Part shown: piece after piece, positions 1 through 64,000 of the stretch
How positions within the stretch are numbered: the first letter of the stretch is position 1
How the letters are laid out: the number at the start of each line of letters is the position of its first letter
Source: Neocallimastix sp. 'constans'
Taxonomy: Eukaryota
DNA length: 64,000 bases
Direction of reading: 5' to 3'
Assembly: GCA_050613775.1 (NCBI GenBank)
Contig: JBODTK010000015.1
Span: forward strand, 496,001-560,000
Program-made: the position numbers and the translations under genes
Notes under the pieces: model-generated
The model's database searches: none
What the model was told of the DNA's origin: nothing
The model's input: the letters and a program-made list of their open reading frames with translations, nothing else

Positions 1-94
1 TATTATTATTTATCAAGATCTCACCCCCTAAGATGGCTTCTTGAAAGCAGATGAATAAAAGAACCACAATAAATAATAATAAAATTTTGTTATA

Positions 95-3000
95 TTATAC
101 TATTGGAACTAAATATGGCTTAACGTTTTTAATATGAATATTTCTTTCTAATTGCTTATGTGTGTCCACAGTTTCTAGCACTAAAGTATTGAACTTCGAA
201 GCTTTAAGTAGTCGAAAAGGACCAATAAAGAAGGGATCTAATTTTTTTCTTCCGATATATCTTACTAAAACTAGATCTCCTGGTTTGTATTCTTGTTGTG
301 TACTGTTTGAGGCCTGTATACGTTGTAGCCAGTATGAATGAGCTTGTTGAATATTTGCAATAGCTTCTTGAACCCAAGCTTGATGTCGTATAAATCTTCT
401 TGCGTTATACTCAATTTCTGATTCGTCTGGAGCTCTTACAATGTCTGGAATTACTACACTTAGTGGCCATAAGTCTTGCCTTCCATAAAGTAGTTCAAAA
501 CTTGAGAATCCTGTAACGCTGGACTTAGAAGTTCGCAAGGCCCAGAGAACGGCTGGAAGATATTCATCCCATTTTGTTTGGTCCTTACAAAGATGTCGTA
601 ATATTTTAACTTTTTCACGGTTACGGTTTTCAATTTGGCCATTGGCTTCCGGATGATGAGGAGCAACAAAACGAACCCAAGCACCATAAAGATCAATCAT
701 AGCCTTAGTTACATCAGAAGAAAATTGAGATCCATTGTTCGTAATTATAACTTCTGGCACTCCATGTCTAGCAAAAATGTCTTTAAGGAAGTTTATAACA
801 TCAGTACTTTTAATATGCTGTAATGGAGAGGCTTCTTCCCATTTTGTTGTGTAGTCCACTAAAACAATAAGGTATTGATTACCAGAGCGAGTAATTGGTA
901 AAGGACCTACAATATCTAGTCCTACCCTAATAAAAGGTCTTTCTACAGGGGAAACATTATTAGATAAGTTCTTTGTAATTGGTTTGGGACGAAAATATTG
1001 GCATTCCAGGCAAGTTTTTACCACTTGATTCAAATCGTTCCACATTCCTGGCCAGTAAAATGATTCTTTGAGTCGAGCTAGTGTTTTTTCGACGCCTTCA
1101 TGCCCCACAAGATGTGCCTTTTGAATCAAAGAAAATTTCTTTTTATCATCCTCTATAACTTGAAGAAGTTTTCCTTGGTCATTCCTATAAACTAATTTAT
1201 TATCAATAAACGAGTAATTATTTTTTATGTAATCTGAAATAGGCTTAGGAGTATATTCCAAAGATGAAGAAAGAATAGCAGAAATAGAATTAATTTCAGG
1301 AAGGTTACTAGAAGGTAATCTGGACAAAGCATCTGCGAAAATATTGTTTTTACCTTTTTCATAAATTAATTCTACTTTGAATTCGTTAAAAAGGGAAATC
1401 CAACGGATATGGTGATCACTTATTGGAATGCTTTATTTAAAATAACCAATTAATGGTTTATGGTCGGTGAAAAGTTTAACAGTGAAAGGGGAAGCTGAGA
1501 TATAAGGCCTGAATTTCTTTAAAGCAAATATGATAGCACAGCCTTCCTTTTCAGTAACTGAATAGTGGCGTTCGGCTTCCTTGAGAGTGCGATTTACACA
1601 ATAAACCGGGTGTTCTGTATTAGAATTAGCTGGAACTTGAAGCAAAACGGCTCCAGTAGGGTAGGTGGAGGCATCTGTACGAAATTATAAAAGGATTTTT
1701 ACAATTTGAATAACTGAGTATAGGATTAAAGCATAAAGCGTTTTTCAATTTAAGATAGTTTTCATTGTGTTCTATAGTCCATATAAAAGACGATTTTGGA
1801 CTAGTTAACTTGTATAAGTTGTCAGAAAGGCTTGCAAAATTAGGTATAAACTTTCTATAATAGCCTACTAGACCTAAAAATGATCGTAATTGATTAACAT
1901 TAGCTGGAGGTTTCCATGATTTTATAGCTTGTATTTTATCTGGAACCGGTTTTAAACCTTCGCTAGTTAAGATGTGACCAAGAACTTCAACAGATTTGCT
2001 ACAAAATTTGCACTTATCAATGTTGACAGATAGATGAGCTTTTCTCAGTAATAAAAATAGTTTTTTAAGATCCATAATATGTTGTTCAAACGTGGGAGAA
2101 TATACCAAAATATCATCTATGTAAACAAATAGACATTTACCAATTTAGGGCATCAGTATTCTGTTCATCTCCCGCTGAAAAGTAGCAGGAGCATTAGTAA
2201 GTCCGAAGGGCATCACGTTGAACTGGTAGTTTCCGAACTTTGTAGTGAAAGAGGTTTTTTCCTTGTCCTTTGGGTTAACAGGGATTTAATAATATCCTGA
2301 GAAGAGATCAAGAGCGGAGAAAAATCTTGCTCCATGAACTGATTCAAGAAGTTCGTCGATAAATGACAGTGCGTAGGCATCTTTAATTGTCATATCATTT
2401 AGGCGTCGGTAATCGACGCATAATCTCCACATCCCATTTTTTTTCTTAACTGGAATGACCGGAAACGACCATGGAGAATGGGATGGTTCGATAAAACCAT
2501 ACTTTATTAGCTTGATAATTTCTTCTTTCAAAGCATTCGATTTTTCCAACAAAATTTTATATGGACGTAATTTAATAGGATTCGAGTTTGTAAGTTCGAT
2601 GGAATGAGGTTCCACCTTAGCGATTGAGACTTTTTCAATGGAGTCTACCAAAACATCATCAAATTCCTTTAACAAATTATTAAAAGTACTAGTTTCTTCG
2701 TTGGCGAGGTCTTCCAAATTAGAGATTTTTCGTTTATAGTTCCTAATAGAAATAGTAAAGATGCTTTTAACAGAATTTAGAAACGGAACAGGGTTAGCAA
2801 CACAAATTGGTTTATTATCAGTTTTCTTATATAGAGCATCATCGTCAGGGTCAATATAAAGCCTATGTTCTTTTTGTGAAGTTCTTCCCAAAATAATATC
2901 GTAACAGGAATCCTTGTCATCAAGAATCCAGAATTTGGAAGTGATATTAGTATTCTTAAAGGAAAGGCAAAGGTCTACTGTTGAATTAGAACGTATTACC

Positions 3001-4010
3001 GTATTTGAAGCAAGTTTAAAGAAAGTCTCTTCATTCTTCTTAGATTGGTTTTGGGAGGAGATTTTCTTAAAAAATGATTTATTAATTACATTAACATTGG
3101 ATCCTGTATCAATTAAAACTTTAACTGGAATATCTTTTATTTTACTCATTACAGAAGCAATATTCGATTTTTGAATAATATTAATGTTATTTTTTAAGTT
3201 TGAATGAGGAGAATTATTCAAATCAAGCGATTCCAGTTCTTCATGATAAACTCTATTACGGTGATTTGTGGTAGACTTTTCTAAAGATTCATTGTCAATT
3301 TTACATTCATTAAAGTTATATATTGAATTAATTTTTCTAATGTAATTAGGATTTAATTTTAATCTTTTAATACAAAGTCTACGTAAAAGAGGACTGACAG
3401 AGAATAATTGACCAAAGGTTATTCTTGCATTTGTATTGTTCAATGAATCGAAAAGATCATACTCGTTAGTATCTTTGAGCATATTTGTTGCCCTTAGATA
3501 ATCATAAAAGTTTGTTTTATCATTAGTTTTAGAATTTTTATTTTCAGTTGAGATGTTCTTGTCATATTGAATATCGCTTTCCAAACGATTTTTATTTCTT
3601 ATTTCTTTATTAATTTTTTTTGCAGATCTAATATTTTTGTTAGCAATAAAAGAGGTATCTAATATTTCCAGATTATCAGTATTATTACTTGGTGTAGGAA
3701 GATTATTTCTAAAATTATTATCGATTTTAGAATTATTAGATTCTTGTTTGTTCTTTTATAAAAGAGCTTTAGTTTTAATTGGAATTGGATTGTCTTTTAA
3801 TTTAAATTTCTTATTTGTTTGATTAGAAGAAGTATTACTATTTACTTCAAGGGTTTTTCGTTTAATATCATTTAAATCAAATTTTAAATGTTTTTGATTA
3901 GGAATTATGTATGATTCTTTATTAGAATTTGGAAATTTAGGTTTGTAATATTTATTATCAATTTTATTACAAGATTTGGAAGATTGAGAACTTCCCTGAA
4001 TTAATTTAAA
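95..4010 (-). pseudogene. pol: Gypsy-1 pol (aspartic protease, RT, RNase H, integrase), broken by stops and frameshifts
   Basis: LIDTGSNVN protease; WRLCVDYRRLN, LDLFSGYY, MPFGL and FVYIDD RT motifs; TDHKPL RNase H; HHCC zinc finger, LDIVGPLP and GPF integrase motifs, spread over ORFs 2286-3584, 1626-2108, 1433-1645 and 95-1327. Confidence 0.95.
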
Positions 4011-4882
4011 TTATTTTGTATATGAGTGAATTTATCCAGGAGATTCTTATTATGTTCAGAGAGTTTATTAGTACAGATATGAGCTTCATGACCTTTTTTT
4101 GAACAATGATGACAAACATGCAAGGACATGTTTGCAAATTTTTTGGTAAGTTTATCCAGGTCAGAATTATATTTTTGATTTGAAGATTCACTAGTATTGA
4201 TATGCCTATTATCTATGTTCTTTGTAGATGATTTACTAGGATTTTTTTTATTGTAACATTGTTTATTAAAGCTATTCTTCTTTAAATATTTAGAGTTAGA
4301 ATTACTATTTTGATTGGAATATTCTCCTTCATCTTCATAAACTTGAATTCTTGAATCAATTCTTAATGCAAATTTCATTGCTTGTTTTAGTGAGTCATAC
4401 TTTTTTGCTATCATAACGGAATAAAGATTACGCTTTTCTTTTAATCCTTTAATATAAAGAACAATTAATCTAGACTCAAAAGGTTTATCTTTATCCTTAA
4501 TTTCGTTAAGAAGGTCATTAAAATGAAGGTTAAAAATTCTAACATTTTTTTTCCAATTTTTGTATGTTCCAACTTTTCAGAACTAAAAGAGGATATTTTA
4601 TCTGTTTCAATTATTTCTTCAACTCTATTATTGAATTCTTCGGCTGTCATTGACTTCTCTTCAAAGTATAATTCTTCACACAATTCATGTGTAGTATCGA
4701 CAGTAGTAGACAACATTATCCTTTTCTTTTCCTTTTCTGAAAGAGTAAAGTCTTCAAAGATGTCTAAAAGATCTCTTTTTCATTTGAAATACTTAAGCTT
4801 TTTTAGAACCTAAAGCAGTTATGTCTCTTGCCATTTTCGAGACTTTTTCATAGTCAGTTTTACCACTATCTTCAGAAGTCAT
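4001..4882 (-). pseudogene. gag: Gypsy-1 gag with CCHC zinc knuckle, frameshifted
   Basis: ATG at 4882 downstream of the PBS and leader; CHHCSKKGHEAHIC knuckle in ORF 4001-4414; lies upstream of pol. Confidence 0.85.
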
Positions 4883-5686
4883 ATTGAAAAAAAAATAGAA
4901 ATAAAAAGAAAATAAAGTAACACGGTAGAACACTACAAGTTAGAAAATAACACCGTAGAATACTACAAGTTGAATATCACACAAGTTGAAAATCACACAA
5001 GTAGAATATTACACAAGTAGAATGAAAGTTTCCTATGAAACTATAGAGAGAAGTAGGCAAAGGTAGAACTTTCCTCCACCGTAGAACGAGTTCTCCACCA
5101 CTTGATAACTATTTAGTAGTTATCGTTTGAATAATAATACTTCTTAAAATTATTATTATTTGAACTTATTATTATTATTTATTTATAAAAATATTTTATT
5201 TTTAATATTTTTATTAAGAATAAATTTTTAATAATCGTTACATTTTTATTAAGTACATTTTTCTCTCTTTTATATTTAATAATTAAAATAAAGTAATATT
5301 TGTTTGCAAAAATAAACTATTTAATATATTTAAGCATAATTCTTATATTTTAATTAATAGTATTGAATATATATAAAAATAATTTAGTTAATTATACAAA
5401 AAAATAATAATTAAAATAATTATTGAATATATAGTAATAATTAAAAGAAATATTAAATATATTTCTTTTATAATAAATAATATAAAAGTTATTAATATAA
5501 TATAATAATTTAAAATAAAAATAAAAATAATTTAGAAAATTAACTATTTATAATTATAATAATTTACTAAAAATATTTAATATTAATTTTTAATTTAATT
5601 TAATTAATTATATTATTCTAATTAATTTAAGTAATTTTAGTAATTTAATTAATTTAATTAATTTATAATAATTTATTATTATTAAT

Positions 5687-8318
5687 TGATATAAAATGAA
5701 AATAAAAACTTTAATTATTAATAAATTATTTTATTAATAATTACATAAAAATAAATCAATTAATCACTTGATTAATTATCATATGATTTATAAAATGATC
5801 CAGAAATAACGTGATATAAGATAAATTTATGTAATATCATAAATTCTCTAAAAATACATAAAATTAATGTAAACATAAAATTTATAACATAAATTTTATG
5901 TTATGTAAATATGTAAATAATTTATAAATTAATTAAGTTTTATTTTATTTCATTTTAATTATTTTTATTATATTTTTATTATATTTTTATATGTTCTAAT
6001 TATTATAATATTTTATTATTTATACTTTTTAATTCTTATTATTTTAAAATAGTTTATAATTAAAGAGTATTATATAAAGAATACTTTTTCTTTATATTTA
6101 TTCTTTGTAATTTTGCAGTTTTGCAAATTGCCATTCATGCAATTCAAATAGTTAAAATTATAATAATAAATTGCCAAAATAAAAATATTTTATTAGTAAA
6201 ATTAATTTAGTAATATTTAATATGAAGTTATAAAAATTATTAGTTATTTAAATAAATTTAAATTATAAAATAAATAAATAAATATTTAATAAATAAGTAA
6301 ATAAAAATATATTAAATTAATAAATTTCATAAATAAATTATATAACTTCTCCCAGTAAGAGAGTGAACCAAGGTGTACTTTATCAAATGGTGGAGATATC
6401 GGTTCTCTTTGGAGGGGAAGAAGTTATAATTATTTTACAATAATTATTAAAAAAAAAATAATAATATAAAAAAAAAAAAATAAAAATAAAAATATATTAT
6501 TTCTAAATTTCTTAAAAACATATTTCAATAATTTAAAAATTAATTTTAAAAATTAGTTTTATTAAATTTTTTTTTAGTATTTTATATATAAATATATCAT
6601 ATATATATTTATATAATTTATAACAAAATTGATTAAATAGTATTATATATAAATATATTGTAAAATATATTTATATAATTTTATTAAAAGAATTGATTAT
6701 ATTTTATTATATATATAAATATATTGTAATATATATTTATATTTATTAAAAAAAAAAAAAAATTTTTTTTTAGTTAATTTTAATAATTATTTTATTTTTT
6801 TTTAACTCTAATAATGATAATTATTTTATAAATTAGTAATTATCTTTTATATTTTAATTAAAATAGTTATATATATAAAATGAATAATAATTCAGGGAGA
6901 AGGATAACTCCCTATAACCAAACCAATAATAATAATAATAATAAAGAAGAAATCCTCAAAAAGTATTTAAAGAATATTATAAAAGAAAATTACCCCCATA
7001 AACAATATTTTGAAGCAAAAGAGATTCCTAATATTCTCAAAGTAATTATAAAGAAAGAAATAATTGAAATTGAAGGTTTGGAGGATGAAGATTCAGTAGA
7101 AATGTTAATTAAACTTTACGAATCGGAGCTCCAAGATATATCCTTATCAGATATGTGTGACTCAATTTTATTTTTCATTCCAGAAGAAAAGCAAGATTTT
7201 ATTTTTCAAAATTTTAATAACCAAAACTTTAAGGATCAAGGTTGTAACACTAAAAATTATAACAATCAAAATTTTCATAATCAAAACTTTAATAATAAAA
7301 ATTTTATTAATCAAAATTTTTATAATCAAAATTTTATTAATCAAAATTTTTATAATCAAAATTTTATTAATCAAAATTTTTATAATCAAAATTTTTATAA
7401 TAAAAATTTTAACAATCAAAATTTTATTAACCAAAAATTTTATAATCAAAATTTTAATAATCAAAATTTTTATAATTTTAATTTTAATAATTCGGATTTC
7501 AATAATAATTTCAATAATAATTTCAATTATAATTTCAATAATTTTAGTGATAATAACTATAATAATCCTAAAAATAATCAGAACAATTATATCGGAATTA
7601 ATCAAGATAATAAAATTAATAATGGAAATAGTAATATTAAAAATAACAAGGAAATTAATAGCAACGAAGAATTTAAAAATGAAATTAAAATTATTAAGAA
7701 TAAAATTAATAAAAATAATAAAGTTAAGGAAGAAATTTTAAATAAAAATAGTATTAATAACATTAAGACTGTTATTAATAAATCTAATATTATTAATAAT
7801 ATTGAAAAGGTACAGGAGATTAAAATAAATAGCATAAATACGGATCTGAATAAAAATCACAATATGATTAATGAGAAAAATATGGTTAATAAAAATAATA
7901 ATACTAATGAATTGAAATACAACAAAATTAATATTGATAATAATAATATTAAAGATAATGAAATTATTAAAACTAGTAATAGTTATAATTCTGAAAATAG
8001 CAAGAGTAAAAAGCCTAAATTGCAAAACAATAAAATTATTATTGATTATAATTCTATTAAAGATAATGAAATTATTAAAATTAACAGTAAAAATAATTTC
8101 GAAAATAACAATAATAAAAAGCAAAATTTGAAAAACAATAAAATTAATATTAATGACAATAATATTTCCGATACTAAAAATTTAAACAATAAATTAAAAA
8201 TATTATGGGTATTGAAAAATTATAAATATCGGAGAAAATTATTATTGTTAGTAACAAAAAAAAAAAAAAAAAAAAAAAAAAATTTATTATTGTTATTAAA
8301 TTAAAATTATTTTTAACA

Positions 8319-8364
<46 letters not shown>

Positions 8365-8413
8365 TTTTTCAATTATTAATTTCTAATATATTCAAATTTA
8401 ACTATTGAACTCC

Positions 8414-8470
<57 letters not shown>

Positions 8471-9240
8471 CTATAAAAACATAAAAATATAATAAAATTC
8501 AACTCTACAACTATACCATAGTTGTAATTTAAGGAGGGACGTATGATATAAAATGAAAATAAAAACTTTAATTATTAATAAATTATTTTATTAATAATTA
8601 CATAAAAATAAATCAATTAATCACTTGATTAATTATCATATGATTTATAAAATGATCCAGAAATAACGTGATATAAGATAAATTTATGTAATATCATAAA
8701 TTCTCTAAAAATACATAAAATTAATGTAAACATAAAATTTATAACATAAATTTTATGTTATGTAAATATGTAAATAATTTATAAATTAATTAAGTTTTAT
8801 TTTATTTCATTTTAATTATTTTTATTATATTTTTATTATATTTTTATATGTTCTAATTATTATAATATTTTATTATTTATACTTTTTAATTCTTATTATT
8901 TTAAAATAGTTTATAATTAAAGAGTATTATATAAAGAATACTTTTTCTTTATATTTATTCTTTGTAATTTTGCAGTTTTGCAAATTGCCATTCATGCAAT
9001 TCAAATAGTTAAAATTATAATAATAAATTGCCAAAATAAAAATATTTTATTAGTAAAATTAATTTAGTAATATTTAATATGAAGTTATAAAAATTATTAG
9101 TTATTTAAATAAATTTAAATTATAAAATAAATAAATAAATATTTAATAAATAAGTAAATAAAATTATATTATATTAATAATTCATAAATAAATTATATAA
9201 CTTCTCCCAGTAAGAGAGTGAACCAAGGTGTACTTTATCA
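5687..9240 (+). mobile_element. Non-autonomous gypsy-type LTR element (LARD/TRIM-like) with no pol, inserted in the Gypsy-1 5' LTR
   Basis: Near-identical LTRs 5687-6385 and 8544-9240 (TGATAT..TTATCA); PBS TGGTGGAGATATCGG at 6388; PPT AAGGAGGGAC at 8531-8540; 4-bp TSD TAAT on both sides. Confidence 0.95.
6880..8304 (+). CDS. Orphan 474-aa ORF inside the non-autonomous element: about 110-aa complex N-terminus, NQNFY/NQNFI/NQNFN pentapeptide repeats, Asn-rich tail ending in a poly(A)-derived Lys run
   Basis: ATG-initiated, sense to the element, about 500 nt after the PBS. Long open frame in DNA where stop codons are frequent. No recognisable gag or pol motif. Confidence 0.5.
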   Translation: MNNNSGRRITPYNQTNNNNNNKEEILKKYLKNIIKENYPHKQYFEAKEIPNILKVIIKKEIIEIEGLEDEDSVEMLIKLYESELQDISLSDMCDSILFFIPEEKQDFIFQNFNNQNFKDQGCNTKNYNNQNFHNQNFNNKNFINQNFYNQNFINQNFYNQNFINQNFYNQNFYNKNFNNQNFINQKFYNQNFNNQNFYNFNFNNSDFNNNFNNNFNYNFNNFSDNNYNNPKNNQNNYIGINQDNKINNGNSNIKNNKEINSNEEFKNEIKIIKNKINKNNKVKEEILNKNSINNIKTVINKSNIINNIEKVQEIKINSINTDLNKNHNMINEKNMVNKNNNTNELKYNKINIDNNNIKDNEIIKTSNSYNSENSKSKKPKLQNNKIIIDYNSIKDNEIIKINSKNNFENNNNKKQNLKNNKININDNNISDTKNLNNKLKILWVLKNYKYRRKLLLLVTKKKKKKKKNLLLLLN

Positions 9241-9278
9241 TAATATTTATAGTTTAATTTATTATTATTTATCAGCAT

Positions 9279-10917
9279 TGATTTATACCGGACATTCTTA
9301 AAATACAAAAATTAGATTTTGTAGAAGTGAATAAAGGTATAAATACTAAGAAAAATTTAAGAAGTTTAAAATAAATATGTTTTATTAGAACACAAAATTT
9401 GTTTTATTATTAAAAAAAATAGTTTTATTTTAATATTAATTTTTATTTATTTAATTATTAATTTTTATTTAAATTAATAAAAGAAAAATAATTATTAAAA
9501 CTAATAAAATAATAAAATAAAATATTTATTATTTATAATAATTTATTTAAATTTTAATAATAAAAATTTGATTATTAACAACTAATAGACTATATAAAAT
9601 AATTTATCAAGTTTGTTAATAATCATAATTTGATTATTAATAAACTAATAATATATATAAAATCATTTATTGAAATTATTAATAATTATAATTTGATTAT
9701 TAATAAACTAATAAAATATATAAAATAAGTTATTGAAGTTATTAATAATAAAGAATAATTTAAAAGAAATATTTATATGCTTTTATATTTTTCAATGATT
9801 TTAAACTATTTACATTTATAAACAATAAATAAATAATTGTTATAAATATTTACAAATAAAGTATTAAAATAAACAAGTTTTAATTATAATTTGTTTATAA
9901 AAGTTGAGTTATAAAATAAATAAAATATTAATTATTTTAAATAAAAGGTAATTTAAAGATTATTCAGCTATTTAATTTTAATTTTGAAATATTTATAAAT
10001 TTGTTTATTTAGTATTAACAATTTATTAAATTTGTTTATTATTATGTTTGTTTATAATTTTATAAGAATATTAATTATTAATTTATTTAAGTTTTAATTA
10101 AAATTTTTAATGATTAATTAAATTATTATTATTTTATTTTCATGTATTTCTTTTAATTAATTTTCTTAATTTGATTTCGGGACTTCTAAAAGAATTAATT
10201 TTGGGTTAAGTTAAATGAGAATTGTTGAGTTGGTACTTAGATTAAAGGGTAAACTTGGTTGGAAGCCTTTAATCTAATTACCTTATGGATATTATTTTAT
10301 TTTATAAATTAATTTATTCAAATTTTAAAAATATATTATTTTATTATTAAACTTTTAATTAACTATATTTTATTTAATATATTTTATTATAAAGTTATCA
10401 GATTATTAATAAATAATAATCTTACAAAGATTTAAAAAAGAATATTTTTTTGTTCTTTTATATTTTTGAAAAACAATATAAAATATTTAATAATATATTT
10501 TAATAAATACTAATTTAGAGATAACAATATAAAATATAATTTTAATATATAAAATAATAATATATAATATAAGATAATAAAATATATAAGATAATATAAT
10601 TAATAAAAAAAACAATTCTTATAAATAATATTCAACTATATTAATTAATATAAAAAAGGGATAATATTAATATGTAATACAATATTAATCAATTAATATA
10701 TTAGTTATTCAATAATGTATAAAAGGGATAATATTAATTAATTTGTAATACAATATTAATAAGGTTATGAACGGTACAAGGATTTAAGGAGTATAAATTA
10801 TATTTTTAAATAAATTATTACTTTTGTAGTAATGAATATAAATTAATTTGTATCAAATCCTTGACAAGAATTTATTATTTATTATTTATTTTAATTTTAT
10901 AATTTCATTATTTATCA
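9279..10917. mobile_element. Solo LTR (about 1.64 kb), same family as the 29050-30032 and 32084-33118 LTRs but in inverted orientation
   Basis: TGATTTATACC..TTATTTATCA termini; 4-bp TSD GCAT (9275-9278, 10918-10921); both ends match the reverse complement of the 29-33 kb repeats. Confidence 0.85.
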
Positions 10918-12543
10918 GCATTGGTACAGAATTGAAGATTATTTTAAAAAAAATAATATATTCTAATAATTAAAAATTTAATTTTTCACTAACAAAAATA
11001 AATATTATTTTAACTATTATAATATAAATAACTTAAATAAATACTTTAATAAATTTTATCTCTAAATTATAGCTAAATTACCTAATAAACTAAATATTTA
11101 AAACCAACAAAATTTATTTTTATCCTTAACTCTAATAAAACACAAAAACAAAACTAATCAATCTAATTAGAGAATAATTTAATTTTATTTACTTATTTAT
11201 TTAATTATTCATTTATACTAATATTATATATTTACTAATTCATTCTCGAAAAATTAAAAGAAAAATATAAAAATAAAGTTGAAAGAAGAGAAAGAACTAA
11301 AGTATTGTTTTACTTTGTTCTTTTTATATCTTTAAAACATTTATTTGATTGGAGTAAAAATAAAAATATAAAATATAATAAAAATATAATAACAAAAATA
11401 TAATAATTTTATAATAATAAAATTTAATAAAATATAATTTTAATACAATATTTAATATAAGAAAAATAATAAAAATATAATAAAGTATTATAAAAATTTT
11501 ATAATAAAAATATAAAATAATAATAAATATAATTTTAATTATTTATAATAAAATATCTAATTGTTTACTATTACAATATTAAATAAATACAATTAGTACA
11601 TTATTTTAAATAATCTAGTTATTTATACATTATTTAATTTCATTATTATATATTTTAATAATTTAATATTTTATTCTTATTTATTTATTAATTAATCTTA
11701 ATAGTTTATTTAATTTTTTATTTATTTTTTATTTATTATTTGTATCTGTTAAGGTTTTAGAGAATTAAATAAAAATAAAAGTAAAAGAAACACAAATTTT
11801 ATTTATTTATTATTTTATTTATTAATTTTATTAATTTGATCGATGATTTTTAAAAATTGGTAGCAAAATTTACAACTATTTATACTTTTTTCAAGGCATA
11901 AAAGTTGTTCTTGCCACTAAATTACATTTTATTTTTTTTTTTATAAAAACTATTAAATTTAAATTGATTTTTATAATCAATTATATAAAATTTAATTATA
12001 ACAATATAAATAAAATACATTTATAATATTAATAAAACATTTTTTTTTAATAATCTATCTAAAATATTACTAATAAGAATTTATTTAATTGGCTATAATT
12101 TTTATTACAATCTGTTAAAATATTCAAATAAAAATAAAAATACTATTCCAATATAAAGGTTTTTAATAAAATAAAATATTTGTCAATATAAAATAAAACA
12201 TTTCGATATAAAATTTTATAATAAAAGTTAAAATATAATATATAAATTTTTAATTATCATTATATAAAAATATTATTAATACAAATTTTCATTATTAATA
12301 TAAAAATAAAAAAAATAAGATTTATTATTAATATTGCTAATATAAGTTTTAAATATATAAAAATATTACTATTAATATAAGATTTAATATAAAAATATAA
12401 TGTTTAATATAATTTTTGATTTAATTTTTGATCTTTGGATTTAAAATTTATTAAAGTACAAAAATAATAATGTATACATAATGTATTAGAAATGATTTGT
12501 AGATTTAATTAAGAATGCATTATTTGGTACATTCTTATCATAT

Positions 12544-14874
12544 CGTAACAGCATCGTTACACCTTGGTTATCGTTACTAAATGGTGCCTACCTTGCCTTA
12601 CATACTAAATATCACTGATTCGAATCTTTTCTTTTATCTTTTGGAATAAAATATTTATTTAGTTATTAATTTTTTATTCATTTAATTTTATAATAATATT
12701 TATTTAAATAATTATCATGTATTCATTTAATTATAAACCAATCATGTAGTTTAATTATAAACTTTCTTAATATAAAATATAAAAATCATGTATTATTATT
12801 TTATTTTGACTCTTTGAGTCGATGTTAACAAAGTAACGTATCTTAAAATTAATATTAAATAAAAAATAATATAAAACCATAATTATGAAAATATTAAACA
12901 AAGATAATTTAGTGTAATAACAAATAATAAAATCTCACATAAAGTAGTTTGTTTATAGTTAACACATCTACAATGACCTAGTGAGATAAAATAAATAACA
13001 AAATCGTTACAATATCGACTCCCGTTGGAAACACACTCGCTACCTTGTGGTAGATGTGTTAATCCACCCAACATACCACTAACCTTTCATTATTTTATTT
13101 ATATTCAAAAGTTTTAATAATATTTTAGATAAATTTACTCTTGCTGTGGACTCTATTACTTCTGTTACTTCCTGAATCCTGATTGGTGATCTCTGATAAA
13201 AATAATTATGGTTTATAAAGTTTATGAAATTATCTACCTGAACAAGCATCCATCCATCAAGTTTTGTATCTGTTATCCATCTATCAAATGGAACCCCGAT
13301 TTTCATCAAACCAAGTGTGCATCCATCAAGAGGATCAAGTTACCCACCATATGAAAAACTTTAATTTAAAATAACGCTCCAGAATATCGAATAAACTCAC
13401 TACCGGTACAGGCTACAACTAATGCGCAACTCACCCTAATCTAATCCATGGAATACATCTTTTGTTTTTCCTATTCTTCTACTATTCTAATATCTCTAGC
13501 TTCCGTATTCATGGATATCTCTTTTATTATTCTGTTTTTAATTCTACTAATCTTCTTCGAGTTGGTGTTAGATTAGATCGTCTGGTATCCGATCGTAGAG
13601 GCGAAAATATACTTTTATATAATTTAATTTGGTCTGAATATGTTTTTTCATTTTTATTCTTGTTTAAATAAGCAAAATCATTGAACTGAATTTCTATATC
13701 TTCAATTTTATTATTATAATAATAATTATTTATTTCCTTCTTAATGATTGAAACACTAGTACCATCTGAAATGATATGGTGCATATTAATTAGTAAAATT
13801 TCATTTTTGATGAATCCTACTCTTATTAAAGGACTTATTGATAAATCGAATGGACGAATAAATGACTTTGCATTTTCATAATCATTCAAAATTTAATTTA
13901 CAATTATCATCAATATATCCATAAATACTGGTATTTCCATTAATTTCTTTTGTATAATATTTAGTTTTTAATATTTCATGCTTATTAAATATTTTAGTAA
14001 TTGAAGTTTTAATTTTTTGAATATTAATATCATTTTTTAAAGAATATTGGAATATTATAAACAATACTTTTAGGATTCTTAATTGAATCAATGTACATTC
14101 CTAATTGTTGTGAAGTAACAGGAAATTCCTTATTTCCACATTTTTCAATAATTTCAATTTTCTTTTCATTATTCTTATCATTCAATAATTTTTCTATGTA
14201 TTCACTTAATTCATAAACAATTGGTTTTGATAAAATATCTCTAATATTTAATTTTAATTTATATTATACAATATTAAAGCTACTAAAACTATCACCACCA
14301 ATATCGATAAAGCCTGAATTCCTTCCTATTATATGTTTAGAAATATTCAATGAATCACTAAAGATCGAACATATTTCTTTTTCAATTAATGTTTTTGGAG
14401 GGGATTGTAACGATATCAGCATCGTTATACCTTGGTTATCGTTACTAAATGGTGCCTACCTTGCCTTACATACTAAATGTCACTGATTCGAATCTTTTCT
14501 TTTATCTTTTGGAATAAAATATTTATTTAGTTATTAATTCTTTTATTCATTTAATTTTATAATAATATTTATTTAAATAATTATCATGTATTCATTTAAT
14601 TCTAAACCAATCATGTAGTTTATAAACTTTCTGAATATAAAAATATAAAAATCGTATTATTATTTTATTTTGACTCTTTGAGACGATATTAACAAAGTAA
14701 TGTATCTTAAAATTAATATTAAATAAAAAATAATATAAAACCATAATTATGAAAATATTAAATAAGATAATTTAGTGTAATAACAAATAATAAAATCTCA
14801 CATATAGTAGTTTGTTTATAGATAACACATCTACAATGACCTAGTGAGATAAAATAAATAACAAAATCGTTACA
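12544..14874 (+). mobile_element. Non-autonomous TGTAAC..TTACA LTR element (candidate Tf1/sushi-type self-primer) enclosing an NRPS fragment
   Basis: Two similar LTRs of about 470 bp (12544-13011, 14406-14874); ATATCGACTC directly after LTR1; leader 13012-~13603 shared in part with the 46-47 kb copy; GGAGGGGAT PPT-like tract directly before LTR2. No clean TSD. Confidence 0.8.
13604..14404 (-). pseudogene. NRPS fragment: thiolation (PCP) domain plus N-terminal half of a condensation domain, with stops and frameshifts
   Basis: Manual translation gives PPKTLIEKEICSIF..FIDIGGDSFS (phosphopantetheine GGDS motif), FPVTSQQLGMY..YNIP, HEILKTKY, RPFDLSISPLIR and the condensation core HHIISDG. Confidence 0.9.
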
Positions 14875-16406
14875 ATAACGCATTTAGAAATTCAGCAAAA
14901 ACACTCATGTATTGGGCTAAATTATCGGAAAACTTCTGGAATTTCACAATAAAGCATGCTTTTATTTATATGATTCCACATTCAGGAAATAATATTTTAA
15001 TTCCTGATGAAGTATTTTATAATAAAAAAGTAAATATAAAACAAAGAACCTTTGGATGCACTTGCTACTTCAGAGATCAAACCCCACACAAATTTAAATT
15101 TAAACCAAATTCAAGGAAAGGTATTTTCCTTGGTTTTGATAAGAAATATTCATATATTATTATGGACAAAGAAAATAGAAAATTAAATTATGTTAATGAA
15201 TGCATTGAAGAAGAATAGGGAAATTTTGAATATCCAAATAACGGTTTTCAAGGCCCTTATTTCTCCTTTACTATAATGGACTTTGATGAGAGAAACATTA
15301 AAAATAGAAATTTAAATGACGATAATAATTATGATGACAATAATCATTTAAATGAAAATATTAATTTAAATTAGAACTATATTTTAAACATATAATAATT
15401 TAAACATAGATAATAACATAAATGAAAATAATAATTTGAACGATAATTTAAATGAAAACGTAAATGTAAATTTAATTGACAATAATAATTTTATCGAAAA
15501 TAACAACATTTATGGAGAAGAAATTAACCTATCAAAGGAAAATAATATTGTAGGAAAAGATAATTTAAATAAAAATAATTCAAATAAAGAAATTAATTCA
15601 AATGAAATTGGAAATTCCAATGAAATAGAATTTTTACTCAAAAATAATATCAAAATTAACAATAATAAAATTAATACCGTTTTAAAAGATAATACATTTT
15701 TAAATGGAAGTATTAATAATCATAATTCTCAGAAAAATACCTTACTTAATATTCCTGTTAGTTACAAAAATTTTATTGATAATACGACTAAAAATTTTGG
15801 ATTGAAATATAAAAATGGTACAAATTTACACGATAAAAAACTCCCAATAAATCCTGGTGTTATAAATATTCCTTCGATTAAAAATAAAGGTAAAGGAAAA
15901 ATCATTGAAAATGACGAAAATTTCAATTTTGATGAAAGTGAAAAAAGTTTTAATAAAAATTTTTCAAAAATTGAATCAAAATTTTCTAAAAAGCTATTGG
16001 TCAAAATAAAATCATCAGAACCTAATTCATCAAATAATAATATAAATAATATTTTAAATTATTATTTATCAATTTTACCTGATAAATTTTACATAAATCT
16101 TCATCTGAACATTTAAATAATTATAAAACACATGATCATAATAATAATATTAATGATAGGCATAAAATTATTGAAATTTCTAATAAAACTATGGATAATA
16201 AAAATTTGTTAGAAACAAAAATACAAAGCTTTAATTAAAGGAGTAATGTTATAAATATTAATATATTAGTGTAAGATATGTGACCAAAAATAATAATAAG
16301 CCACATATTATGTTTACTATAAATACAATAAAAAAGTACAAAGTTATGTATATACATTATTCTTTATTCTTATTATATAATAAAAAAGAGATTCCTACTT
16401 TTCACA
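14875..16406 (+). mobile_element. Copia remnant: integrase C-terminal fragment, Asn-rich linker, pol C-terminus and a 160-bp LTR (16247-16406)
   Basis: FW..TFGCTCYF..KFKPNSRKGIFLGF integrase/SH3-like segment; LLETKIQSFN* resembles the pol end LLTKIQEY* at about 21580; AAAGGAGTAA then TGTT..CACA. Confidence 0.7.
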
Positions 16407-16675
16407 GATTAAGAGTCTCAACTCTTCAGTTGAGCTATCAAATAAAGCTAAGTTGAAATAAATAAACATAATATTTTTTTTATATCATTCATAAACTAAT
16501 AAAAATATATTTTTATTATTCTTATAATATTCATTATAGAAACAAAATATAATAACCATTATTAATAAACAAACATTACAGAGCAATATTGAGTGTGTTG
16601 AGGATATAAGTTGTTAATTATAATATATATTGTAATAGTTCATAATTAAAGTATATATTGCAATAGTTCATAGTT

Positions 16676-17010
16676 ATTATTTTTTCAAAAATAAATTTAA
16701 ATATATAAATACCAAAATAAAAAAATAATTAAATTAAAATTATTATTTTTTCAAAAATAAATTTAAATATATAAATATACCTAAATAAAAAAATAATTAA
16801 ATTAAAATTTTAAAAAATCATTAAAATAAAAATAATAGTCAACTAGCTAAGTTGTAAATAATTGTTAATAAAATAAAAATAATAGTCAACTAGCTAAGTT
16901 GAAAATAATTGAAAATAAAAATAAAAATAATTGTAAAATAGCTTAAGTTGAAAATAATTGAAAATAAAAATAAAAATAATTGTCAAATAGCTTAAGTTGA
17001 AAATAATTAA
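16676..17010. repeat. Short tandem duplications: two copies of about 66 bp, then about four imperfect 47-48-bp units containing (AAC)TAGCT(T)AAGTTG
   Basis: Direct visual match of the repeated units. Confidence 0.7.
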
Positions 17011-17425
17011 ATACAAAAAGAAATAGTCATTTAAGTCATCAAGACTATTAATAATTAATGAAAAATTAACTATTTATTCAAGTTAATAACTATTTTTAAC
17101 AAAATATTAATGAAGAACTTAAAAAATTAAAAACTAATATAAACAGAGACAAACAAAATTACATTAAGAAATTAACATTATAAATATAAAATTTACTAAT
17201 AGAAAAAATAAGAATAATGATATTTATGAAAAATAAATCATAACTAAATTAATATATAACAGAAGCAATCAAGTACAAAACTTATTCAAATAAATTCAAA
17301 TAAAAAAATTCAAATTAAATTAAATAATATTAATTATTCAAATTATTCCTATAGTAATAATAGAAATTTTAATAATTAAAGTTTTACACAAAACTTTAAT
17401 AATGTTCAACAAATAAATTAAAATA

Positions 17426-20400
17426 TGTCAGAAATAAGTTTAATATAATTAATAAATAATTAATAAATAATTAATAAAAAATAAATAAATATAAAATAAG
17501 TATAAAATAAATTTTAGTGTAAATAAATAAATATAGTTATAAAGAATAAATTTATGTATACTGTGGCGTATATCATTTAATGATATATATCATATGAATC
17601 GATGTAAAATTATTATAGATAGGAATATAAATTTTAAATGTAAATAATACTATGTAGGAAATTTTCTTGAACAAAAATTTAATAAATAAAAAGTGTGATT
17701 TATAACAGATTAAGAGTCTCATTGACTCAATAAGTGAGTGTTAATAATTTATTGTGTTTAGTGTATTTTTAATAAGTGTGAATAAAATGACAAACAAGGA
17801 AAATGCTACCTTGGAAATCTTGGATAATTCCAATTTTAAATCATGGAAACAAGATTTGTTTCTTTTACTACAAGAAAGAGATTTGGAAAATTATATCTTA
17901 AAGGAAAGCATTAAAAAAATTTCCGAAGATGAAATACCTGAAGAAGAATGAAAGAATTATAAATCAGTTCCAGGAACAACAAGAAAATTCTATGATAAAT
18001 CTGTAACTAAGCCTATGTTAAAATGTGATGCCAGGGTCACTTTAATATTGAAGGTTTAAAAGACACACTCCCAAAAATAAATAATAAATATAAATGCAAG
18101 ATATGTGCAAAATCTAAGTTAAGAAATTTCCCTTTTATTCAAATATTAAAAGAGCAAGTGAGCCTTTTGAATTAATCCATATGGACACAGTTACTATTAG
18201 CGACTAATCTTTATACGGAAATAAATATATCTTATCTATCTTAGATGATTATTCAAGGTTCGGTTGGGTCATCTTCTTAAAATCCAAAGGTGACGTATTT
18301 AACGCTTTTCATAATTGGTTTTTAAAGGTGAAGAATATTTTTAATAAAAGTGTCAAACATCTTAGAACAGATAATGGAACGGAGTTTTCCAATAACAACT
18401 TTGATAATTTCTGTAACTTAAACGGTATCATTCATGAATACACTGTTCCTTATTCTCCTCAACAAAATGGAAGGATTGAACGCCTTCACGGTTCTCTTAT
18501 TCCTAATGCTAGAGCTATGTTGGAGGATGCACACCTTAATCACGTATTTTGGGAAGATGCAGTTGCTACTGCTAATTTTATATATAATAGAATCCCACAT
18601 AAAGGTATCAATAACAATGTTCCTTATGAACTTCTTTATGATGAAAAAGTGGACTTCGAGAAATTTAGAGTATTTGGATGTCAAGTTTTTTTTTATGTAC
18701 CCAAACAACTACGTAACAAATTAACCAACTCGGCTTTACCCGGAATATTTCTTGGATATGATAATAACCCCTCGGCTTTTCGTATTTATGATATTACTAA
18801 TAATAAAGTAGTTATCTCTCGTGCCGTTGTATTTTTTGAAGACTCACCCGGTAACTGTGATGCCCCTTCTTCTTCTCCGGACTTTATTAATCTTACTCCT
18901 TATTATGAAAACGGGGGAAGTGATATTGACGATGATATTGGTTTTCATAATAATAATAATAATATTAGTGATAATAATAATAATATTAACAATAATATTA
19001 TTGATAATGATAATTATAATAACAATAATAATATTAATCCAAATAATAATAATAATAATAATATTAATATTAATGATAATAACGAAAGTGCAGTCATAAA
19101 TACTCCATATAATAATATTAATACTAATAATAATGAAGTCAATAATGAAAATAATATAAATATTAATAAATATAATATAAATAATACTTCTCCAATTAAT
19201 CAAAATAATATAATTTATTCAAATAATTATAAAATTTTTTATGATCCACAGAATAACAGAAATTTAATTTTGTATCCAGCTCAAAAAATTTTTTCTGAAT
19301 CAGCCAATAATTTAAATAATAATAATTTACAATTAAATAATAATATATATAATAATTTAAAACAAAATTTTTCTTCTCCAAAACATTATTATGAGGATTT
19401 CAATTCTCAAAGTGGTCATTTAAAATAATTCAAATGGCAATTTTGAAAATTATAATATCCAAAATAATAATTATTCTGAATTAAATAATAAAAACTATAA
19501 TAATAAAAATGATAATTTAAATAATAATAAAATTAATAATTATTCAGGAAATGAAAATTTAAATTTGAATTTAATTCAAAAAAGTAAATTATATGATCAA
19601 AATTCAAATTTAACACAATTAAATAAACAAACAGGAAATTCAAATAATACAGGAAACAATTTAAACAATTTAATTTCAAATGGCAAGAAAAATGAAATTA
19701 GCAATAATGAGTATAATTCATATAATAATTCAAATAATGATTTTAATTCAATTAACAATGTAAATAAAAAAAATTTAATTGAAAATTTAAAAAATAAAAA
19801 TTTAATTGAAAATGTAAACAAACCAGGAAGTAGCAATGATAATATTATTAATAAACATAATTTAAATAAAAATAATGAAATTACAAATTTAAATAATTAT
19901 AATTATGAAATTGAAAATAAATTAAATAATTCAATTAACGAAATTGAATTTAATAAAGGAAAAAAAATAAATAATTATAATTTAAAAAGAAAATTAAATG
20001 AGAGTGAAAATAATGTAAACAAAAAGTATAAACAAATAATGACGAATATCTTAATAACAAATAAGACAATAGAATTAGACCCACCATTAACCTATGAAGA
20101 AATATTCGATAGACCAGATAAAAACTCATGGATAGAAGCTATAAATAAGGAATTAAAAAATATGGAAGAAAAGAAAGTTTTTGAAATAGTCAATGAAGTA
20201 CCAAAAGAAAAAAATTTAATCAGCTGCAAGTGGGTTTTTAGTTATAAACGAAACGATAAAGGTAACATAACAAAATATAAAGCAAGGTTAGTAGCAAGAG
20301 GATTTTCACAAGTGTATGATGTGGATTATGTTGACACTTTCTCACCTACCCTTAAGCAAGATTCTCTGAGAATAATTACTTCTATAGCTATTTATAATAA

Positions 20401-21899
20401 TTTTAATATATATCAATTGGACATCAAGGCTGCCTATCTAAATGCAGAAATTAATGAGGAATTGTATATGGAAATTCCTAAAGGTATGGATGTAGGAGTG
20501 TATATTAAATTAAAAAAGGCTATATATGGATTGAAGCAAGCTGGCCGCCTCTGGAATGATAAAATAAATAAAACACTCCTAGAACTTAAGTTTGAAAGAT
20601 TAAAAAGTGAACCTTGCGTGTACATACTGAAAGATAAGTATAAAAATATTTTATGTATTATTGCAATCTATGTTGACAATATATTAATAGCAGGGAATAA
20701 TAAAACAATAAATAAAGTTAAATTAGAAATAAATAAGTATTTTGAATTAAGCGATATTGGAAATGTAGACTTCATTGTAGGGATAAAATTTATAAAATGT
20801 AAAGATGGTTACATTTTACATCAATTAAGATATCTAGAAAAAATATTAGATAAATTTAAAATAAACGAAAATGAAAAGGCATCTAATATGATCAATATAG
20901 AAAATAAAAAATTAAAAAATAGAAAATTTAACCCAAAGGTATATATGCAAGCTGTAGGTTGTCTGTTATATCTTGCCATGGGCACCAGACCGGATATTAT
21001 GTTCGCTACTAGTAAGGCTTCAAGAAAGAATAAAAATCCAACTTATGAAGATTGGATTAATGTTTTAAAAATATTTAAATATTTAAATTATACTAAATAT
21101 TATGGAATAAAAATATCAAAAAATATAAATATAGCTGCTTACGTCGACGCTGACTTAGGAGGGGACGAAGAAACAAGAAGATCTACTAGCGGATTTTTAA
21201 TAATCATGGGAAATACGCCTATAACCTGGTATTCTAAATTACAACATTTTGTGGCTGTTTCTACTGCTGGAAGTGAATATTATAGTTTGAATGAATGTGC
21301 TCTAAAGTGTATGTGGTTAAAAAATCTACTTAATGAGTTAGGTATAAATATAAAATATATATATATATAAATGTAGATAATAAAGCTGCTATCTATAATA
21401 GTAAAAATGAAAGTATAAATCAAAAATCAAGACACATAGATTTAAAATATCACAAAATTAGAGAATAAGTTAAAGAGGAAAAAATAAAATTAAAGTATGT
21501 AAAATCACAAAATAATTTAGCTGACTTTTTGACAAAGAATCTGAATGGGTCCATAATGAAAACGTTACGAGACACTTTATTAACGAAAATCCAAGAATAT
21601 TAAACTTACGGGGGAATGTCAGAAATAAGTTTTAATATAATTAATAAATAATTAATAAATAATTAATAAAAAATAAATAAATATAAAATAAGTATAAAAT
21701 AAATTTTAGTGTAAATAAATAAATATAGTTATAAAGAATAAATTTATGTATACTGTGGCGTATATCATTTAATGATATATATCATATGAATCAATGTAAA
21801 TTTATTATAGATAGGAATATAAATTTTAAATGTAAATAATATTATGTAGAAAATTTTCTTGAACAAAAATTTAATAAATAAAAAGTGTGATTTATAACA
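17426..21899 (+). mobile_element. Ty1/copia element 'Copia-D', internally deleted (most of gag and the protease missing)
   Basis: LTRs 17426-17707 and 21617-21899 (TGTCAG..TAACA), nearly identical; 5-bp TSD AAATA; PBS GATTAAGAGTCTCA; PPT ACGGGGGAA. Confidence 0.95.
17787..21603 (+). pseudogene. Copia-D gag-pol remnant (gag N-terminus fused at about 18035 to IN-RT-RH)
   Basis: LRTDNGTEF, PQQNGRIER, YKARLVARGF, QLDIKAAYL, YVDN (YVDD mutated), YVDADLGG; several stops and frameshifts. Confidence 0.92.
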
Positions 21900-23981
21900 A
21901 AATAGAGTATCTGAGAAATTAATTTAACAAAACTTTTTATATTCAATAAAATTTTAATTTATTACAATATTCATTTTTATTTAATACATTTCAGATTTTA
22001 ATTTATGATTTTAAAATGTCCAATTATATCAATCCATTAAAAATAATATTGTTGAAAATTAAATGTAAATTGATCAATTGAAATTACTTTATTAACTTCA
22101 TTTTATTAAAAATAATATAATATACATCTTAATATATCATAACAATAACATTACATGAATCATAAATGTATTACATAAATATTTATAATGTAACAAGCCA
22201 CATTTTACATACATAAATTTACTTAATAAATTTTACTATATATAAATTTGTATAACTATATAATTAATAATGAAATAGGAATAATATTAAACTTTATTTT
22301 CAACAATTGTTTTATTAAATGAAAATTAAATCAAATTCAATCTATAATATAAATTTCATTATTTTTGCTAAACTTTAATCAATAATATTTAATCTAATCC
22401 ATCAATATTAATAACAATTTAAATTTTTTTTTAAAAAAAATATATTATTAATAATATTTAATCTAATCAATCAATATTAATAACAATTTAAATTTATTTT
22501 TTAAAAAAAAATATATTATTAATATTTAATATTTATAAAGATTATTTTCAGATAATCAATACAAAATAATTTAAATTATATTATTTAAATTATTTATTAG
22601 TGATATGAAATGATAATAAAATAAGAAGATAGGTAAAAATATCATAAAATAATTATAAAATATAAATGTAAATAATTATTACGTATTAAATGAAATTAAT
22701 GTATACAAAATGTAAGGAATTAATGTAAAACAAATGGATAAATAGTAAATAGGAAAAATTATATTAATTAGAGTTTAGGAAATATTTTATTATAGTCATA
22801 TAGAAAAATAGTAATTATATAACATTTATTAAGAATAGGAATTTTATTAGAGAATATCATTATAACACCTGACATTTACTCCTTAATATATTTAATATAT
22901 TTCATAGTAAACATCATATCTTATAATAATAATAACATTTACAATTAAAATAAAATATAAATAGTACAAAAATAGTTCATTTGTTCAGAGAGGAAAATAG
23001 TTCATAAATATACAATTAATAAATAAAAAGATCAAAAAAAGAAACTATTCTTAAAACCTCTCTTTAAGTGACTAAAGTTAATTTCTTAACTGAACCTTAT
23101 TAAATTGGTGGAAATATCGGTTCAGGGAGGAAGTATAATAATTTTTACAAAATTTAATTTATTTCATATATAAATTTCTATTTACAATAACTTAAAGAAT
23201 CCTTTATTTGAATTATATCAATTTAAAAAGGTGATTTAATTTATAATTAGAAGTTAAAGAAGAGTTTGGATGAAGAACTTTTAATTATAGAATTAAGGAA
23301 GATTGAATATATTTTAAATTAGTATTGCGAATGGTTATTAATATAGAAATTTTGATTAAATTTTAAATTTAAAAAAAAAATTTTTTTACATATATTATTT
23401 TTATATATTATTTCAATATATTATTTCAATATATTATTTTATATAGTAAATTATTTTATTATATCTAATAATCATATTTAATTATAAATTTTTATTTTTA
23501 TAGTTGATAGTGATTTTAATATTATTATATTTATATATGTTAACCCCTAGCTACATTATAATTATACATTATACATTGTAATATTAATACGCCACTATAA
23601 GCCACATTATGAATACATTAGTTATTAGATAGTTATTAAATAGTTATTATAAATCTTATTTATTATATTTTGTTAAACTGTAATATTCTTTATTATGTAA
23701 TATTCATATAATTAAATATAAATAAATAAAAGTCATATTAACTAAAATAATCATAATTGAGATTGTGAGATTTCGGTTACATTCTTAACAAATTAAGAGT
23801 CTCACTTACCTAATGAGCTATTAGCTATAAAAATACAAAAATTAAATTAAACAAGCTTGTTATAATTAAAATATTAAATAAATAATTTAAAATTTACAAA
23901 TTCAAAAATTATTGAAATTAGATTTCAAAATTTAAATTTTTTTTTTAAAATTAATTAAAATTCAAAATTATAAATTCCAAA

Positions 23982-26900
23982 ATGGAAACTAACAAATCAA
24001 GAAATTCAGGAAAATTTGAAGAATCATCAACTTCACAAAACAATAATTATGAAAGTGAAGAACAAGAAATTCAAGATTATGAAAATGATGATTTCAATTT
24101 TTTGAAAGACTTTGAAGAAAATGTAAACAAACAAAATAATATTTCAAAGTCAAGAAGAAAACATATTGAAGAAAATTTGAATGACTTAGAAGAAAATATC
24201 AACAAACAATCCTCAATCTTAGATAGAAACACAAAGAATTCTATTAAAAGATTAAACAGAGCCAACGAAAAACTCATGAGAAGAAAAAAGTCAGATATGA
24301 CAAATAAATCGGTTTTTAATTATCAAAATTTTAAATTAACTCCAGAAAACTTTCCAAGATGGTATAGAGCTCTTAAACGTCACTTAACAGCATTAGATCT
24401 TATTGACTGCATCAAAAAGACCTAGATATTACAGAAATGGATGATGATGAACTCAAGGAAGACTGTGCAACTCAAACCATCATCGAAAGCAGCTTAGATT
24501 CAACTACCGCCGAACTTATTGAAGGATGTGAAACCGCCTATGAAATGATTATAAGATTAGAAAGTTACTTTTTGCAGGTTGGACCTTCAAAATTATATCA
24601 AATTGAATACCAAATCAAGAAACTAGAGGTCGAAAATGACGATATAAAACTCTATATAGACAAATTAAATTACTTGTTTCAACTTCACGATAAGGAATCA
24701 AAAAGATGTGAAAAAACAAAATTAGACGAAGAAACTAAAATTTTACTTTCAGCTGAAGAAATTGTTAAATTTGGAGTTCCTCCAGTACTTTCAGTCGAAT
24801 TTAAAACCTTTGAAGAATTAAAAGAACGGATAGCCTTGACTAGTGTTTTTATTAAAAAATACAAAGACATAATGAAAAAATTGACTATAGCAACGAAACT
24901 ACAACAAGAGCTTTCGGTTAATAGAGTTAGAAATGGTAAATTACCATATAAATTTAAAAATGACTCTGATAAAGATAAAGAAAAAGAAAAATATTGTCAC
25001 ATTTGCCATAAACACGGACAAACTACTGATGAATGTTTTTTAAATCCAAGAAGAAAAGATAGAAGAAATAATAAAATCCTTCAAATGAAAACATCAGACA
25101 CCAAGAAAGAAGCAGTATATCAAGAAACAATTCAAAAAACAAAAATTATCGTTCCAATAATATAGAAGGAATTAAAAATACTACTGATTTAGAAGATTCT
25201 AATGAACTTAGCGAAGATGAAATTTTCACTGGATTTTCAGGAAAAATTAATGTCAACGCTATTTCCAACAATGAACCCATAATTAATCAAAAGAAAGAAC
25301 CAACAAGATGGATTATTGACAGCGGTACATCATTAAATTTAACAAAAGAAGAAAAGGACCTAGATAACACCAAAACTGTCAATAACAAATTTATCACCTA
25401 TCCTGACGGAAAATCTGACAAAATTGTAAAAGTAGGGACATATAATGGTGCTATTAAAAATTTCGATTTCAAACTCTCAAAAGTCCACTACACACCAAAC
25501 ATCAAAAATAACTTAATTTCAAAACATGATCTTGTCAGAAATAATTTTACCATTATTATCGATTTTGATGAATATTTAAATAAGGATAGACTTCAATTAT
25601 TCAAAACAATAAACCAGTTGCGAAAAGTTATGCCGACAAAGAAAATCTCATCTCATTATACACTACTCCCTTTAAAATGTATAAATCATTAAATATTGAT
25701 ATTAGCAATTTCGATTATGATCTTTGGCATGCACGATTAGGTCACTTCAACAATAATAAAGATATTGAAAAATTTATTTTAAACCACACTTGTATTCACA
25801 ACAAAAAGGACTGCACTCAATGTAAAATCAGCAAAATGAGAAGAAAACCATTTTATGCAATTGAAAACAGTACCACACAACCACTACAACTTGTACACTC
25901 CGATGTAGTTGGTAAACTAAAAACATCCTATAACGATTTCAATTACTACGTAACTTTTATGGATGACTATAGTAGAAAATGCTGGATTTACCTTTTAAAA
26001 AATAAATCTGATGTTTATAACGCATTTATTAAATTTCACAAATTAATGAATAATACTACTGAATTTACAATTAATACTTTAAAAACCGACAATGGAAACG
26101 AATACACAAATGAAAATTTCAGCAAGTTCCTTTCCGAAAATGGTATAAAATTAATTCATTCAACTCCTGGCTACCCACAACAAAATGGTCGTTCAGAACG
26201 AATTAATCAAACTCTTAATTATTGTGCAACCACTCTACTTAATTTTGCCAAATTACCTCTTAATTTTTGGGATTCTGCTATTCTATGTGCATGTCGTTTA
26301 TATAACCTTAATCCTCATCAAGGTAATAATTCAAAAATCCCAGATGAAGTTTTCTTCAACAAACCTATTGATATTTCACACCTACGTGTTTTTGGTTGCA
26401 GAGTATATTTCTATAATAATCATAAAAAGAATAAATTTGAAAACAATTCTAAACCTGGAACTTTTCTTGGTTATGCTTCGGACTCTACTGGTTACCGTAT
26501 TTTAGATTTATCTTCTAACTATATTGTATTAGCTAGAGACGTTTATTTCTTGGAAAATATTCCTGGAACTATTAATACTACCTTTCTATCAGAAGAATAT
26601 ATTAATTCTATTTTTCATTCGAATAATTCAATTGAGGGGGAAAAAGGAAGTTATGATCAATTAAATAATTCAAATAATTCAAATAATAACAACCAAGAAA
26701 TTATTAATGACAATAATAAAATTATATTAAACAATAACAACAATAACATTAATAACAATATTAATAATAACATGAATTTGAATAAAAAACATGAAAACTT
26801 AAACACAAATCAAAACTCTGATATATTAATTGATAAAAGTTCAAACAACAATTTAAATAATTTTAATAATAATGATATGGTTATAAATATTCAAGATAAT

Positions 26901-28513
26901 AACAAAAATAATTTAGAAAACAAAGAAATGGAAAATACTGATACTCATAAAAATAACAACAAAAGAAAATTCATTGATTTAAATGAAAAAGAAAATACAA
27001 ATGATAATGAACAATTAACAATAAAGAAAAACAAAGTATTATTAATTAAAACAGTTAATCCCAAGAGTTATGATGAAGCAATAAATTCTAACGATTCAAA
27101 TAAATGGAAAGATGCAATTAAAAAAGAAATCAATAATATGTATGAACATAAAGTAATGAGAATAATTAATAATATTCCTAAAGATACTACTTTAATTGAT
27201 ACTAGATGGGTATTTACTACTAAAGATAATAGTGTTAAAAGAGCAAGATTAGTTGCTCGTGGATTCAAACAGAGAAAAGGTGTTAACTATACATCAACAT
27301 ATTCACCAACAATTGAAGCAGATAGTTTAAGAATTACAATTGCCATTGCATCACAATACAAATGGAACTTAAGACAAATGGATATAAAGGCAATTTAAAT
27401 GCCAAATTAGAAGAATATACATGGACATACCAGAAGGAGATAAAAATTATAATTCTGGAAAATATTGGATATTAAATAAGGCTCTATATGGTTTGAAACA
27501 AGCCGGAAGACAATGGTATAAAGAAATATCAAGTTATTTAAAAAATATTGGTTTAAAACAATTGAGTATTGATCAATGTTTATTTACAAAATATCACAAT
27601 GGAAATTTATGTGCTATATTATGTCTTTATGTTGATGATATCTTACTTACTGGAGAAGATAAAGAAATTAAATTTATAAGCAGTAAATTAAAAGAAAAAT
27701 ATAAAATTTCAAAAGACACTGAAGCTAACAAAATTATAGGAATAAATATTTTTAAAACTGAAGAAAGATATAAAACTAATCAACAAGACTACATTGAAAA
27801 ATTAATTAAGAATTACAAGATGAATAAGACAAAACCAATTAACAATCCATGTAGAAAAATTACTTTAAAAGAAAGAGAAAATTCAGCACCAGCAAACGTA
27901 ACAGATTATAAATCTATTATTAGTGCTTTAATATTTGTTTCAACAAAAACAAGACCAGATATCTTATTTGCAGTTAATCAAGCTGCAAGACACGCCGAAA
28001 ACCCAACAGAAGTTGATCTAAAATCAGCATTGATGATCTTAAGATATTTAAAATCTACTAAAGAAAAATCTATTTATTACTATGGAAGTAAAAATTTAAT
28101 TGCCTACTCAGACGCTGATTTCGCTGGCGATGAAGAAACAAGAAAATCTACCAGTGGATACAATTTCATGGAAATCTGAAACTCAGAAGAGCATCACATT
28201 ATCAACCACTGAAGCAGAATATGTTGCATTAACTGAATGCGCAAAACAAGGAATGAAATTAAAGAAATTACTAAAAGAAATATTCAATAAAGAAATTAAT
28301 TTAAAAATTAAAGTTGATAATAAATCTTGTAAAAATATCGCTGAAAATGAAAATTCAAAAGGTAGATGTAAACATATGGACATTGATTACAAATACATTC
28401 AAGAAAAAATAAACAGAAAAGAAATGAATTTAGAACATATATCCTCCGATACTATGTTAGCTGATCCTTTAACTAAAGTGATATCTGGACCAAAAATGAA
28501 ATGTTTTACTGAT
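23982..28513 (+). pseudogene. Copia-C gag-pol, multiple frameshifts
   Basis: CHICHKHGQTTDEC knuckle; WIIDSG protease; LWHARLGH, VHSDV and PQQNGRSER integrase; LYVDDILL RT; YSDADFAG and ADPLTK RNase H; interrupted at 28514 by unrelated sequence starting TGTAATG. Confidence 0.93.
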
Positions 28514-29049
28514 TGTAATGCGCTGGTCACTTATAGCAATAGGCAACACTGGAAAATTAATAATAAGTTAAAATGTTTTTTTAAAAAATTTTGTTTTATT
28601 AATTTATTAAAATAAAATTTATTAAAGTAATTATTTATTAATTAATTAACTAATTTTGTAATATATCAAATTACTTATTATTAATTGATTAATTAATAAA
28701 AGCACGAATTAAAAATATTTCTTTTGTGAAAATTTAACTCATATTTATACTTTTTACGGAAAAACAGTTTGTATGATTTTCAAAAATTTTAGAATCTTAG
28801 AAAAATCGTTTAAAACTGATTTTCTCTGTTAATTTAGAAACTAATGGAAGAAAGGATAAAATAAAATAAAAAATTCAATTTAATTATTAAGAATTTCTAT
28901 GAAATTCTTAAAGAAAATACAGAAAGAATTAACTAGAACAATGAAAATAAAATTTTCAAAAAGTAAGTTTAAGTGTGAATCAAACTTGAGTAGTTCTATT
29001 CATGACTATAGCTCTAACAAATATACCAAGATTTCCTTTTACAAATTGT

Positions 29050-30032
29050 TGATAAATAATAAAATTATTAAATTAAAATAAATAATAAAGAACAAATTCT
29101 TGTTAAAGTTTTCTAGCTTAATCCAAAAATTAATCCATTCTAAAAAAAATTAAATCCATATTAAAGAAAATTTAATTAAATAAAAATAATTAAAATAAAA
29201 TAATAATAAATTAATTAATCATTAGTAATTTTAATTAAAAAATAAAATAAATTAATAAATAATATTTTTCTAAAACTACAAATAAACAAAATAATAAACA
29301 AATTTAATAAATTATAAATAACAAATAAACAAACTTATAAACATCTCAAAATTAAAATTAACTAGTTAAATAATTTTTAAGTTACTTTTATTTAAAATAA
29401 TGATTACTTTATTTATTTTATAACTCAACTTTTATAAACAAATTGTAATTAAAATAACATTTTAAAACTCATCTTTATTAATATTTTAATTGTAAATATT
29501 GTTTAATTTAATAATAAATTATTCTTTATTTCTCTTTTATTAATTTTATTATTTTTAATGTAAATAGTTTAAAATCAAAGAAAAATATAAAAACATGTAA
29601 ATATTTCTTATAAATTATTCTTTATTATTAATTATTTAATAAATTATTATAGATATTTTATTAGTTTTTAATAATCAATTTTTCATGATTATTAATTATT
29701 TTGATAAATTATTATATATTTTATTAGTTATTAATAATCAATTTTATTATTAAAATTTAAAATAAATTAGTATAAATAATAAATATTTCATTTTATTATT
29801 TTATTAGTTTTAACAATTATTTTATTAATTTAAACAAAATTAATTATTAAATAAATAAAGATTAATATTAAAATAAAAATAAATTTTTTTAATAAAACAT
29901 TTTTGTATTTAATAATAAAACATATTTATTTTTTTTTTCAAATTTCTTAAATCAATTTTATTCAGTATTTATCCTTTTATTCACTTCTACAAAATTTAAT
30001 TTTTGTAGATTAAGAATATTAGGTATAAATCA
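29050..30032. repeat. LTR-like direct repeat, copy 1 (about 980 bp), flanked by TTGT on both sides
   Basis: TGATAAAT..TAAATCA termini; highly similar to 32084-33118; inverted homologue of 9279-10917. Confidence 0.85.
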
Positions 30033-32083
30033 TTGTTTGTGTATGAAATCATAATTATTCAATAATGAATAATTAATATTTCTTATAATGTTAAGATAAT
30101 AACTGAATTTCAATTCAATTTCAATTTCGATAATTCAGTTATTTGAATTTCAATATTAATAAATAATAATAATATAATAATTATTATTAAATTAACTTTA
30201 TTAAAATATTTAGGAATTAGTCTAGGCCAACTAATTACTAAATATTATTAACATATTGAAATTAATATATATTAAATAATATAAACACGTGATTGTCATT
30301 AAACTAATTTCTACATAATATATTTTAATTATAAAATATAATATTTAGCTATATTAGATTCTTATATTTTATTTATATTAAATATTTATATTATTATCTT
30401 ATTTTATATTATCAATATCAAACTTTTATTAATGCTATTGCATATTCATATTAATAATTAATATTTTAATAATTAATTATTTTATATAAATACATGTTTA
30501 AATCTTTTGATTAATCCTTTGTAGGATTATTGTAATTTAAATTATAGTAATAATTATATAAAATACTAATGTAATAAAATATTATTAAGATTAAATAAAA
30601 TTTATATTTTAAATAAAAAACTTATTCATAAAATTTACTAATAACAATATGTTTTAAATAAGTGTAAATTTAAGTTATATATTAATAAATTACTATAATT
30701 TGGCATCTTGACCTAATCGTTAAGACCAAATTATTACAAAACTTTGACATATAATTAATGAAAAATAATTAATAATTTATAATTATTTATAAAATAATAA
30801 TTGTTTTTAAAAAATAATTATTTAAATAATAATTAATATATTCATTGATTTTAACTTATAAATTTATTTAATAGTTATATTTTCATATATTGATCTAAAT
30901 TTATTTACATATTATAATTTATACATTTATATAAATAATATAAAATTTATTTACATATTATTATTATTATTAATATTAATATTAAATTATTAATTATTAT
31001 TATTTAACAAAACTTATGGATAATCTGATAGTATACCCTGTCTGACGTGCAGTTTGCCTCTTCACGACGTACCACGGCTACTGTATTCAATATAAAATAC
31101 AGCAGTCCAGAGCCTACTAGCCCAATTACTATGTAGGTTAAACTTAGCCCGGAAATCTATATCCAAGTATTTGTTAAATAATTTAATTAATAAATAATAT
31201 TAAATTTTATTTTTCTAATATTCCCCGATATCTCCATCATAAATTATGCTATGGTTCGGGTTTTATTAGAATTTTTATTTAATTATTTATTTTTAATATT
31301 TTTCTGTCTACATTTTAATTATTGAAAAACTTCACTTATTTATACTTTTTGAAAAAAAAATAAATAAGTAAAGCCTTTCTACATTTTATTATCATATTTA
31401 AAAAAAATAATTTACTATTACTAATTACTTTAAATTTTATATTAATTTAAATAAACTAATTCATAAGTATTTTTATTTTAATAAATTTTGTTTATATAAT
31501 TTTATATTATTTTTCATATACTAAAACTAAATTATTTAATATAGGCAAAGAAACAAACAAAATTTAAAAAGATTTTACAGAAAAATAAAGTTATTTTAAT
31601 CAAGAATGTTAATATAATATTCTGATATTTTATATAAAATAAATTTAAAAACTATAATATATTTAATATTTATTATTAATCAATTAATATTTGATTTTAT
31701 TTGTGGGGAATAAAAATAATCAATTTAAAAATAAAATAAAATACTATAAAGAATACAAGTTTAATATTGATACAATATAATAATAATATAATAATATATT
31801 TGAATAAAAATAAAATATTAATATTGATAATAAACACTTTAATAAAATAATAAAATTTAAGGCTAAATTATAGATATTGATATTAATAATAAAAATATAG
31901 AATTATTGATAATATATAAGAAACTTTTAATAAAAATATAAAAAAAAAATATATATATATTTATAAAATAATTTAATATAGAAAATATAGTAAAGTAAAA
32001 TTAAGTAAAGAACAATATAATGAATTCTAAAATAAGTTGAAATTCTAATTAATAATCCATTATATGTTCGTTCTTTACCATGT

Positions 32084-33118
32084 TGATAAATAACAAAATT
32101 ATTAAATTAAAATAAATAATAAAGAACAAATTCTTGTCTAACTTAACCCAAAAATTAATCCATTCTAAAAAAAATTAAATCCATATTTAAGAAAATTTAA
32201 TTAAATAAAAATAATTAAAATAAAATAATAATAAATTAATTAATCATTAATAATTTTAATTAAAAACTAAAATAAATTAATAAATAATATTTTTTTAAAA
32301 CTACAAATAAACAAAATAATAAACAAATTTAATAAATTATAAATAACAAATAAACAAACTTATAAACATCTCAAAATTAAAATTAAATAGTTAAATAATT
32401 TTTAAGTTACTCTTATTTAAAATAATGATTATTTTATTTATTTTATAACTCAACTTTTATAAACAAATTGTAATTAAAATAACATTTTAAAACTCATCTT
32501 TATTAACATTTTAATTGTAAATATTGTTTAATTTAATAATAAATTATTCTTTATTTCTCTTTTATTAATTTTATTATTTTTAATGTAAATAGTTTAAAAT
32601 CAAAGAAAAATATAAAAACATGTAAATATTTCTTATAAATTATTCTTTATTATTAATTATTTAATAAATTATTATAGATATTTTATTAGTTCTAATAATC
32701 AAAAAGTATGATTATTAATTATTTAATAAAATTATTATAGATTTTTTATTAGTTTCAATAATCAAAAAGTATGATTATTAATTATTTAATAAATTATTAT
32801 ATATATTTTATTAGTTATTAATAATCAATTTTATTATTAAAATTTAAAATAAATTAGTATAAATAATAAATATTTCATTTTATTATTTTATTAGTTTTAA
32901 CAATTATTTTATTAATTTAAACAAAATTAATTATTAAATAAATAAAGATTAATATTAAAATAAAAATAAATTTTTTTTTTATAAAACATTTTTGTGTTTA
33001 ATAATAAAACATATTTATTTTTTTTAAATTTCTTAAATCTATTTTATTCAGTATTTATCCTCGTATTCACTTCTACAAAATTTAATTTTTGTAGATTAAG
33101 AATATCAGGTATAAATCA
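32084..33118. repeat. LTR-like direct repeat, copy 2 (about 1035 bp)
   Basis: Same termini as copy 1; preceded by TTCTTTACCA (decayed minus-strand PBS TGGTAAAGAAC) and followed by TTGT. Confidence 0.85.
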
Positions 33119-35439
33119 TTGTAACAGATACATGGTAACTTCAAGCTTATCCAATGATAGTTCTTTGGTTACGTAACGTATCTCTAAACAGCTAGCAATT
33201 TCGGCTAATCAAATAAAATCTTTTGTTAATTTCGTGCATTAAATTTTATTATTTTATAATTAATTATATAGTTAAATACTTAGTTAAATATATTTTATTT
33301 AGTGATTAGTAAACTAAGTTAAATTGAATTTTTTACCAATCATAATATTATTGACATGTATAAATAATAATTGAACTTGTAACTGTAATGCACTAGCGTT
33401 ACTATTAACGTAAATTGTTGTTATAAATATTAATATTAATAAATAAAATATAATTATTAAATAAAAATATATTACTCAGTGTAAGCCCAGTAACTGATAA
33501 CGAATAGAGTTATAAAGTGCTGCGCTATATTCTAGTGTAATAGAAAATAATAATTATAAAATTTAATTAATTTAGTGTTTATTATTAACAACTCGAATAG
33601 AGAGGTGTTAAGTTATCTTAGCCTTTAAATTTAATTGTTATTCGTTATTTTAGTTAATAATAAACTTACCTTTTACACAAATTTTTGGTAAAGAATGAAT
33701 TAATAACCTTTATTTTATTATTAATAATTCTTTACTAAATTGTACTTTCCTATATTCTTGATAACCTAAACTTAATAATAAAATTTAATTTATTTTGATA
33801 TAAATTAATTTTAACTTGTAAATAATGTAAATCAATTTTAATTAATTACTTTATTGTTATATTATTAAATATATGTATATATTAAAATACAATTGTAAAC
33901 ATTAAAATTATACTTTTAAGATACTAAATTATTAAAACTATTAATTAAATATTATTATAAAAATTATTATAAAATTATTAAAATTATTAATTAATTATTA
34001 TTATAAAAATTATAAACTATTAATATTAAAAAATTATTAAAATTATTATAAAAATTTATTTATTATAACTATTAAATATTATTATAAAATTATTAAGATT
34101 ATTAACTAAATTTATTATTAAAAATTAAAAATTATTAATTATTATAAAAATTTATTATTTAAATATTATCAAATTTATTAATTAAATATTATAAAAATTT
34201 TATTTTATTTTGAAAATAATTACAAGTATTATTTAAAATAATTAAAGATTATTAAATTTATTATATTAATATTTAAAAACAATTTATTTAACTTAAAAAT
34301 ATCAAAGAAAATAGTAAAAACTATTTTCTATATATTTATTTTATAATGATTTTTAATTAAATTATATTTGAATATTATATTATTATATTTATAAAAATTA
34401 AAACAAAAATGAATTATTGATATAAAATTAATTCAATAATTCTATAAAATTACTTAAATTATAAACAAATAATTATACTTTAAATTCATAAAAAAATATA
34501 AATATTGTAAATATTTCTTAAAAATTAAATATTTGTACTTTAAAAAAAAATAAATTTTAATATTAATAAATAATAAATAAATTTTAATAAAAAGAAAATT
34601 TTTTTTATTTAAAATTAAAGCAGGGTAATACCCGTCCCCCTGCTTGATTTTAATTCTATACGTGTCAACCCAGAGTCTACCATTTTTGTGTAATAATTCT
34701 ATTAAGAACTTACTCAAAATAGAATTATTGACTACAACTTAACGACTAATTCATTAAGTTGAGAAAATAAAATAAAATAAATTTTTTACCTATAGAGTTT
34801 ATTATAAAATTAATTATAATAATAACATGAGAAGTAAAAGAAGAATTATTTGTATAAATTTGATTTTAAAATATGTTTTTTGAATAAAATATTTTATTAA
34901 TTTATTAAAATTAAAAATATAAAATTGTTACTAATATAACTATGTTTTTATAATAATAACTCTTGATTTCTCAAAGAGAACTCAAGAGCCTTATTTATAT
35001 TTTTTTATGAAAATAAGGTTAAATAAGAAAGGGTTTTCTAATCTTAAAAAATCTCTTATCTAGGAAAAGATTAGATAGAAAAACCTAGATAAGTTTTCGA
35101 TCGATATTCTATCCATATCGATCATCGCATTAATTAAGTAAAACAGATTACTTCTAAAAAGTAATTGGAAAAAATCTTAATTAACCGATTTTCCAATCTA
35201 ATCTAATGATCGAGAATAAAAGAATAAAATAATAAAAGATATTTCGATCATATAATTTATCCTTATATTAAAAATATAAAATTAAATAGTTAATAAAATA
35301 CAGAATACATTATAAAATACAGAATACAATACAAAATACATTAGTTACAGTAGAGAATTTAGCATATTGTAAATATATTAATTAAAATTAATTAAATAAA
35401 TTTTGTTAAATTAATGAATATTTAAAATTAAATTAAATC

Positions 35440-36659
35440 AATTTAATAAATATTATATGTAATTAAATTCTGATAGTAATTGAAAAAAAGTTGGTTTTTT
35501 TGCAAATAATTTTTTTAAGTATTTATTAAAAGTTTCTGAAACATTATTTGTAATATGCTCAATATTATCATAATAGTTCCAATTTTCAGTTTCAAAGTTA
35601 ATTAAATAAGTTTTTTTAAAATATTCTAAAAATTCTAAAAATTGAACATAATTATGTTCTTGGCACTCACTTTTTGTTTTACTATATATATCATATATAT
35701 ATTCAAGATTAATGAAAGGAAAGTTCGAAATATTATTATAATAAATATATAAATCTTTTATTTTTTCTACTTTATTACCACATAATTCTTTTTTTTTAAT
35801 TTCTAATGCTCTTTTAAAATGCCATATACAGTATTTAATATTTGTATTAATAAAAACTTTTTGTGCAGCATTATATACAGCTTTTTCAAAATCGCAATGA
35901 AATATTTTTGGTGTAATTTCAATACTATTATATTTACTAGAATTTTTTTTATTTCTTCAAATAATATTTCATAAGTTGTTTGCTTTTTATTTTTTAATAT
36001 AGAAAAGGAAGTAGTGTAAAAACAATTTAATTCTGTAACATAGGTTCTAGTTATGAATACTTGATAACTAAATATAGGTGCAATATAAAATGTGCCATCC
36101 GCAAAAATATGTTTATTTTTAGAAAATAACTCTGCTTGGAATGGAGATTGAAAAACAATTAAAATTATTTTTGTCATAAAATTTTCATCCCTTTTTGTTT
36201 TATAATATTTTGATTCATTGGGAATTTCATCAAATGTTGTTATATCAGGAGGTAGTTGTTTTCTTCTACTTCTTGTTACTTGGGATTTAATTGAATTATA
36301 TCCTGGACATATATAAGACCCATACCTTGAGAAATTTCATCATATGTAAGTTTTATATTTACATTAAAAGGAATTGAACTTTTTGAAATTTCATCTTTAA
36401 TTTTATATTTTACAATTGATTTAGCTGCTCTAAATTTATTTTCAAGATGATGTGAGTCATCATATTCTAAGATTTGATTCTCATTATTTAAAATAATGAA
36501 AGATGGACATTGATTTAATGTTTTATATTCTGTATATTTATATTTTTTTGAATTGTCTTTCCTTTTGGATGAGAGATTAAACTTATATTTTCTGTTTAAA
36601 ATAATTTGTTCTTTTCCTCTATTAGTTTTGCTTATTTCAATTTCTAGATTTTTCTCCAT
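35440..36659 (-). pseudogene. Mutator (MULE) transposase with FLYWCH-like N-terminus, frameshifted
   Basis: SKTNRGKEQIILNRKYKF (FLYWCH-like), FADGTFYIAP..QVF, HCDFEKA, WHFKRAL and HITNNVSETFN, matching the Mutator DDE motif series. Confidence 0.85.
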
Positions 36660-37407
36660 TTTTTTTTTTAATAAAAGTTTCTAATTAAATATTCTAATGA
36701 TTAATTTTAATAATATATATTTTTAATTATATATACTTTTAATGAAGATTAATTATCCAAATCTTATTTTTTAATTCTTCTATATTATAAATAATTCCTT
36801 TTTTTAGTGTAACTGGATAAATATAAAATATTGATAAGTTTATTATATTTTTTATTATATAAAGTATAAAAATTTTTATATTATAATTTTATATTTATTT
36901 TTATATTTAATAACTATTATAATTTTCATCGTTATTATAAAAATATTATTATTGATGTTTCTGTAATTATTGCTACAGTTTATATTATTTATTTATTATT
37001 TATTATATATTATTTATTATTAATTTGTAAAATTCTATAAGAAAAACTTTTTACATTTTTCTTAAGTAGGTAAATATTATTTTTATTAATTCATTTATAT
37101 ATATATTTATAAATAATAATATTATTATTTATATTTTAATCGTCATTATTATTATTAATGACAATCCTTTTATAATTATAGCAATAGTGTTTATATTATT
37201 ACTTTTTTTATTAATTATATTACTATATTGTTTATTTTATTATTATTATTTTTTTTTATTTATTATTATTTAAACAGATATTTGTAAAGCTATTTATATA
37301 TGAAAAAAAAATTTTTAATATTTAAATATTTACTTCAAAAATATAAATACATCAATATTAAAAATATTTAATTTATTTATTTATTTATTTATTTAATAAT
37401 TCTCAAT

Positions 37408-37506
37408 TTGGCGAAATGCAACTTGGCGAAATGCCACATTTTTTTAATACGCCACATGCTTTCAAAAAAAATGGCGAAATGCAACCTGGCGAAATGCCCC
37501 ACACCC
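37408..37506 (-). repeat. Mutator terminal region with four TGGCGAAATGC subterminal repeats, abutting the Copia-C 3' LTR
   Basis: Terminus GGGTGTGGGGCATTTCGCC resembles the ends of the 55848-57199 element and lies upstream of the transposase. The opposite end was not found. Confidence 0.75.
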
Positions 37507-37600
37507 AGTTATTAAATAGTTATTATAAATCTTATTTATTATATTTTGTTAAACTGTAATATTCTTTATTAAGTAATATTCCTATAATTAAATATAAATA

Positions 37601-39051
37601 TGATATGAAATAGGAATTTATCTTGTTTCCCATTTCATAACTATTATGATTTTTATACTTGTCCATAACAAGTCTTTATATATTTAAATAATAACACTTA
37701 AATAAAAATATTTAATTCATTTTTAAATAAAATATTGTTTTATTAATATTCTAATATTTATAGGTAATTAGTAAACCTTTAATACAATTCTTTTATAACA
37801 TAATTCTAATAATCAAAATATAAAATTAATCAATATTAATTCTAATAATCAAAATATAAAATTAATCAATATTAATTCTAATAATCAAAATATAAAATTA
37901 ATCAATATTAATTCTAATAATCAAAATATAAAATTAATCAATATTAATTCTAATAATCAAAATATAAAATTAATCAATATTAATTCTAATAATCAAAATA
38001 TAAAATTAATCAATATTAATTCTAATAATCAAAATATAAAATTAATCAATATTAATTCTAATAATCAAAATATAAAATTAATCAATATTAATTCTAATAA
38101 TCAAAATATAAAATTAATCAATATTAATTCTAATAATCAAAATATAAAATTAATCAATATTAATTCTAATAATCAAAATATAAAATTAATCAATATTAAT
38201 TCTAATAATCAAAATATAAAATTAATCAATATTAATTCTAATAATCAAAATATAAAATTAATCAATATTAATTCTAATAATCAAAATATAAAATTAATCA
38301 ATATTAATTCTAATAATCAAAATATAAAATTAATCAATATTAATTCTAATAATCAAAATATAAAATTAATCAATATTAATTCTAATAATCAAAATATAAA
38401 ATTAATCAATATTAATTCTAATAATCAAAATATAAAATTAATCAATATTAATTCTAATAATCAAAATATAAAATTAATCAATATTAATTCTAATAATCAA
38501 AATATAAAATTAATCAATATTAATTCTAATAATCAAAATATAAAATTAATCAATATTAATTCTAATAATCAAAATATAAAATTAATCAATATTAATTCTA
38601 ATAATCAAAATATAAAATTAATCAATATTAATTCTAATAATCAAAATATAAAATTAATCAATATTCTAATTTTATTTAAAATATTATATACTAATTTTAC
38701 TGGATAATTAGGAACATTTATTAAAATATTATTTCTAATAACTATTTATACTAATTCTTCATTTTAAAGTTATGTTTATAAACAATTATTTATAAAATTA
38801 TTTAACTATTTAATATTTATAATATATTTATTTCTTATTTTTCTTAACTTTATTTATATTAATTATTAATTAAATATTTCGTTTCTTATCAATATCTCCA
38901 CCCTTTAAGACATAACTTCGTCCCTGAAGTTATTAAAAGAAAAAAAATTATTAAATAAGAACGAAATATTCTTGATTTCAGGTTCATATCTAGTTGTTAT
39001 TCACAATTTCAGTAGCAATGTTCAGAATTGTTTATACGAAGGTTTTCTTTT

Positions 39052-39096
<45 letters not shown>

Positions 39097-39679
39097 AAAC
39101 TAGAGAGAATTTTTATACTTCCCCTCCCTCCTTAGGAAAAAGCCCTGATAGCCGAGCTTTGGATTCTCCACCATTGATATGAAATAGGAATTTATCTTGT
39201 TTCCCATTTCATAACTATTATGATTTTTATACTTGTCCATAACAAGTCTTTATATATTTAAATAATAACACTTAAATAAAAATATTTAATTCATTTTTAA
39301 ATAAAATATTGTTTTATTAATATTCTAATATTTATAGGTAATTAGTAAACCTTTAATACAATTCTTTTATAACATGATTCTAATAATCAAAATATAAAAT
39401 TAATCAATATTAATTCTAATAATCAAAATATAAAATTAATCAATATTAATTCTAATTTAATTTAAAATATTATATACTAATTTTACTGGATAATTAGGAA
39501 CATTTATTAAAATATTATTTCTAATAACTATTTATACTAATTCTTCATTTTAAAGTTATGTTTATAAACAATTATTTATAAATTATTTAACTATTTAATA
39601 TTTATAATATATTTATTTCTTATTTTTCTTATTAACTTTATTTATATTAATTATTAATTAAATATTTCGTTTCTTATCA
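37601..39679 (-). mobile_element. TRIM-like miniature gypsy-type element inserted in the Copia-C 3' LTR
   Basis: 5' LTR 39175-39679, 3' LTR 37601-38891; 283-bp non-coding interior; PBS TGGTGGAGAATCC from 39173; PPT AAAGGGTGGAGATAT; 4-bp TSD AATA. Confidence 0.93.
37801..38664. repeat. Minisatellite, 24 copies of the 36-bp unit TAATTCTAATAATCAAAATATAAAATTAATCAATAT
   Basis: Printed lines repeat every 180 nt (5 units); 864 bp = 24 apparently identical units. Confidence 0.97.
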
Positions 39680-40089
39680 AATAAATAAAAGCCATATTAA
39701 CTAAAATAATCATAATTGAGATTGTGAGATTTCAGTTACATTCTTAACAATATATATTATAATTTTAATAATTCATTTTATTATATTTAATTATATATGA
39801 ATTTATATATTATTTTGATAGTTGAGAGTATATAATTTATAATTTTAAATTTAATTCATTTTCAAATTACAAATATTGAGTCATATTGATATAATATCTA
39901 ATATAATTCAATATATTTATAATTGTTATTGTTGATTTATTTATTCTTATATTATATTGAATTATAATTAATTTTATAACTTGATATATTTATATTTATT
40001 ATTTTAATACGTTATATTCATTATAGATTTTATTAAAAGTCATTTAATATAATAATATATATTGCTTTATATATTGTTACATTTAATAT

Positions 40090-41025
40090 ATGGAAAATTT
40101 CTTTATTCATAAGAAAAGATATTCATCATCTAGTAGTTCTAGTCACTCAAACGCAAGTTTTGAAAATAGTAGTGTTAATAATTCTCCCTTTAACTCTGAC
40201 AATTCCAGTACAATAGTTAGTTCCAAAATGACATTCGATTCTAAAGATAAAATGTAAATGTTAAACGCTATTCAGAAGTTAGGTGTTGGCAACAAAAATG
40301 TAAAGTCTTGGATTAAACAAATTACTTCTAAGATGAGATTGTTTGGTGAGATAGATATCAATGATGTAGTCCTTTGTATTAAATTAGCCTCCGCGGGAGA
40401 CGTTCAGGAATACATTGATGACTATGTTACACAAAACCCTGATAATCTTTCTATGGAGGGGTTAGAAAATTTTCTTTTTACAGAATGGTTAACGAGATGA
40501 AACAAAGTCAGTTATTATCTGAGATTAAAAGCATGAGTATTGAAAGAAATGAAATCGTAGTCGAGCTTAACAAGAGATTTAAAGAAATATATAAGAAACT
40601 TGATGAAGAGAGTAAGAAATATATTTCTATTTATGACTACGAGGGAACTATGAAACCAAGAACTGTGGTTTGGTCAGGAGTCCATTCTTCCTGTTGCTCA
40701 TCATTAGAGGAGGCTTTTGAAAAAGCCGAGCTCTATGATGAAATTTACCATAAAACAAACAAAAAGAAGAATTTTAGATCCTTATATCAAGAGGGTGGAG
40801 ACAATAGAAATAGGGTAGTAATTAAACCTAAAACTCCTCCACAAGTAAGGGGAAAGTTTTCCAAAGAAAATGACACCATGGAAGACCTAACCAATATAAT
40901 AAAGAATTTAAGGATCAAGACCTGTTACATTTGTGAACAAGAGGGACATTCGAAATACGATTGTCCCAAACTGAAGAGATTATGCTCTTCTAGAAAAATT
41001 AGAAAATCTTGAAGAAAAAAACTAA
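40090..41025 (+). pseudogene. gag: Gypsy-2 gag with CCHC knuckle
   Basis: CYICEQEGHSKYDC; split by a stop and frameshifts; ends AAA AAC TAA. Confidence 0.85.
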
Positions 41026-41343
41026 ATAAAGGGAGTTTGCGAACTCCCGAAAAAAGTAACCGCCACTTATTACACTCCTGAGAAACCAAATAAGCTACTT
41101 ATCGCTGCATCCAAGAGGAAATCTAATTCTCAGGAGAATAATAATAATAAAAAAAAATACAATTTACGAAGTAATTCATCTCATGATGTTGAGGAAACAT
41201 CAAGGGATGATATTATTCAAAATGCTAATGTAGAAGATAGTATGCCTTTAAGGAATTTAATTATTCCTAAATCACAATTAAATAAATTAAAAAAGAGAGA
41301 ATCATTAAATAAAACACAAAATAATTTTACCAATAATCAAGAC

Positions 41344-41378
<35 letters not shown>

Positions 41379-44300
41379 TATTAATAATAATAATGATATT
41401 AATAATAATGATATTAATAATAATATTAATAATAATATTAGTAGTAACAATAATAGTAATAAGTATAATGATAACAAAAATAATATTAACAATAGTGGTC
41501 ACAATAATAACAACAATATTAATAAATAGTAGTCATAATTATATCAACAATATTAAAAATAATAATTTTAGTAGTCAAATTTATTAAATACTGAAAATAT
41601 TAATTTATCATCTGATAGGGGTACAATTTTGTCTACCAGTAATATGCCACAAAATAGTTACTCTAACAATAAAGTACCACTTTCTAACAATAATAAAAAT
41701 ATTAATAATTCAAATATGATAATAGATAGTATGAATAACAATACCAATAATTAAAGTAATAATGGTTCCAATATCAATAAGAAATGTCCCCGCAATTTAC
41801 GTCTAATGAATAATGTGGAACCATATGATATTATTAAGGATATTAATAACTTAAAATGCAATATATCCTTATCCCAATTGGTAAATGGTAGTCCTAGATA
41901 TAGGGCTGACCCTATTAAGGGGCTAAAATTAGAGAAGAATACTAATGTTGTAAGTGCCCTTAATAACTTTGATGTACATATGACTATGGTTAATAATGTT
42001 GACCATGATTATATTAGTAAGAGTAGGGAAGTTAGGAAAGATGATATTACTATTGTTCCAGCCACGTGTCGACTACATGTAGACTCGGTTAGTAACATTA
42101 ATATTGTTTCCTCCATATTCATTAATTCTCTACCTGGAGAATATGTTTTAGCCGGTATCAGTAAAGGAAGAATATTACAAGCTCTTTCCACAGGAGAACC
42201 CCCTCAAGGTCAATTAGTGTTCTTACTTGTAAAGATGGAATTTTTGGAGTTCGAAACCGCCTTTAGAATTATAGAAAACGATGATGTCTATTTTAATATT
42301 TTAGTTGGGTACTATACGCAAGCTCAATACAACATCTTTGTTATTCCACCATTAAAAGCTTTATATTGCATTATTGCATTAATGAAGACTCTTATTGTCA
42401 ATAAGTGTGTGATACTATTTCTGATTTGGACTCAGAAAAGATTGCTTGTTTTGTCAAAAAAATTGAAAAGGTAAATGAAAATAAAAATTTACACTGCTAC
42501 GCCACAAAAGTTAAAGATAAGATGATTCCAAGTGAATTTATTCATAGCTATCGTATGTTTGATCATGTGGATGAAAAATATGTATATTTAATTTCCTCTA
42601 TTTTAGAAGATCATATAGTTATTATTGCTACCTCAACTAATGATTTGATCCCCTCTAGCTTGTCATATTAAGATTAAGGAGGGTTTTGCCCCTATTAAGT
42701 TACGATATTATCGTACTAATAATGTCAAATCAGCCATTATCAAAGACCATATTAAGGATATGATTAATAAAAGAATAATCATTCCTTCATCATCTGAATG
42801 GTCATTTCCAGTAGTATTAGTCCCCAAAAACAATTCTAACGATTGGCGTTTTTGTGTGGACTATAGAAAACTAAACGATATCACAGTTCCAGATTCTTAA
42901 TTCCTGACTTATATTGATGAAATATTTGATAATCTCTGCGGAGCAGAAATTTTTTCCACTTTGGATTTATTATCTGGGTATCACCAAATTTTATTGGATG
43001 ATAGTGTTGATAAAACCTGTTTCATCACCAAATATGGCAATTTTGTATTCAAGGTAATACCATTTGGTCTGTGTAACGCTCCAGCTACATTCCAAGGGAA
43101 ATGAATTTTATTTGACTTGATAGGCGTTTGTGTATATATTTTATAGATGATGTATTAAAACACCTGAAGAGCACGTGAAACACTTAATTTTTAAATTAAA
43201 TTTTTCGAAAATATCTAGAACTAAAATTAGCATTGAAAAATGTCAATTTATGAGGAGGAGATATGTGTTAGGTCACGTAATATCTAAGGAAGAACTAAAA
43301 ACCGATGATAAAAAGGTTATGGCAATAAAAAATTGGGTAATTCCTACTAATGTTTCAGAACTCAAATCGTTTTTAGGTGTAATTGGTTACTACCCTAAAT
43401 TCATTAATCAATTTGAACAAGTTGCTGCTCCACTTACAAAATTACTACGTAAAGGTACAACTTTTAATATTAATAAAGAAGAAACTACTTGTTTTAATAA
43501 TTTGAAAGAGCGTTTGATTAAAGCTCCAATATTAATGTTTCCGGACTATACTAAACAATTCTTTATTAGAACAGATGTATCAAAAAAAGGTTTGGGTGGC
43601 GTTCTACTACAAGTGGCTGGTGAATTAGAACGTCCTATCCACTTTGTAAGTCGCTCATTATCTAGTACTGAGAGAAACTATAGCATATCAGATTTGAAAG
43701 GTACATCTGTTCATTACTGTGTTAAACAATTCAAGTTTTATATAGAAGGTAATCCTTATGAAACTATCGTATATACCGACCACAAACCTTTAGTTGGTTT
43801 ATTTAATAATAAAGAACCAAATAATGCACGTCACGCTTGTTGGTGCATTGATTTAAGTATGTTAAAAGTTATCGTTAAATATGAATAAGGGAAAAAGAAT
43901 GCTTTGGCTGATTCTCTTTCAAGATTACTTCCTATTGAAGAAAATAATAGTAAATTCACTATGATATATAATGTTGTAAGTGGCTTGACGGATGATACTT
44001 ACGCTTCAGATATGGATTGTATTAATAATTTATCAAATATTTTAGATAATAATAAACCAGAATATAACAGCCTTGATTTTAGTAATATCTTAGAGAGCTT
44101 AAGTATCCATTCCGGAAGCAAGCAGATACATAAAGAAGTAGTATTCGCAATCTGGTATGATATCGAAAACTATTACAATAAATGTCAAACCATCAAAAAT
44201 TTAAATACATTAAATTACAAAAAATTTTTTGATTCTTTGAATAATCATGTGACTTCTTTAGTATCCCATACAATTATTAATATAGACTATGATCCAGTAG

Positions 44301-45445
44301 TAAATTCATTAAATTTAGAAGAAAATGATAAAGAAAACACGAATTCTTGAGGAAATTTATCAAAAAAAATATTAGAATTTGATAAGAAATATTTCAGAGA
44401 TAATGGAACTTGCCGAAGAATTGTAGAAGAATATGAAGAAAGAGTAAAGCTTATCTGGGAAGCCTACAGGTTTGGTCATGAGGGCTTCGACAAGACATAT
44501 CACATATCAACGACTAAAGAGACATTATTACTGGAAAGGTATGAGTAATGATGTTAGAGCAACCATTCAATTATGTTCTAAATGTCAATTATGTAAAAAT
44601 AATAAATCTGTTGACGCCACACCAATTGAGGGATTTAGACAAGGACATTATTGGCCCATTACCTATAACTGAAAGAAATAATCAATACATTAAAGTGATA
44701 GTTGATTATTTCACTAAGTGGGTAGAAGCTGAGCCTTTAGCTACTGTCACATCAAAAGATGTAATATACTTCTTAAGTAAAGTGTTTGCAAGACATGGCA
44801 CGCCACAAGTAGTAACTAACGGTCCACAATTTAACTCAGAATTAACAAGAATATTTTTGGACTTATGATGTATACTTTTATTTTTCAGCCACATAACATC
44901 CAAAAACTAATGGTATGACGGAAAATTGAAATATGGAAATTGGGAAATATTTCAAAAGGAAAAAGATTGGGATATAGTTTTACCATCTGCTTTATGGGCC
45001 CTAAGAACTTCCAGGAATACAGCCACCAAACATTCCAGTTTTGAGTTGGTGTATGGAAGAATTGACCAATAACCATTCGAATTAGCCACAACATTACTAA
45101 CCTCTAATGTACAAGCCACAGATGAAGAAAAATTATTAAAAAAATTTTGCAATCATTATAAATGGGTTTTAGAAGCAAGCCAAAATATGAAAAAGACTAA
45201 TAAGAAATGGGAAGAAGAAAGAATGAAAATTTTAGAAATAATAAACAAAATACTATTAGGAAAAATGATCTGGTAAAAGTACAAATTTCAGTGGATTCAA
45301 GTTAGATCCATATTTTGTAGGTCCTTATAAAGTTATTGGAAAACATTTTAATGCGGCAAAATTAGCGGACTCGAATACAGGTTGAGCTCTTGAAAGACCT
45401 ATTCATCTTAAAAATGTTCAAAAATATAAGACAACTTTAGAGTAA
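41016..45445 (+). pseudogene. pol: Gypsy-2 pol, heavily degenerate
   Basis: [68 protein letters not shown]. Confidence 0.93.
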
Positions 45446-46260
45446 GTTGTGTTATAGGAGGGAGGAATGATATGAAATGATAATAAAATAAAAAGATAGG
45501 TAAAAATATCATAAAATAATTATAAAATATAAATGTAAATAACTACGTATTAAATGAAATTAATGTATACAAAGTGTAAGGAATTAATATAAAACAAATG
45601 GATAAATAGTAAATAGGAAAAATTATATTAATTAGAGTTTAGGAAATATTTTATTATAGTTCATATAGAAAAACAGTAATTTTATAACATTTATTAAGAA
45701 AAGGAATTTTATTAGAGTATATTGCTATAACACCTGACGTATACTCCTTAATAATTTATATATTTCATAGTAAACATCATATCTTATAATAAAAACATTT
45801 ATAATTAAGATAAAGTATAAATAGTACAAAAATAGTTCATTTGCTCAGAGAGGAAAATAGTTCATAAATATAAAAAGATCATAAAAAGAAACTATACTTA
45901 CAACCTCTCTTTAAGTGACTAAAGTTAATTTCTTAACTGAACCTTATCACTAGGAATGTTGAGGAAACCTTATATTCTTTAAATTTTAATAAAACATTTG
46001 ATAAAAAAATAAAAAATGTATTACTGTAAATGATATTTATTTTAAATATCTTTAAAATAAAAGAAAATAATGGATTATTTGCGAACAAAATAAAAGCCTT
46101 CATGAATTAAAACAATTAAATGATAAAGAAACACTAAAAGAAAACTTTTTATAAAATACTAAAGGAGAAAATTTAAATAATTAATATATAAAAATATTAG
46201 ATTTTAAATAAATATCCAGATTTGATTGAAATCTTCTGGTATAAAAGAAATATAAATAAC

Positions 46261-47522
46261 TGTAACGATTTTAATGATTTATTTTATCTCACTAGGTCAT
46301 TGTAGATGTGTTCACTGATAAACAAACTACTAAATGTGAGAATTTATTATTTATTATTACACTAAATTATTTTATTATTTAATATTTTCATAATTATGGT
46401 TTTATATTATTTTTTATTTAATATTAATATTAAGATATGTTATTTTGTTAATATCGACTCAAAGAGTCAAAATAAAATAATAATACATGATTTTTATATT
46501 CAAAAAGTTTATAATTAAAATACATGATTGGTTTAGAATTATATGAATATATGATAATTATTTAAATAAATATTACTATTAAATAAATGAATGAAAGAAT
46601 TAATAGCTAAATAAATATTTTATTCCATGGATTAGATTAGGGTGAGTTGCGCATCAGCTGTAGCCTGTACCGGTAGTGAGTTTATTCGACATTTTGGAAC
46701 ATTATTTTAAGTTAAAGTATTTCAGATAGCTGGTAGCTTGCTCCTCTTGATGGATGCACACTTGGTTTGACGAAAATCAGGGTTCCACTTAATGAACGGA
46801 TAACACAGATACAAAGCTTGATAGATGGATGTTTGTTCAGATAGATAATTTCACAAACTTTTAAAAACCATAATTATTTTTATCAGAGATCACCAATCAG
46901 GATTCAGAAAATAAAAGAAGTAATAGAGTTCATAGCAAGAGTAAATTTATATAAAATATTATTAAAACTTTTGAATATAAATATAATAATAATGAAAGGT
47001 TAGTGGTACGTTGGAGTGGATTAACACATCTACAACAAGGTAGCGAGTGTATTTTCAACGGGAGTCGATATTGTAACTATTTTAATGATTTATTTTATCT
47101 CACTAGGTCATTGTAGATGTGTTCACTGATAAACAAACTACTAAATGTGAGAATTTATTATTTATTATTACACTAAATAATTTTATTATTTAATATTTCA
47201 TAATTATGGTTTTATATTAATTTTTATTTAATATTAATATTAAGATATGTTATTTTGTTAATATCGACTCAAAGAGTCAAAATAAAATAATAATACATGA
47301 TTTTTATATTCAAAAAGTTTATAATTAAAATACATGATTGGTTTAGAATTATATGAATATATGATAATTATTTAAATAAATATTACTATTAAATAAATGA
47401 ATGAAAGAATTAATAGCTAAATAAATATTTTATTCCAAAAGGTAATCAATAAGATTCAAACCAGTGACATTTAGTATGTAAGGCAAGGTAGGCACCATTG
47501 AGTAACGATAACCAAGATATAA
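46261..47522 (-). mobile_element. Second copy of the TGTAAC..TTACA family, internally deleted: 5' LTR 47072-~47522, leader 46628-47071, partial 3' LTR 46261-46627
   Basis: Reverse-complement match to 12544-13455; the deletion joins leader to LTR at a shared TATTCCA. Confidence 0.88.
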
Positions 47523-50395
47523 TTTGTGTGATAAAAAGTAACAATTACCTTAATTTAGAAATTATTCTAAAAGTGGTAATTGCCTATCAAAAGTTTTTTA
47601 TACCTTATTATTTATTATGTTAGAAATAAGTTTAATATTATTAATATGAAATTAATATATAATTAATAAATGTATATAGTTAATAATAAAAAAGTATGAA
47701 ATCATAAATATAAAATATATGTATAAGTATTAGTGGCGTATTTTATCAGATGATATATACCACACATATATATATGTAAAATTATTATAAAATGTACTCT
47801 ATAAATAATTAACAATGTAATATTTTAATATACGAAAAGAAAAAAAAACTTCTTAATAAATTTAATAAAGTGTAATTTCATAACAGATTAAGAGTCTCAA
47901 GACTCTACGTTAATAATAGTGAATTTATATATATAATGTGTGTTTTTAAATTTTAAAAGTGCGTGTTTTAAAATTCCAAATAGTGTGTGTTTTAAAGTAA
48001 AAAAAATTTTAATAATAAAATTAAATATATAAAATGAGTAATAAGGAGGAAAATGGAACTAAAGATATTTTAGATAGTTCCAACTATAGATTATGGAAGC
48101 AACAATTATATTTACTTTTAAAAGAAAAGAAATTAGAACAGCATGTTCTTAGGGAAGTAATTAAAAAGGTTCCAAGTGATAAAGTTAGTGAAGAAAAATA
48201 GAAAACTTTAACTTTAGTTGATGGAACAACAGATTTTTATTACAGTGAAGGTACTTCCGAAAAATCTATTGTTGATGATGCTACATCTAAGAAATACTTT
48301 ATGAATAGTATTTCTAATGATTTATCAATCAAAATAGATTTTATGTCATCAACAGTGTATGAAATATTCAAATTAATTGCCACGTTAAATCAACGTAGTA
48401 GAAGTGAGAGAATAGAAGAAATTAAAGAAGAATTAATAAAATTAAAATATGATCCAGATAACGACGGCGCTTTATCTATATTCATATCTGATATGAATTT
48501 AAAATTCAAGACATTAGAAAATCTTAAAAAGAAATTAGAATATCAAGATAAATTTAATTATTTATATAGTATTATTCCAGATGATTTAGCTATAAAGTCA
48601 AATATTTTATGTTGTGAACCTAATTGGGAAGAAACAACTACACGTTTAATTAAAGTTTCTCAACAATTAAAAAGCATTCAAGAAATTATTATCAAAAAAG
48701 AAGAGAGAGCATCTACTCTAAATGTTGAAACAAAAATTAATTCTAATTATATTCGTAGTAATCAAAATAGTAATAGCATAACGTGTAATAATTATAATAA
48801 AATTCAAAAGGTAATAATTACAGTCAAAACCAAAAAAGAAATATCTATAATGGTAATATTAAATCAAGAAATTATAATAATAATAATAATCAACAAAATA
48901 AATCAAATAAAAATAATATTAAATGCTGGAATTGTGGAAGGTTTGATCATTTTTCTGATGAATGTAAATCAAATGATAATTATTATAATAATAATAAACG
49001 AAATAAAAATCAACAAAGGCATAATAACTACAAAAGGGGAGGCACCGTGTAAATAGGATACAATATAAAAATGCAGAAGTTAATAATATAAATAAAAATT
49101 ATATTGATAAACACTAAGACTATTTCTTCAAAGATTATAATAATGATTCATATAATTTTGAATCAAATAATAATTTTTGCAAATATTCAAAAAACCTTTA
49201 GCCAATGCAAAAATTAAAATATTACATGTGCAGTAATTCATCAGAAGATAAGAAAAATAATAAAAATGATAAAAATAAGTTAAACACGTGGACAGTTGAT
49301 TCTGGTACTACTTTTCATATGACCGGAGATTTAGAATGTCTATCCGATATAACAAAGTTCAATAAAAGAATATACTTTGAAAATGGAGAAAATATAAAAT
49401 CGAAATTTATAGAAACATATAAAGGGTACATTAATGATAATAAAATAAATTTAAAAAATGTTTTATATGTACCTGTAACATGAATAATAATATAAATAAT
49501 TTTATAAATGAAAATAATAATATAAATAATTTAAATAATTTACCATTGATATACAACTCAAAAGTTTGATGTACTTTTGTTGGGATTTATTTATTAAATT
49601 TATTAATTTATTATTTATTTATTTATTTATTTAATTTTTATATAGAAACTATATATATTTAAAAAGACTATTTAACAACTTTCTTATAACTTTTAATCTT
49701 AACTTTTACACAACAACGACTCGACACTACTCTTAATACAGAGAAATACTTTATTTTTATGTTATTTAGTTATAATTAACTATTTAATTAATTGTTCTTG
49801 TGATTAGAATAAACTATTAATAATTATTATTTAAGGAAATATTTAAAAACTATATAAATATAAATATAAAATAATAAGAATATAATTAAAACATTGATTT
49901 ATGCTATAAAATTTATTATTAATTATAAATATAAATAATATATAGAAATCAAGCCACATATTGAAATTGTTGTAAAATCATTAGATTTAAATTTGATTTA
50001 TGACATTAATTTATGTATGAATAATAAAAAATAATTTTATATTAATTAAGGTTTGAATATTTCATTTTATATCACCATATTACTATAATAGTGATATAAA
50101 TTATTGTGATCCTTCCATTTATGGTAAAAATTTTTATGGCAAATATTATTATGATAATCTGATAAAGTACGAAGTTGTTAGAAATTAAGTTTAATATTCC
50201 AGATATTTTAATATAATATGATTATTTAATAATAATTTATTTTTATAATATTTTATAAGTTATATATAATTTAATAATAAATAAAAATTTATTAATAAGA
50301 AATAATTAAGTGAATGAAAACACGATTTAAATAAATAAAAACTTCATGTAAACAAAAAAATTAAATGTATGAATTTAAGAAATAACGCGTGTAAT

Positions 50396-50426
<31 letters not shown>

Positions 50427-50657
50427 TAAAAAAATAAAAGTGATAATTTTACAACAGATTAAGAGTCTCAAGTGCTCTTAAGTATATGATAATATTGTAA
50501 AGGAATAATTAATTAAATGAAGTGTCAAAATAAAATAAAACTATAAAGTTTATTATATTAATTAAATAATTTAAAAGTAAAGTAATATTATAAAAATAAA
50601 GAGAATAATAATTGATAGAAATTAAAATTAAAATTTTAAAGGAAGGGAAGACTAAGA

Positions 50658-51674
50658 ATGAACGTCGAAAAAAACGCTACAAAGGATATTCTAAATAACA
50701 CAAACTTTAGGTTGTGGAAACAGGAGTTCTACCTTTTGCTTAAGGGAAAAAGATTGCAAAATTTTATAATGAATGAGGTCATTAAAAAAATTCCCGAAGG
50801 AAAACTTAGCAAAGAACAAATAAGAAAGCTAACATTAGTAGATGGAACGAATGATATGTACTATGATGAGAGTGTAACTGACGAAATGGTCCAGTCAGAT
50901 GCACTTGTTAAGGAATATCTTTTAAACAGCATTCCAATTGAACTGGCTGAGAAATTTGATTTTATAACTTTAACCGCATTCGAAATTTATGAATTAATTA
51001 AAAGTATGAACATGAATGATGACAATGATTTAGTAGAAGAAATCAAAAACTCTCTTGAAAAAGAAAAGTACATTCCTGATAATAATATCTCTCTATCCAT
51101 TTTCATTTCGAACATGAAAGCAAAATTCAGAGAGTTAAGCACATTGAGATGTCAATTAACTGAGCAAGAGAAGATTGACTATCTCTACAACAGTATTCCT
51201 GACGATTTAGCATTAAGGTCTAATGCTATTATTTTTAAAGGTTCGTTTGAGGATTTTGCCAGCTTACTTATCAAAACAAACCAAAGACTTATAAAATTCT
51301 CTGAAAGAAGAAAGAAAAATGAAACCGGAAATCAAAGTAATGAGTCTATAGCTATTGGAAATAATGGTATACTTGGAAATAATAATAATCAACAGGGTGA
51401 GAATATGGATAATAATAACGAGTATGTTGAATCAAATTTTAATAACTCATTCTCGCATAGTAAATATAGATATCAAAGAAAAGGTTTTAAAAATAAAGAC
51501 TATCAAAGAAAATCCGAAAAATATAATAAAAGTACAGTAGAATGCTGGAATTGTGGAAAAAAGGGACACTTCGCCTCCGAATGTAAATTCAAAAGAAATG
51601 GAAAAAATAATTATAAGAGATACAACAGTAAAGAAACAAATAAAGGGAGGCATATCACTAAACACAGAAATTGA
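50658..51674 (+). CDS. gag: Copia-A Gag (338 aa)
   Basis: LNNTNFRLWK copia gag N-terminal motif; CWNCGKKGHFASEC zinc knuckle. Confidence 0.93.
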   Translation: MNVEKNATKDILNNTNFRLWKQEFYLLLKGKRLQNFIMNEVIKKIPEGKLSKEQIRKLTLVDGTNDMYYDESVTDEMVQSDALVKEYLLNSIPIELAEKFDFITLTAFEIYELIKSMNMNDDNDLVEEIKNSLEKEKYIPDNNISLSIFISNMKAKFRELSTLRCQLTEQEKIDYLYNSIPDDLALRSNAIIFKGSFEDFASLLIKTNQRLIKFSERRKKNETGNQSNESIAIGNNGILGNNNNQQGENMDNNNEYVESNFNNSFSHSKYRYQRKGFKNKDYQRKSEKYNKSTVECWNCGKKGHFASECKFKRNGKNNYKRYNSKETNKGRHITKHRN

Positions 51675-54600
51675 AAAAAATAAACAAAATGAGGATACGC
51701 ATATGAACTATTTCTTTGAGGATTACAATCAATCATATGCGGAATCCAACCACAACACTTCAGCATTACCATTTAAAAATAAAAGTTATTACATAAAAGA
51801 CGATACACAAAACAAAGAGATGTCAAATAAAAATAATAATTCAATTCAAAAAATAATTCCATGGACATTAGACTCCGGTACAACTTACCACATGACCGGA
51901 AACGTAGATCTTTTAGATAATAAGAAAGCCTTCAATAAGAAAATATTTTTTGCTAATGGAGATTATGTAAAATCAAAATACATAGGAGAATTTAATGGAT
52001 ACATAAATGACAATAAAATTTCATTAAAAAATATTTTATTTATTCCAGAATTCAAAAGAAATTTGATGTCAGTAGATTGTTTGACTGATAGTCACTTTAA
52101 AACGGTATTTTTCAAAGATAACAATATCAATAAAGTATCAATATACAATAAAAATAATAATAAATTATTTACAGCATGTTCAAATAATACAAAAACATAT
52201 ACCATTTGGACATCAAAAAAGAAGTTCACATTTCCAATCAACAATGGTATATGCAATTACATTGCAGATTCAGACTGTGAAAGTTTATTTCTATGGCACA
52301 AACGACTTGGGCACTTCAACATAAATAATCTTCGACATATTTTAACAAAAATTAATACTAAGCAGCAGTGCCAAATATGTGCCAAAACAAAATTAAAAAA
52401 TTTCCCCTTCCAGCAAAATGACAATAGGGCCAAAGAACCATTTGAGTTGGTTCATATGGATACAGTCTCAATTACTGATGAATCCCTCTATGGAAACAAA
52501 TACTTCCTTTCTATTTTGGATGATTATTCCCGCTTTGGTTGGATCTTATTCTTTAAGTCTAAGGCTGAGGTTTTTCAAAAATTTATCTCATGGTATAATA
52601 TGATTAAAAATATTTTTGGAAGAAACATTAAATTTCTTCGTACGGATAATGGAACTGAGTTTACAAACAAGTTTTTTGAAGATTTTTGTACTAATAACGG
52701 TATTGTGCATGAATTCTCAATACCATATTCACCTCAACAAAATGGTCGGATAGAAAGACTACATGGCACTCTTTTCCCAAATGCTCGTGCCATTCTTGAA
52801 GAAGGTAAATTAAACCATGTTTTTTGGGAGGACGCCGTCTCTACTGTTAATTTCATTTACAATCGTATTCCCCACAGAGGTATTGGAAATTCTACTCCTT
52901 ATGAGTTACTTTATGATAATAAGGTTGACTTTTCTAAATTTCGTGTTTTTGGATGTAGGGTATTCTTTTATGTACCCAAACAATTTCGAAAAAAGCTTTT
53001 CAATTCTGCCCTTCCTGGTATTTTTATTGGATATGATACTAATCCATCAGCTTATAGAATTTATGATATCACTAATAATAAGGTGATTCTCTCTCGTTCG
53101 GTTGTTTTCTTTGAAGATATTCCTGGAAATTGTTCAGCTCCTTCTTCTCCTCCTGAACTTTTAAATTTTACTCCCTATTATGAAATCGAGGGAGATGATA
53201 TTTATAATGAAGATTTTCAGGTTGATAATTATTATAATAATAACAACAATTTAAATATGTCAAACAACAATTATAATATGGATAATTCAAAGGACAGTAA
53301 TAATACAAATAATACAGTTAATCAAAATGAAAATAAAAATAATAATAGTGAATACGAAAATGTACATAACAAGAATTTTAATCAAGAGGAAACAACATTA
53401 CAAAATAACAATTATAATAATAATAATAATAAATCTCAACAAGATGAATTTAATAATATTAATGAAAATGTTAATGAAAATGTGGATTATTTTATAGACA
53501 ATAATAAAGATAACGGTATAAATAATATTCCAAATACTAGTAATAATATTCAAAATAACAATAATGGAAATATGGACGAAAATAATAATTTAACAAAAAG
53601 AAAATTTATAGATGAGACCGAAAAGTTATATAAAAAATTCAGAATTACAAATAATTTAAATTTAAGTAAATTTAACGAAGATCAAGAATTAGACCCACCA
53701 CTAAATTTTAATGATATATTTGGAAGACCGGATGAAAAAAAATGGCTTGAGGCTGTAGAAAATGAATTAAACAATATGAAAATTAAAAAGGTATATTCAG
53801 TTGTAAAAAGCATTCCAAACAATAAAAATCTTATATCAAGCAAGTGGGTATTCAGTTATAAAAGAGATGATAAAGGTAATATTATCAAATACAAAGCAAG
53901 ACTGGTAGCTCGAGGATTTTCACAAATTTACGGTGTGGACTATGAGGAAACTTTTTCTCCAACTCTGAAACAGGACTCCCTCAGGATAATTACTAATTTA
54001 TCTGCATATTATAATTTCGATATGTATCAACTGGATATCAAAGCTGCATACTTGAATGCAGAAGTAGAAGAAGAATTATACATGGAAACTCCTGAAGGTT
54101 TCGAAAATCCTGGTTTTTGGAAGTTAAATAAAGCAATATATGGGTTGAAGCAAGCTGGAAGAATGTGGAATAACAAGATAAATGAAACGTTATTAAAATT
54201 GGGTTTTACAAGAACAAAAAGTGAACCATGCGTATATTGTAAAAGGGATAACAAAGGCAATATTTCATGTATATTAGCAATTTATGTTGATGATATAATT
54301 ATTTCAGGAAAGAAGAATGAAATAAATTATGTTAAATCCGAAATTAAAAATATTTTTGACTTAAGTGATATTGGACCTGTAGATTTCATAATAGGCATAA
54401 AATTTATTAAAACGAAATATGGATATATCATGCATCAATTACAATATTTAAATAAAATTTTGGAAAAATTTAAAATTGAAGAATATAATCAAATATCTAG
54501 TTTAACATATATTCAAGATGAAGAATTAAGAAAAAGAAGCTTTGATCCGAAGAAGTATATGCAAGCTGTTGGCAGTCTACTCTACCTTGCTATGGGTACA

Positions 54601-55215
54601 AGACCGGACATCCTATTTGCCACTAGTAAAGCTTCCAGAAAGAACAGAAATCCAACTTATGAAGATTGGATAAATGTAATAAAAATATTTAGATATCTAA
54701 AAGGAACAAAATATTATGGACTTTCTTATACAGGTAACATTAATCTGGATGTTTATGTTGATGCAGATTTAGGTGGAGATGAAGAAACAAAACGTTCGAC
54801 AACTGGATTCATAATTAATATGGGAAAAACACCTATTTGTTGGTATTCTAAATTACAGCACTGTGTTTCTATATCAACTGCAGAAAGTGAGTATTATAGT
54901 TTAAATGAATGTGCGCTTAAATGTATGTGGTTTAAAAACTTTATGAGAGAATTAAATATAAATACAGGTACAATTAAAATAAAAGTAGATAATAAAGCAG
55001 CTATATACAATAGTGAAAATGAAACTATTAATCCAAAGTCTAGACATATTAATTTAAGGTATCATAAAGTCAGAGAATTAGTAAGAGAAAAAGAAATTAA
55101 ATTGGAATACATCAAATCAGAAAATAATTTAGCGGACGGACTAACTAAATATCTTAATGGACCTTTATTAAACAAGTTTAGAAGAATAATGCTATGGCAA
55201 CTAAGAGGAAATTAA
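51553..55215 (+). CDS. pol: Copia-A Pol (PR-IN-RT-RH) in the +1 frame relative to gag; true entry probably about 51649
   Basis: WTLDSGTTYHM, LWHKRLGH..CQIC, VHMD/TDNG/RIER (DDE), YVDD, YVDADLGG..ADGLTK, all in one uninterrupted frame. Confidence 0.96.
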   Translation: MEKRDTSPPNVNSKEMEKIIIRDTTVKKQIKGGISLNTEIEKNKQNEDTHMNYFFEDYNQSYAESNHNTSALPFKNKSYYIKDDTQNKEMSNKNNNSIQKIIPWTLDSGTTYHMTGNVDLLDNKKAFNKKIFFANGDYVKSKYIGEFNGYINDNKISLKNILFIPEFKRNLMSVDCLTDSHFKTVFFKDNNINKVSIYNKNNNKLFTACSNNTKTYTIWTSKKKFTFPINNGICNYIADSDCESLFLWHKRLGHFNINNLRHILTKINTKQQCQICAKTKLKNFPFQQNDNRAKEPFELVHMDTVSITDESLYGNKYFLSILDDYSRFGWILFFKSKAEVFQKFISWYNMIKNIFGRNIKFLRTDNGTEFTNKFFEDFCTNNGIVHEFSIPYSPQQNGRIERLHGTLFPNARAILEEGKLNHVFWEDAVSTVNFIYNRIPHRGIGNSTPYELLYDNKVDFSKFRVFGCRVFFYVPKQFRKKLFNSALPGIFIGYDTNPSAYRIYDITNNKVILSRSVVFFEDIPGNCSAPSSPPELLNFTPYYEIEGDDIYNEDFQVDNYYNNNNNLNMSNNNYNMDNSKDSNNTNNTVNQNENKNNNSEYENVHNKNFNQEETTLQNNNYNNNNNKSQQDEFNNINENVNENVDYFIDNNKDNGINNIPNTSNNIQNNNNGNMDENNNLTKRKFIDETEKLYKKFRITNNLNLSKFNEDQELDPPLNFNDIFGRPDEKKWLEAVENELNNMKIKKVYSVVKSIPNNKNLISSKWVFSYKRDDKGNIIKYKARLVARGFSQIYGVDYEETFSPTLKQDSLRIITNLSAYYNFDMYQLDIKAAYLNAEVEEELYMETPEGFENPGFWKLNKAIYGLKQAGRMWNNKINETLLKLGFTRTKSEPCVYCKRDNKGNISCILAIYVDDIIISGKKNEINYVKSEIKNIFDLSDIGPVDFIIGIKFIKTKYGYIMHQLQYLNKILEKFKIEEYNQISSLTYIQDEELRKRSFDPKKYMQAVGSLLYLAMGTRPDILFATSKASRKNRNPTYEDWINVIKIFRYLKGTKYYGLSYTGNINLDVYVDADLGGDEETKRSTTGFIINMGKTPICWYSKLQHCVSISTAESEYYSLNECALKCMWFKNFMRELNINTGTIKIKVDNKAAIYNSENETINPKSRHINLRYHKVRELVREKEIKLEYIKSENNLADGLTKYLNGPLLNKFRRIMLWQLRGN

Positions 55216-55847
55216 ACTTACGAGGGAGTGTTAGAAATTAAGTTTAATATTCCAGATATTTTAATATAATATGATTATTTAATAATAATTTATTTTTATA
55301 ATATTTTATAAGTTATATATAATTTAATAATAAATAAAAATTTATTAATAAGAAATAATTAAGTGAATGAAAACACGATTTAAATAAATAAAAACTTCAT
55401 GTAAACAAAAAAATTAAATGTATGAATTTAAGAAATAACGCGTGTAATAATTAAAAAAAAAAAAAAAAATAAATAAAAAAATAAAAGTGATAATTTTACA
55501 ACAGAAGTTCAGGTTCGGCTCTTTTAAGGTTTATTCTTTATTTGGGGGATATAATTTATGTTTTATAAAAATAATTTTTATTTAAATTTTATTTATTTAG
55601 AAGAATTACATTTACTTATCATTATTAAAAATTATAAACTAACATTTATTCTTAACATTTAATATTTAATTTCATATTTTGATCTCAAGAATTACACTAA
55701 TCTACTATTTTTTATTCTTGGACAAAGAAATAAAACTATTTCTAAATATTTTTCTCTTTTATAATTATTTACTATAATAAAGTTTTCCTATATTAAAGTA
55801 TAATTATTAATTTACTTTCATTTATGTTTAAATTAAATAATAAAAAT

Positions 55848-56436
55848 GGGGGAGGAGCATTTCGCAAAATTTCATTTCGGAAAGTTTCATTTCGGAAAAT
55901 TTACATAAAAAGTTTCATTTCGCAAAATTTTTAATAAATAAATAAATTAATAATAAAATAAATAAATAATATATATAATTTAAATAAAAAACTAAATAAA
56001 TAAATAAATATATAAAACTATAATAAATAAATAAATTTTAAAATTAAATTTTTAAAAAAAAAAATACATATATATATGGACATATATATATTAAATATAC
56101 ATTATATAATAATAAATATTCATTAGAATTAACGCTTTAAAAAAATAAAATATTTTATCATATGTTTTAAACGTTTTATAATTTTTTAAAATATAAATAA
56201 GAATTTTATATATATATAAAAAAAATAAGTATTAATAACTTAAAAGATGTAAAGGATAACAATTTAAAATATAATTGTTAAATTTAAAATATAACTATTA
56301 AAATTAAAAACAGTTAAAATATAATATCTAAATAATTAATTGATCATTTTACACCTTTTAAGTCCTTGCGCAGTATTTTAAAAATCTTAAATTGCTAATA
56401 AATTTTTTTAATAAAAGAAATATTTATAAATAATTC

Positions 56437-56471
<35 letters not shown>

Positions 56472-56746
56472 TGAGGACATCATAAAAAAGGGAGTTAAAA
56501 ATAGCACAAAATTAGGATGATTTTAGGTGGTATCTATTTTTTTATTTTTTATTTTATATTATATATTTTATATTTTATATTTTATATTATTTATTTTATA
56601 TTTTTATTTTTATTTTATATTTTATATTTTTTTTTTTATTTTTATATTTTATATTTTATATTTTTATTTTATATTTTTTATATTTTTTGTATTTTTTTTT
56701 TATTTTTTATTTTATATTTTTTATTTTTATTTTTTATTTTTTATTT

Positions 56747-56784
<38 letters not shown>

Positions 56785-57199
56785 TATTTTTTATTTATAT
56801 TTTATATTTTATATTTTATATTTTTTTTATATTTTATATTTTATATTTTATATTTTATATTTTTTTTTTTATTTTATATTTTTATATTTTATATTTTTAT
56901 ATTTTATATTTTATATTTTTTTTTTTTTATATTTTATATTTTATATTTTATATTTTATATTTTTTATTTTTTTTTTTTATTTTTTATTTTATATTTTTTA
57001 TTTTATATTTTATAATTCTTTTTTTTTATTTTTTTATTATTTATTTATTTTATTATTTATTTATCTATTTATTAAAGTTTTGCGAAATGAAACTTTTCCG
57101 AAATGAAATTTTTGCGAAATGAACTTTTGCGAAATGACACAAAAAACTTTGCGAAATGAAACTTTTCCGAAATGAATTTTTGCGAAATGACACACACTC
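55848..57199. mobile_element. Non-autonomous Mutator-like element with arrays of subterminal repeats
   Basis: 9-bp TSD AATAAAAAT; G-rich termini GGGGGAGGAGCATTTCGC / GAGTGTGTGTCATTTCGC; inverted CATTTCG(C/G)AAA repeats, 4 on the left and 7 on the right; non-coding interior. Confidence 0.9.
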
Positions 57200-57362
57200 A
57201 ATAAAAATATATAAATTAATTTCTAATAAGAAATACAATAAAAACTATAAAAACTAGATTAATACATAAATTTATGATTTTACTACATTTCTTAATTAAC
57301 ATAAATTTATTATTAATTAGAGTTTTTATTTCTATTTCATATCAAATCCAAATTATTATTTG

Positions 57363-58061
57363 TGATATAAAACGTAAATAAAAACTTTAATTATTAATAA
57401 ATTATTTTATTAATAATTACATAAAAATAAATTAATAAATCATTTGCAAATTCGTGACATAAATAAAACGTGATAGAAAATAACGTGATAAAATTAAAAT
57501 TATGTAAAGACATAAAATTATGAAAGAACATAAAAATTAATGTAAACATAAAATTTATTACATAAATTTTATGTTATGTTTAAATTGAAATAATTTATAA
57601 TTTCTTTTTATTATTTTTATTACTTTTATATTGATATTTTATTTTATTATATTTTTAATTATTTTAATAATTATTATTTTATATTTATATTTTATATTTT
57701 ATTAATTATAATAAAATAATATTTTATGAATATTTTATTTTATACTTTTATCTTAAATACTTTAAATACTAAATAATTAATTTTTATTATTTTTAAAATA
57801 GTTTATAGTTAAAGAAAATTATAAAAAGAATACTTTTTCTTTATGTTAATTCTTTGCAATATTTTATGCCAATTTACTTCATACAATATTTAATTTATAT
57901 TATATAATTACTTTTATATTTACAATGAATAATTAAATAAATGTAACAAATAAGTTTTATAATTACTTTTAAATAATAAATAAATAAAATTTTATAATTA
58001 AATAACAAATTTATAAAACTTCTCCCAACAAGAGAACTTGAACCAAAGGCGTACTTTATCA
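57363..58061 (+). mobile_element. Solo LTR (699 bp), diverged relative of the 5687-6385 LTR
   Basis: TGATATAAAA..GTACTTTATCA; colinear similarity to 5687-6385; 4-bp TSD TTTG. Confidence 0.92.
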
Positions 58062-59740
58062 TTTGCTTTATTATAATTATAATAATTTAAAACAAAAATT
58101 TTCTCCTCATGTTTTAAATTATCTTCATTTAAATTTCCAAAGTGGCCATTTAAATAATTTAAATGTAAATTTTGAAAATGATTATAACTTAAAGGATTAT
58201 AGTAATAATTATTTATTTTCTGAAAGTGATAAAATTAAAAACAATAATTTAATAAATAATAATAACAATTTAAATAATAATAATAATAATAATTCAAATT
58301 TAAACAATAATAATTTAAATTTAAATTCAACATTTAAAAATAATCAAAACCAAATTCAAGAATACACTGGAAATAATTCAGGAAATAATATAAATTCAAA
58401 TAAAAAACAGGATATAACAAATAACATTGATAATAATAATAATAGCAAAGGTAATTATTCTGAATTAAAAAATTTAATTAAAAATGATTTAAATTTAAAT
58501 AAAATAAATAATAATTTGAAAAATGTAAACAAAGACTCAAATTCAAATTTCAAAAATGTGAATGAAGAATTAAATTTCAATAATAATGGGAATAATAATA
58601 TCAATAATAATAAAAATAAAATTGACGAAAATTCAATTTTATATAAGGAAATTTTAGTTAATAAACAATTAAATTCAAATTTTAAAAATAATTTAAATTC
58701 AAATAAATAATTAAATGTAAACAAACATTTAAATTTAAAAATTGAAGATTCTCTAAATAATAATGAACTTATTTCGAAAGATTTTAATATACTTAATAAG
58801 GTAAGAGGAAATTTAATGAAGAAGTTTAGAACGATATAAATAAAAAAATAAAAAATTTAGCTAATTTTGAAATACTTTCTTATGATAATGAAGTATTGAA
58901 CCCTCATACAAACTATGATGAAATTTATGGTCGACCTGACAAAAAACTATGGTTAAAGGCTGTGGAAGATGAATTAAACTATATGAAGAATAAAATAGTA
59001 TATAAATATGTCTTCCGTATTCCCAAAGGTAAAAATGAAATATCCTGTAGATGGGTTCTGCACCAGTTACATGGTATTCCAAACTTCAACAGTGTATAGC
59101 AGTTTTAACAGCTGAAAGTGAGTATTATAGCCTTAATGAGTGCACTCTTAAATGTTTATGGATAAAAAATCTTCTAAATGAATTAAATATTGGATGTATG
59201 ACAATAAAAATTGATAATAAAGCTGCAATTTATAATAGTAAGAATGAAATAATTAATCCCAAGTCAAGTCATATAGATTTAAAATACCATAAAATTAGAG
59301 AATTAGTAAAAGAAAATAAAATAAATTTAAAATATATAAAATCTCAATATAATTTAGCTGATGGACTGACTAAATATTTGAATGGTACTTTAACTAATAA
59401 ATTTAGAAATGCTTTATTATATAAAATTTAGTATATTAAACTTACGAGGAATTGTTAGAAATATGTTTAATATTATTAATATGAAATTAATATATAATTA
59501 ATAAATGTTTATAGTTAATAATAAAAAAATATGATATCATAAATATAAAATATATGTATAAGTATTAATGGCGTATTATATCAAATGATATATACCACAA
59601 ATATATATATGTAAAATTATTATAAAATATATGCTATAAATAATTAACAATGTAATATTTTAATATACGAAAAGAAAAAAAAACTTCTTAATAAATTTAA
59701 TAAAGTAAAATTTCATATTAATATTATTTATTATTATTAA

Positions 59741-59849
59741 TTATTATTTATTATTATTTATTATTATTTATTATTATTTATTATTATTTATTATTATTTA
59801 TTATTATTTATTATTATTTATTATTATTTATTATTATTTATTATTATTT
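59741..59849. repeat. Tandem repeat, about 11 copies of TTATTATTTA
   Basis: Directly visible 10-bp period. Confidence 0.9.
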
Positions 59850-60741
59850 ATTATTATTTATTATTATTTTCTAGTTTAATAACAATTTTAATAATTATAA
59901 ATAATTTTTATTAACTAAATTAATAATTATTTAATTACACATTAAATGAATTAGTAATTTTTATATTTTATTAAAATTTTATTATTAAATTTTTTTTTAT
60001 TATTAACTTTATAATAATTATGTATATAATAAATTCTTATTAATTATTAAATATTATTATAATAATTTTATAGAATAATATTTTTACTATTAATCTATTC
60101 TAATATTTCTAAACTATCCTAAATTATAGCTAAAATTTATAATTTTATTAAGCTTTTTTATTTTATATTTATTTAATTATAATGTAAAATAATTATTATT
60201 TATCTTTTTTAATTTTTTTTTATTAAATAATTATCTAATTTATTTTATTTGTTTTATTTTGGTTATTATTTATTATTTTATTAATTTAATAATTTAATAA
60301 CAACGAAGAATAATTTAAAGAAATATTTACAAGTATTTATATTTTTACACCAATTTAAGGTATTTATAAATTTAGTAATAAAAAAAAATAAAAGAATAAA
60401 TATTTTTATATTAAAAGAAATAAACGAATAAATATATTATATTAAAAGAAATAAAAGAATAATTATAATTTATTATAGAAATAAAGGAATAATAAAAAAA
60501 TAAAAGAATAATAATAAAGAAAATAAAGAAATAATATCGTTGATAAAAATAAGATTATTAAAAGTTATCTTTTAAAGTTGTTACAATATTTTTTAGAAGA
60601 TTATGATTGATTTTTAATTTTAATTTTATTAAGGCAGAATTATTTAAGGTTCAGATAAGTTAATCTAATTTAAGGTTAAAAATTAATTTTCAAATAAATT
60701 TTATTATAATATATTTGAATTTATAATTTCATTCTTCATCA

Positions 60742-63700
60742 ATTCGTCGGCCCTTAAGAGTTAACTTCGTCCCTTGAAGTTATGTTATTTTCTTGTAAGA
60801 CATAAGGGTAAACGTTTTTAATATGTACATTTCTTTCTAAAAGTTTTCCTGTTGATGGGTCTTCCAATACTAGTGTATTAAGTTTTTGCTTGTTTACTAT
60901 TTTAAAAGTTCCATAGAAGTAAGGATCGAGTTTACTTCTACCAATAAGCCTGATCATTACGTAGTCGCCAGGTTTATATTTCTTTTTTAGTGCATTCTGA
61001 AAGCTATTACGATGTTCCCAATATTTATTTGCGTATTCGGAGTATTCAGTGGTCTGTTTGACACAATTTTGATATCTTAAGAAACTGCGAAAGATATATT
61101 CTTCTTCCGTTTCTTCGGATTCTTTATGCATGTCTGGAAACATTATTTCAAGTGGCCAAGTATCTCGTCTTCCGTTAATAGTTCAAAGCTACTACATTTT
61201 GTTTTGGAATTCTTAGTAGTTCTGAGTGCCTACAGAGCTGATGGTAAATATTCGTCCCATTCAGTTTCATTATCAACTAAAAGTCTCAAAAGTTTTCCAA
61301 CTTTACGATTTCTATTTTCTATCATTCCGTTTGATTCTGGATGATGGAGCGAAACGTAATGTACCCATGATCTGCAGAGGTCACTCATCATTTTTGTTAC
61401 TTCTGAAATGAAGGAGTTTCCATTATCTATTATTATAATTTCTGGAGGTCGGTGTCTTGCGAATACTTTGTTAAGGAATTTAATCACTTCTTCTGATTCC
61501 ATATTGGGTATTGCTTTAGCTTCGACCCATTTGGTGAAGTAATCGACTAAAGTTATGATATAATTGTTTTCGTTTTTAGTTTTTGGAAGTGGGCCTATTA
61601 TGTCAAGTCCTACTCTTGTAAAAGATTGTTCCACTGGTGTTGTATGGTTTTCTGTATCTTTAGCTTGTGGTTAAGGCCTACAAATTTGGCATTTATGACA
61701 ACTTTTTATCCACATTTTTACGTCGTTCCAAATCCCGGGACAATAGTAAGATTGCATTATACGATTTGCTGTTTTCTCAGCACCTTCATGACCGATTAGA
61801 TGAGCGCGGTTAATGATATCTTTCTTATCTTTATCTTCATAAATAACTTTCAAGTAAAGGTCATTTTTTTTGTAATATAAAGTATTATTAACGACCTGAT
61901 AATTTTTAGTAAAATATTTTATAACACCTCCAGGTAAGTTTAGGTCTCTAGGATTAAAATCAGCTAATATATTATTAGCGCAATGTACAATTTCATTGGA
62001 ATTTTTGGAAGGGAGTCTTGATAAGGCATCCGCGAAAACATTCTTCCCTTTTTCGTATACTAGATCAATTTTATATTTATTAAATTCTTCTATCCATCTT
62101 GCGTATCTGCTTGAGTAATGATTTATGATCAGTTATGAACTTGGTTGGATTTTTACTGCTAATTATATATTGCCTAAAATGATTTATACTAAATATTACT
62201 AGTCCTTCTAGATCAGTGACTGAGTAATTCTTTTCTGATTTTAAAAGTGTTCTGCTTATGCAGCATATTGGATGTTCTAGATTATCCCCTTCCTTCTGTA
62301 AAAGAACACCTCCAATATCTTTTGTAGAGGTATCGATTCTAACAATAAAGTCTTTTTCGAAGACAGGATAAATAAGAATTGGGTCTGAAAGTAAGCATTC
62401 TTTAATAGTTCCAAAAGCTTCTTGAAGTTTAGTTGACCATACAAATTTTGTATTTTTCTTTAATAATTGAAAAAGTGGATCAGCAATTATAGAGAAATTT
62501 TTGATAAACTTTCTGTAGTAGCTTGCTAGACCTAAGAATGATCTTAGTTCATTTACATCTTTTGGATTATCCCATAGAGCAATACTTTGGAATTTTGAAG
62601 GAATAGTTTTTAGTCCTTTAGAAGTTAATACATGTCCAAGAACTTCGATACTTTCTTGGAAGAATTTACATTTTTTGTAGATTTAATGAAAGATTATACT
62701 TAGAGAATATTTTAAAGATTTGTTCGAGATGATCTAAATGTTCTTTTTTTAAGGATTTAGAGTAAATTACTATGCCATCAAGATATACAAAAAGACACCT
62801 TCCGATTAAAGATAATAGAATCCTATTCATCTCTCGTTAAAAAGTAGCGGGAGCATTAGTCAAACCCAAGGGTATCACTTTAAAATTGTAGTTTCCGAAT
62901 TTCGTTGTAAAGGCAGTTTTTTCTATATCATCTTTATTCATTGGAATTTGACGATATCCAGAATATAAATCACGAGCAGAGAATATTTTTACACCATTAA
63001 CTGAGTATATTAATTCGCCTATAAAGGGAAATGCATATGAGTCTTTTTACTGTTATTTCATTTAGTTTTCTGTAGTCTATGCACATTCTCCATTTCCCGT
63101 TTTTCTTTTCTACTAATAATACAGGAAAGGACCATGAAGAATGGGAAGGAATGATTAGTTCTTTTTCTAAAAGCGAAATAATTTCATTTTTGAGTATGTC
63201 TGAGTGTTCCTTTGAAAGTTTATACGGCTTTTATTTGATAGGTTTATTTATAGTAATGATTATTGTGTGGGGTTCTAATTTTTCCGTACTTATTTGAGAC
63301 AAAGAAGTATCCATACAATTCTTATATTTGTTAATTAAATTTTCGAATTGTACTCTTATTTCTTCTGGGAATGATTCAACTATTTGATTAAGGATTTCTA
63401 GAAATTCCTGGTTTTCTTCTTTTTCGATAATTACGGAATTTAAAAGGGGTATTGTAGTTTCGTCATTGATTATATTTGTAACTTTTTTAACGCCATGTTT
63501 TGATTTTTGATAAATGGCATCGTCGTCATGGTCAATGTATAAACGATATTTCTTTTGTATTCCTCTGCCAAATATAAATTCGAAATAAGGATTTGAATAA
63601 TTAATTATGTAGAACTTTTCTGTAACCGTTAGTTTTCCATTAATATTTATCTTTAATTTTACGAAAATGTCCGTGGCAACTGTTGTACCGTCGGCTATAG

Positions 63701-63890
63701 TTATATTTTAAGGGCTTTCACACTGTTGGATACTTATATTTTCGATTTTGTCCAGACCTCCTGTGGTTATTACATTAACGTTTGCACCTGTATCATAAAG
63801 TATATTGAAGGTTTTATTATCTATTTCTCCACAAATAATAGGGATATTAATATTTGATAAGGAACAAAGTATTTTCTCTACTCTAGGTTT
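60742..63890 (-). pseudogene. pol: Gypsy-3 pol (PR-RT-RH-IN), degenerate; probable 3' LTR begins TGATGAAG at 60741
   Basis: LYDTGANVN, WRMCIDYRKL, FVYLDG, HLIGHEG..CHKC, LDIIGPLP, KLDPYFYGTF; many stops and frameshifts; gag not in the window. Confidence 0.92.
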
Positions 63891-64000
63891 ACAACTGTAA
63901 AATGTTCCTTATGGAGCAGATTACAATTACGAAAAAAAAAACAAAAACAAAAACAACACTATCAATAACAATACTCAAATGAAATTTATTTTTTAAAAAA

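Follow-up and report, generated by a model that had tools for sequence, protein, structure and literature searches.

The window analysed here, i.e., the whole 64-kb stretch of DNA, carries at 12544-14874 a real, now broken and apparently single-copy NRPS fragment, which was probably captured by the non-autonomous LTR element in which it lies (hereafter element A). The arrangement read in the initial annotation, an LTR, a PBS, a leader of about 590 nt, 800 bp of antisense NRPS T-C sequence, a PPT-like tract and a second LTR, was confirmed with its coordinates; along the locus the order is 5' LTR, PBS, 590-nt leader, 797-nt antisense NRPS piece, PPT and 3' LTR. The parts of element A and its surroundings are the following.

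12544-13011, plus strand: 5' LTR of 468 nt, with first base C instead of T, a 6-nt deletion near its start and an intact U5 end (GTTACA).
12816-12825, plus strand: LTR-internal 10-mer complementary to the PBS, putative transcript start and self-primer.
13012-13021, plus strand: PBS of the self-priming type, ATATCGACTC, directly 3' of the 5' LTR and reverse complement of the LTR-internal 10-mer.
13012-13455, plus strand: element leader common to family member B, about 90% identical to it.
13456-13601, plus strand: 146-nt segment between the shared leader and the NRPS piece, characterized by its GC content and by no match elsewhere in the window.
13602-14398, minus strand: decayed NRPS fragment with a T domain, a linker and the N-terminal ~190 positions of a C domain, antisense to the element.
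14397-14405, plus strand: PPT, GGAGGGGAT, directly before the TG of the 3' LTR and with a 2-nt overlap with a conserved NRPS Pro codon.
14406-14874, plus strand: 3' LTR of 469 nt (TGTAAC...GTTACA).
14875-15218, plus strand: right flank, a Ty1/copia integrase fragment starting from the ER.N motif, the upstream half of which is absent at the left flank.
46261-47543, minus strand: element B, a member of the same family without cargo, in which LTR, PBS and leader are joined to a truncated 3' LTR.

The two LTRs of element A differ by 11 substitutions and six indels (about 936 nt compared) and are 2.4% apart from each other, against 8-9% from those of element B. The 3' LTR is bounded by TG...CA, with terminal inverted repeats of 9 nt, while the 5' LTR opens with CGTAAC, having CG for TG, and misses a hexamer near its start. 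The outer flanks, ATAT and ATAA, had already been described as an unclean TSD, and indeed match at one position out of five when the CG start is used; the match rises to 4/5 if the LTR start is moved by one base, an outcome with a chance of 0.05 per offset. Comparison of both flanks revealed no clean integrase-type TSD around the chimera. A weak likeness, in register and by eye, of the left flank to a degenerate copia integrase was discarded, as 150-258 of 300 shuffles scored as high, and closer copia relatives gave no match to this flank.

Mismatched flanks and a damaged 5' LTR start would be in keeping with a resident NRPS gene hit by two insertions, as the initial annotation had considered: at least two insertions of the family around the gene, followed by deletions or by LTR-LTR ectopic recombination, would leave an LTR and leader on the left, a PPT and LTR or a recombinant solo LTR on the right, and a gene remnant in between. 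The setting is also compatible with such a history, the window being a graveyard of transposons: 29 long ORFs were scanned and none is a host gene, their Pfam matches being in every case gypsy, copia or MULE pieces. The scenario calls, nevertheless, for no fewer than two insertions plus two or three deletions, with one deletion ending no more than 2 nt from the PPT unless the PPT itself arose by chance; the LTRs of element A are far closer to each other than to element B, and no NRPS remnant lies at either outer flank. When 23 NRPS proteins were compared with the 64 kb by tblastn, 84 of 84 matches fell on the 13602-14398 fragment, one of them overhanging into the LTR, and no NRPS sequence was detected elsewhere in the window. 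Since the NRPS piece lies between the leader and the PPT/3' LTR and the window holds no other NRPS sequence, capture is favoured over two insertions, which we regard as unlikely.

The window is very AT-rich (7-35% GC per kb); no tRNA genes were found in it and Rfam gave no match above threshold. It also hosts a near-intact copia element at 50176-55505 (plus strand), whose LTRs are 97.5% identical and whose pol ORF encodes 1224 aa, and an array of about 27 near-perfect 36-nt units at 37601-39456, with a 282-nt direct repeat on both sides (37601-37882 and 39175-39456). A non-coding AT-rich repeat of about 1 kb occurs in three copies (9276-10223, 29047-30036 and 32081-33122), 78-90% identical and one of them inverted, which are possibly the LTRs of another family.

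The motif initially noted at the PBS position is present after the 5' LTR and its nature could be refined: being complementary to a 10-mer within the LTR, it reads as a PBS of the self-priming rather than of the tRNA type. Nine of the ten positions pair in element A, with one additional G:U, and all ten pair in element B; a perfect 10-mer was never obtained in 20,000 shuffled versions of the LTR of B. In RNA folds that begin at the LTR 10-mer, the transcript start being itself putative, the 5' end of element A pairs with the PBS with a probability of 0.98-1.0 in both constructs, and the same pairing in element B reaches 0.91-1.0 when the short construct is folded, against 0.03 for the longer one. 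A minus-strand reading of the element, i.e., in the NRPS sense, was rejected, as the PBS/self-primer and the PPT fit the plus orientation only.

Self-priming of this kind is described for Tf1, where the RNA's initial 11 bases pair with the PBS (PMC7175516). Like Tf1/sushi elements as there presented, element A has a PBS adjoining the LTR that complements 10 nt inside the LTR (11 with the last base of the LTR, as in Tf1), and the two family members share with them the TG...CA ends, the purine tract at the 3' LTR and, in element B, a 5-bp TSD. Element A is therefore likely a non-autonomous LTR retrotransposon of the self-priming Ty3/gypsy (Tf1/sushi) type. The superfamily is a tentative assignment, because elements A and B, unlike Tf1/sushi, have no coding sequence, so that no RT, integrase or chromodomain is left for phylogenetic placement, and because some copia lineages (TAR) are also predicted to be self-priming (PMC6317226).

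Element B has in common with element A the LTR and 444 nt of leader, about 90% identical, and has lost its interior and PPT at a 7-nt microhomology (TGGAATA); its 5-bp TSD matches at four positions out of five. The LTRs of element B are young (0.8% apart over 366 nt) and its insertion site is directly beside a copia LTR (47618-47882). None of the other gypsy elements in the window, considered as possible autonomous partners, showed a nucleotide match to the LTR or leader of element A. One of them, a frameshifted gypsy element at 95-5243 (minus strand), has a putative LTR that also starts with TGTAACGAT, but its PBS is of the TGG type and its leader and LTR have no similarity to those of elements A and B, which makes it likely, from its sequence, a different family.

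Through element B, the element origin of the 590-nt leader described initially is demonstrated for 444 bases (13012-13455). The remaining 146 nt (13456-13601) have no match elsewhere in the window and resemble the leader in GC content, with 33% against 34% in the leader and 20% in the NRPS piece; because this value fits the leader and not the NRPS, the segment is likely further leader or the start of gag. The left junction falls at its end: homology to NRPS is lost near 13602, where the leader-like sequence is reached, and the cargo is thus joined inside the element on both sides.

At the right junction the PPT had been proposed to overlap two NRPS Pro codons. The overlap is real, but only the second Pro, in the T-domain linker, is conserved (33 of 36 NRPS modules); at the first position, 23 modules have Ala, five Lys, three Glu, three Pro and two another residue. 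The PPT therefore shares at least GG with the conserved Pro codon, and the shared stretch would be longer with an Ala or Pro codon just before it. G/purine-rich 9-mers like GGAGGGGAT occupy 65 of about 128,000 window positions (about 5e-4 per position), according to a criterion set after the tract had been seen, and GGAGGG/GGGG tracts sit before three other 3' LTRs in the window. Of the two origins initially suggested for the tract, host supply or recombination by microhomology, the second is plausible, as the Pro codon would contribute the GG, and GGAGGGGAT is most simply explained as the element's own PPT, joined to the NRPS sequence via a putative microhomology of 2-5 nt. A host-derived tract is less likely, given the Pro-Pro pair in 3/36 modules; Ser-Pro-Pro does occur at the matching position in at least one fungal NRPS module, and to that extent the tract could be host sequence, as the two-insertion history would have it.

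The cargo itself was delimited by tblastn with fungal NRPS proteins, which places the homology on the minus strand from 14398/14401 to 13602. Pfam recognized a Condensation domain (E = 1e-12) and a PP-binding domain whose score (E = 0.002) falls short of the curated cut-off; the A domain is missing and the C domain ends near position 190 of the 456 in the profile. Reading by hand against its relatives identified four indels, namely a deletion of about 15 nt that comes with a stop, the loss of one codon and two frameshifts, because of which the cargo, as it reads, codes for nothing. The shuffling of NRPS modules envisaged in the initial annotation finds no support in a piece that is antisense, starts after the A domain, ends in the middle of the C domain and carries two frameshifts and a stop.

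Named NRPS homologues of the cargo come foremost from Piromyces, Pecoramyces/Orpinomyces and Anaeromyces, which points to a host among the Neocallimastigomycota. The closest relative is P0026 of Piromyces sp. E2 (72% identity over 212 aa), and in a tree of 39 fungal and five bacterial-type modules the cargo grouped with Piromyces P0026/P0027 with a support of 100/100, a placement from which its origin in a fungal, more precisely gut-fungal, NRPS is evident. The Neocallimastigomycota are described as possessing many NRPS genes, some likely bacterial in origin (PMC8106346). The two Piromyces fragments are identical at both ends and differ in the middle, a pattern that suggests gene conversion, module recombination or an assembly chimera. 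Since P0026 and P0027 are identical over part of their length and stop early, the branch length of the cargo in the tree (0.34) is unfit as a measure of decay. Conserved columns were altered in the cargo in five cases out of 53, two of them in common with P0026, and this value is inside the range of the 39 database modules (0-28% of conserved columns changed). The indel load is likewise similar in the two compartments, with six indels in about 936 nt for the LTRs and four, counted by hand, in about 800 nt for the cargo. Decay of the cargo and divergence of the LTRs thus appear to be of similar age, and the similar indel load together with the near-normal conserved columns suggests that the cargo left a near-intact gene at about the time when the LTRs were last identical.

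Intron loss, proposed initially as a check for passage through RNA, proved uninformative, the closest NRPS genes having no space for introns: on the contigs of five close fungal relatives, 31-332 bases are to spare, and the parent NRPS was probably intronless in the cargo region, with no intron to lose.

A joining of unrelated sequences during assembly would be conceivable in a region so AT-rich and repeat-dense, but the ORFs spanning both junctions, the LTR/PBS, the leader and the right flank are present in independent JGI, ENA and Logan assemblies. The left junction ORFs were retrieved from 11, 26 and one contigs and the right one from 20, while ORFs over the 5' LTR/PBS, the leader and the right flank were found in 22 contigs each; for all these ORFs the longest JGI contig was 10,223 nt. 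An artefact is unlikely because the junction-spanning ORFs recur in 20-26 independent contigs, and an assembly chimera, largely refuted by these data, is in our estimate highly improbable. ORF look-ups matched in six cases out of ten in one round and in two out of ten in another.

The same contigs inform on copy number. Three control ORFs elsewhere in the window were found in 17-19 contigs, compared with 20-26 per element entry; contig counts are not copy numbers, and copies diverged below 90% identity would not show, but the closeness of the counts to the 22 of the unique right flank and to the control values fits one copy. The search for further copies of the junctions, recommended in the initial annotation, returned only identical or one-residue variants retaining the same frameshifts, with no divergent second copy in the protein clusters searched and no further copy sharing the junctions within the 64-kb window. 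The chimera is apparently a single dead copy. Likewise, DNA scans of metagenome, viral and MAG sequences and of related loci found no other family member or parent NRPS gene: the LTR/PBS pattern had no match in metagenome contigs; four 16-mers matched viral contigs, with no extended similarity at three of the four loci, among the matches listed; one 20-mer match in a bacterial MAG was taken as chance; and 62 loci, 28-49% identical, emerged from the related-locus scan, neither the locus of element A nor a close parent being among them.

From the position of both junctions inside the element, the sparing of its cis elements and the agreement of the two clocks we propose, with about even confidence, that the NRPS piece was captured between leader and PPT by template switching during reverse transcription and has since decayed. 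Minus-strand synthesis would have departed from the element RNA where the PPT has its 5' edge, switching via a G-rich microhomology of 2-5 nt with the Pro codon of the T-domain linker. The RT would then have copied an RNA antisense to the NRPS, generated by read-through from an oppositely oriented LTR insertion or as a natural antisense transcript, before returning to the leader, unless the template was already fused with it. Natural antisense transcripts in gut fungi have reportedly been the subject of one study. The product, LTR-leader-cargo-PPT-LTR, would have integrated into a copia integrase, after which the left border likely lost the TSD and the upstream half of copia by deletion or recombination. 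The transduction of part of an NRPS by a retroelement, put forward initially, is supported in part by the position of the cargo between the leader and the PPT/3' LTR; against it stand the missing TSD, a left flank that does not continue the copia element and the lack of a divergent second copy. Moreover, an antisense cargo needs an antisense template, while the usual model copies mRNA.

An antisense RNA would be superfluous if capture had occurred at the DNA level, a break in a genomic copy of the element having been repaired with 800 nt of ectopic NRPS sequence via microhomology (filler DNA or gap repair), with no reverse transcription of the chimera. Repair accounts for the orientation and the single copy as well as reverse transcription does, it explains the missing TSD too, and the deletion at TGGAATA in element B indicates that microhomology-mediated DNA events act on this family. 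However, the junction falls at the edge of the PPT with all cis elements spared, and the decay of the cargo equals the divergence of the LTRs, whereas an arbitrary older copy would have given LTRs older than their cargo; we consider DNA repair possible but doubtful.

Whichever the route, the outcome resembles known cases. Capture of genes by LTR elements is on record for plants, animals and yeast assays, and its reported signature is the substitution of part of a host gene for the internal ORFs, together with microsimilarity where the sequences join (PMC5131818, Tan et al. 2016); Bs1 of maize is presented as a capture of the same kind (PMC5131818, PMC13317346). As in animal LTR retroposition and Bs1, a partial host gene truncated at both ends lies between two LTRs in place of the internal ORFs, the product is non-autonomous and microsimilarity at a junction is plausible. 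Unlike in the cases described there, the cargo is antisense to the element and frameshifted, it resides in what is likely an early-diverging fungus and its junction is at the PPT; there is also no intron loss to show, the parent family appearing intronless, and no secondary copies were seen. Our best reading is that of a known process, LTR-mediated gene capture of the Bs1/Drosophila kind, with an unusual antisense cargo, PPT junction and host lineage. TRIM/Veju-type elements, as characterized in PMC13317346, are similarly short and non-coding, with LTRs, PBS and PPT around foreign internal DNA; element A differs from them for its LTRs of about 470 nt, its length of 2.3 kb and its apparently single copy. 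Among fungi, a hAT DNA transposon of Pyrenophora tritici-repentis has captured a histone H3-like sequence, present in 10-16 copies, and the same source reports TE-associated duplication of NRPS domains and discusses partial T-C modules as diversification reservoirs (PMC3538342). A fungal TE with host sequence and a partial T-C module are common to the two systems, but in that account the NRPS pieces are only near TEs, while here the T-C piece is inside an LTR element and apparently in one copy. A natural LTR capture with NRPS cargo, or in anaerobic gut fungi, was not found in the literature searched, in which subscription journals were thinly covered.

A second LTR-bracketed element in the window, at 5687-9240 (plus strand), is a cleaner capture candidate than the NRPS-bearing one. 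Its LTRs of about 697 nt are 99.4% identical and bounded by TG...CA, with a perfect 4-bp TSD (TAAT), a TGG-type PBS and a PPT-like tract, and they enclose an Asn-rich ORF of 474 aa (6880-8304) followed by long poly(A) runs (about 8256-8470). The ORF had no Pfam match and its first 130 aa no Atlas match above 0.81; this element may contain an mRNA captured not long ago or else a gag of unusual type.

Element A has kept its cis elements and the LTR ends that would define a new cDNA, namely the PBS, the PPT and, for the LTRs, the beginning of U3 in the 3' copy and the U5 terminus in the 5' copy, and could in principle be mobilised in trans by an autonomous partner. Transcription, hypothetical as it is, would yield RNA antisense to the NRPS. 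The gut fungus Pecoramyces is reported to have RNAi genes (PMC8065543), and a self-priming element that took up an antisense NRPS transcript at its PPT could also have copies elsewhere, whose LTR-transcribed antisense or small RNAs damp the parent NRPS. We deem this very unlikely; if true, gut fungi would have a mobile regulator that acts in trans on secondary metabolism. The chimera described here is one decayed, apparently single-copy fossil, and its value is that of a starting point for surveying such captures genome-wide. If the NRPS piece was indeed acquired by reverse transcription, antisense RNA can serve as a template, and the AT-rich, transposon-laden genomes of gut fungi can move pieces of biosynthetic genes by retrotransposition.

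Follow-up and report, generated by a model that had tools for sequence, protein, structure and literature searches.

Tf1 is reported to prime reverse transcription with the first 11 bases of its own RNA, by way of an RNase H cut (PMC7175516). Such self-priming has been published for fungal Tf1/sushi elements and is presented as the expected mode in a large fungal group (PMC6317226, PMC7175516, bioRxiv 2022.12.06.519325). In the Tf1/sushi group it is described together with a three-duplex 'pretzel', the outer duplexes of which use sequence bordering the primer binding site (PBS) (bioRxiv 2022.12.06.519325; PMC4600332). For plants, self-priming is predicted in 12% of LTR elements and in most Tcn1 elements, and the same source gives an operational rule for a self-primer, namely a complement to the 5' LTR of at least 10 bp that starts 0-5 bp after the LTR (PMC6317226). 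The LTR elements of anaerobic gut fungi have been called largely uncharacterised (PMC13728883). A literature search at the level of titles and abstracts returned nothing on the priming of LTR elements in Neocallimastix or other anaerobic fungi; the 2024 survey by Navaratna et al. may cover PBS types.

The window analysed here is a 64-kb stretch of gut-fungal DNA with a G+C content of 20.7%, and it is a nest of LTR retrotransposons. Pfam annotation of 33 of the 42 listed open reading frames recovers three Gypsy-type and three copia-type elements with a reverse transcriptase (RT), and one MULE transposase fragment (35456-35956, -). No chromodomain was found by Pfam in any of these 33 frames, Gypsy integrases included, and no tRNA gene was found within the window. 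At 16404, 17708, 47886 and 50457 copia-type LTRs are followed by GATTAAGAGTCTC, the complement of which holds a CT-CTT-AA anticodon-loop pattern. The copia-type elements are therefore likely to use half-tRNA-Lys priming, with the Lys assignment read from the anticodon and not from a database. TGG-type PBSs occur in the Gypsy-associated and other LTR families at 5102 (-), 6388, 23105, 39174 (-) and 32080 (-); four of the five begin with TGGTGGA, which we take to be a tRNA-Ala site. A 36-nt unit is repeated about 27 times in an array at 37621-38856, inside a TGATAT-type LTR. Two copies of a further LTR family, with TGTAAC...GTTACA ends, lie among these elements:

12545-13011 (+): 5' LTR of copy 1, 467 nt long, with altered first bases and no intact canonical TG start, ending in ...GTTACA
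13012-13601 (+): family internal region of copy 1, 590 nt, no recognisable gag or pol
13597-13601 (+): 5' part of the polypurine tract (AGAGG), separated from the 3' part by an NRPS insert
13602-14396 (-): frameshifted NRPS fragment (thiolation and condensation domain, Pfam; tblastn 13602-14401), about 797 bp, antisense to the element
14397-14405 (+): 3' part of the polypurine tract (GGAGGGGAT)
14406-14874 (+): 3' LTR of copy 1, 469 nt, TGTAAC...GTTACA, with a 9-bp terminal inverted repeat
47522-46261 (-): copy 2, whole
47072-47522 (-): 5' LTR of copy 2, lacking its first ~20 nt
46621-47061 (-): internal region of copy 2, counterpart of 13022-13455
46261-46627 (-): 3' LTR of copy 2, 5'-truncated, 367 nt, with 3 substitutions and 1 indel relative to its own 5' LTR

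The 5' LTR of copy 1 is 95.6% identical to 14414-14880 in blastn, and the two LTRs of copy 1, both included in an alignment of all four LTRs, differ by 10 substitutions and 5 indels. Copies 1 and 2 are 89% alike over the LTR and the interior up to the equivalent of 13455; beyond it, copy 2 has suffered a deletion at a 7-nt microhomology (joint 13448-14510) that took the polypurine tract and the start of the LTR. A reverse orientation of copy 1 was considered and rejected, as the purine tract precedes 14406. No clean target-site duplication was found for copy 1 (left ATATC, right ATAAC), and the left ends of both copies are damaged. Its left flank is AT-rich and non-coding, while the right flank (14875-16400) is a decayed copia integrase-region fragment that ends in a copia-type LTR end near 16404. 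The first 24 nt of the LTR (14406-14429) form a 9-bp hairpin, the second arm of which repeats the LTR's own 3' end; six bases of this hairpin are missing from the 5' LTR of copy 1.

Pfam matched none of the six frames of the interior, tblastn did not link it to the coding retroelements of the window, and no protein relatives were found outside its own family. An antisense open frame of 86 codons (13082-13339, -) matches only four near-identical family copies, and nothing longer was found. Of the changes in this frame 13 out of 36 are synonymous, against 7-8 in the other frames, which is too thin to call it coding. Two bacterial repeat proteins that matched the frame were rejected as homologues, their scores being sums of weak repeats with a best single stretch of 29.6 bits. 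In other public copies 13599 is joined directly to 14397, or 13594 is followed by a purine-rich 15-mer that leads to 14406; in shorter derivatives the 3' end follows on 13191 or 13373. Since these longer copies lack the NRPS piece and the interior has no coding capacity, the family, judged from its sequence, is a non-coding and non-autonomous LTR element of about 1.5 kb (467 + 590 + 469 nt). The NRPS fragment itself is present only in copy 1, where it splits the polypurine tract at a GG microhomology. It is about 60% identical to Piromyces and Orpinomyces NRPS proteins, its best relatives being gut-fungal, and it looks like a host-gene capture at that microhomology. Such elements can thus take up host secondary-metabolism DNA.

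The 24 public runs that were searched consist of assembled contigs, and DNA of the window is present in herbivore-gut and faecal runs, which together with the gut-fungal relatives of the NRPS fragment points to an anaerobic gut fungus as host. Runs with family copies share identical contigs and look like the strain or species of the window itself (probably its own species), and are therefore not independent. About ten close family copies were seen, probably from one species. The summed contig depth over the PBS and leader is roughly ten times that of single-copy contigs (338-534 versus 39-47 in run X9), a ratio that is not a true copy number.

The preliminary description of this locus had proposed that the bases directly after the 5' LTR pair with a motif inside that LTR, and its coordinates for primer, PBS and stem all proved correct on recheck. 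The sites are the following:

12816-12825 (+): GAGTCGATGT, candidate self-primer of copy 1 and predicted nucleotides 1-10 of the RNA
13012-13021 (+): ATATCGACTC, PBS of copy 1, immediately behind the final ...GTTACA of the LTR, identical in copy 2
47261-47270 (-): candidate self-primer of copy 2, perfectly complementary to its own PBS
47062-47071 (-): PBS of copy 2

Pairing extends over 10 bp with one G-U pair in copy 1 and over a perfect 10 bp in copy 2, and the helix can be extended by an eleventh pair to the last A of the LTR. None of 1000 dinucleotide-shuffled LTRs reached the perfect 10 bp of copy 2, and a single one reached the 10 bp with one G-U of copy 1; with Watson-Crick pairs only, the 8 bp of copy 1 were reached by 11 out of 1000. 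A perfect complement in the copy-2 LTR exists for 12 of the 43,814 window 10-mers outside the family that have at least three G+C, and for 2.3% (2,740 of 120,466) of all 10-mers. The same test on six other LTR/PBS pairs of the window gave no match in five, and in the sixth, a TGG-type element (33127-32081), an AT-rich 11-bp run with G-U that 4 out of 1000 shuffles also reached. The primer-PBS match at offset 0 from the LTR end is beyond chance. A tRNA-type PBS, the absence of which had also been claimed, was sought in copies 1 and 2 by TGG and anticodon-loop patterns. In copy 1 the TGG closest to the LTR end is 14 nt away from it, and copy 2 has none, which excludes a tRNA end at the usual place; a half-tRNA site is not supported either, as no YU-NNN-R loop occupies the position used by the copia PBS of the window (17708).

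The imperfections of copy 1 were compared with the other copies. At 12824, an A, which makes the pairing perfect, is carried by 4 contigs in X1 (408/506 of the depth), 7 in X9 (1728/1789), 15 in X14 (475/511) and 8 in X7 (656/757). The 3' LTR of copy 1 reads GAGACGAT at 14680, the primer motif being mutated at 14683. This GAGACG variant, which the preliminary description had named as potentially refuting, does not refute the pairing, as it occurs in one of the four LTRs (the 3' LTR of copy 1) and is absent from the other three. Given the majority A at 12824 and this restriction of the 14680 variant, the two defects are read as private decay of copy 1. Set beside the rule of PMC6317226, copy 2 has a perfect 10 bp at offset 0, and copy 1 has 10 bp with one G-U that the majority letter restores.

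A second LTR-leader helix surrounds the PBS:

12958-12985 (+): U5 arm of the U5-leader stem, 14 + 4 + 7 bp
13036-13063 (+): leader arm of this stem, separated from the upstream PBS by 14 nt

The perfect 13-bp stem that had been described (12959-12971/13050-13062) is confirmed, with none of 300 shuffles reaching 13 bp in either copy. Its length had been underestimated; the stem spans about 25 bp in three segments (12958-12985 with 13036-13063). In copy 1 it has a z-score of -4.24, with none of 200 shuffles as stable. Copy 2 forms 16 + 7 bp, plus 4 across a bulge (z -4.3). A T at 13049, which closes the one mismatch of the stem, dominates with 379/407, 502/502 and 53/64 of the depth. The PBS is located in the loop of this stem. 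On its 5' side there is only a 4-bp stem in copy 1 (12996-12999/13006-13009) and another one, also of 4 bp, in copy 2; this side can pair over a longer stretch with 12833-12840 in copy 1 only, and 12833 varies in 440/1052 of the depth. An Rfam search returned a single match at E 0.27, below threshold.

Because the primer-PBS and U5-leader helices cross, nested folding can show only one of them at a time. In copy 1 the primer helix forms, with probabilities of 0.95-1.0 over 11 pairs. In copy 2 the stem forms and the primer-PBS helix has a probability of 0.0, with no helix when the primer is supplied in trans either. When primer and PBS were held open and a duplex of -12.8 kcal/mol was added, no pseudoknot penalty being counted, the ensemble plus duplex energies were -55.0 versus -53.1 kcal/mol for copy 1 and -60.0 versus -53.7 kcal/mol for copy 2. 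On these penalty-free energies, coexistence of the two helices is plausible.

Tf1-like, tRNA-independent self-priming is probably the correct reading of this family, and the best one, since copy 2 agrees with the published rule, no tRNA PBS fits and the defects of copy 1 appear private. What can be seen directly is the LTR pair, the polypurine tract, the lack of coding capacity, the 10-bp primer-PBS match and the 25-bp U5-leader stem around the PBS; the steps that would connect them are borrowed from Tf1. Pol II would start at G12816, 38 nt after the TATA-like box. The U5-leader stem would keep the PBS in an open loop, so that nucleotides 1-10 could bind it in a pseudoknot-like fold. The enzymes would be supplied by an autonomous partner element, the RNase H of which would cut after nucleotide 10, and its RT would extend the primer into U5-R. 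The 3' R copy would provide both new LTRs with their primer motif, and the primer would be copied back into the PBS during plus-strand synthesis, such that the two motifs stay matched.

The nature of the partner bears on how this signature arose. No gag/pol partner, which the preliminary description had suggested finding, came up in six collection scans. Among viral contigs, two DNA patterns of the family gave 0 matches each and a Gypsy integrase query gave 0 confirmed matches; among metagenome contigs, the U5 pattern gave 0 matches. All 15 matches of the primer pattern in metagenome contigs were dismissed as chance, as they show no family similarity beyond the pattern, and so was the only match in genome contigs, on an archaeal contig of 59% GC. 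With the known distribution as a prior, a Tf1/sushi-type chromovirus would be the most likely partner. The self-priming signature alone does not name a superfamily, since self-priming is also predicted, from a PBS-LTR complement, in the TAR lineage of plant Ty1/copia elements (Houba, Osr-1; PMC6317226). The helper could instead belong to a copia or non-chromodomain Gypsy lineage of gut fungi, and self-priming would then have originated independently. The 25-bp U5-leader clamp would present the PBS, and a decoy hairpin in U3 would act as a switch that silences the primer in read-through RNAs and at the 3' end. We regard such an independent origin as unlikely.

Variation among the copies was followed at both motifs. 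The preliminary description had proposed covariation as a check. The majority letter at 12824 pairs perfectly; no compensatory change was seen among the copies. Four runs were inspected for PBS variation, with real cover in X9 and X7, one useful piece in X22 and none in X23. No substitution within 13012-13021 is listed in X9 or X7, in variant tables that are incomplete (they miss the change of copy 2 at 13032). A G-to-A change at 12821 is found on one contig each in X7 and X23 and on three loose ends each in X1, X9 and X7; the loose end with A continues ...AATATTGT, which marks a diverged LTR. This A would break the primer-PBS pair unless 13016 had changed as well, and no such PBS change is listed. 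Between copies 1 and 2, 3 of the 75 paired positions differ, compared to 72 of the 815 others, a difference that is not significant (one-sided p 0.10) and that was counted with a paired-position set one base off in the inner helix, at invariant positions.

These data leave some room for the complement to be a frozen by-product, created by a local inverted duplication at the GAGTC/GACTC hairpin or by a template switch in a founder, with another primer in actual use. The sampling of only about ten close copies, probably from one species and without compensatory change, speaks for it. The primer motif moreover has a partner in U3 (12806-12812); the 12821 variant strengthens the hairpin between them but would damage the PBS pair. 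Nonetheless, the first base of the complement is right at the LTR end, the place that a primer has to occupy, it is enclosed by a further LTR-leader helix of 25 bp, and no other primer candidate was found, so that we attach little likelihood to a by-product.

The surroundings of G12816, the predicted start of transcription, are as follows:

12778-12785 (+): TATA-like box upstream of the candidate primer (by 38 nt here, at -36 to -38 across 4/4 LTRs)
12806-12822 (+): U3/R hairpin TTGACTC-TTT-GAGTCGA, 7 bp, the upstream arm a near-copy of the PBS
12870-12876 (+): second TATA-like box, at +54, conserved in 4/4 LTRs

The TATAAAA reported about 40 nt upstream of 12816 indeed starts 38 nt before it, although the motif is weak evidence on its own, with at least 60 occurrences in this AT-rich window. 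Relative to the primer, TATA-like boxes lie at -45/-44, -38/-36 and +54. A start driven by the box at +54 would exclude the primer from the RNA; for Tf2, starts downstream of the primer are reported to yield RNAs unfit for reverse transcription (PMC5341516). The RNA run X13 contains contigs identical to copy 1 at a depth of 3-8; they carry neither strand nor start, and DNA carry-over is possible. The end of U3 is a near-copy of the PBS (8 of 10 letters) and forms hairpins with the primer motif at 12806-12822, 47264-47280 and 46454-46470. The hairpin folds in three of the four LTRs and is lost in the mutated 3' LTR of copy 1. Folding predicts a primer-PBS pairing probability of at most 0.01 once U3 is part of the RNA, and the hairpin is thus predicted to mask the primer in any U3-containing RNA. 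In our view it would also cover up the primer's 3' copy, and the primer in any read-through RNA.

These observations also bear on a variant in which self-priming is real and the primer is internal rather than the capped 5' end, being released from an RNA that starts further upstream, or from a 3' R copy, be it in this RNA or in another. The several TATA-like boxes at -45/-44, -38/-36 and +54 would allow for it. Yet, in an RNA that includes U3 the U3/R hairpin takes up the motif, which then hardly pairs with the PBS, and the complementarity ends exactly at G12816, as expected for nucleotide 1; an internal primer is very unlikely. Finally, binding of a host RNA by the PBS, be it a displaced full tRNA, a half-tRNA as in the copia elements of the window or another small RNA, is very unlikely: both tRNA-type modes are present among the neighbours of the family (TGG at 6388, 5102 and 32080; CTCTTAA loop complement at 17708), but TGG is 14 nt away in copy 1 and missing in copy 2, no anticodon-loop pattern stands in the right place, and the perfect self-complement would be left as a coincidence.

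Returning to Tf1-like priming as put forward in the preliminary description, its signature holds (a 10-bp complement according to the published rule and no tRNA PBS), whereas the helix adjacent to the 5' side of the PBS is weak, compensatory changes were not observed and the scans yielded no partner. The family would work like Tf1 as far as its sequence can tell. Like Tf1 and Tf2 of Schizosaccharomyces pombe, Tj1, Tosmo1-3 and Tcry1 (Tf1/sushi, 'Fungi/Vertebrates' Ty3/gypsy chromoviruses), it lacks a tRNA PBS. As described for that group, the 10-11 nt after the CA of its LTR find their complement in a part of the LTR that lies downstream of a TATA-like box, and a second LTR-leader duplex surrounds the PBS. 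Unlike these elements, it has no gag, pol or chromodomain and its host is a gut fungus. Its U5-leader duplex is long (25 bp) and begins at a distance of 14 nt from the PBS, while that of Tf1 is described as adjacent; its duplex 5' of the PBS comprises only 4 bp or an alternative, variable pairing; and an extra U3/R hairpin covers its primer. The three-duplex 'pretzel' would thus be realised in part only.

The Tcn1 clade (Cryptococcus Tcn1, chytrid BatDenTy3-1, and moss and club-moss elements) offers a second likeness, as self-priming has been proposed for Tcn1 (PMC7175516). This clade is reported from a chytrid (PMC2864245), and a member in a zoosporic fungus would therefore be no surprise. 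In contrast to the Tcn1 clade, the family carries no RT, and the likeness lies in the priming signature. The likeness to the TAR lineage lies in the PBS-LTR complement, TAR elements being plant copia elements and the family residing in a gut fungus. With TRIMs and other non-autonomous LTR elements it shares terminal repeats, primer site and polypurine tract that flank a non-coding interior, and host-gene capture has been described for TRIMs as well (PMC6934838). However, TRIMs are given as smaller than 1000 bp with repeats of 100-250 bp (PMC6934838), compared to about 1.5 kb and 467-nt LTRs here, and the PBS of the family is self-complementary instead of tRNA-complementary; membership was rejected on both size and PBS type. 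If the self-priming reading is true, the range of predicted self-priming widens to include anaerobic gut fungi as well as a non-autonomous element, and a compact set of cis-elements (primer, PBS, U5-leader clamp, U3 hairpin and polypurine tract) is assembled within 1.5 kb. New are only the host lineage and the non-autonomous form. Self-priming itself is already known, with a demonstration in Tf1 and predictions for many elements of fungi, vertebrates and plants, and as a concept it stands unchanged.

Follow-up and report, generated by a model that had tools for sequence, protein, structure and literature searches.

Copia elements in a Neocallimastix contig carry a primer-binding site predicted to pair with the anticodon arm of tRNA-Lys(CUU)

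Copia elements of the window

The window, that is the whole stretch of 64,000 nucleotides of Neocallimastix sp. 'constans' DNA analysed here, has a GC content of 0.10-0.34 per 2 kb and holds five primer-binding sites (PBSs) of one type (Table 1). The PBS at 50457 is that of the youngest copia element, which extends from 50176 to 55503 and is nested inside the element of the 47886 site. Its LTRs, with 1 substitution over 275 aligned columns, are bordered by the target duplication GAAGT, and the domains Pol_BBD, gag_pre-integrs, rve, SH3_retrovirus and RVT_2 follow one another within 51541-55212. Being nearly intact and young, with LTRs one substitution apart, it would be a usable test object. 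An assembly error can be dismissed for the 50457 site, since an independent DNA contig (X11 record 1) covers 50448-50937 with 0 differing letters. RNA contigs of run X15 match parts of this element; from contigs of this kind neither transcription nor the ends of a primer can be read.

In the 50457 element, gag and pol each have an ORF of their own; the two ORFs overlap, and that of pol is in the +1 frame. The same arrangement was observed in 3 of the 8 metagenome copia loci examined (L002, L014, L059), and a single ORF instead of separate gag and pol was seen in L035 and L061. Among the matches listed, the contigs of other runs contain no indel in the gag-pol overlap. The reading frames suggest that a programmed +1 frameshift may be used in the lineage of this element.

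Table 1. Features of the 50176-55503 element and the other four primer sites of the window
Feature	Position	Strand	Remarks
PBS behind LTR-like stretch 16247-16406	16407..16420	+	D-arm-complementary extension
PBS of copia element	17708..17721	+	LTRs 17426-17707, 21617-21899; target duplication AAATA; 5-bp fold-back arm
PBS, first base A, 13/14 paired	23791..23804	+	degenerate copia element; D-arm-complementary extension
PBS of copia element hosting the nested 50176 element	47886..47899	+	LTRs 47618-47885, 59453-~59716; then 6-bp fold-back arm
5′ LTR (TG...CA)	50176..50456	+	target duplication GAAGT before it
PBS, complement of tRNA-Lys(CUU) nt 27-40 (proxy tRNA), directly after LTR	50457..50470	+	
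Downstream arm	50473..50481	+	D-arm pairing 6 bp past 2-base bulge, p=0.10, or fold-back
gag ORF with zinc knuckle	50640..51674	+	
pol ORF, protease-integrase-RT-RNase H, i.e. copia order	51541..55215	+	+1 frame relative to gag
Polypurine tract upstream of 3′ LTR	55220..55228	+	
3′ LTR, then GAAGT	55229..55503	+	

A TG...CA LTR pair together with a 5-base target duplication and a polypurine tract (PPT) was found in full for the 50457 and 17708 elements and in part for the 47886 element. The LTRs of the 17708 element show 4 substitutions in 282 positions. In the case of the 47886 element, in which copia coding was identified by tblastn, 13 substitutions in 264 were counted, the 3′ end of the pair is altered and the TATTA duplication is tentative. 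The match of its 3′ LTR (59453-59720) ends 4-5 bases short of where the 5′ LTR stops; here, either a mutated end or the use of an internal CA at integration is conceivable, and in the latter case TATTA would be present on both sides.

Copia domain pieces were found in the 17708 element and also in the 23791 element, where a 5′ LTR (23538-23790) is followed by gag/pol pieces up to ~28600 and a 3′ LTR was not found in place. The 23791 LTR is present once more at 37507-39750, where it is split by an inserted element with a long 36-base tandem array. The remaining site, 16407, is preceded by a 160-base LTR-like stretch carrying the motif AAGCCACA, which is common to the 23791 LTR. Neither a partner LTR for this stretch nor copia coding behind the site was found (0 tblastn matches in 16407-17424 and 21900-23600), so that 16407 is only presumed to be a copia site. 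A candidate partner at ~22050-22320 was rejected, its alignment being at shuffle level. The 16247-16406 LTR is possibly a 3′ LTR or one that two elements in tandem have in common. Upstream of it lies a copia integrase remnant (14892-15239), and a purine-rich run precedes the stretch.

A primer site complementary to a proxy tRNA-Lys(CUU)

The motif RATTAAGAGTCTCA matches exactly at all five positions, 16407, 17708, 23791, 47886 and 50457, each time on the plus strand and with A as first base of the copy at 23791. There is no further exact match on either strand of the 64-kb window, and 100 dinucleotide shuffles of the window contained none (mean 0.00, largest 0; 0 of 100 with any match). All five sites are flush with the ...ACA of an LTR-type end without a spacer. 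Two observations of the earlier note on this DNA were borne out here: the terminal CA of the LTR is never followed by TGG (5 of 5 sites), and the LTRs are partly dissimilar despite the common site, with 8 of the 10 pairs among the five LTRs aligning no better than shuffles. The site was therefore retained while the LTRs diverged. The note had counted all five as copia PBSs, which is borne out by copia coding downstream at four sites and is presumed at 16407, where copia coding and a partner LTR were not found. The primer-site feature is real and, as discussed below, largely known already.

As tRNA we used a proxy, a eukaryote-type tRNA-Lys(CTT) called by ARAGORN in viral contigs, which may differ from the host tRNA. 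With nt 27-40 of this proxy (anticodon 34-36), 14 of 14 bases pair at four sites and 13 of 14 at 23791, in agreement with the identification of the reverse complement proposed in the note. The predicted duplex with the proxy has an energy of -20.1 kcal/mol at the fully paired sites and of -17.9 at 23791. ARAGORN detected no tRNA gene in the window, nor in the 60 metagenome loci scanned among at least 121. A general tRNA-Lys pattern retrieved mostly prokaryote-type genes from the viral contigs, and the matching arm was present in one distinct Lys(ctt) sequence; the PBS pattern occurred in these contigs at 5 loci, none of them with copia matches. We infer that the anticodon arm of the host tRNA is the same as that of the proxy.

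A metagenome scan for ACA followed by the motif delivered at least 122 stretches from at least 121 loci, and the element was found in faeces metagenomes and in two isolates. This occurrence, the low GC content and the Orpinomyces proteins among the RT relatives are in keeping with an anaerobic gut fungus as likely host. Copia coding beside the motif was detected at 25 of the 121 loci listed, by Pfam analysis of 71 downstream ORFs and by tblastn. At the other 96 of the 121 loci listed, copia evidence is absent from the available flank, and many of these loci are chance matches or have short flanks. The first base is G in 25 of 25 copia loci compared to 66 of 96 others, among the loci listed; the constant G of the copia loci fits a pairing with C40 and a primer ending at C40. 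The reverse transcriptases linked to the common site are about 30-38% alike between lineages. Another group of AT-rich loci represents non-coding LTR elements with a PPT, an LTR and the identical Lys PBS. This family (L031, L038, L048-L050, L056, L063, L069, L081, L093, L094, L101, L110, L121) is also characterised by AAGCCACA within the LTR and by a strong fold-back arm, and the unit in L069 is ~1.07 kb long. Judged from their structure, these elements are likely non-autonomous dependants of the copia elements.

Mode of priming and the bases downstream of the site

The Ty1/copia PBSs described here most probably pair with the anticodon arm of tRNA-Lys(CUU), and a 5′ half of this tRNA, cut after nt 40, is the likely primer. 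The basis for this is the flush position behind the LTR, the 14-base complement to the proxy and the invariance of the site over dissimilar LTRs and over the divergent reverse transcriptases. The genomic RNA would anneal a tRNA-Lys(CUU) 5′ half with nt 40 as its last base, the tRNA being cut at or near this position as can be supposed by analogy to Drosophila copia and Ty5, and reverse transcriptase would then extend the 3′ end of the half-tRNA straight into U5 of the LTR. The bases behind the PBS likely assist: in the lineages of 16407 and 23791 they would pair onward into the D-arm, and in the lineage of 17708, 47886 and 50457 the prediction is that they cover the PBS by folding back and are displaced once the primer arrives.

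Two alternatives that the earlier note had named as refuting its reading, an intact tRNA 3′ end and the own transcript of the element, were examined. No site starts with TGG, hence there is no pairing with a CCA end. Priming by the transcript's own 5′ end, as in Tf1, requires a complement of about 10 or more bases, whereas the best partner of each PBS in its own LTR is a Watson-Crick run of 5-7 bases (-4.8 to -9.7 kcal/mol). Both signatures are detectable in the window, as neighbouring elements show a 10-base complement between PBS and LTR and three LTR pairs are of the TGG type. No supporting point was found for either alternative, and we regard both as extremely improbable. Since TGG and a Tf1-type self-complement are lacking, half-tRNA priming is the likely mechanism; as far as sequence goes, the proposal of half-tRNA-Lys(CUU) priming is supported, and the other two modes do not fit.

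The role of the following bases was analysed on the 22 bases downstream of each site in comparison to 400 shuffles of those bases, with the D-arm taken from the proxy tRNA. For these pairing tests the 25 copia loci were used without the duplicates L040, L041, L064 and L068. The 11 non-coding loci were chosen from 18 AT-rich unconfirmed loci, where those linked by blastn were kept and near-duplicates and unlinked loci were excluded, and 16 hand-picked non-copia loci served as controls. The short D-arm-like matches that had been pointed out earlier are present: TGCTCT at 50473-50478 past a 2-base bulge, CTCTAC after 47886, and TGAGCTA after 16407 and 23791. An extension into the D-arm is significant (p<0.05) at 16407 (p=0.012) and 23791 (p=0.010), in 4 of the 10 AT-rich and 6 of the 11 other copia loci, compared to 1 of 16 controls. 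For bipartite primer sites, known from Ty1 and Ty3 (PMC5371799), these counts are favourable, and a bipartite PBS throughout, with pairing to nt 27-40 as well as to the D-arm of the half-tRNA in all elements, is possible, if somewhat unlikely. The extension is not significant at 17708, 47886 and 50457 (p 0.10-0.12) and at none of the 11 non-coding LTR-family loci, the D-arm in the test is that of a proxy, and the CTCT letters shared by the D-arm and fold-back signals can pair either with the D-arm or with the PBS itself. The bipartite PBS assumed in the note thus stands for 16407 and 23791, and for the other three sites a fold-back is the better fit (p 0.007-0.02); the bipartite reading is confined to some lineages.

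The fold-back onto nt 1-11 of the PBS has p=0.020 at 17708 and 47886 and p=0.007 at 50457, where the downstream arm forms 8 bp, including one G-U, with the PBS bases 50459-50466. Among the copia loci elsewhere, p<0.05 was obtained in 8 of the 10 AT-rich ones and in 1 of the 11 others; the non-coding LTR loci gave it in 11 of 11 cases and the controls in 1 of 16. This test was made post hoc, after the sequences had been seen, and on related loci. In whole-fold tests of the 18 AT-rich unconfirmed loci, a hairpin with p<0.05 was found in 14. Folds of the 61-base junctions have z values of -0.63 to -0.93 for four sites and -2.28 for 47886, and the hairpin is part of the minimum-energy fold only at 50457 and 47886. 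Because of the post-hoc test, the related loci, the selection of 11 out of 18 and the unremarkable folds at four of the five junctions, the fold-back arm is a lead and not a result.

If the arm mimicked the anticodon loop and the RNA were cut behind it, the arm itself could be the primer. This fold-back self-priming could draw on the frequency with which the arm beats the shuffles, on stems closing at the first PBS base in several loci (among them L049, L056, L063, L093 and L110), and on the GalEa copia elements of fungi, where a Conserved Hairpin Site replaces the PBS (Donnart 2017, PMC5445492). All 14 PBS bases are invariant, however, including TCTCA in the hairpin loop which is relevant only to tRNA pairing, and this argues against the arm as primer. 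In addition, the arm is absent in 10 of the 11 other copia loci and at two of the five window sites, and the stems of coding elements comprise only 5-9 bp. We therefore consider fold-back self-priming very unlikely. Less remote, and still unlikely, is a combination with half-tRNA-Lys priming, in which a fold-back arm copying the anticodon loop would gate the site in a copia lineage of gut fungi and in the non-coding elements depending on it; the half-tRNA would displace the arm, and the freed CTCT core would pair with the D-arm. Such a switch, if true, would mark an intermediate step linking tRNA priming with the hairpin that GalEa has in place of a PBS. The likeness to GalEa lies in a hairpin that immediately follows the 5′ LTR; GalEa has no tRNA-complementary PBS according to the description of its hairpin site, whereas the hairpin here is short, limited to a lineage and placed on an intact tRNA-complementary site.

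Relation to FunCo1 and other elements

The earlier note knew of no copia lineage primed by a half of tRNA-Lys. This claim of novelty fails, as the FunCo1 elements of fungi are reported with the PBS ATTAAGAGTCT, which complements an inner part of tRNA-Lys, and almost only from Pezizomycotina (Donnart et al. 2017, PMC5445492). The window sites match this PBS, and the elements differ in lying outside the host range of Pezizomycotina and in having Orpinomyces proteins (58% identity) as closest named RT relatives. The match here comprises 14 bases; in the passages of PMC5445492 on its PBS, FunCo1 is not explicitly given a half-tRNA primer, an extension into the D-arm or a fold-back arm. In RT-RNase H trees the window elements and the Orpinomyces proteins form one clade with an SH-aLRT of 95-96 (112 of 247 rows; 40 of 247 rows). 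Proteins from Golovinomyces and Fusarium (Pezizomycotina) form a separate clade together with a metagenome element with an identical PBS. A joint clade of both PBS-bearing groups was not rejected (p-AU 0.328) in a tree of 40 of the 247 rows that contains no labelled FunCo1 sequence. What appears to be new on these data is the host group and the separate RT clade, a shared origin with the Pezizomycotina-containing clade being not rejected (AU p=0.33). In a literature search that fell short of most subscription journals and of Repbase, no paper on primer sites of gut-fungal copia elements was found, and the literal motif led to unrelated papers only.

Priming from the anticodon arm of initiator tRNA-Met is established for Drosophila copia and yeast Ty5 (PMC5371799, PMC10886601). 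Likewise, the PBSs of the window complement nt 27-40 in the anticodon arm of the proxy tRNA and not a CCA end, but the primer predicted here, from sequence only, is the elongator tRNA-Lys(CUU). Half-tRNA-Met and half-tRNA-Ile are assigned to plant copia lineages, with 1/2 tRNA-Ile for Bianca (Neumann 2019, PMC6317226), and for Copia and Helenus elements of rust fungi the tRNAs for Tyr, Ile, Asp, iMet and Asn were predicted to prime through their anticodon loops (Kojima 2024, PMC10886601). Bianca and the rust-fungus elements share the identical predicted mechanism with a non-Met tRNA, and differ in tRNA, host and lineage.

With these findings the Lys-anticodon primer site, published for filamentous ascomycetes, is extended to what is likely an early-branching group of fungi, and to reverse transcriptase lineages with a mutual likeness of only about 30-35%. 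Given this spread and the distance between the reverse transcriptases, halves of elongator tRNA-Lys would be a primer in common use, of old standing or adopted more than once. The generation of the half-tRNA primer is still poorly understood. Sites of this kind would escape an annotation of transposable elements which seeks only matches to the 3′ ends of tRNAs.

Further LTR elements of other types are present in the window. Small elements at 46261-47437 (minus; LTR pair 46261/47072) and a related pair at 12546-14877 (plus) have a PBS starting with ATATCGACTC... and no TGG; the PBS of the 46261-47437 family has a 10-base complement within its own LTR, which is a signature of Tf1-like self-priming. 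Ordinary LTR pairs of the TGG type were detected at 29047-32805 and 37601-39470 (minus) and at 5687-9244 (plus), and the LTR pair 5687/8544 encloses an Asn-rich ORF of 480 aa.
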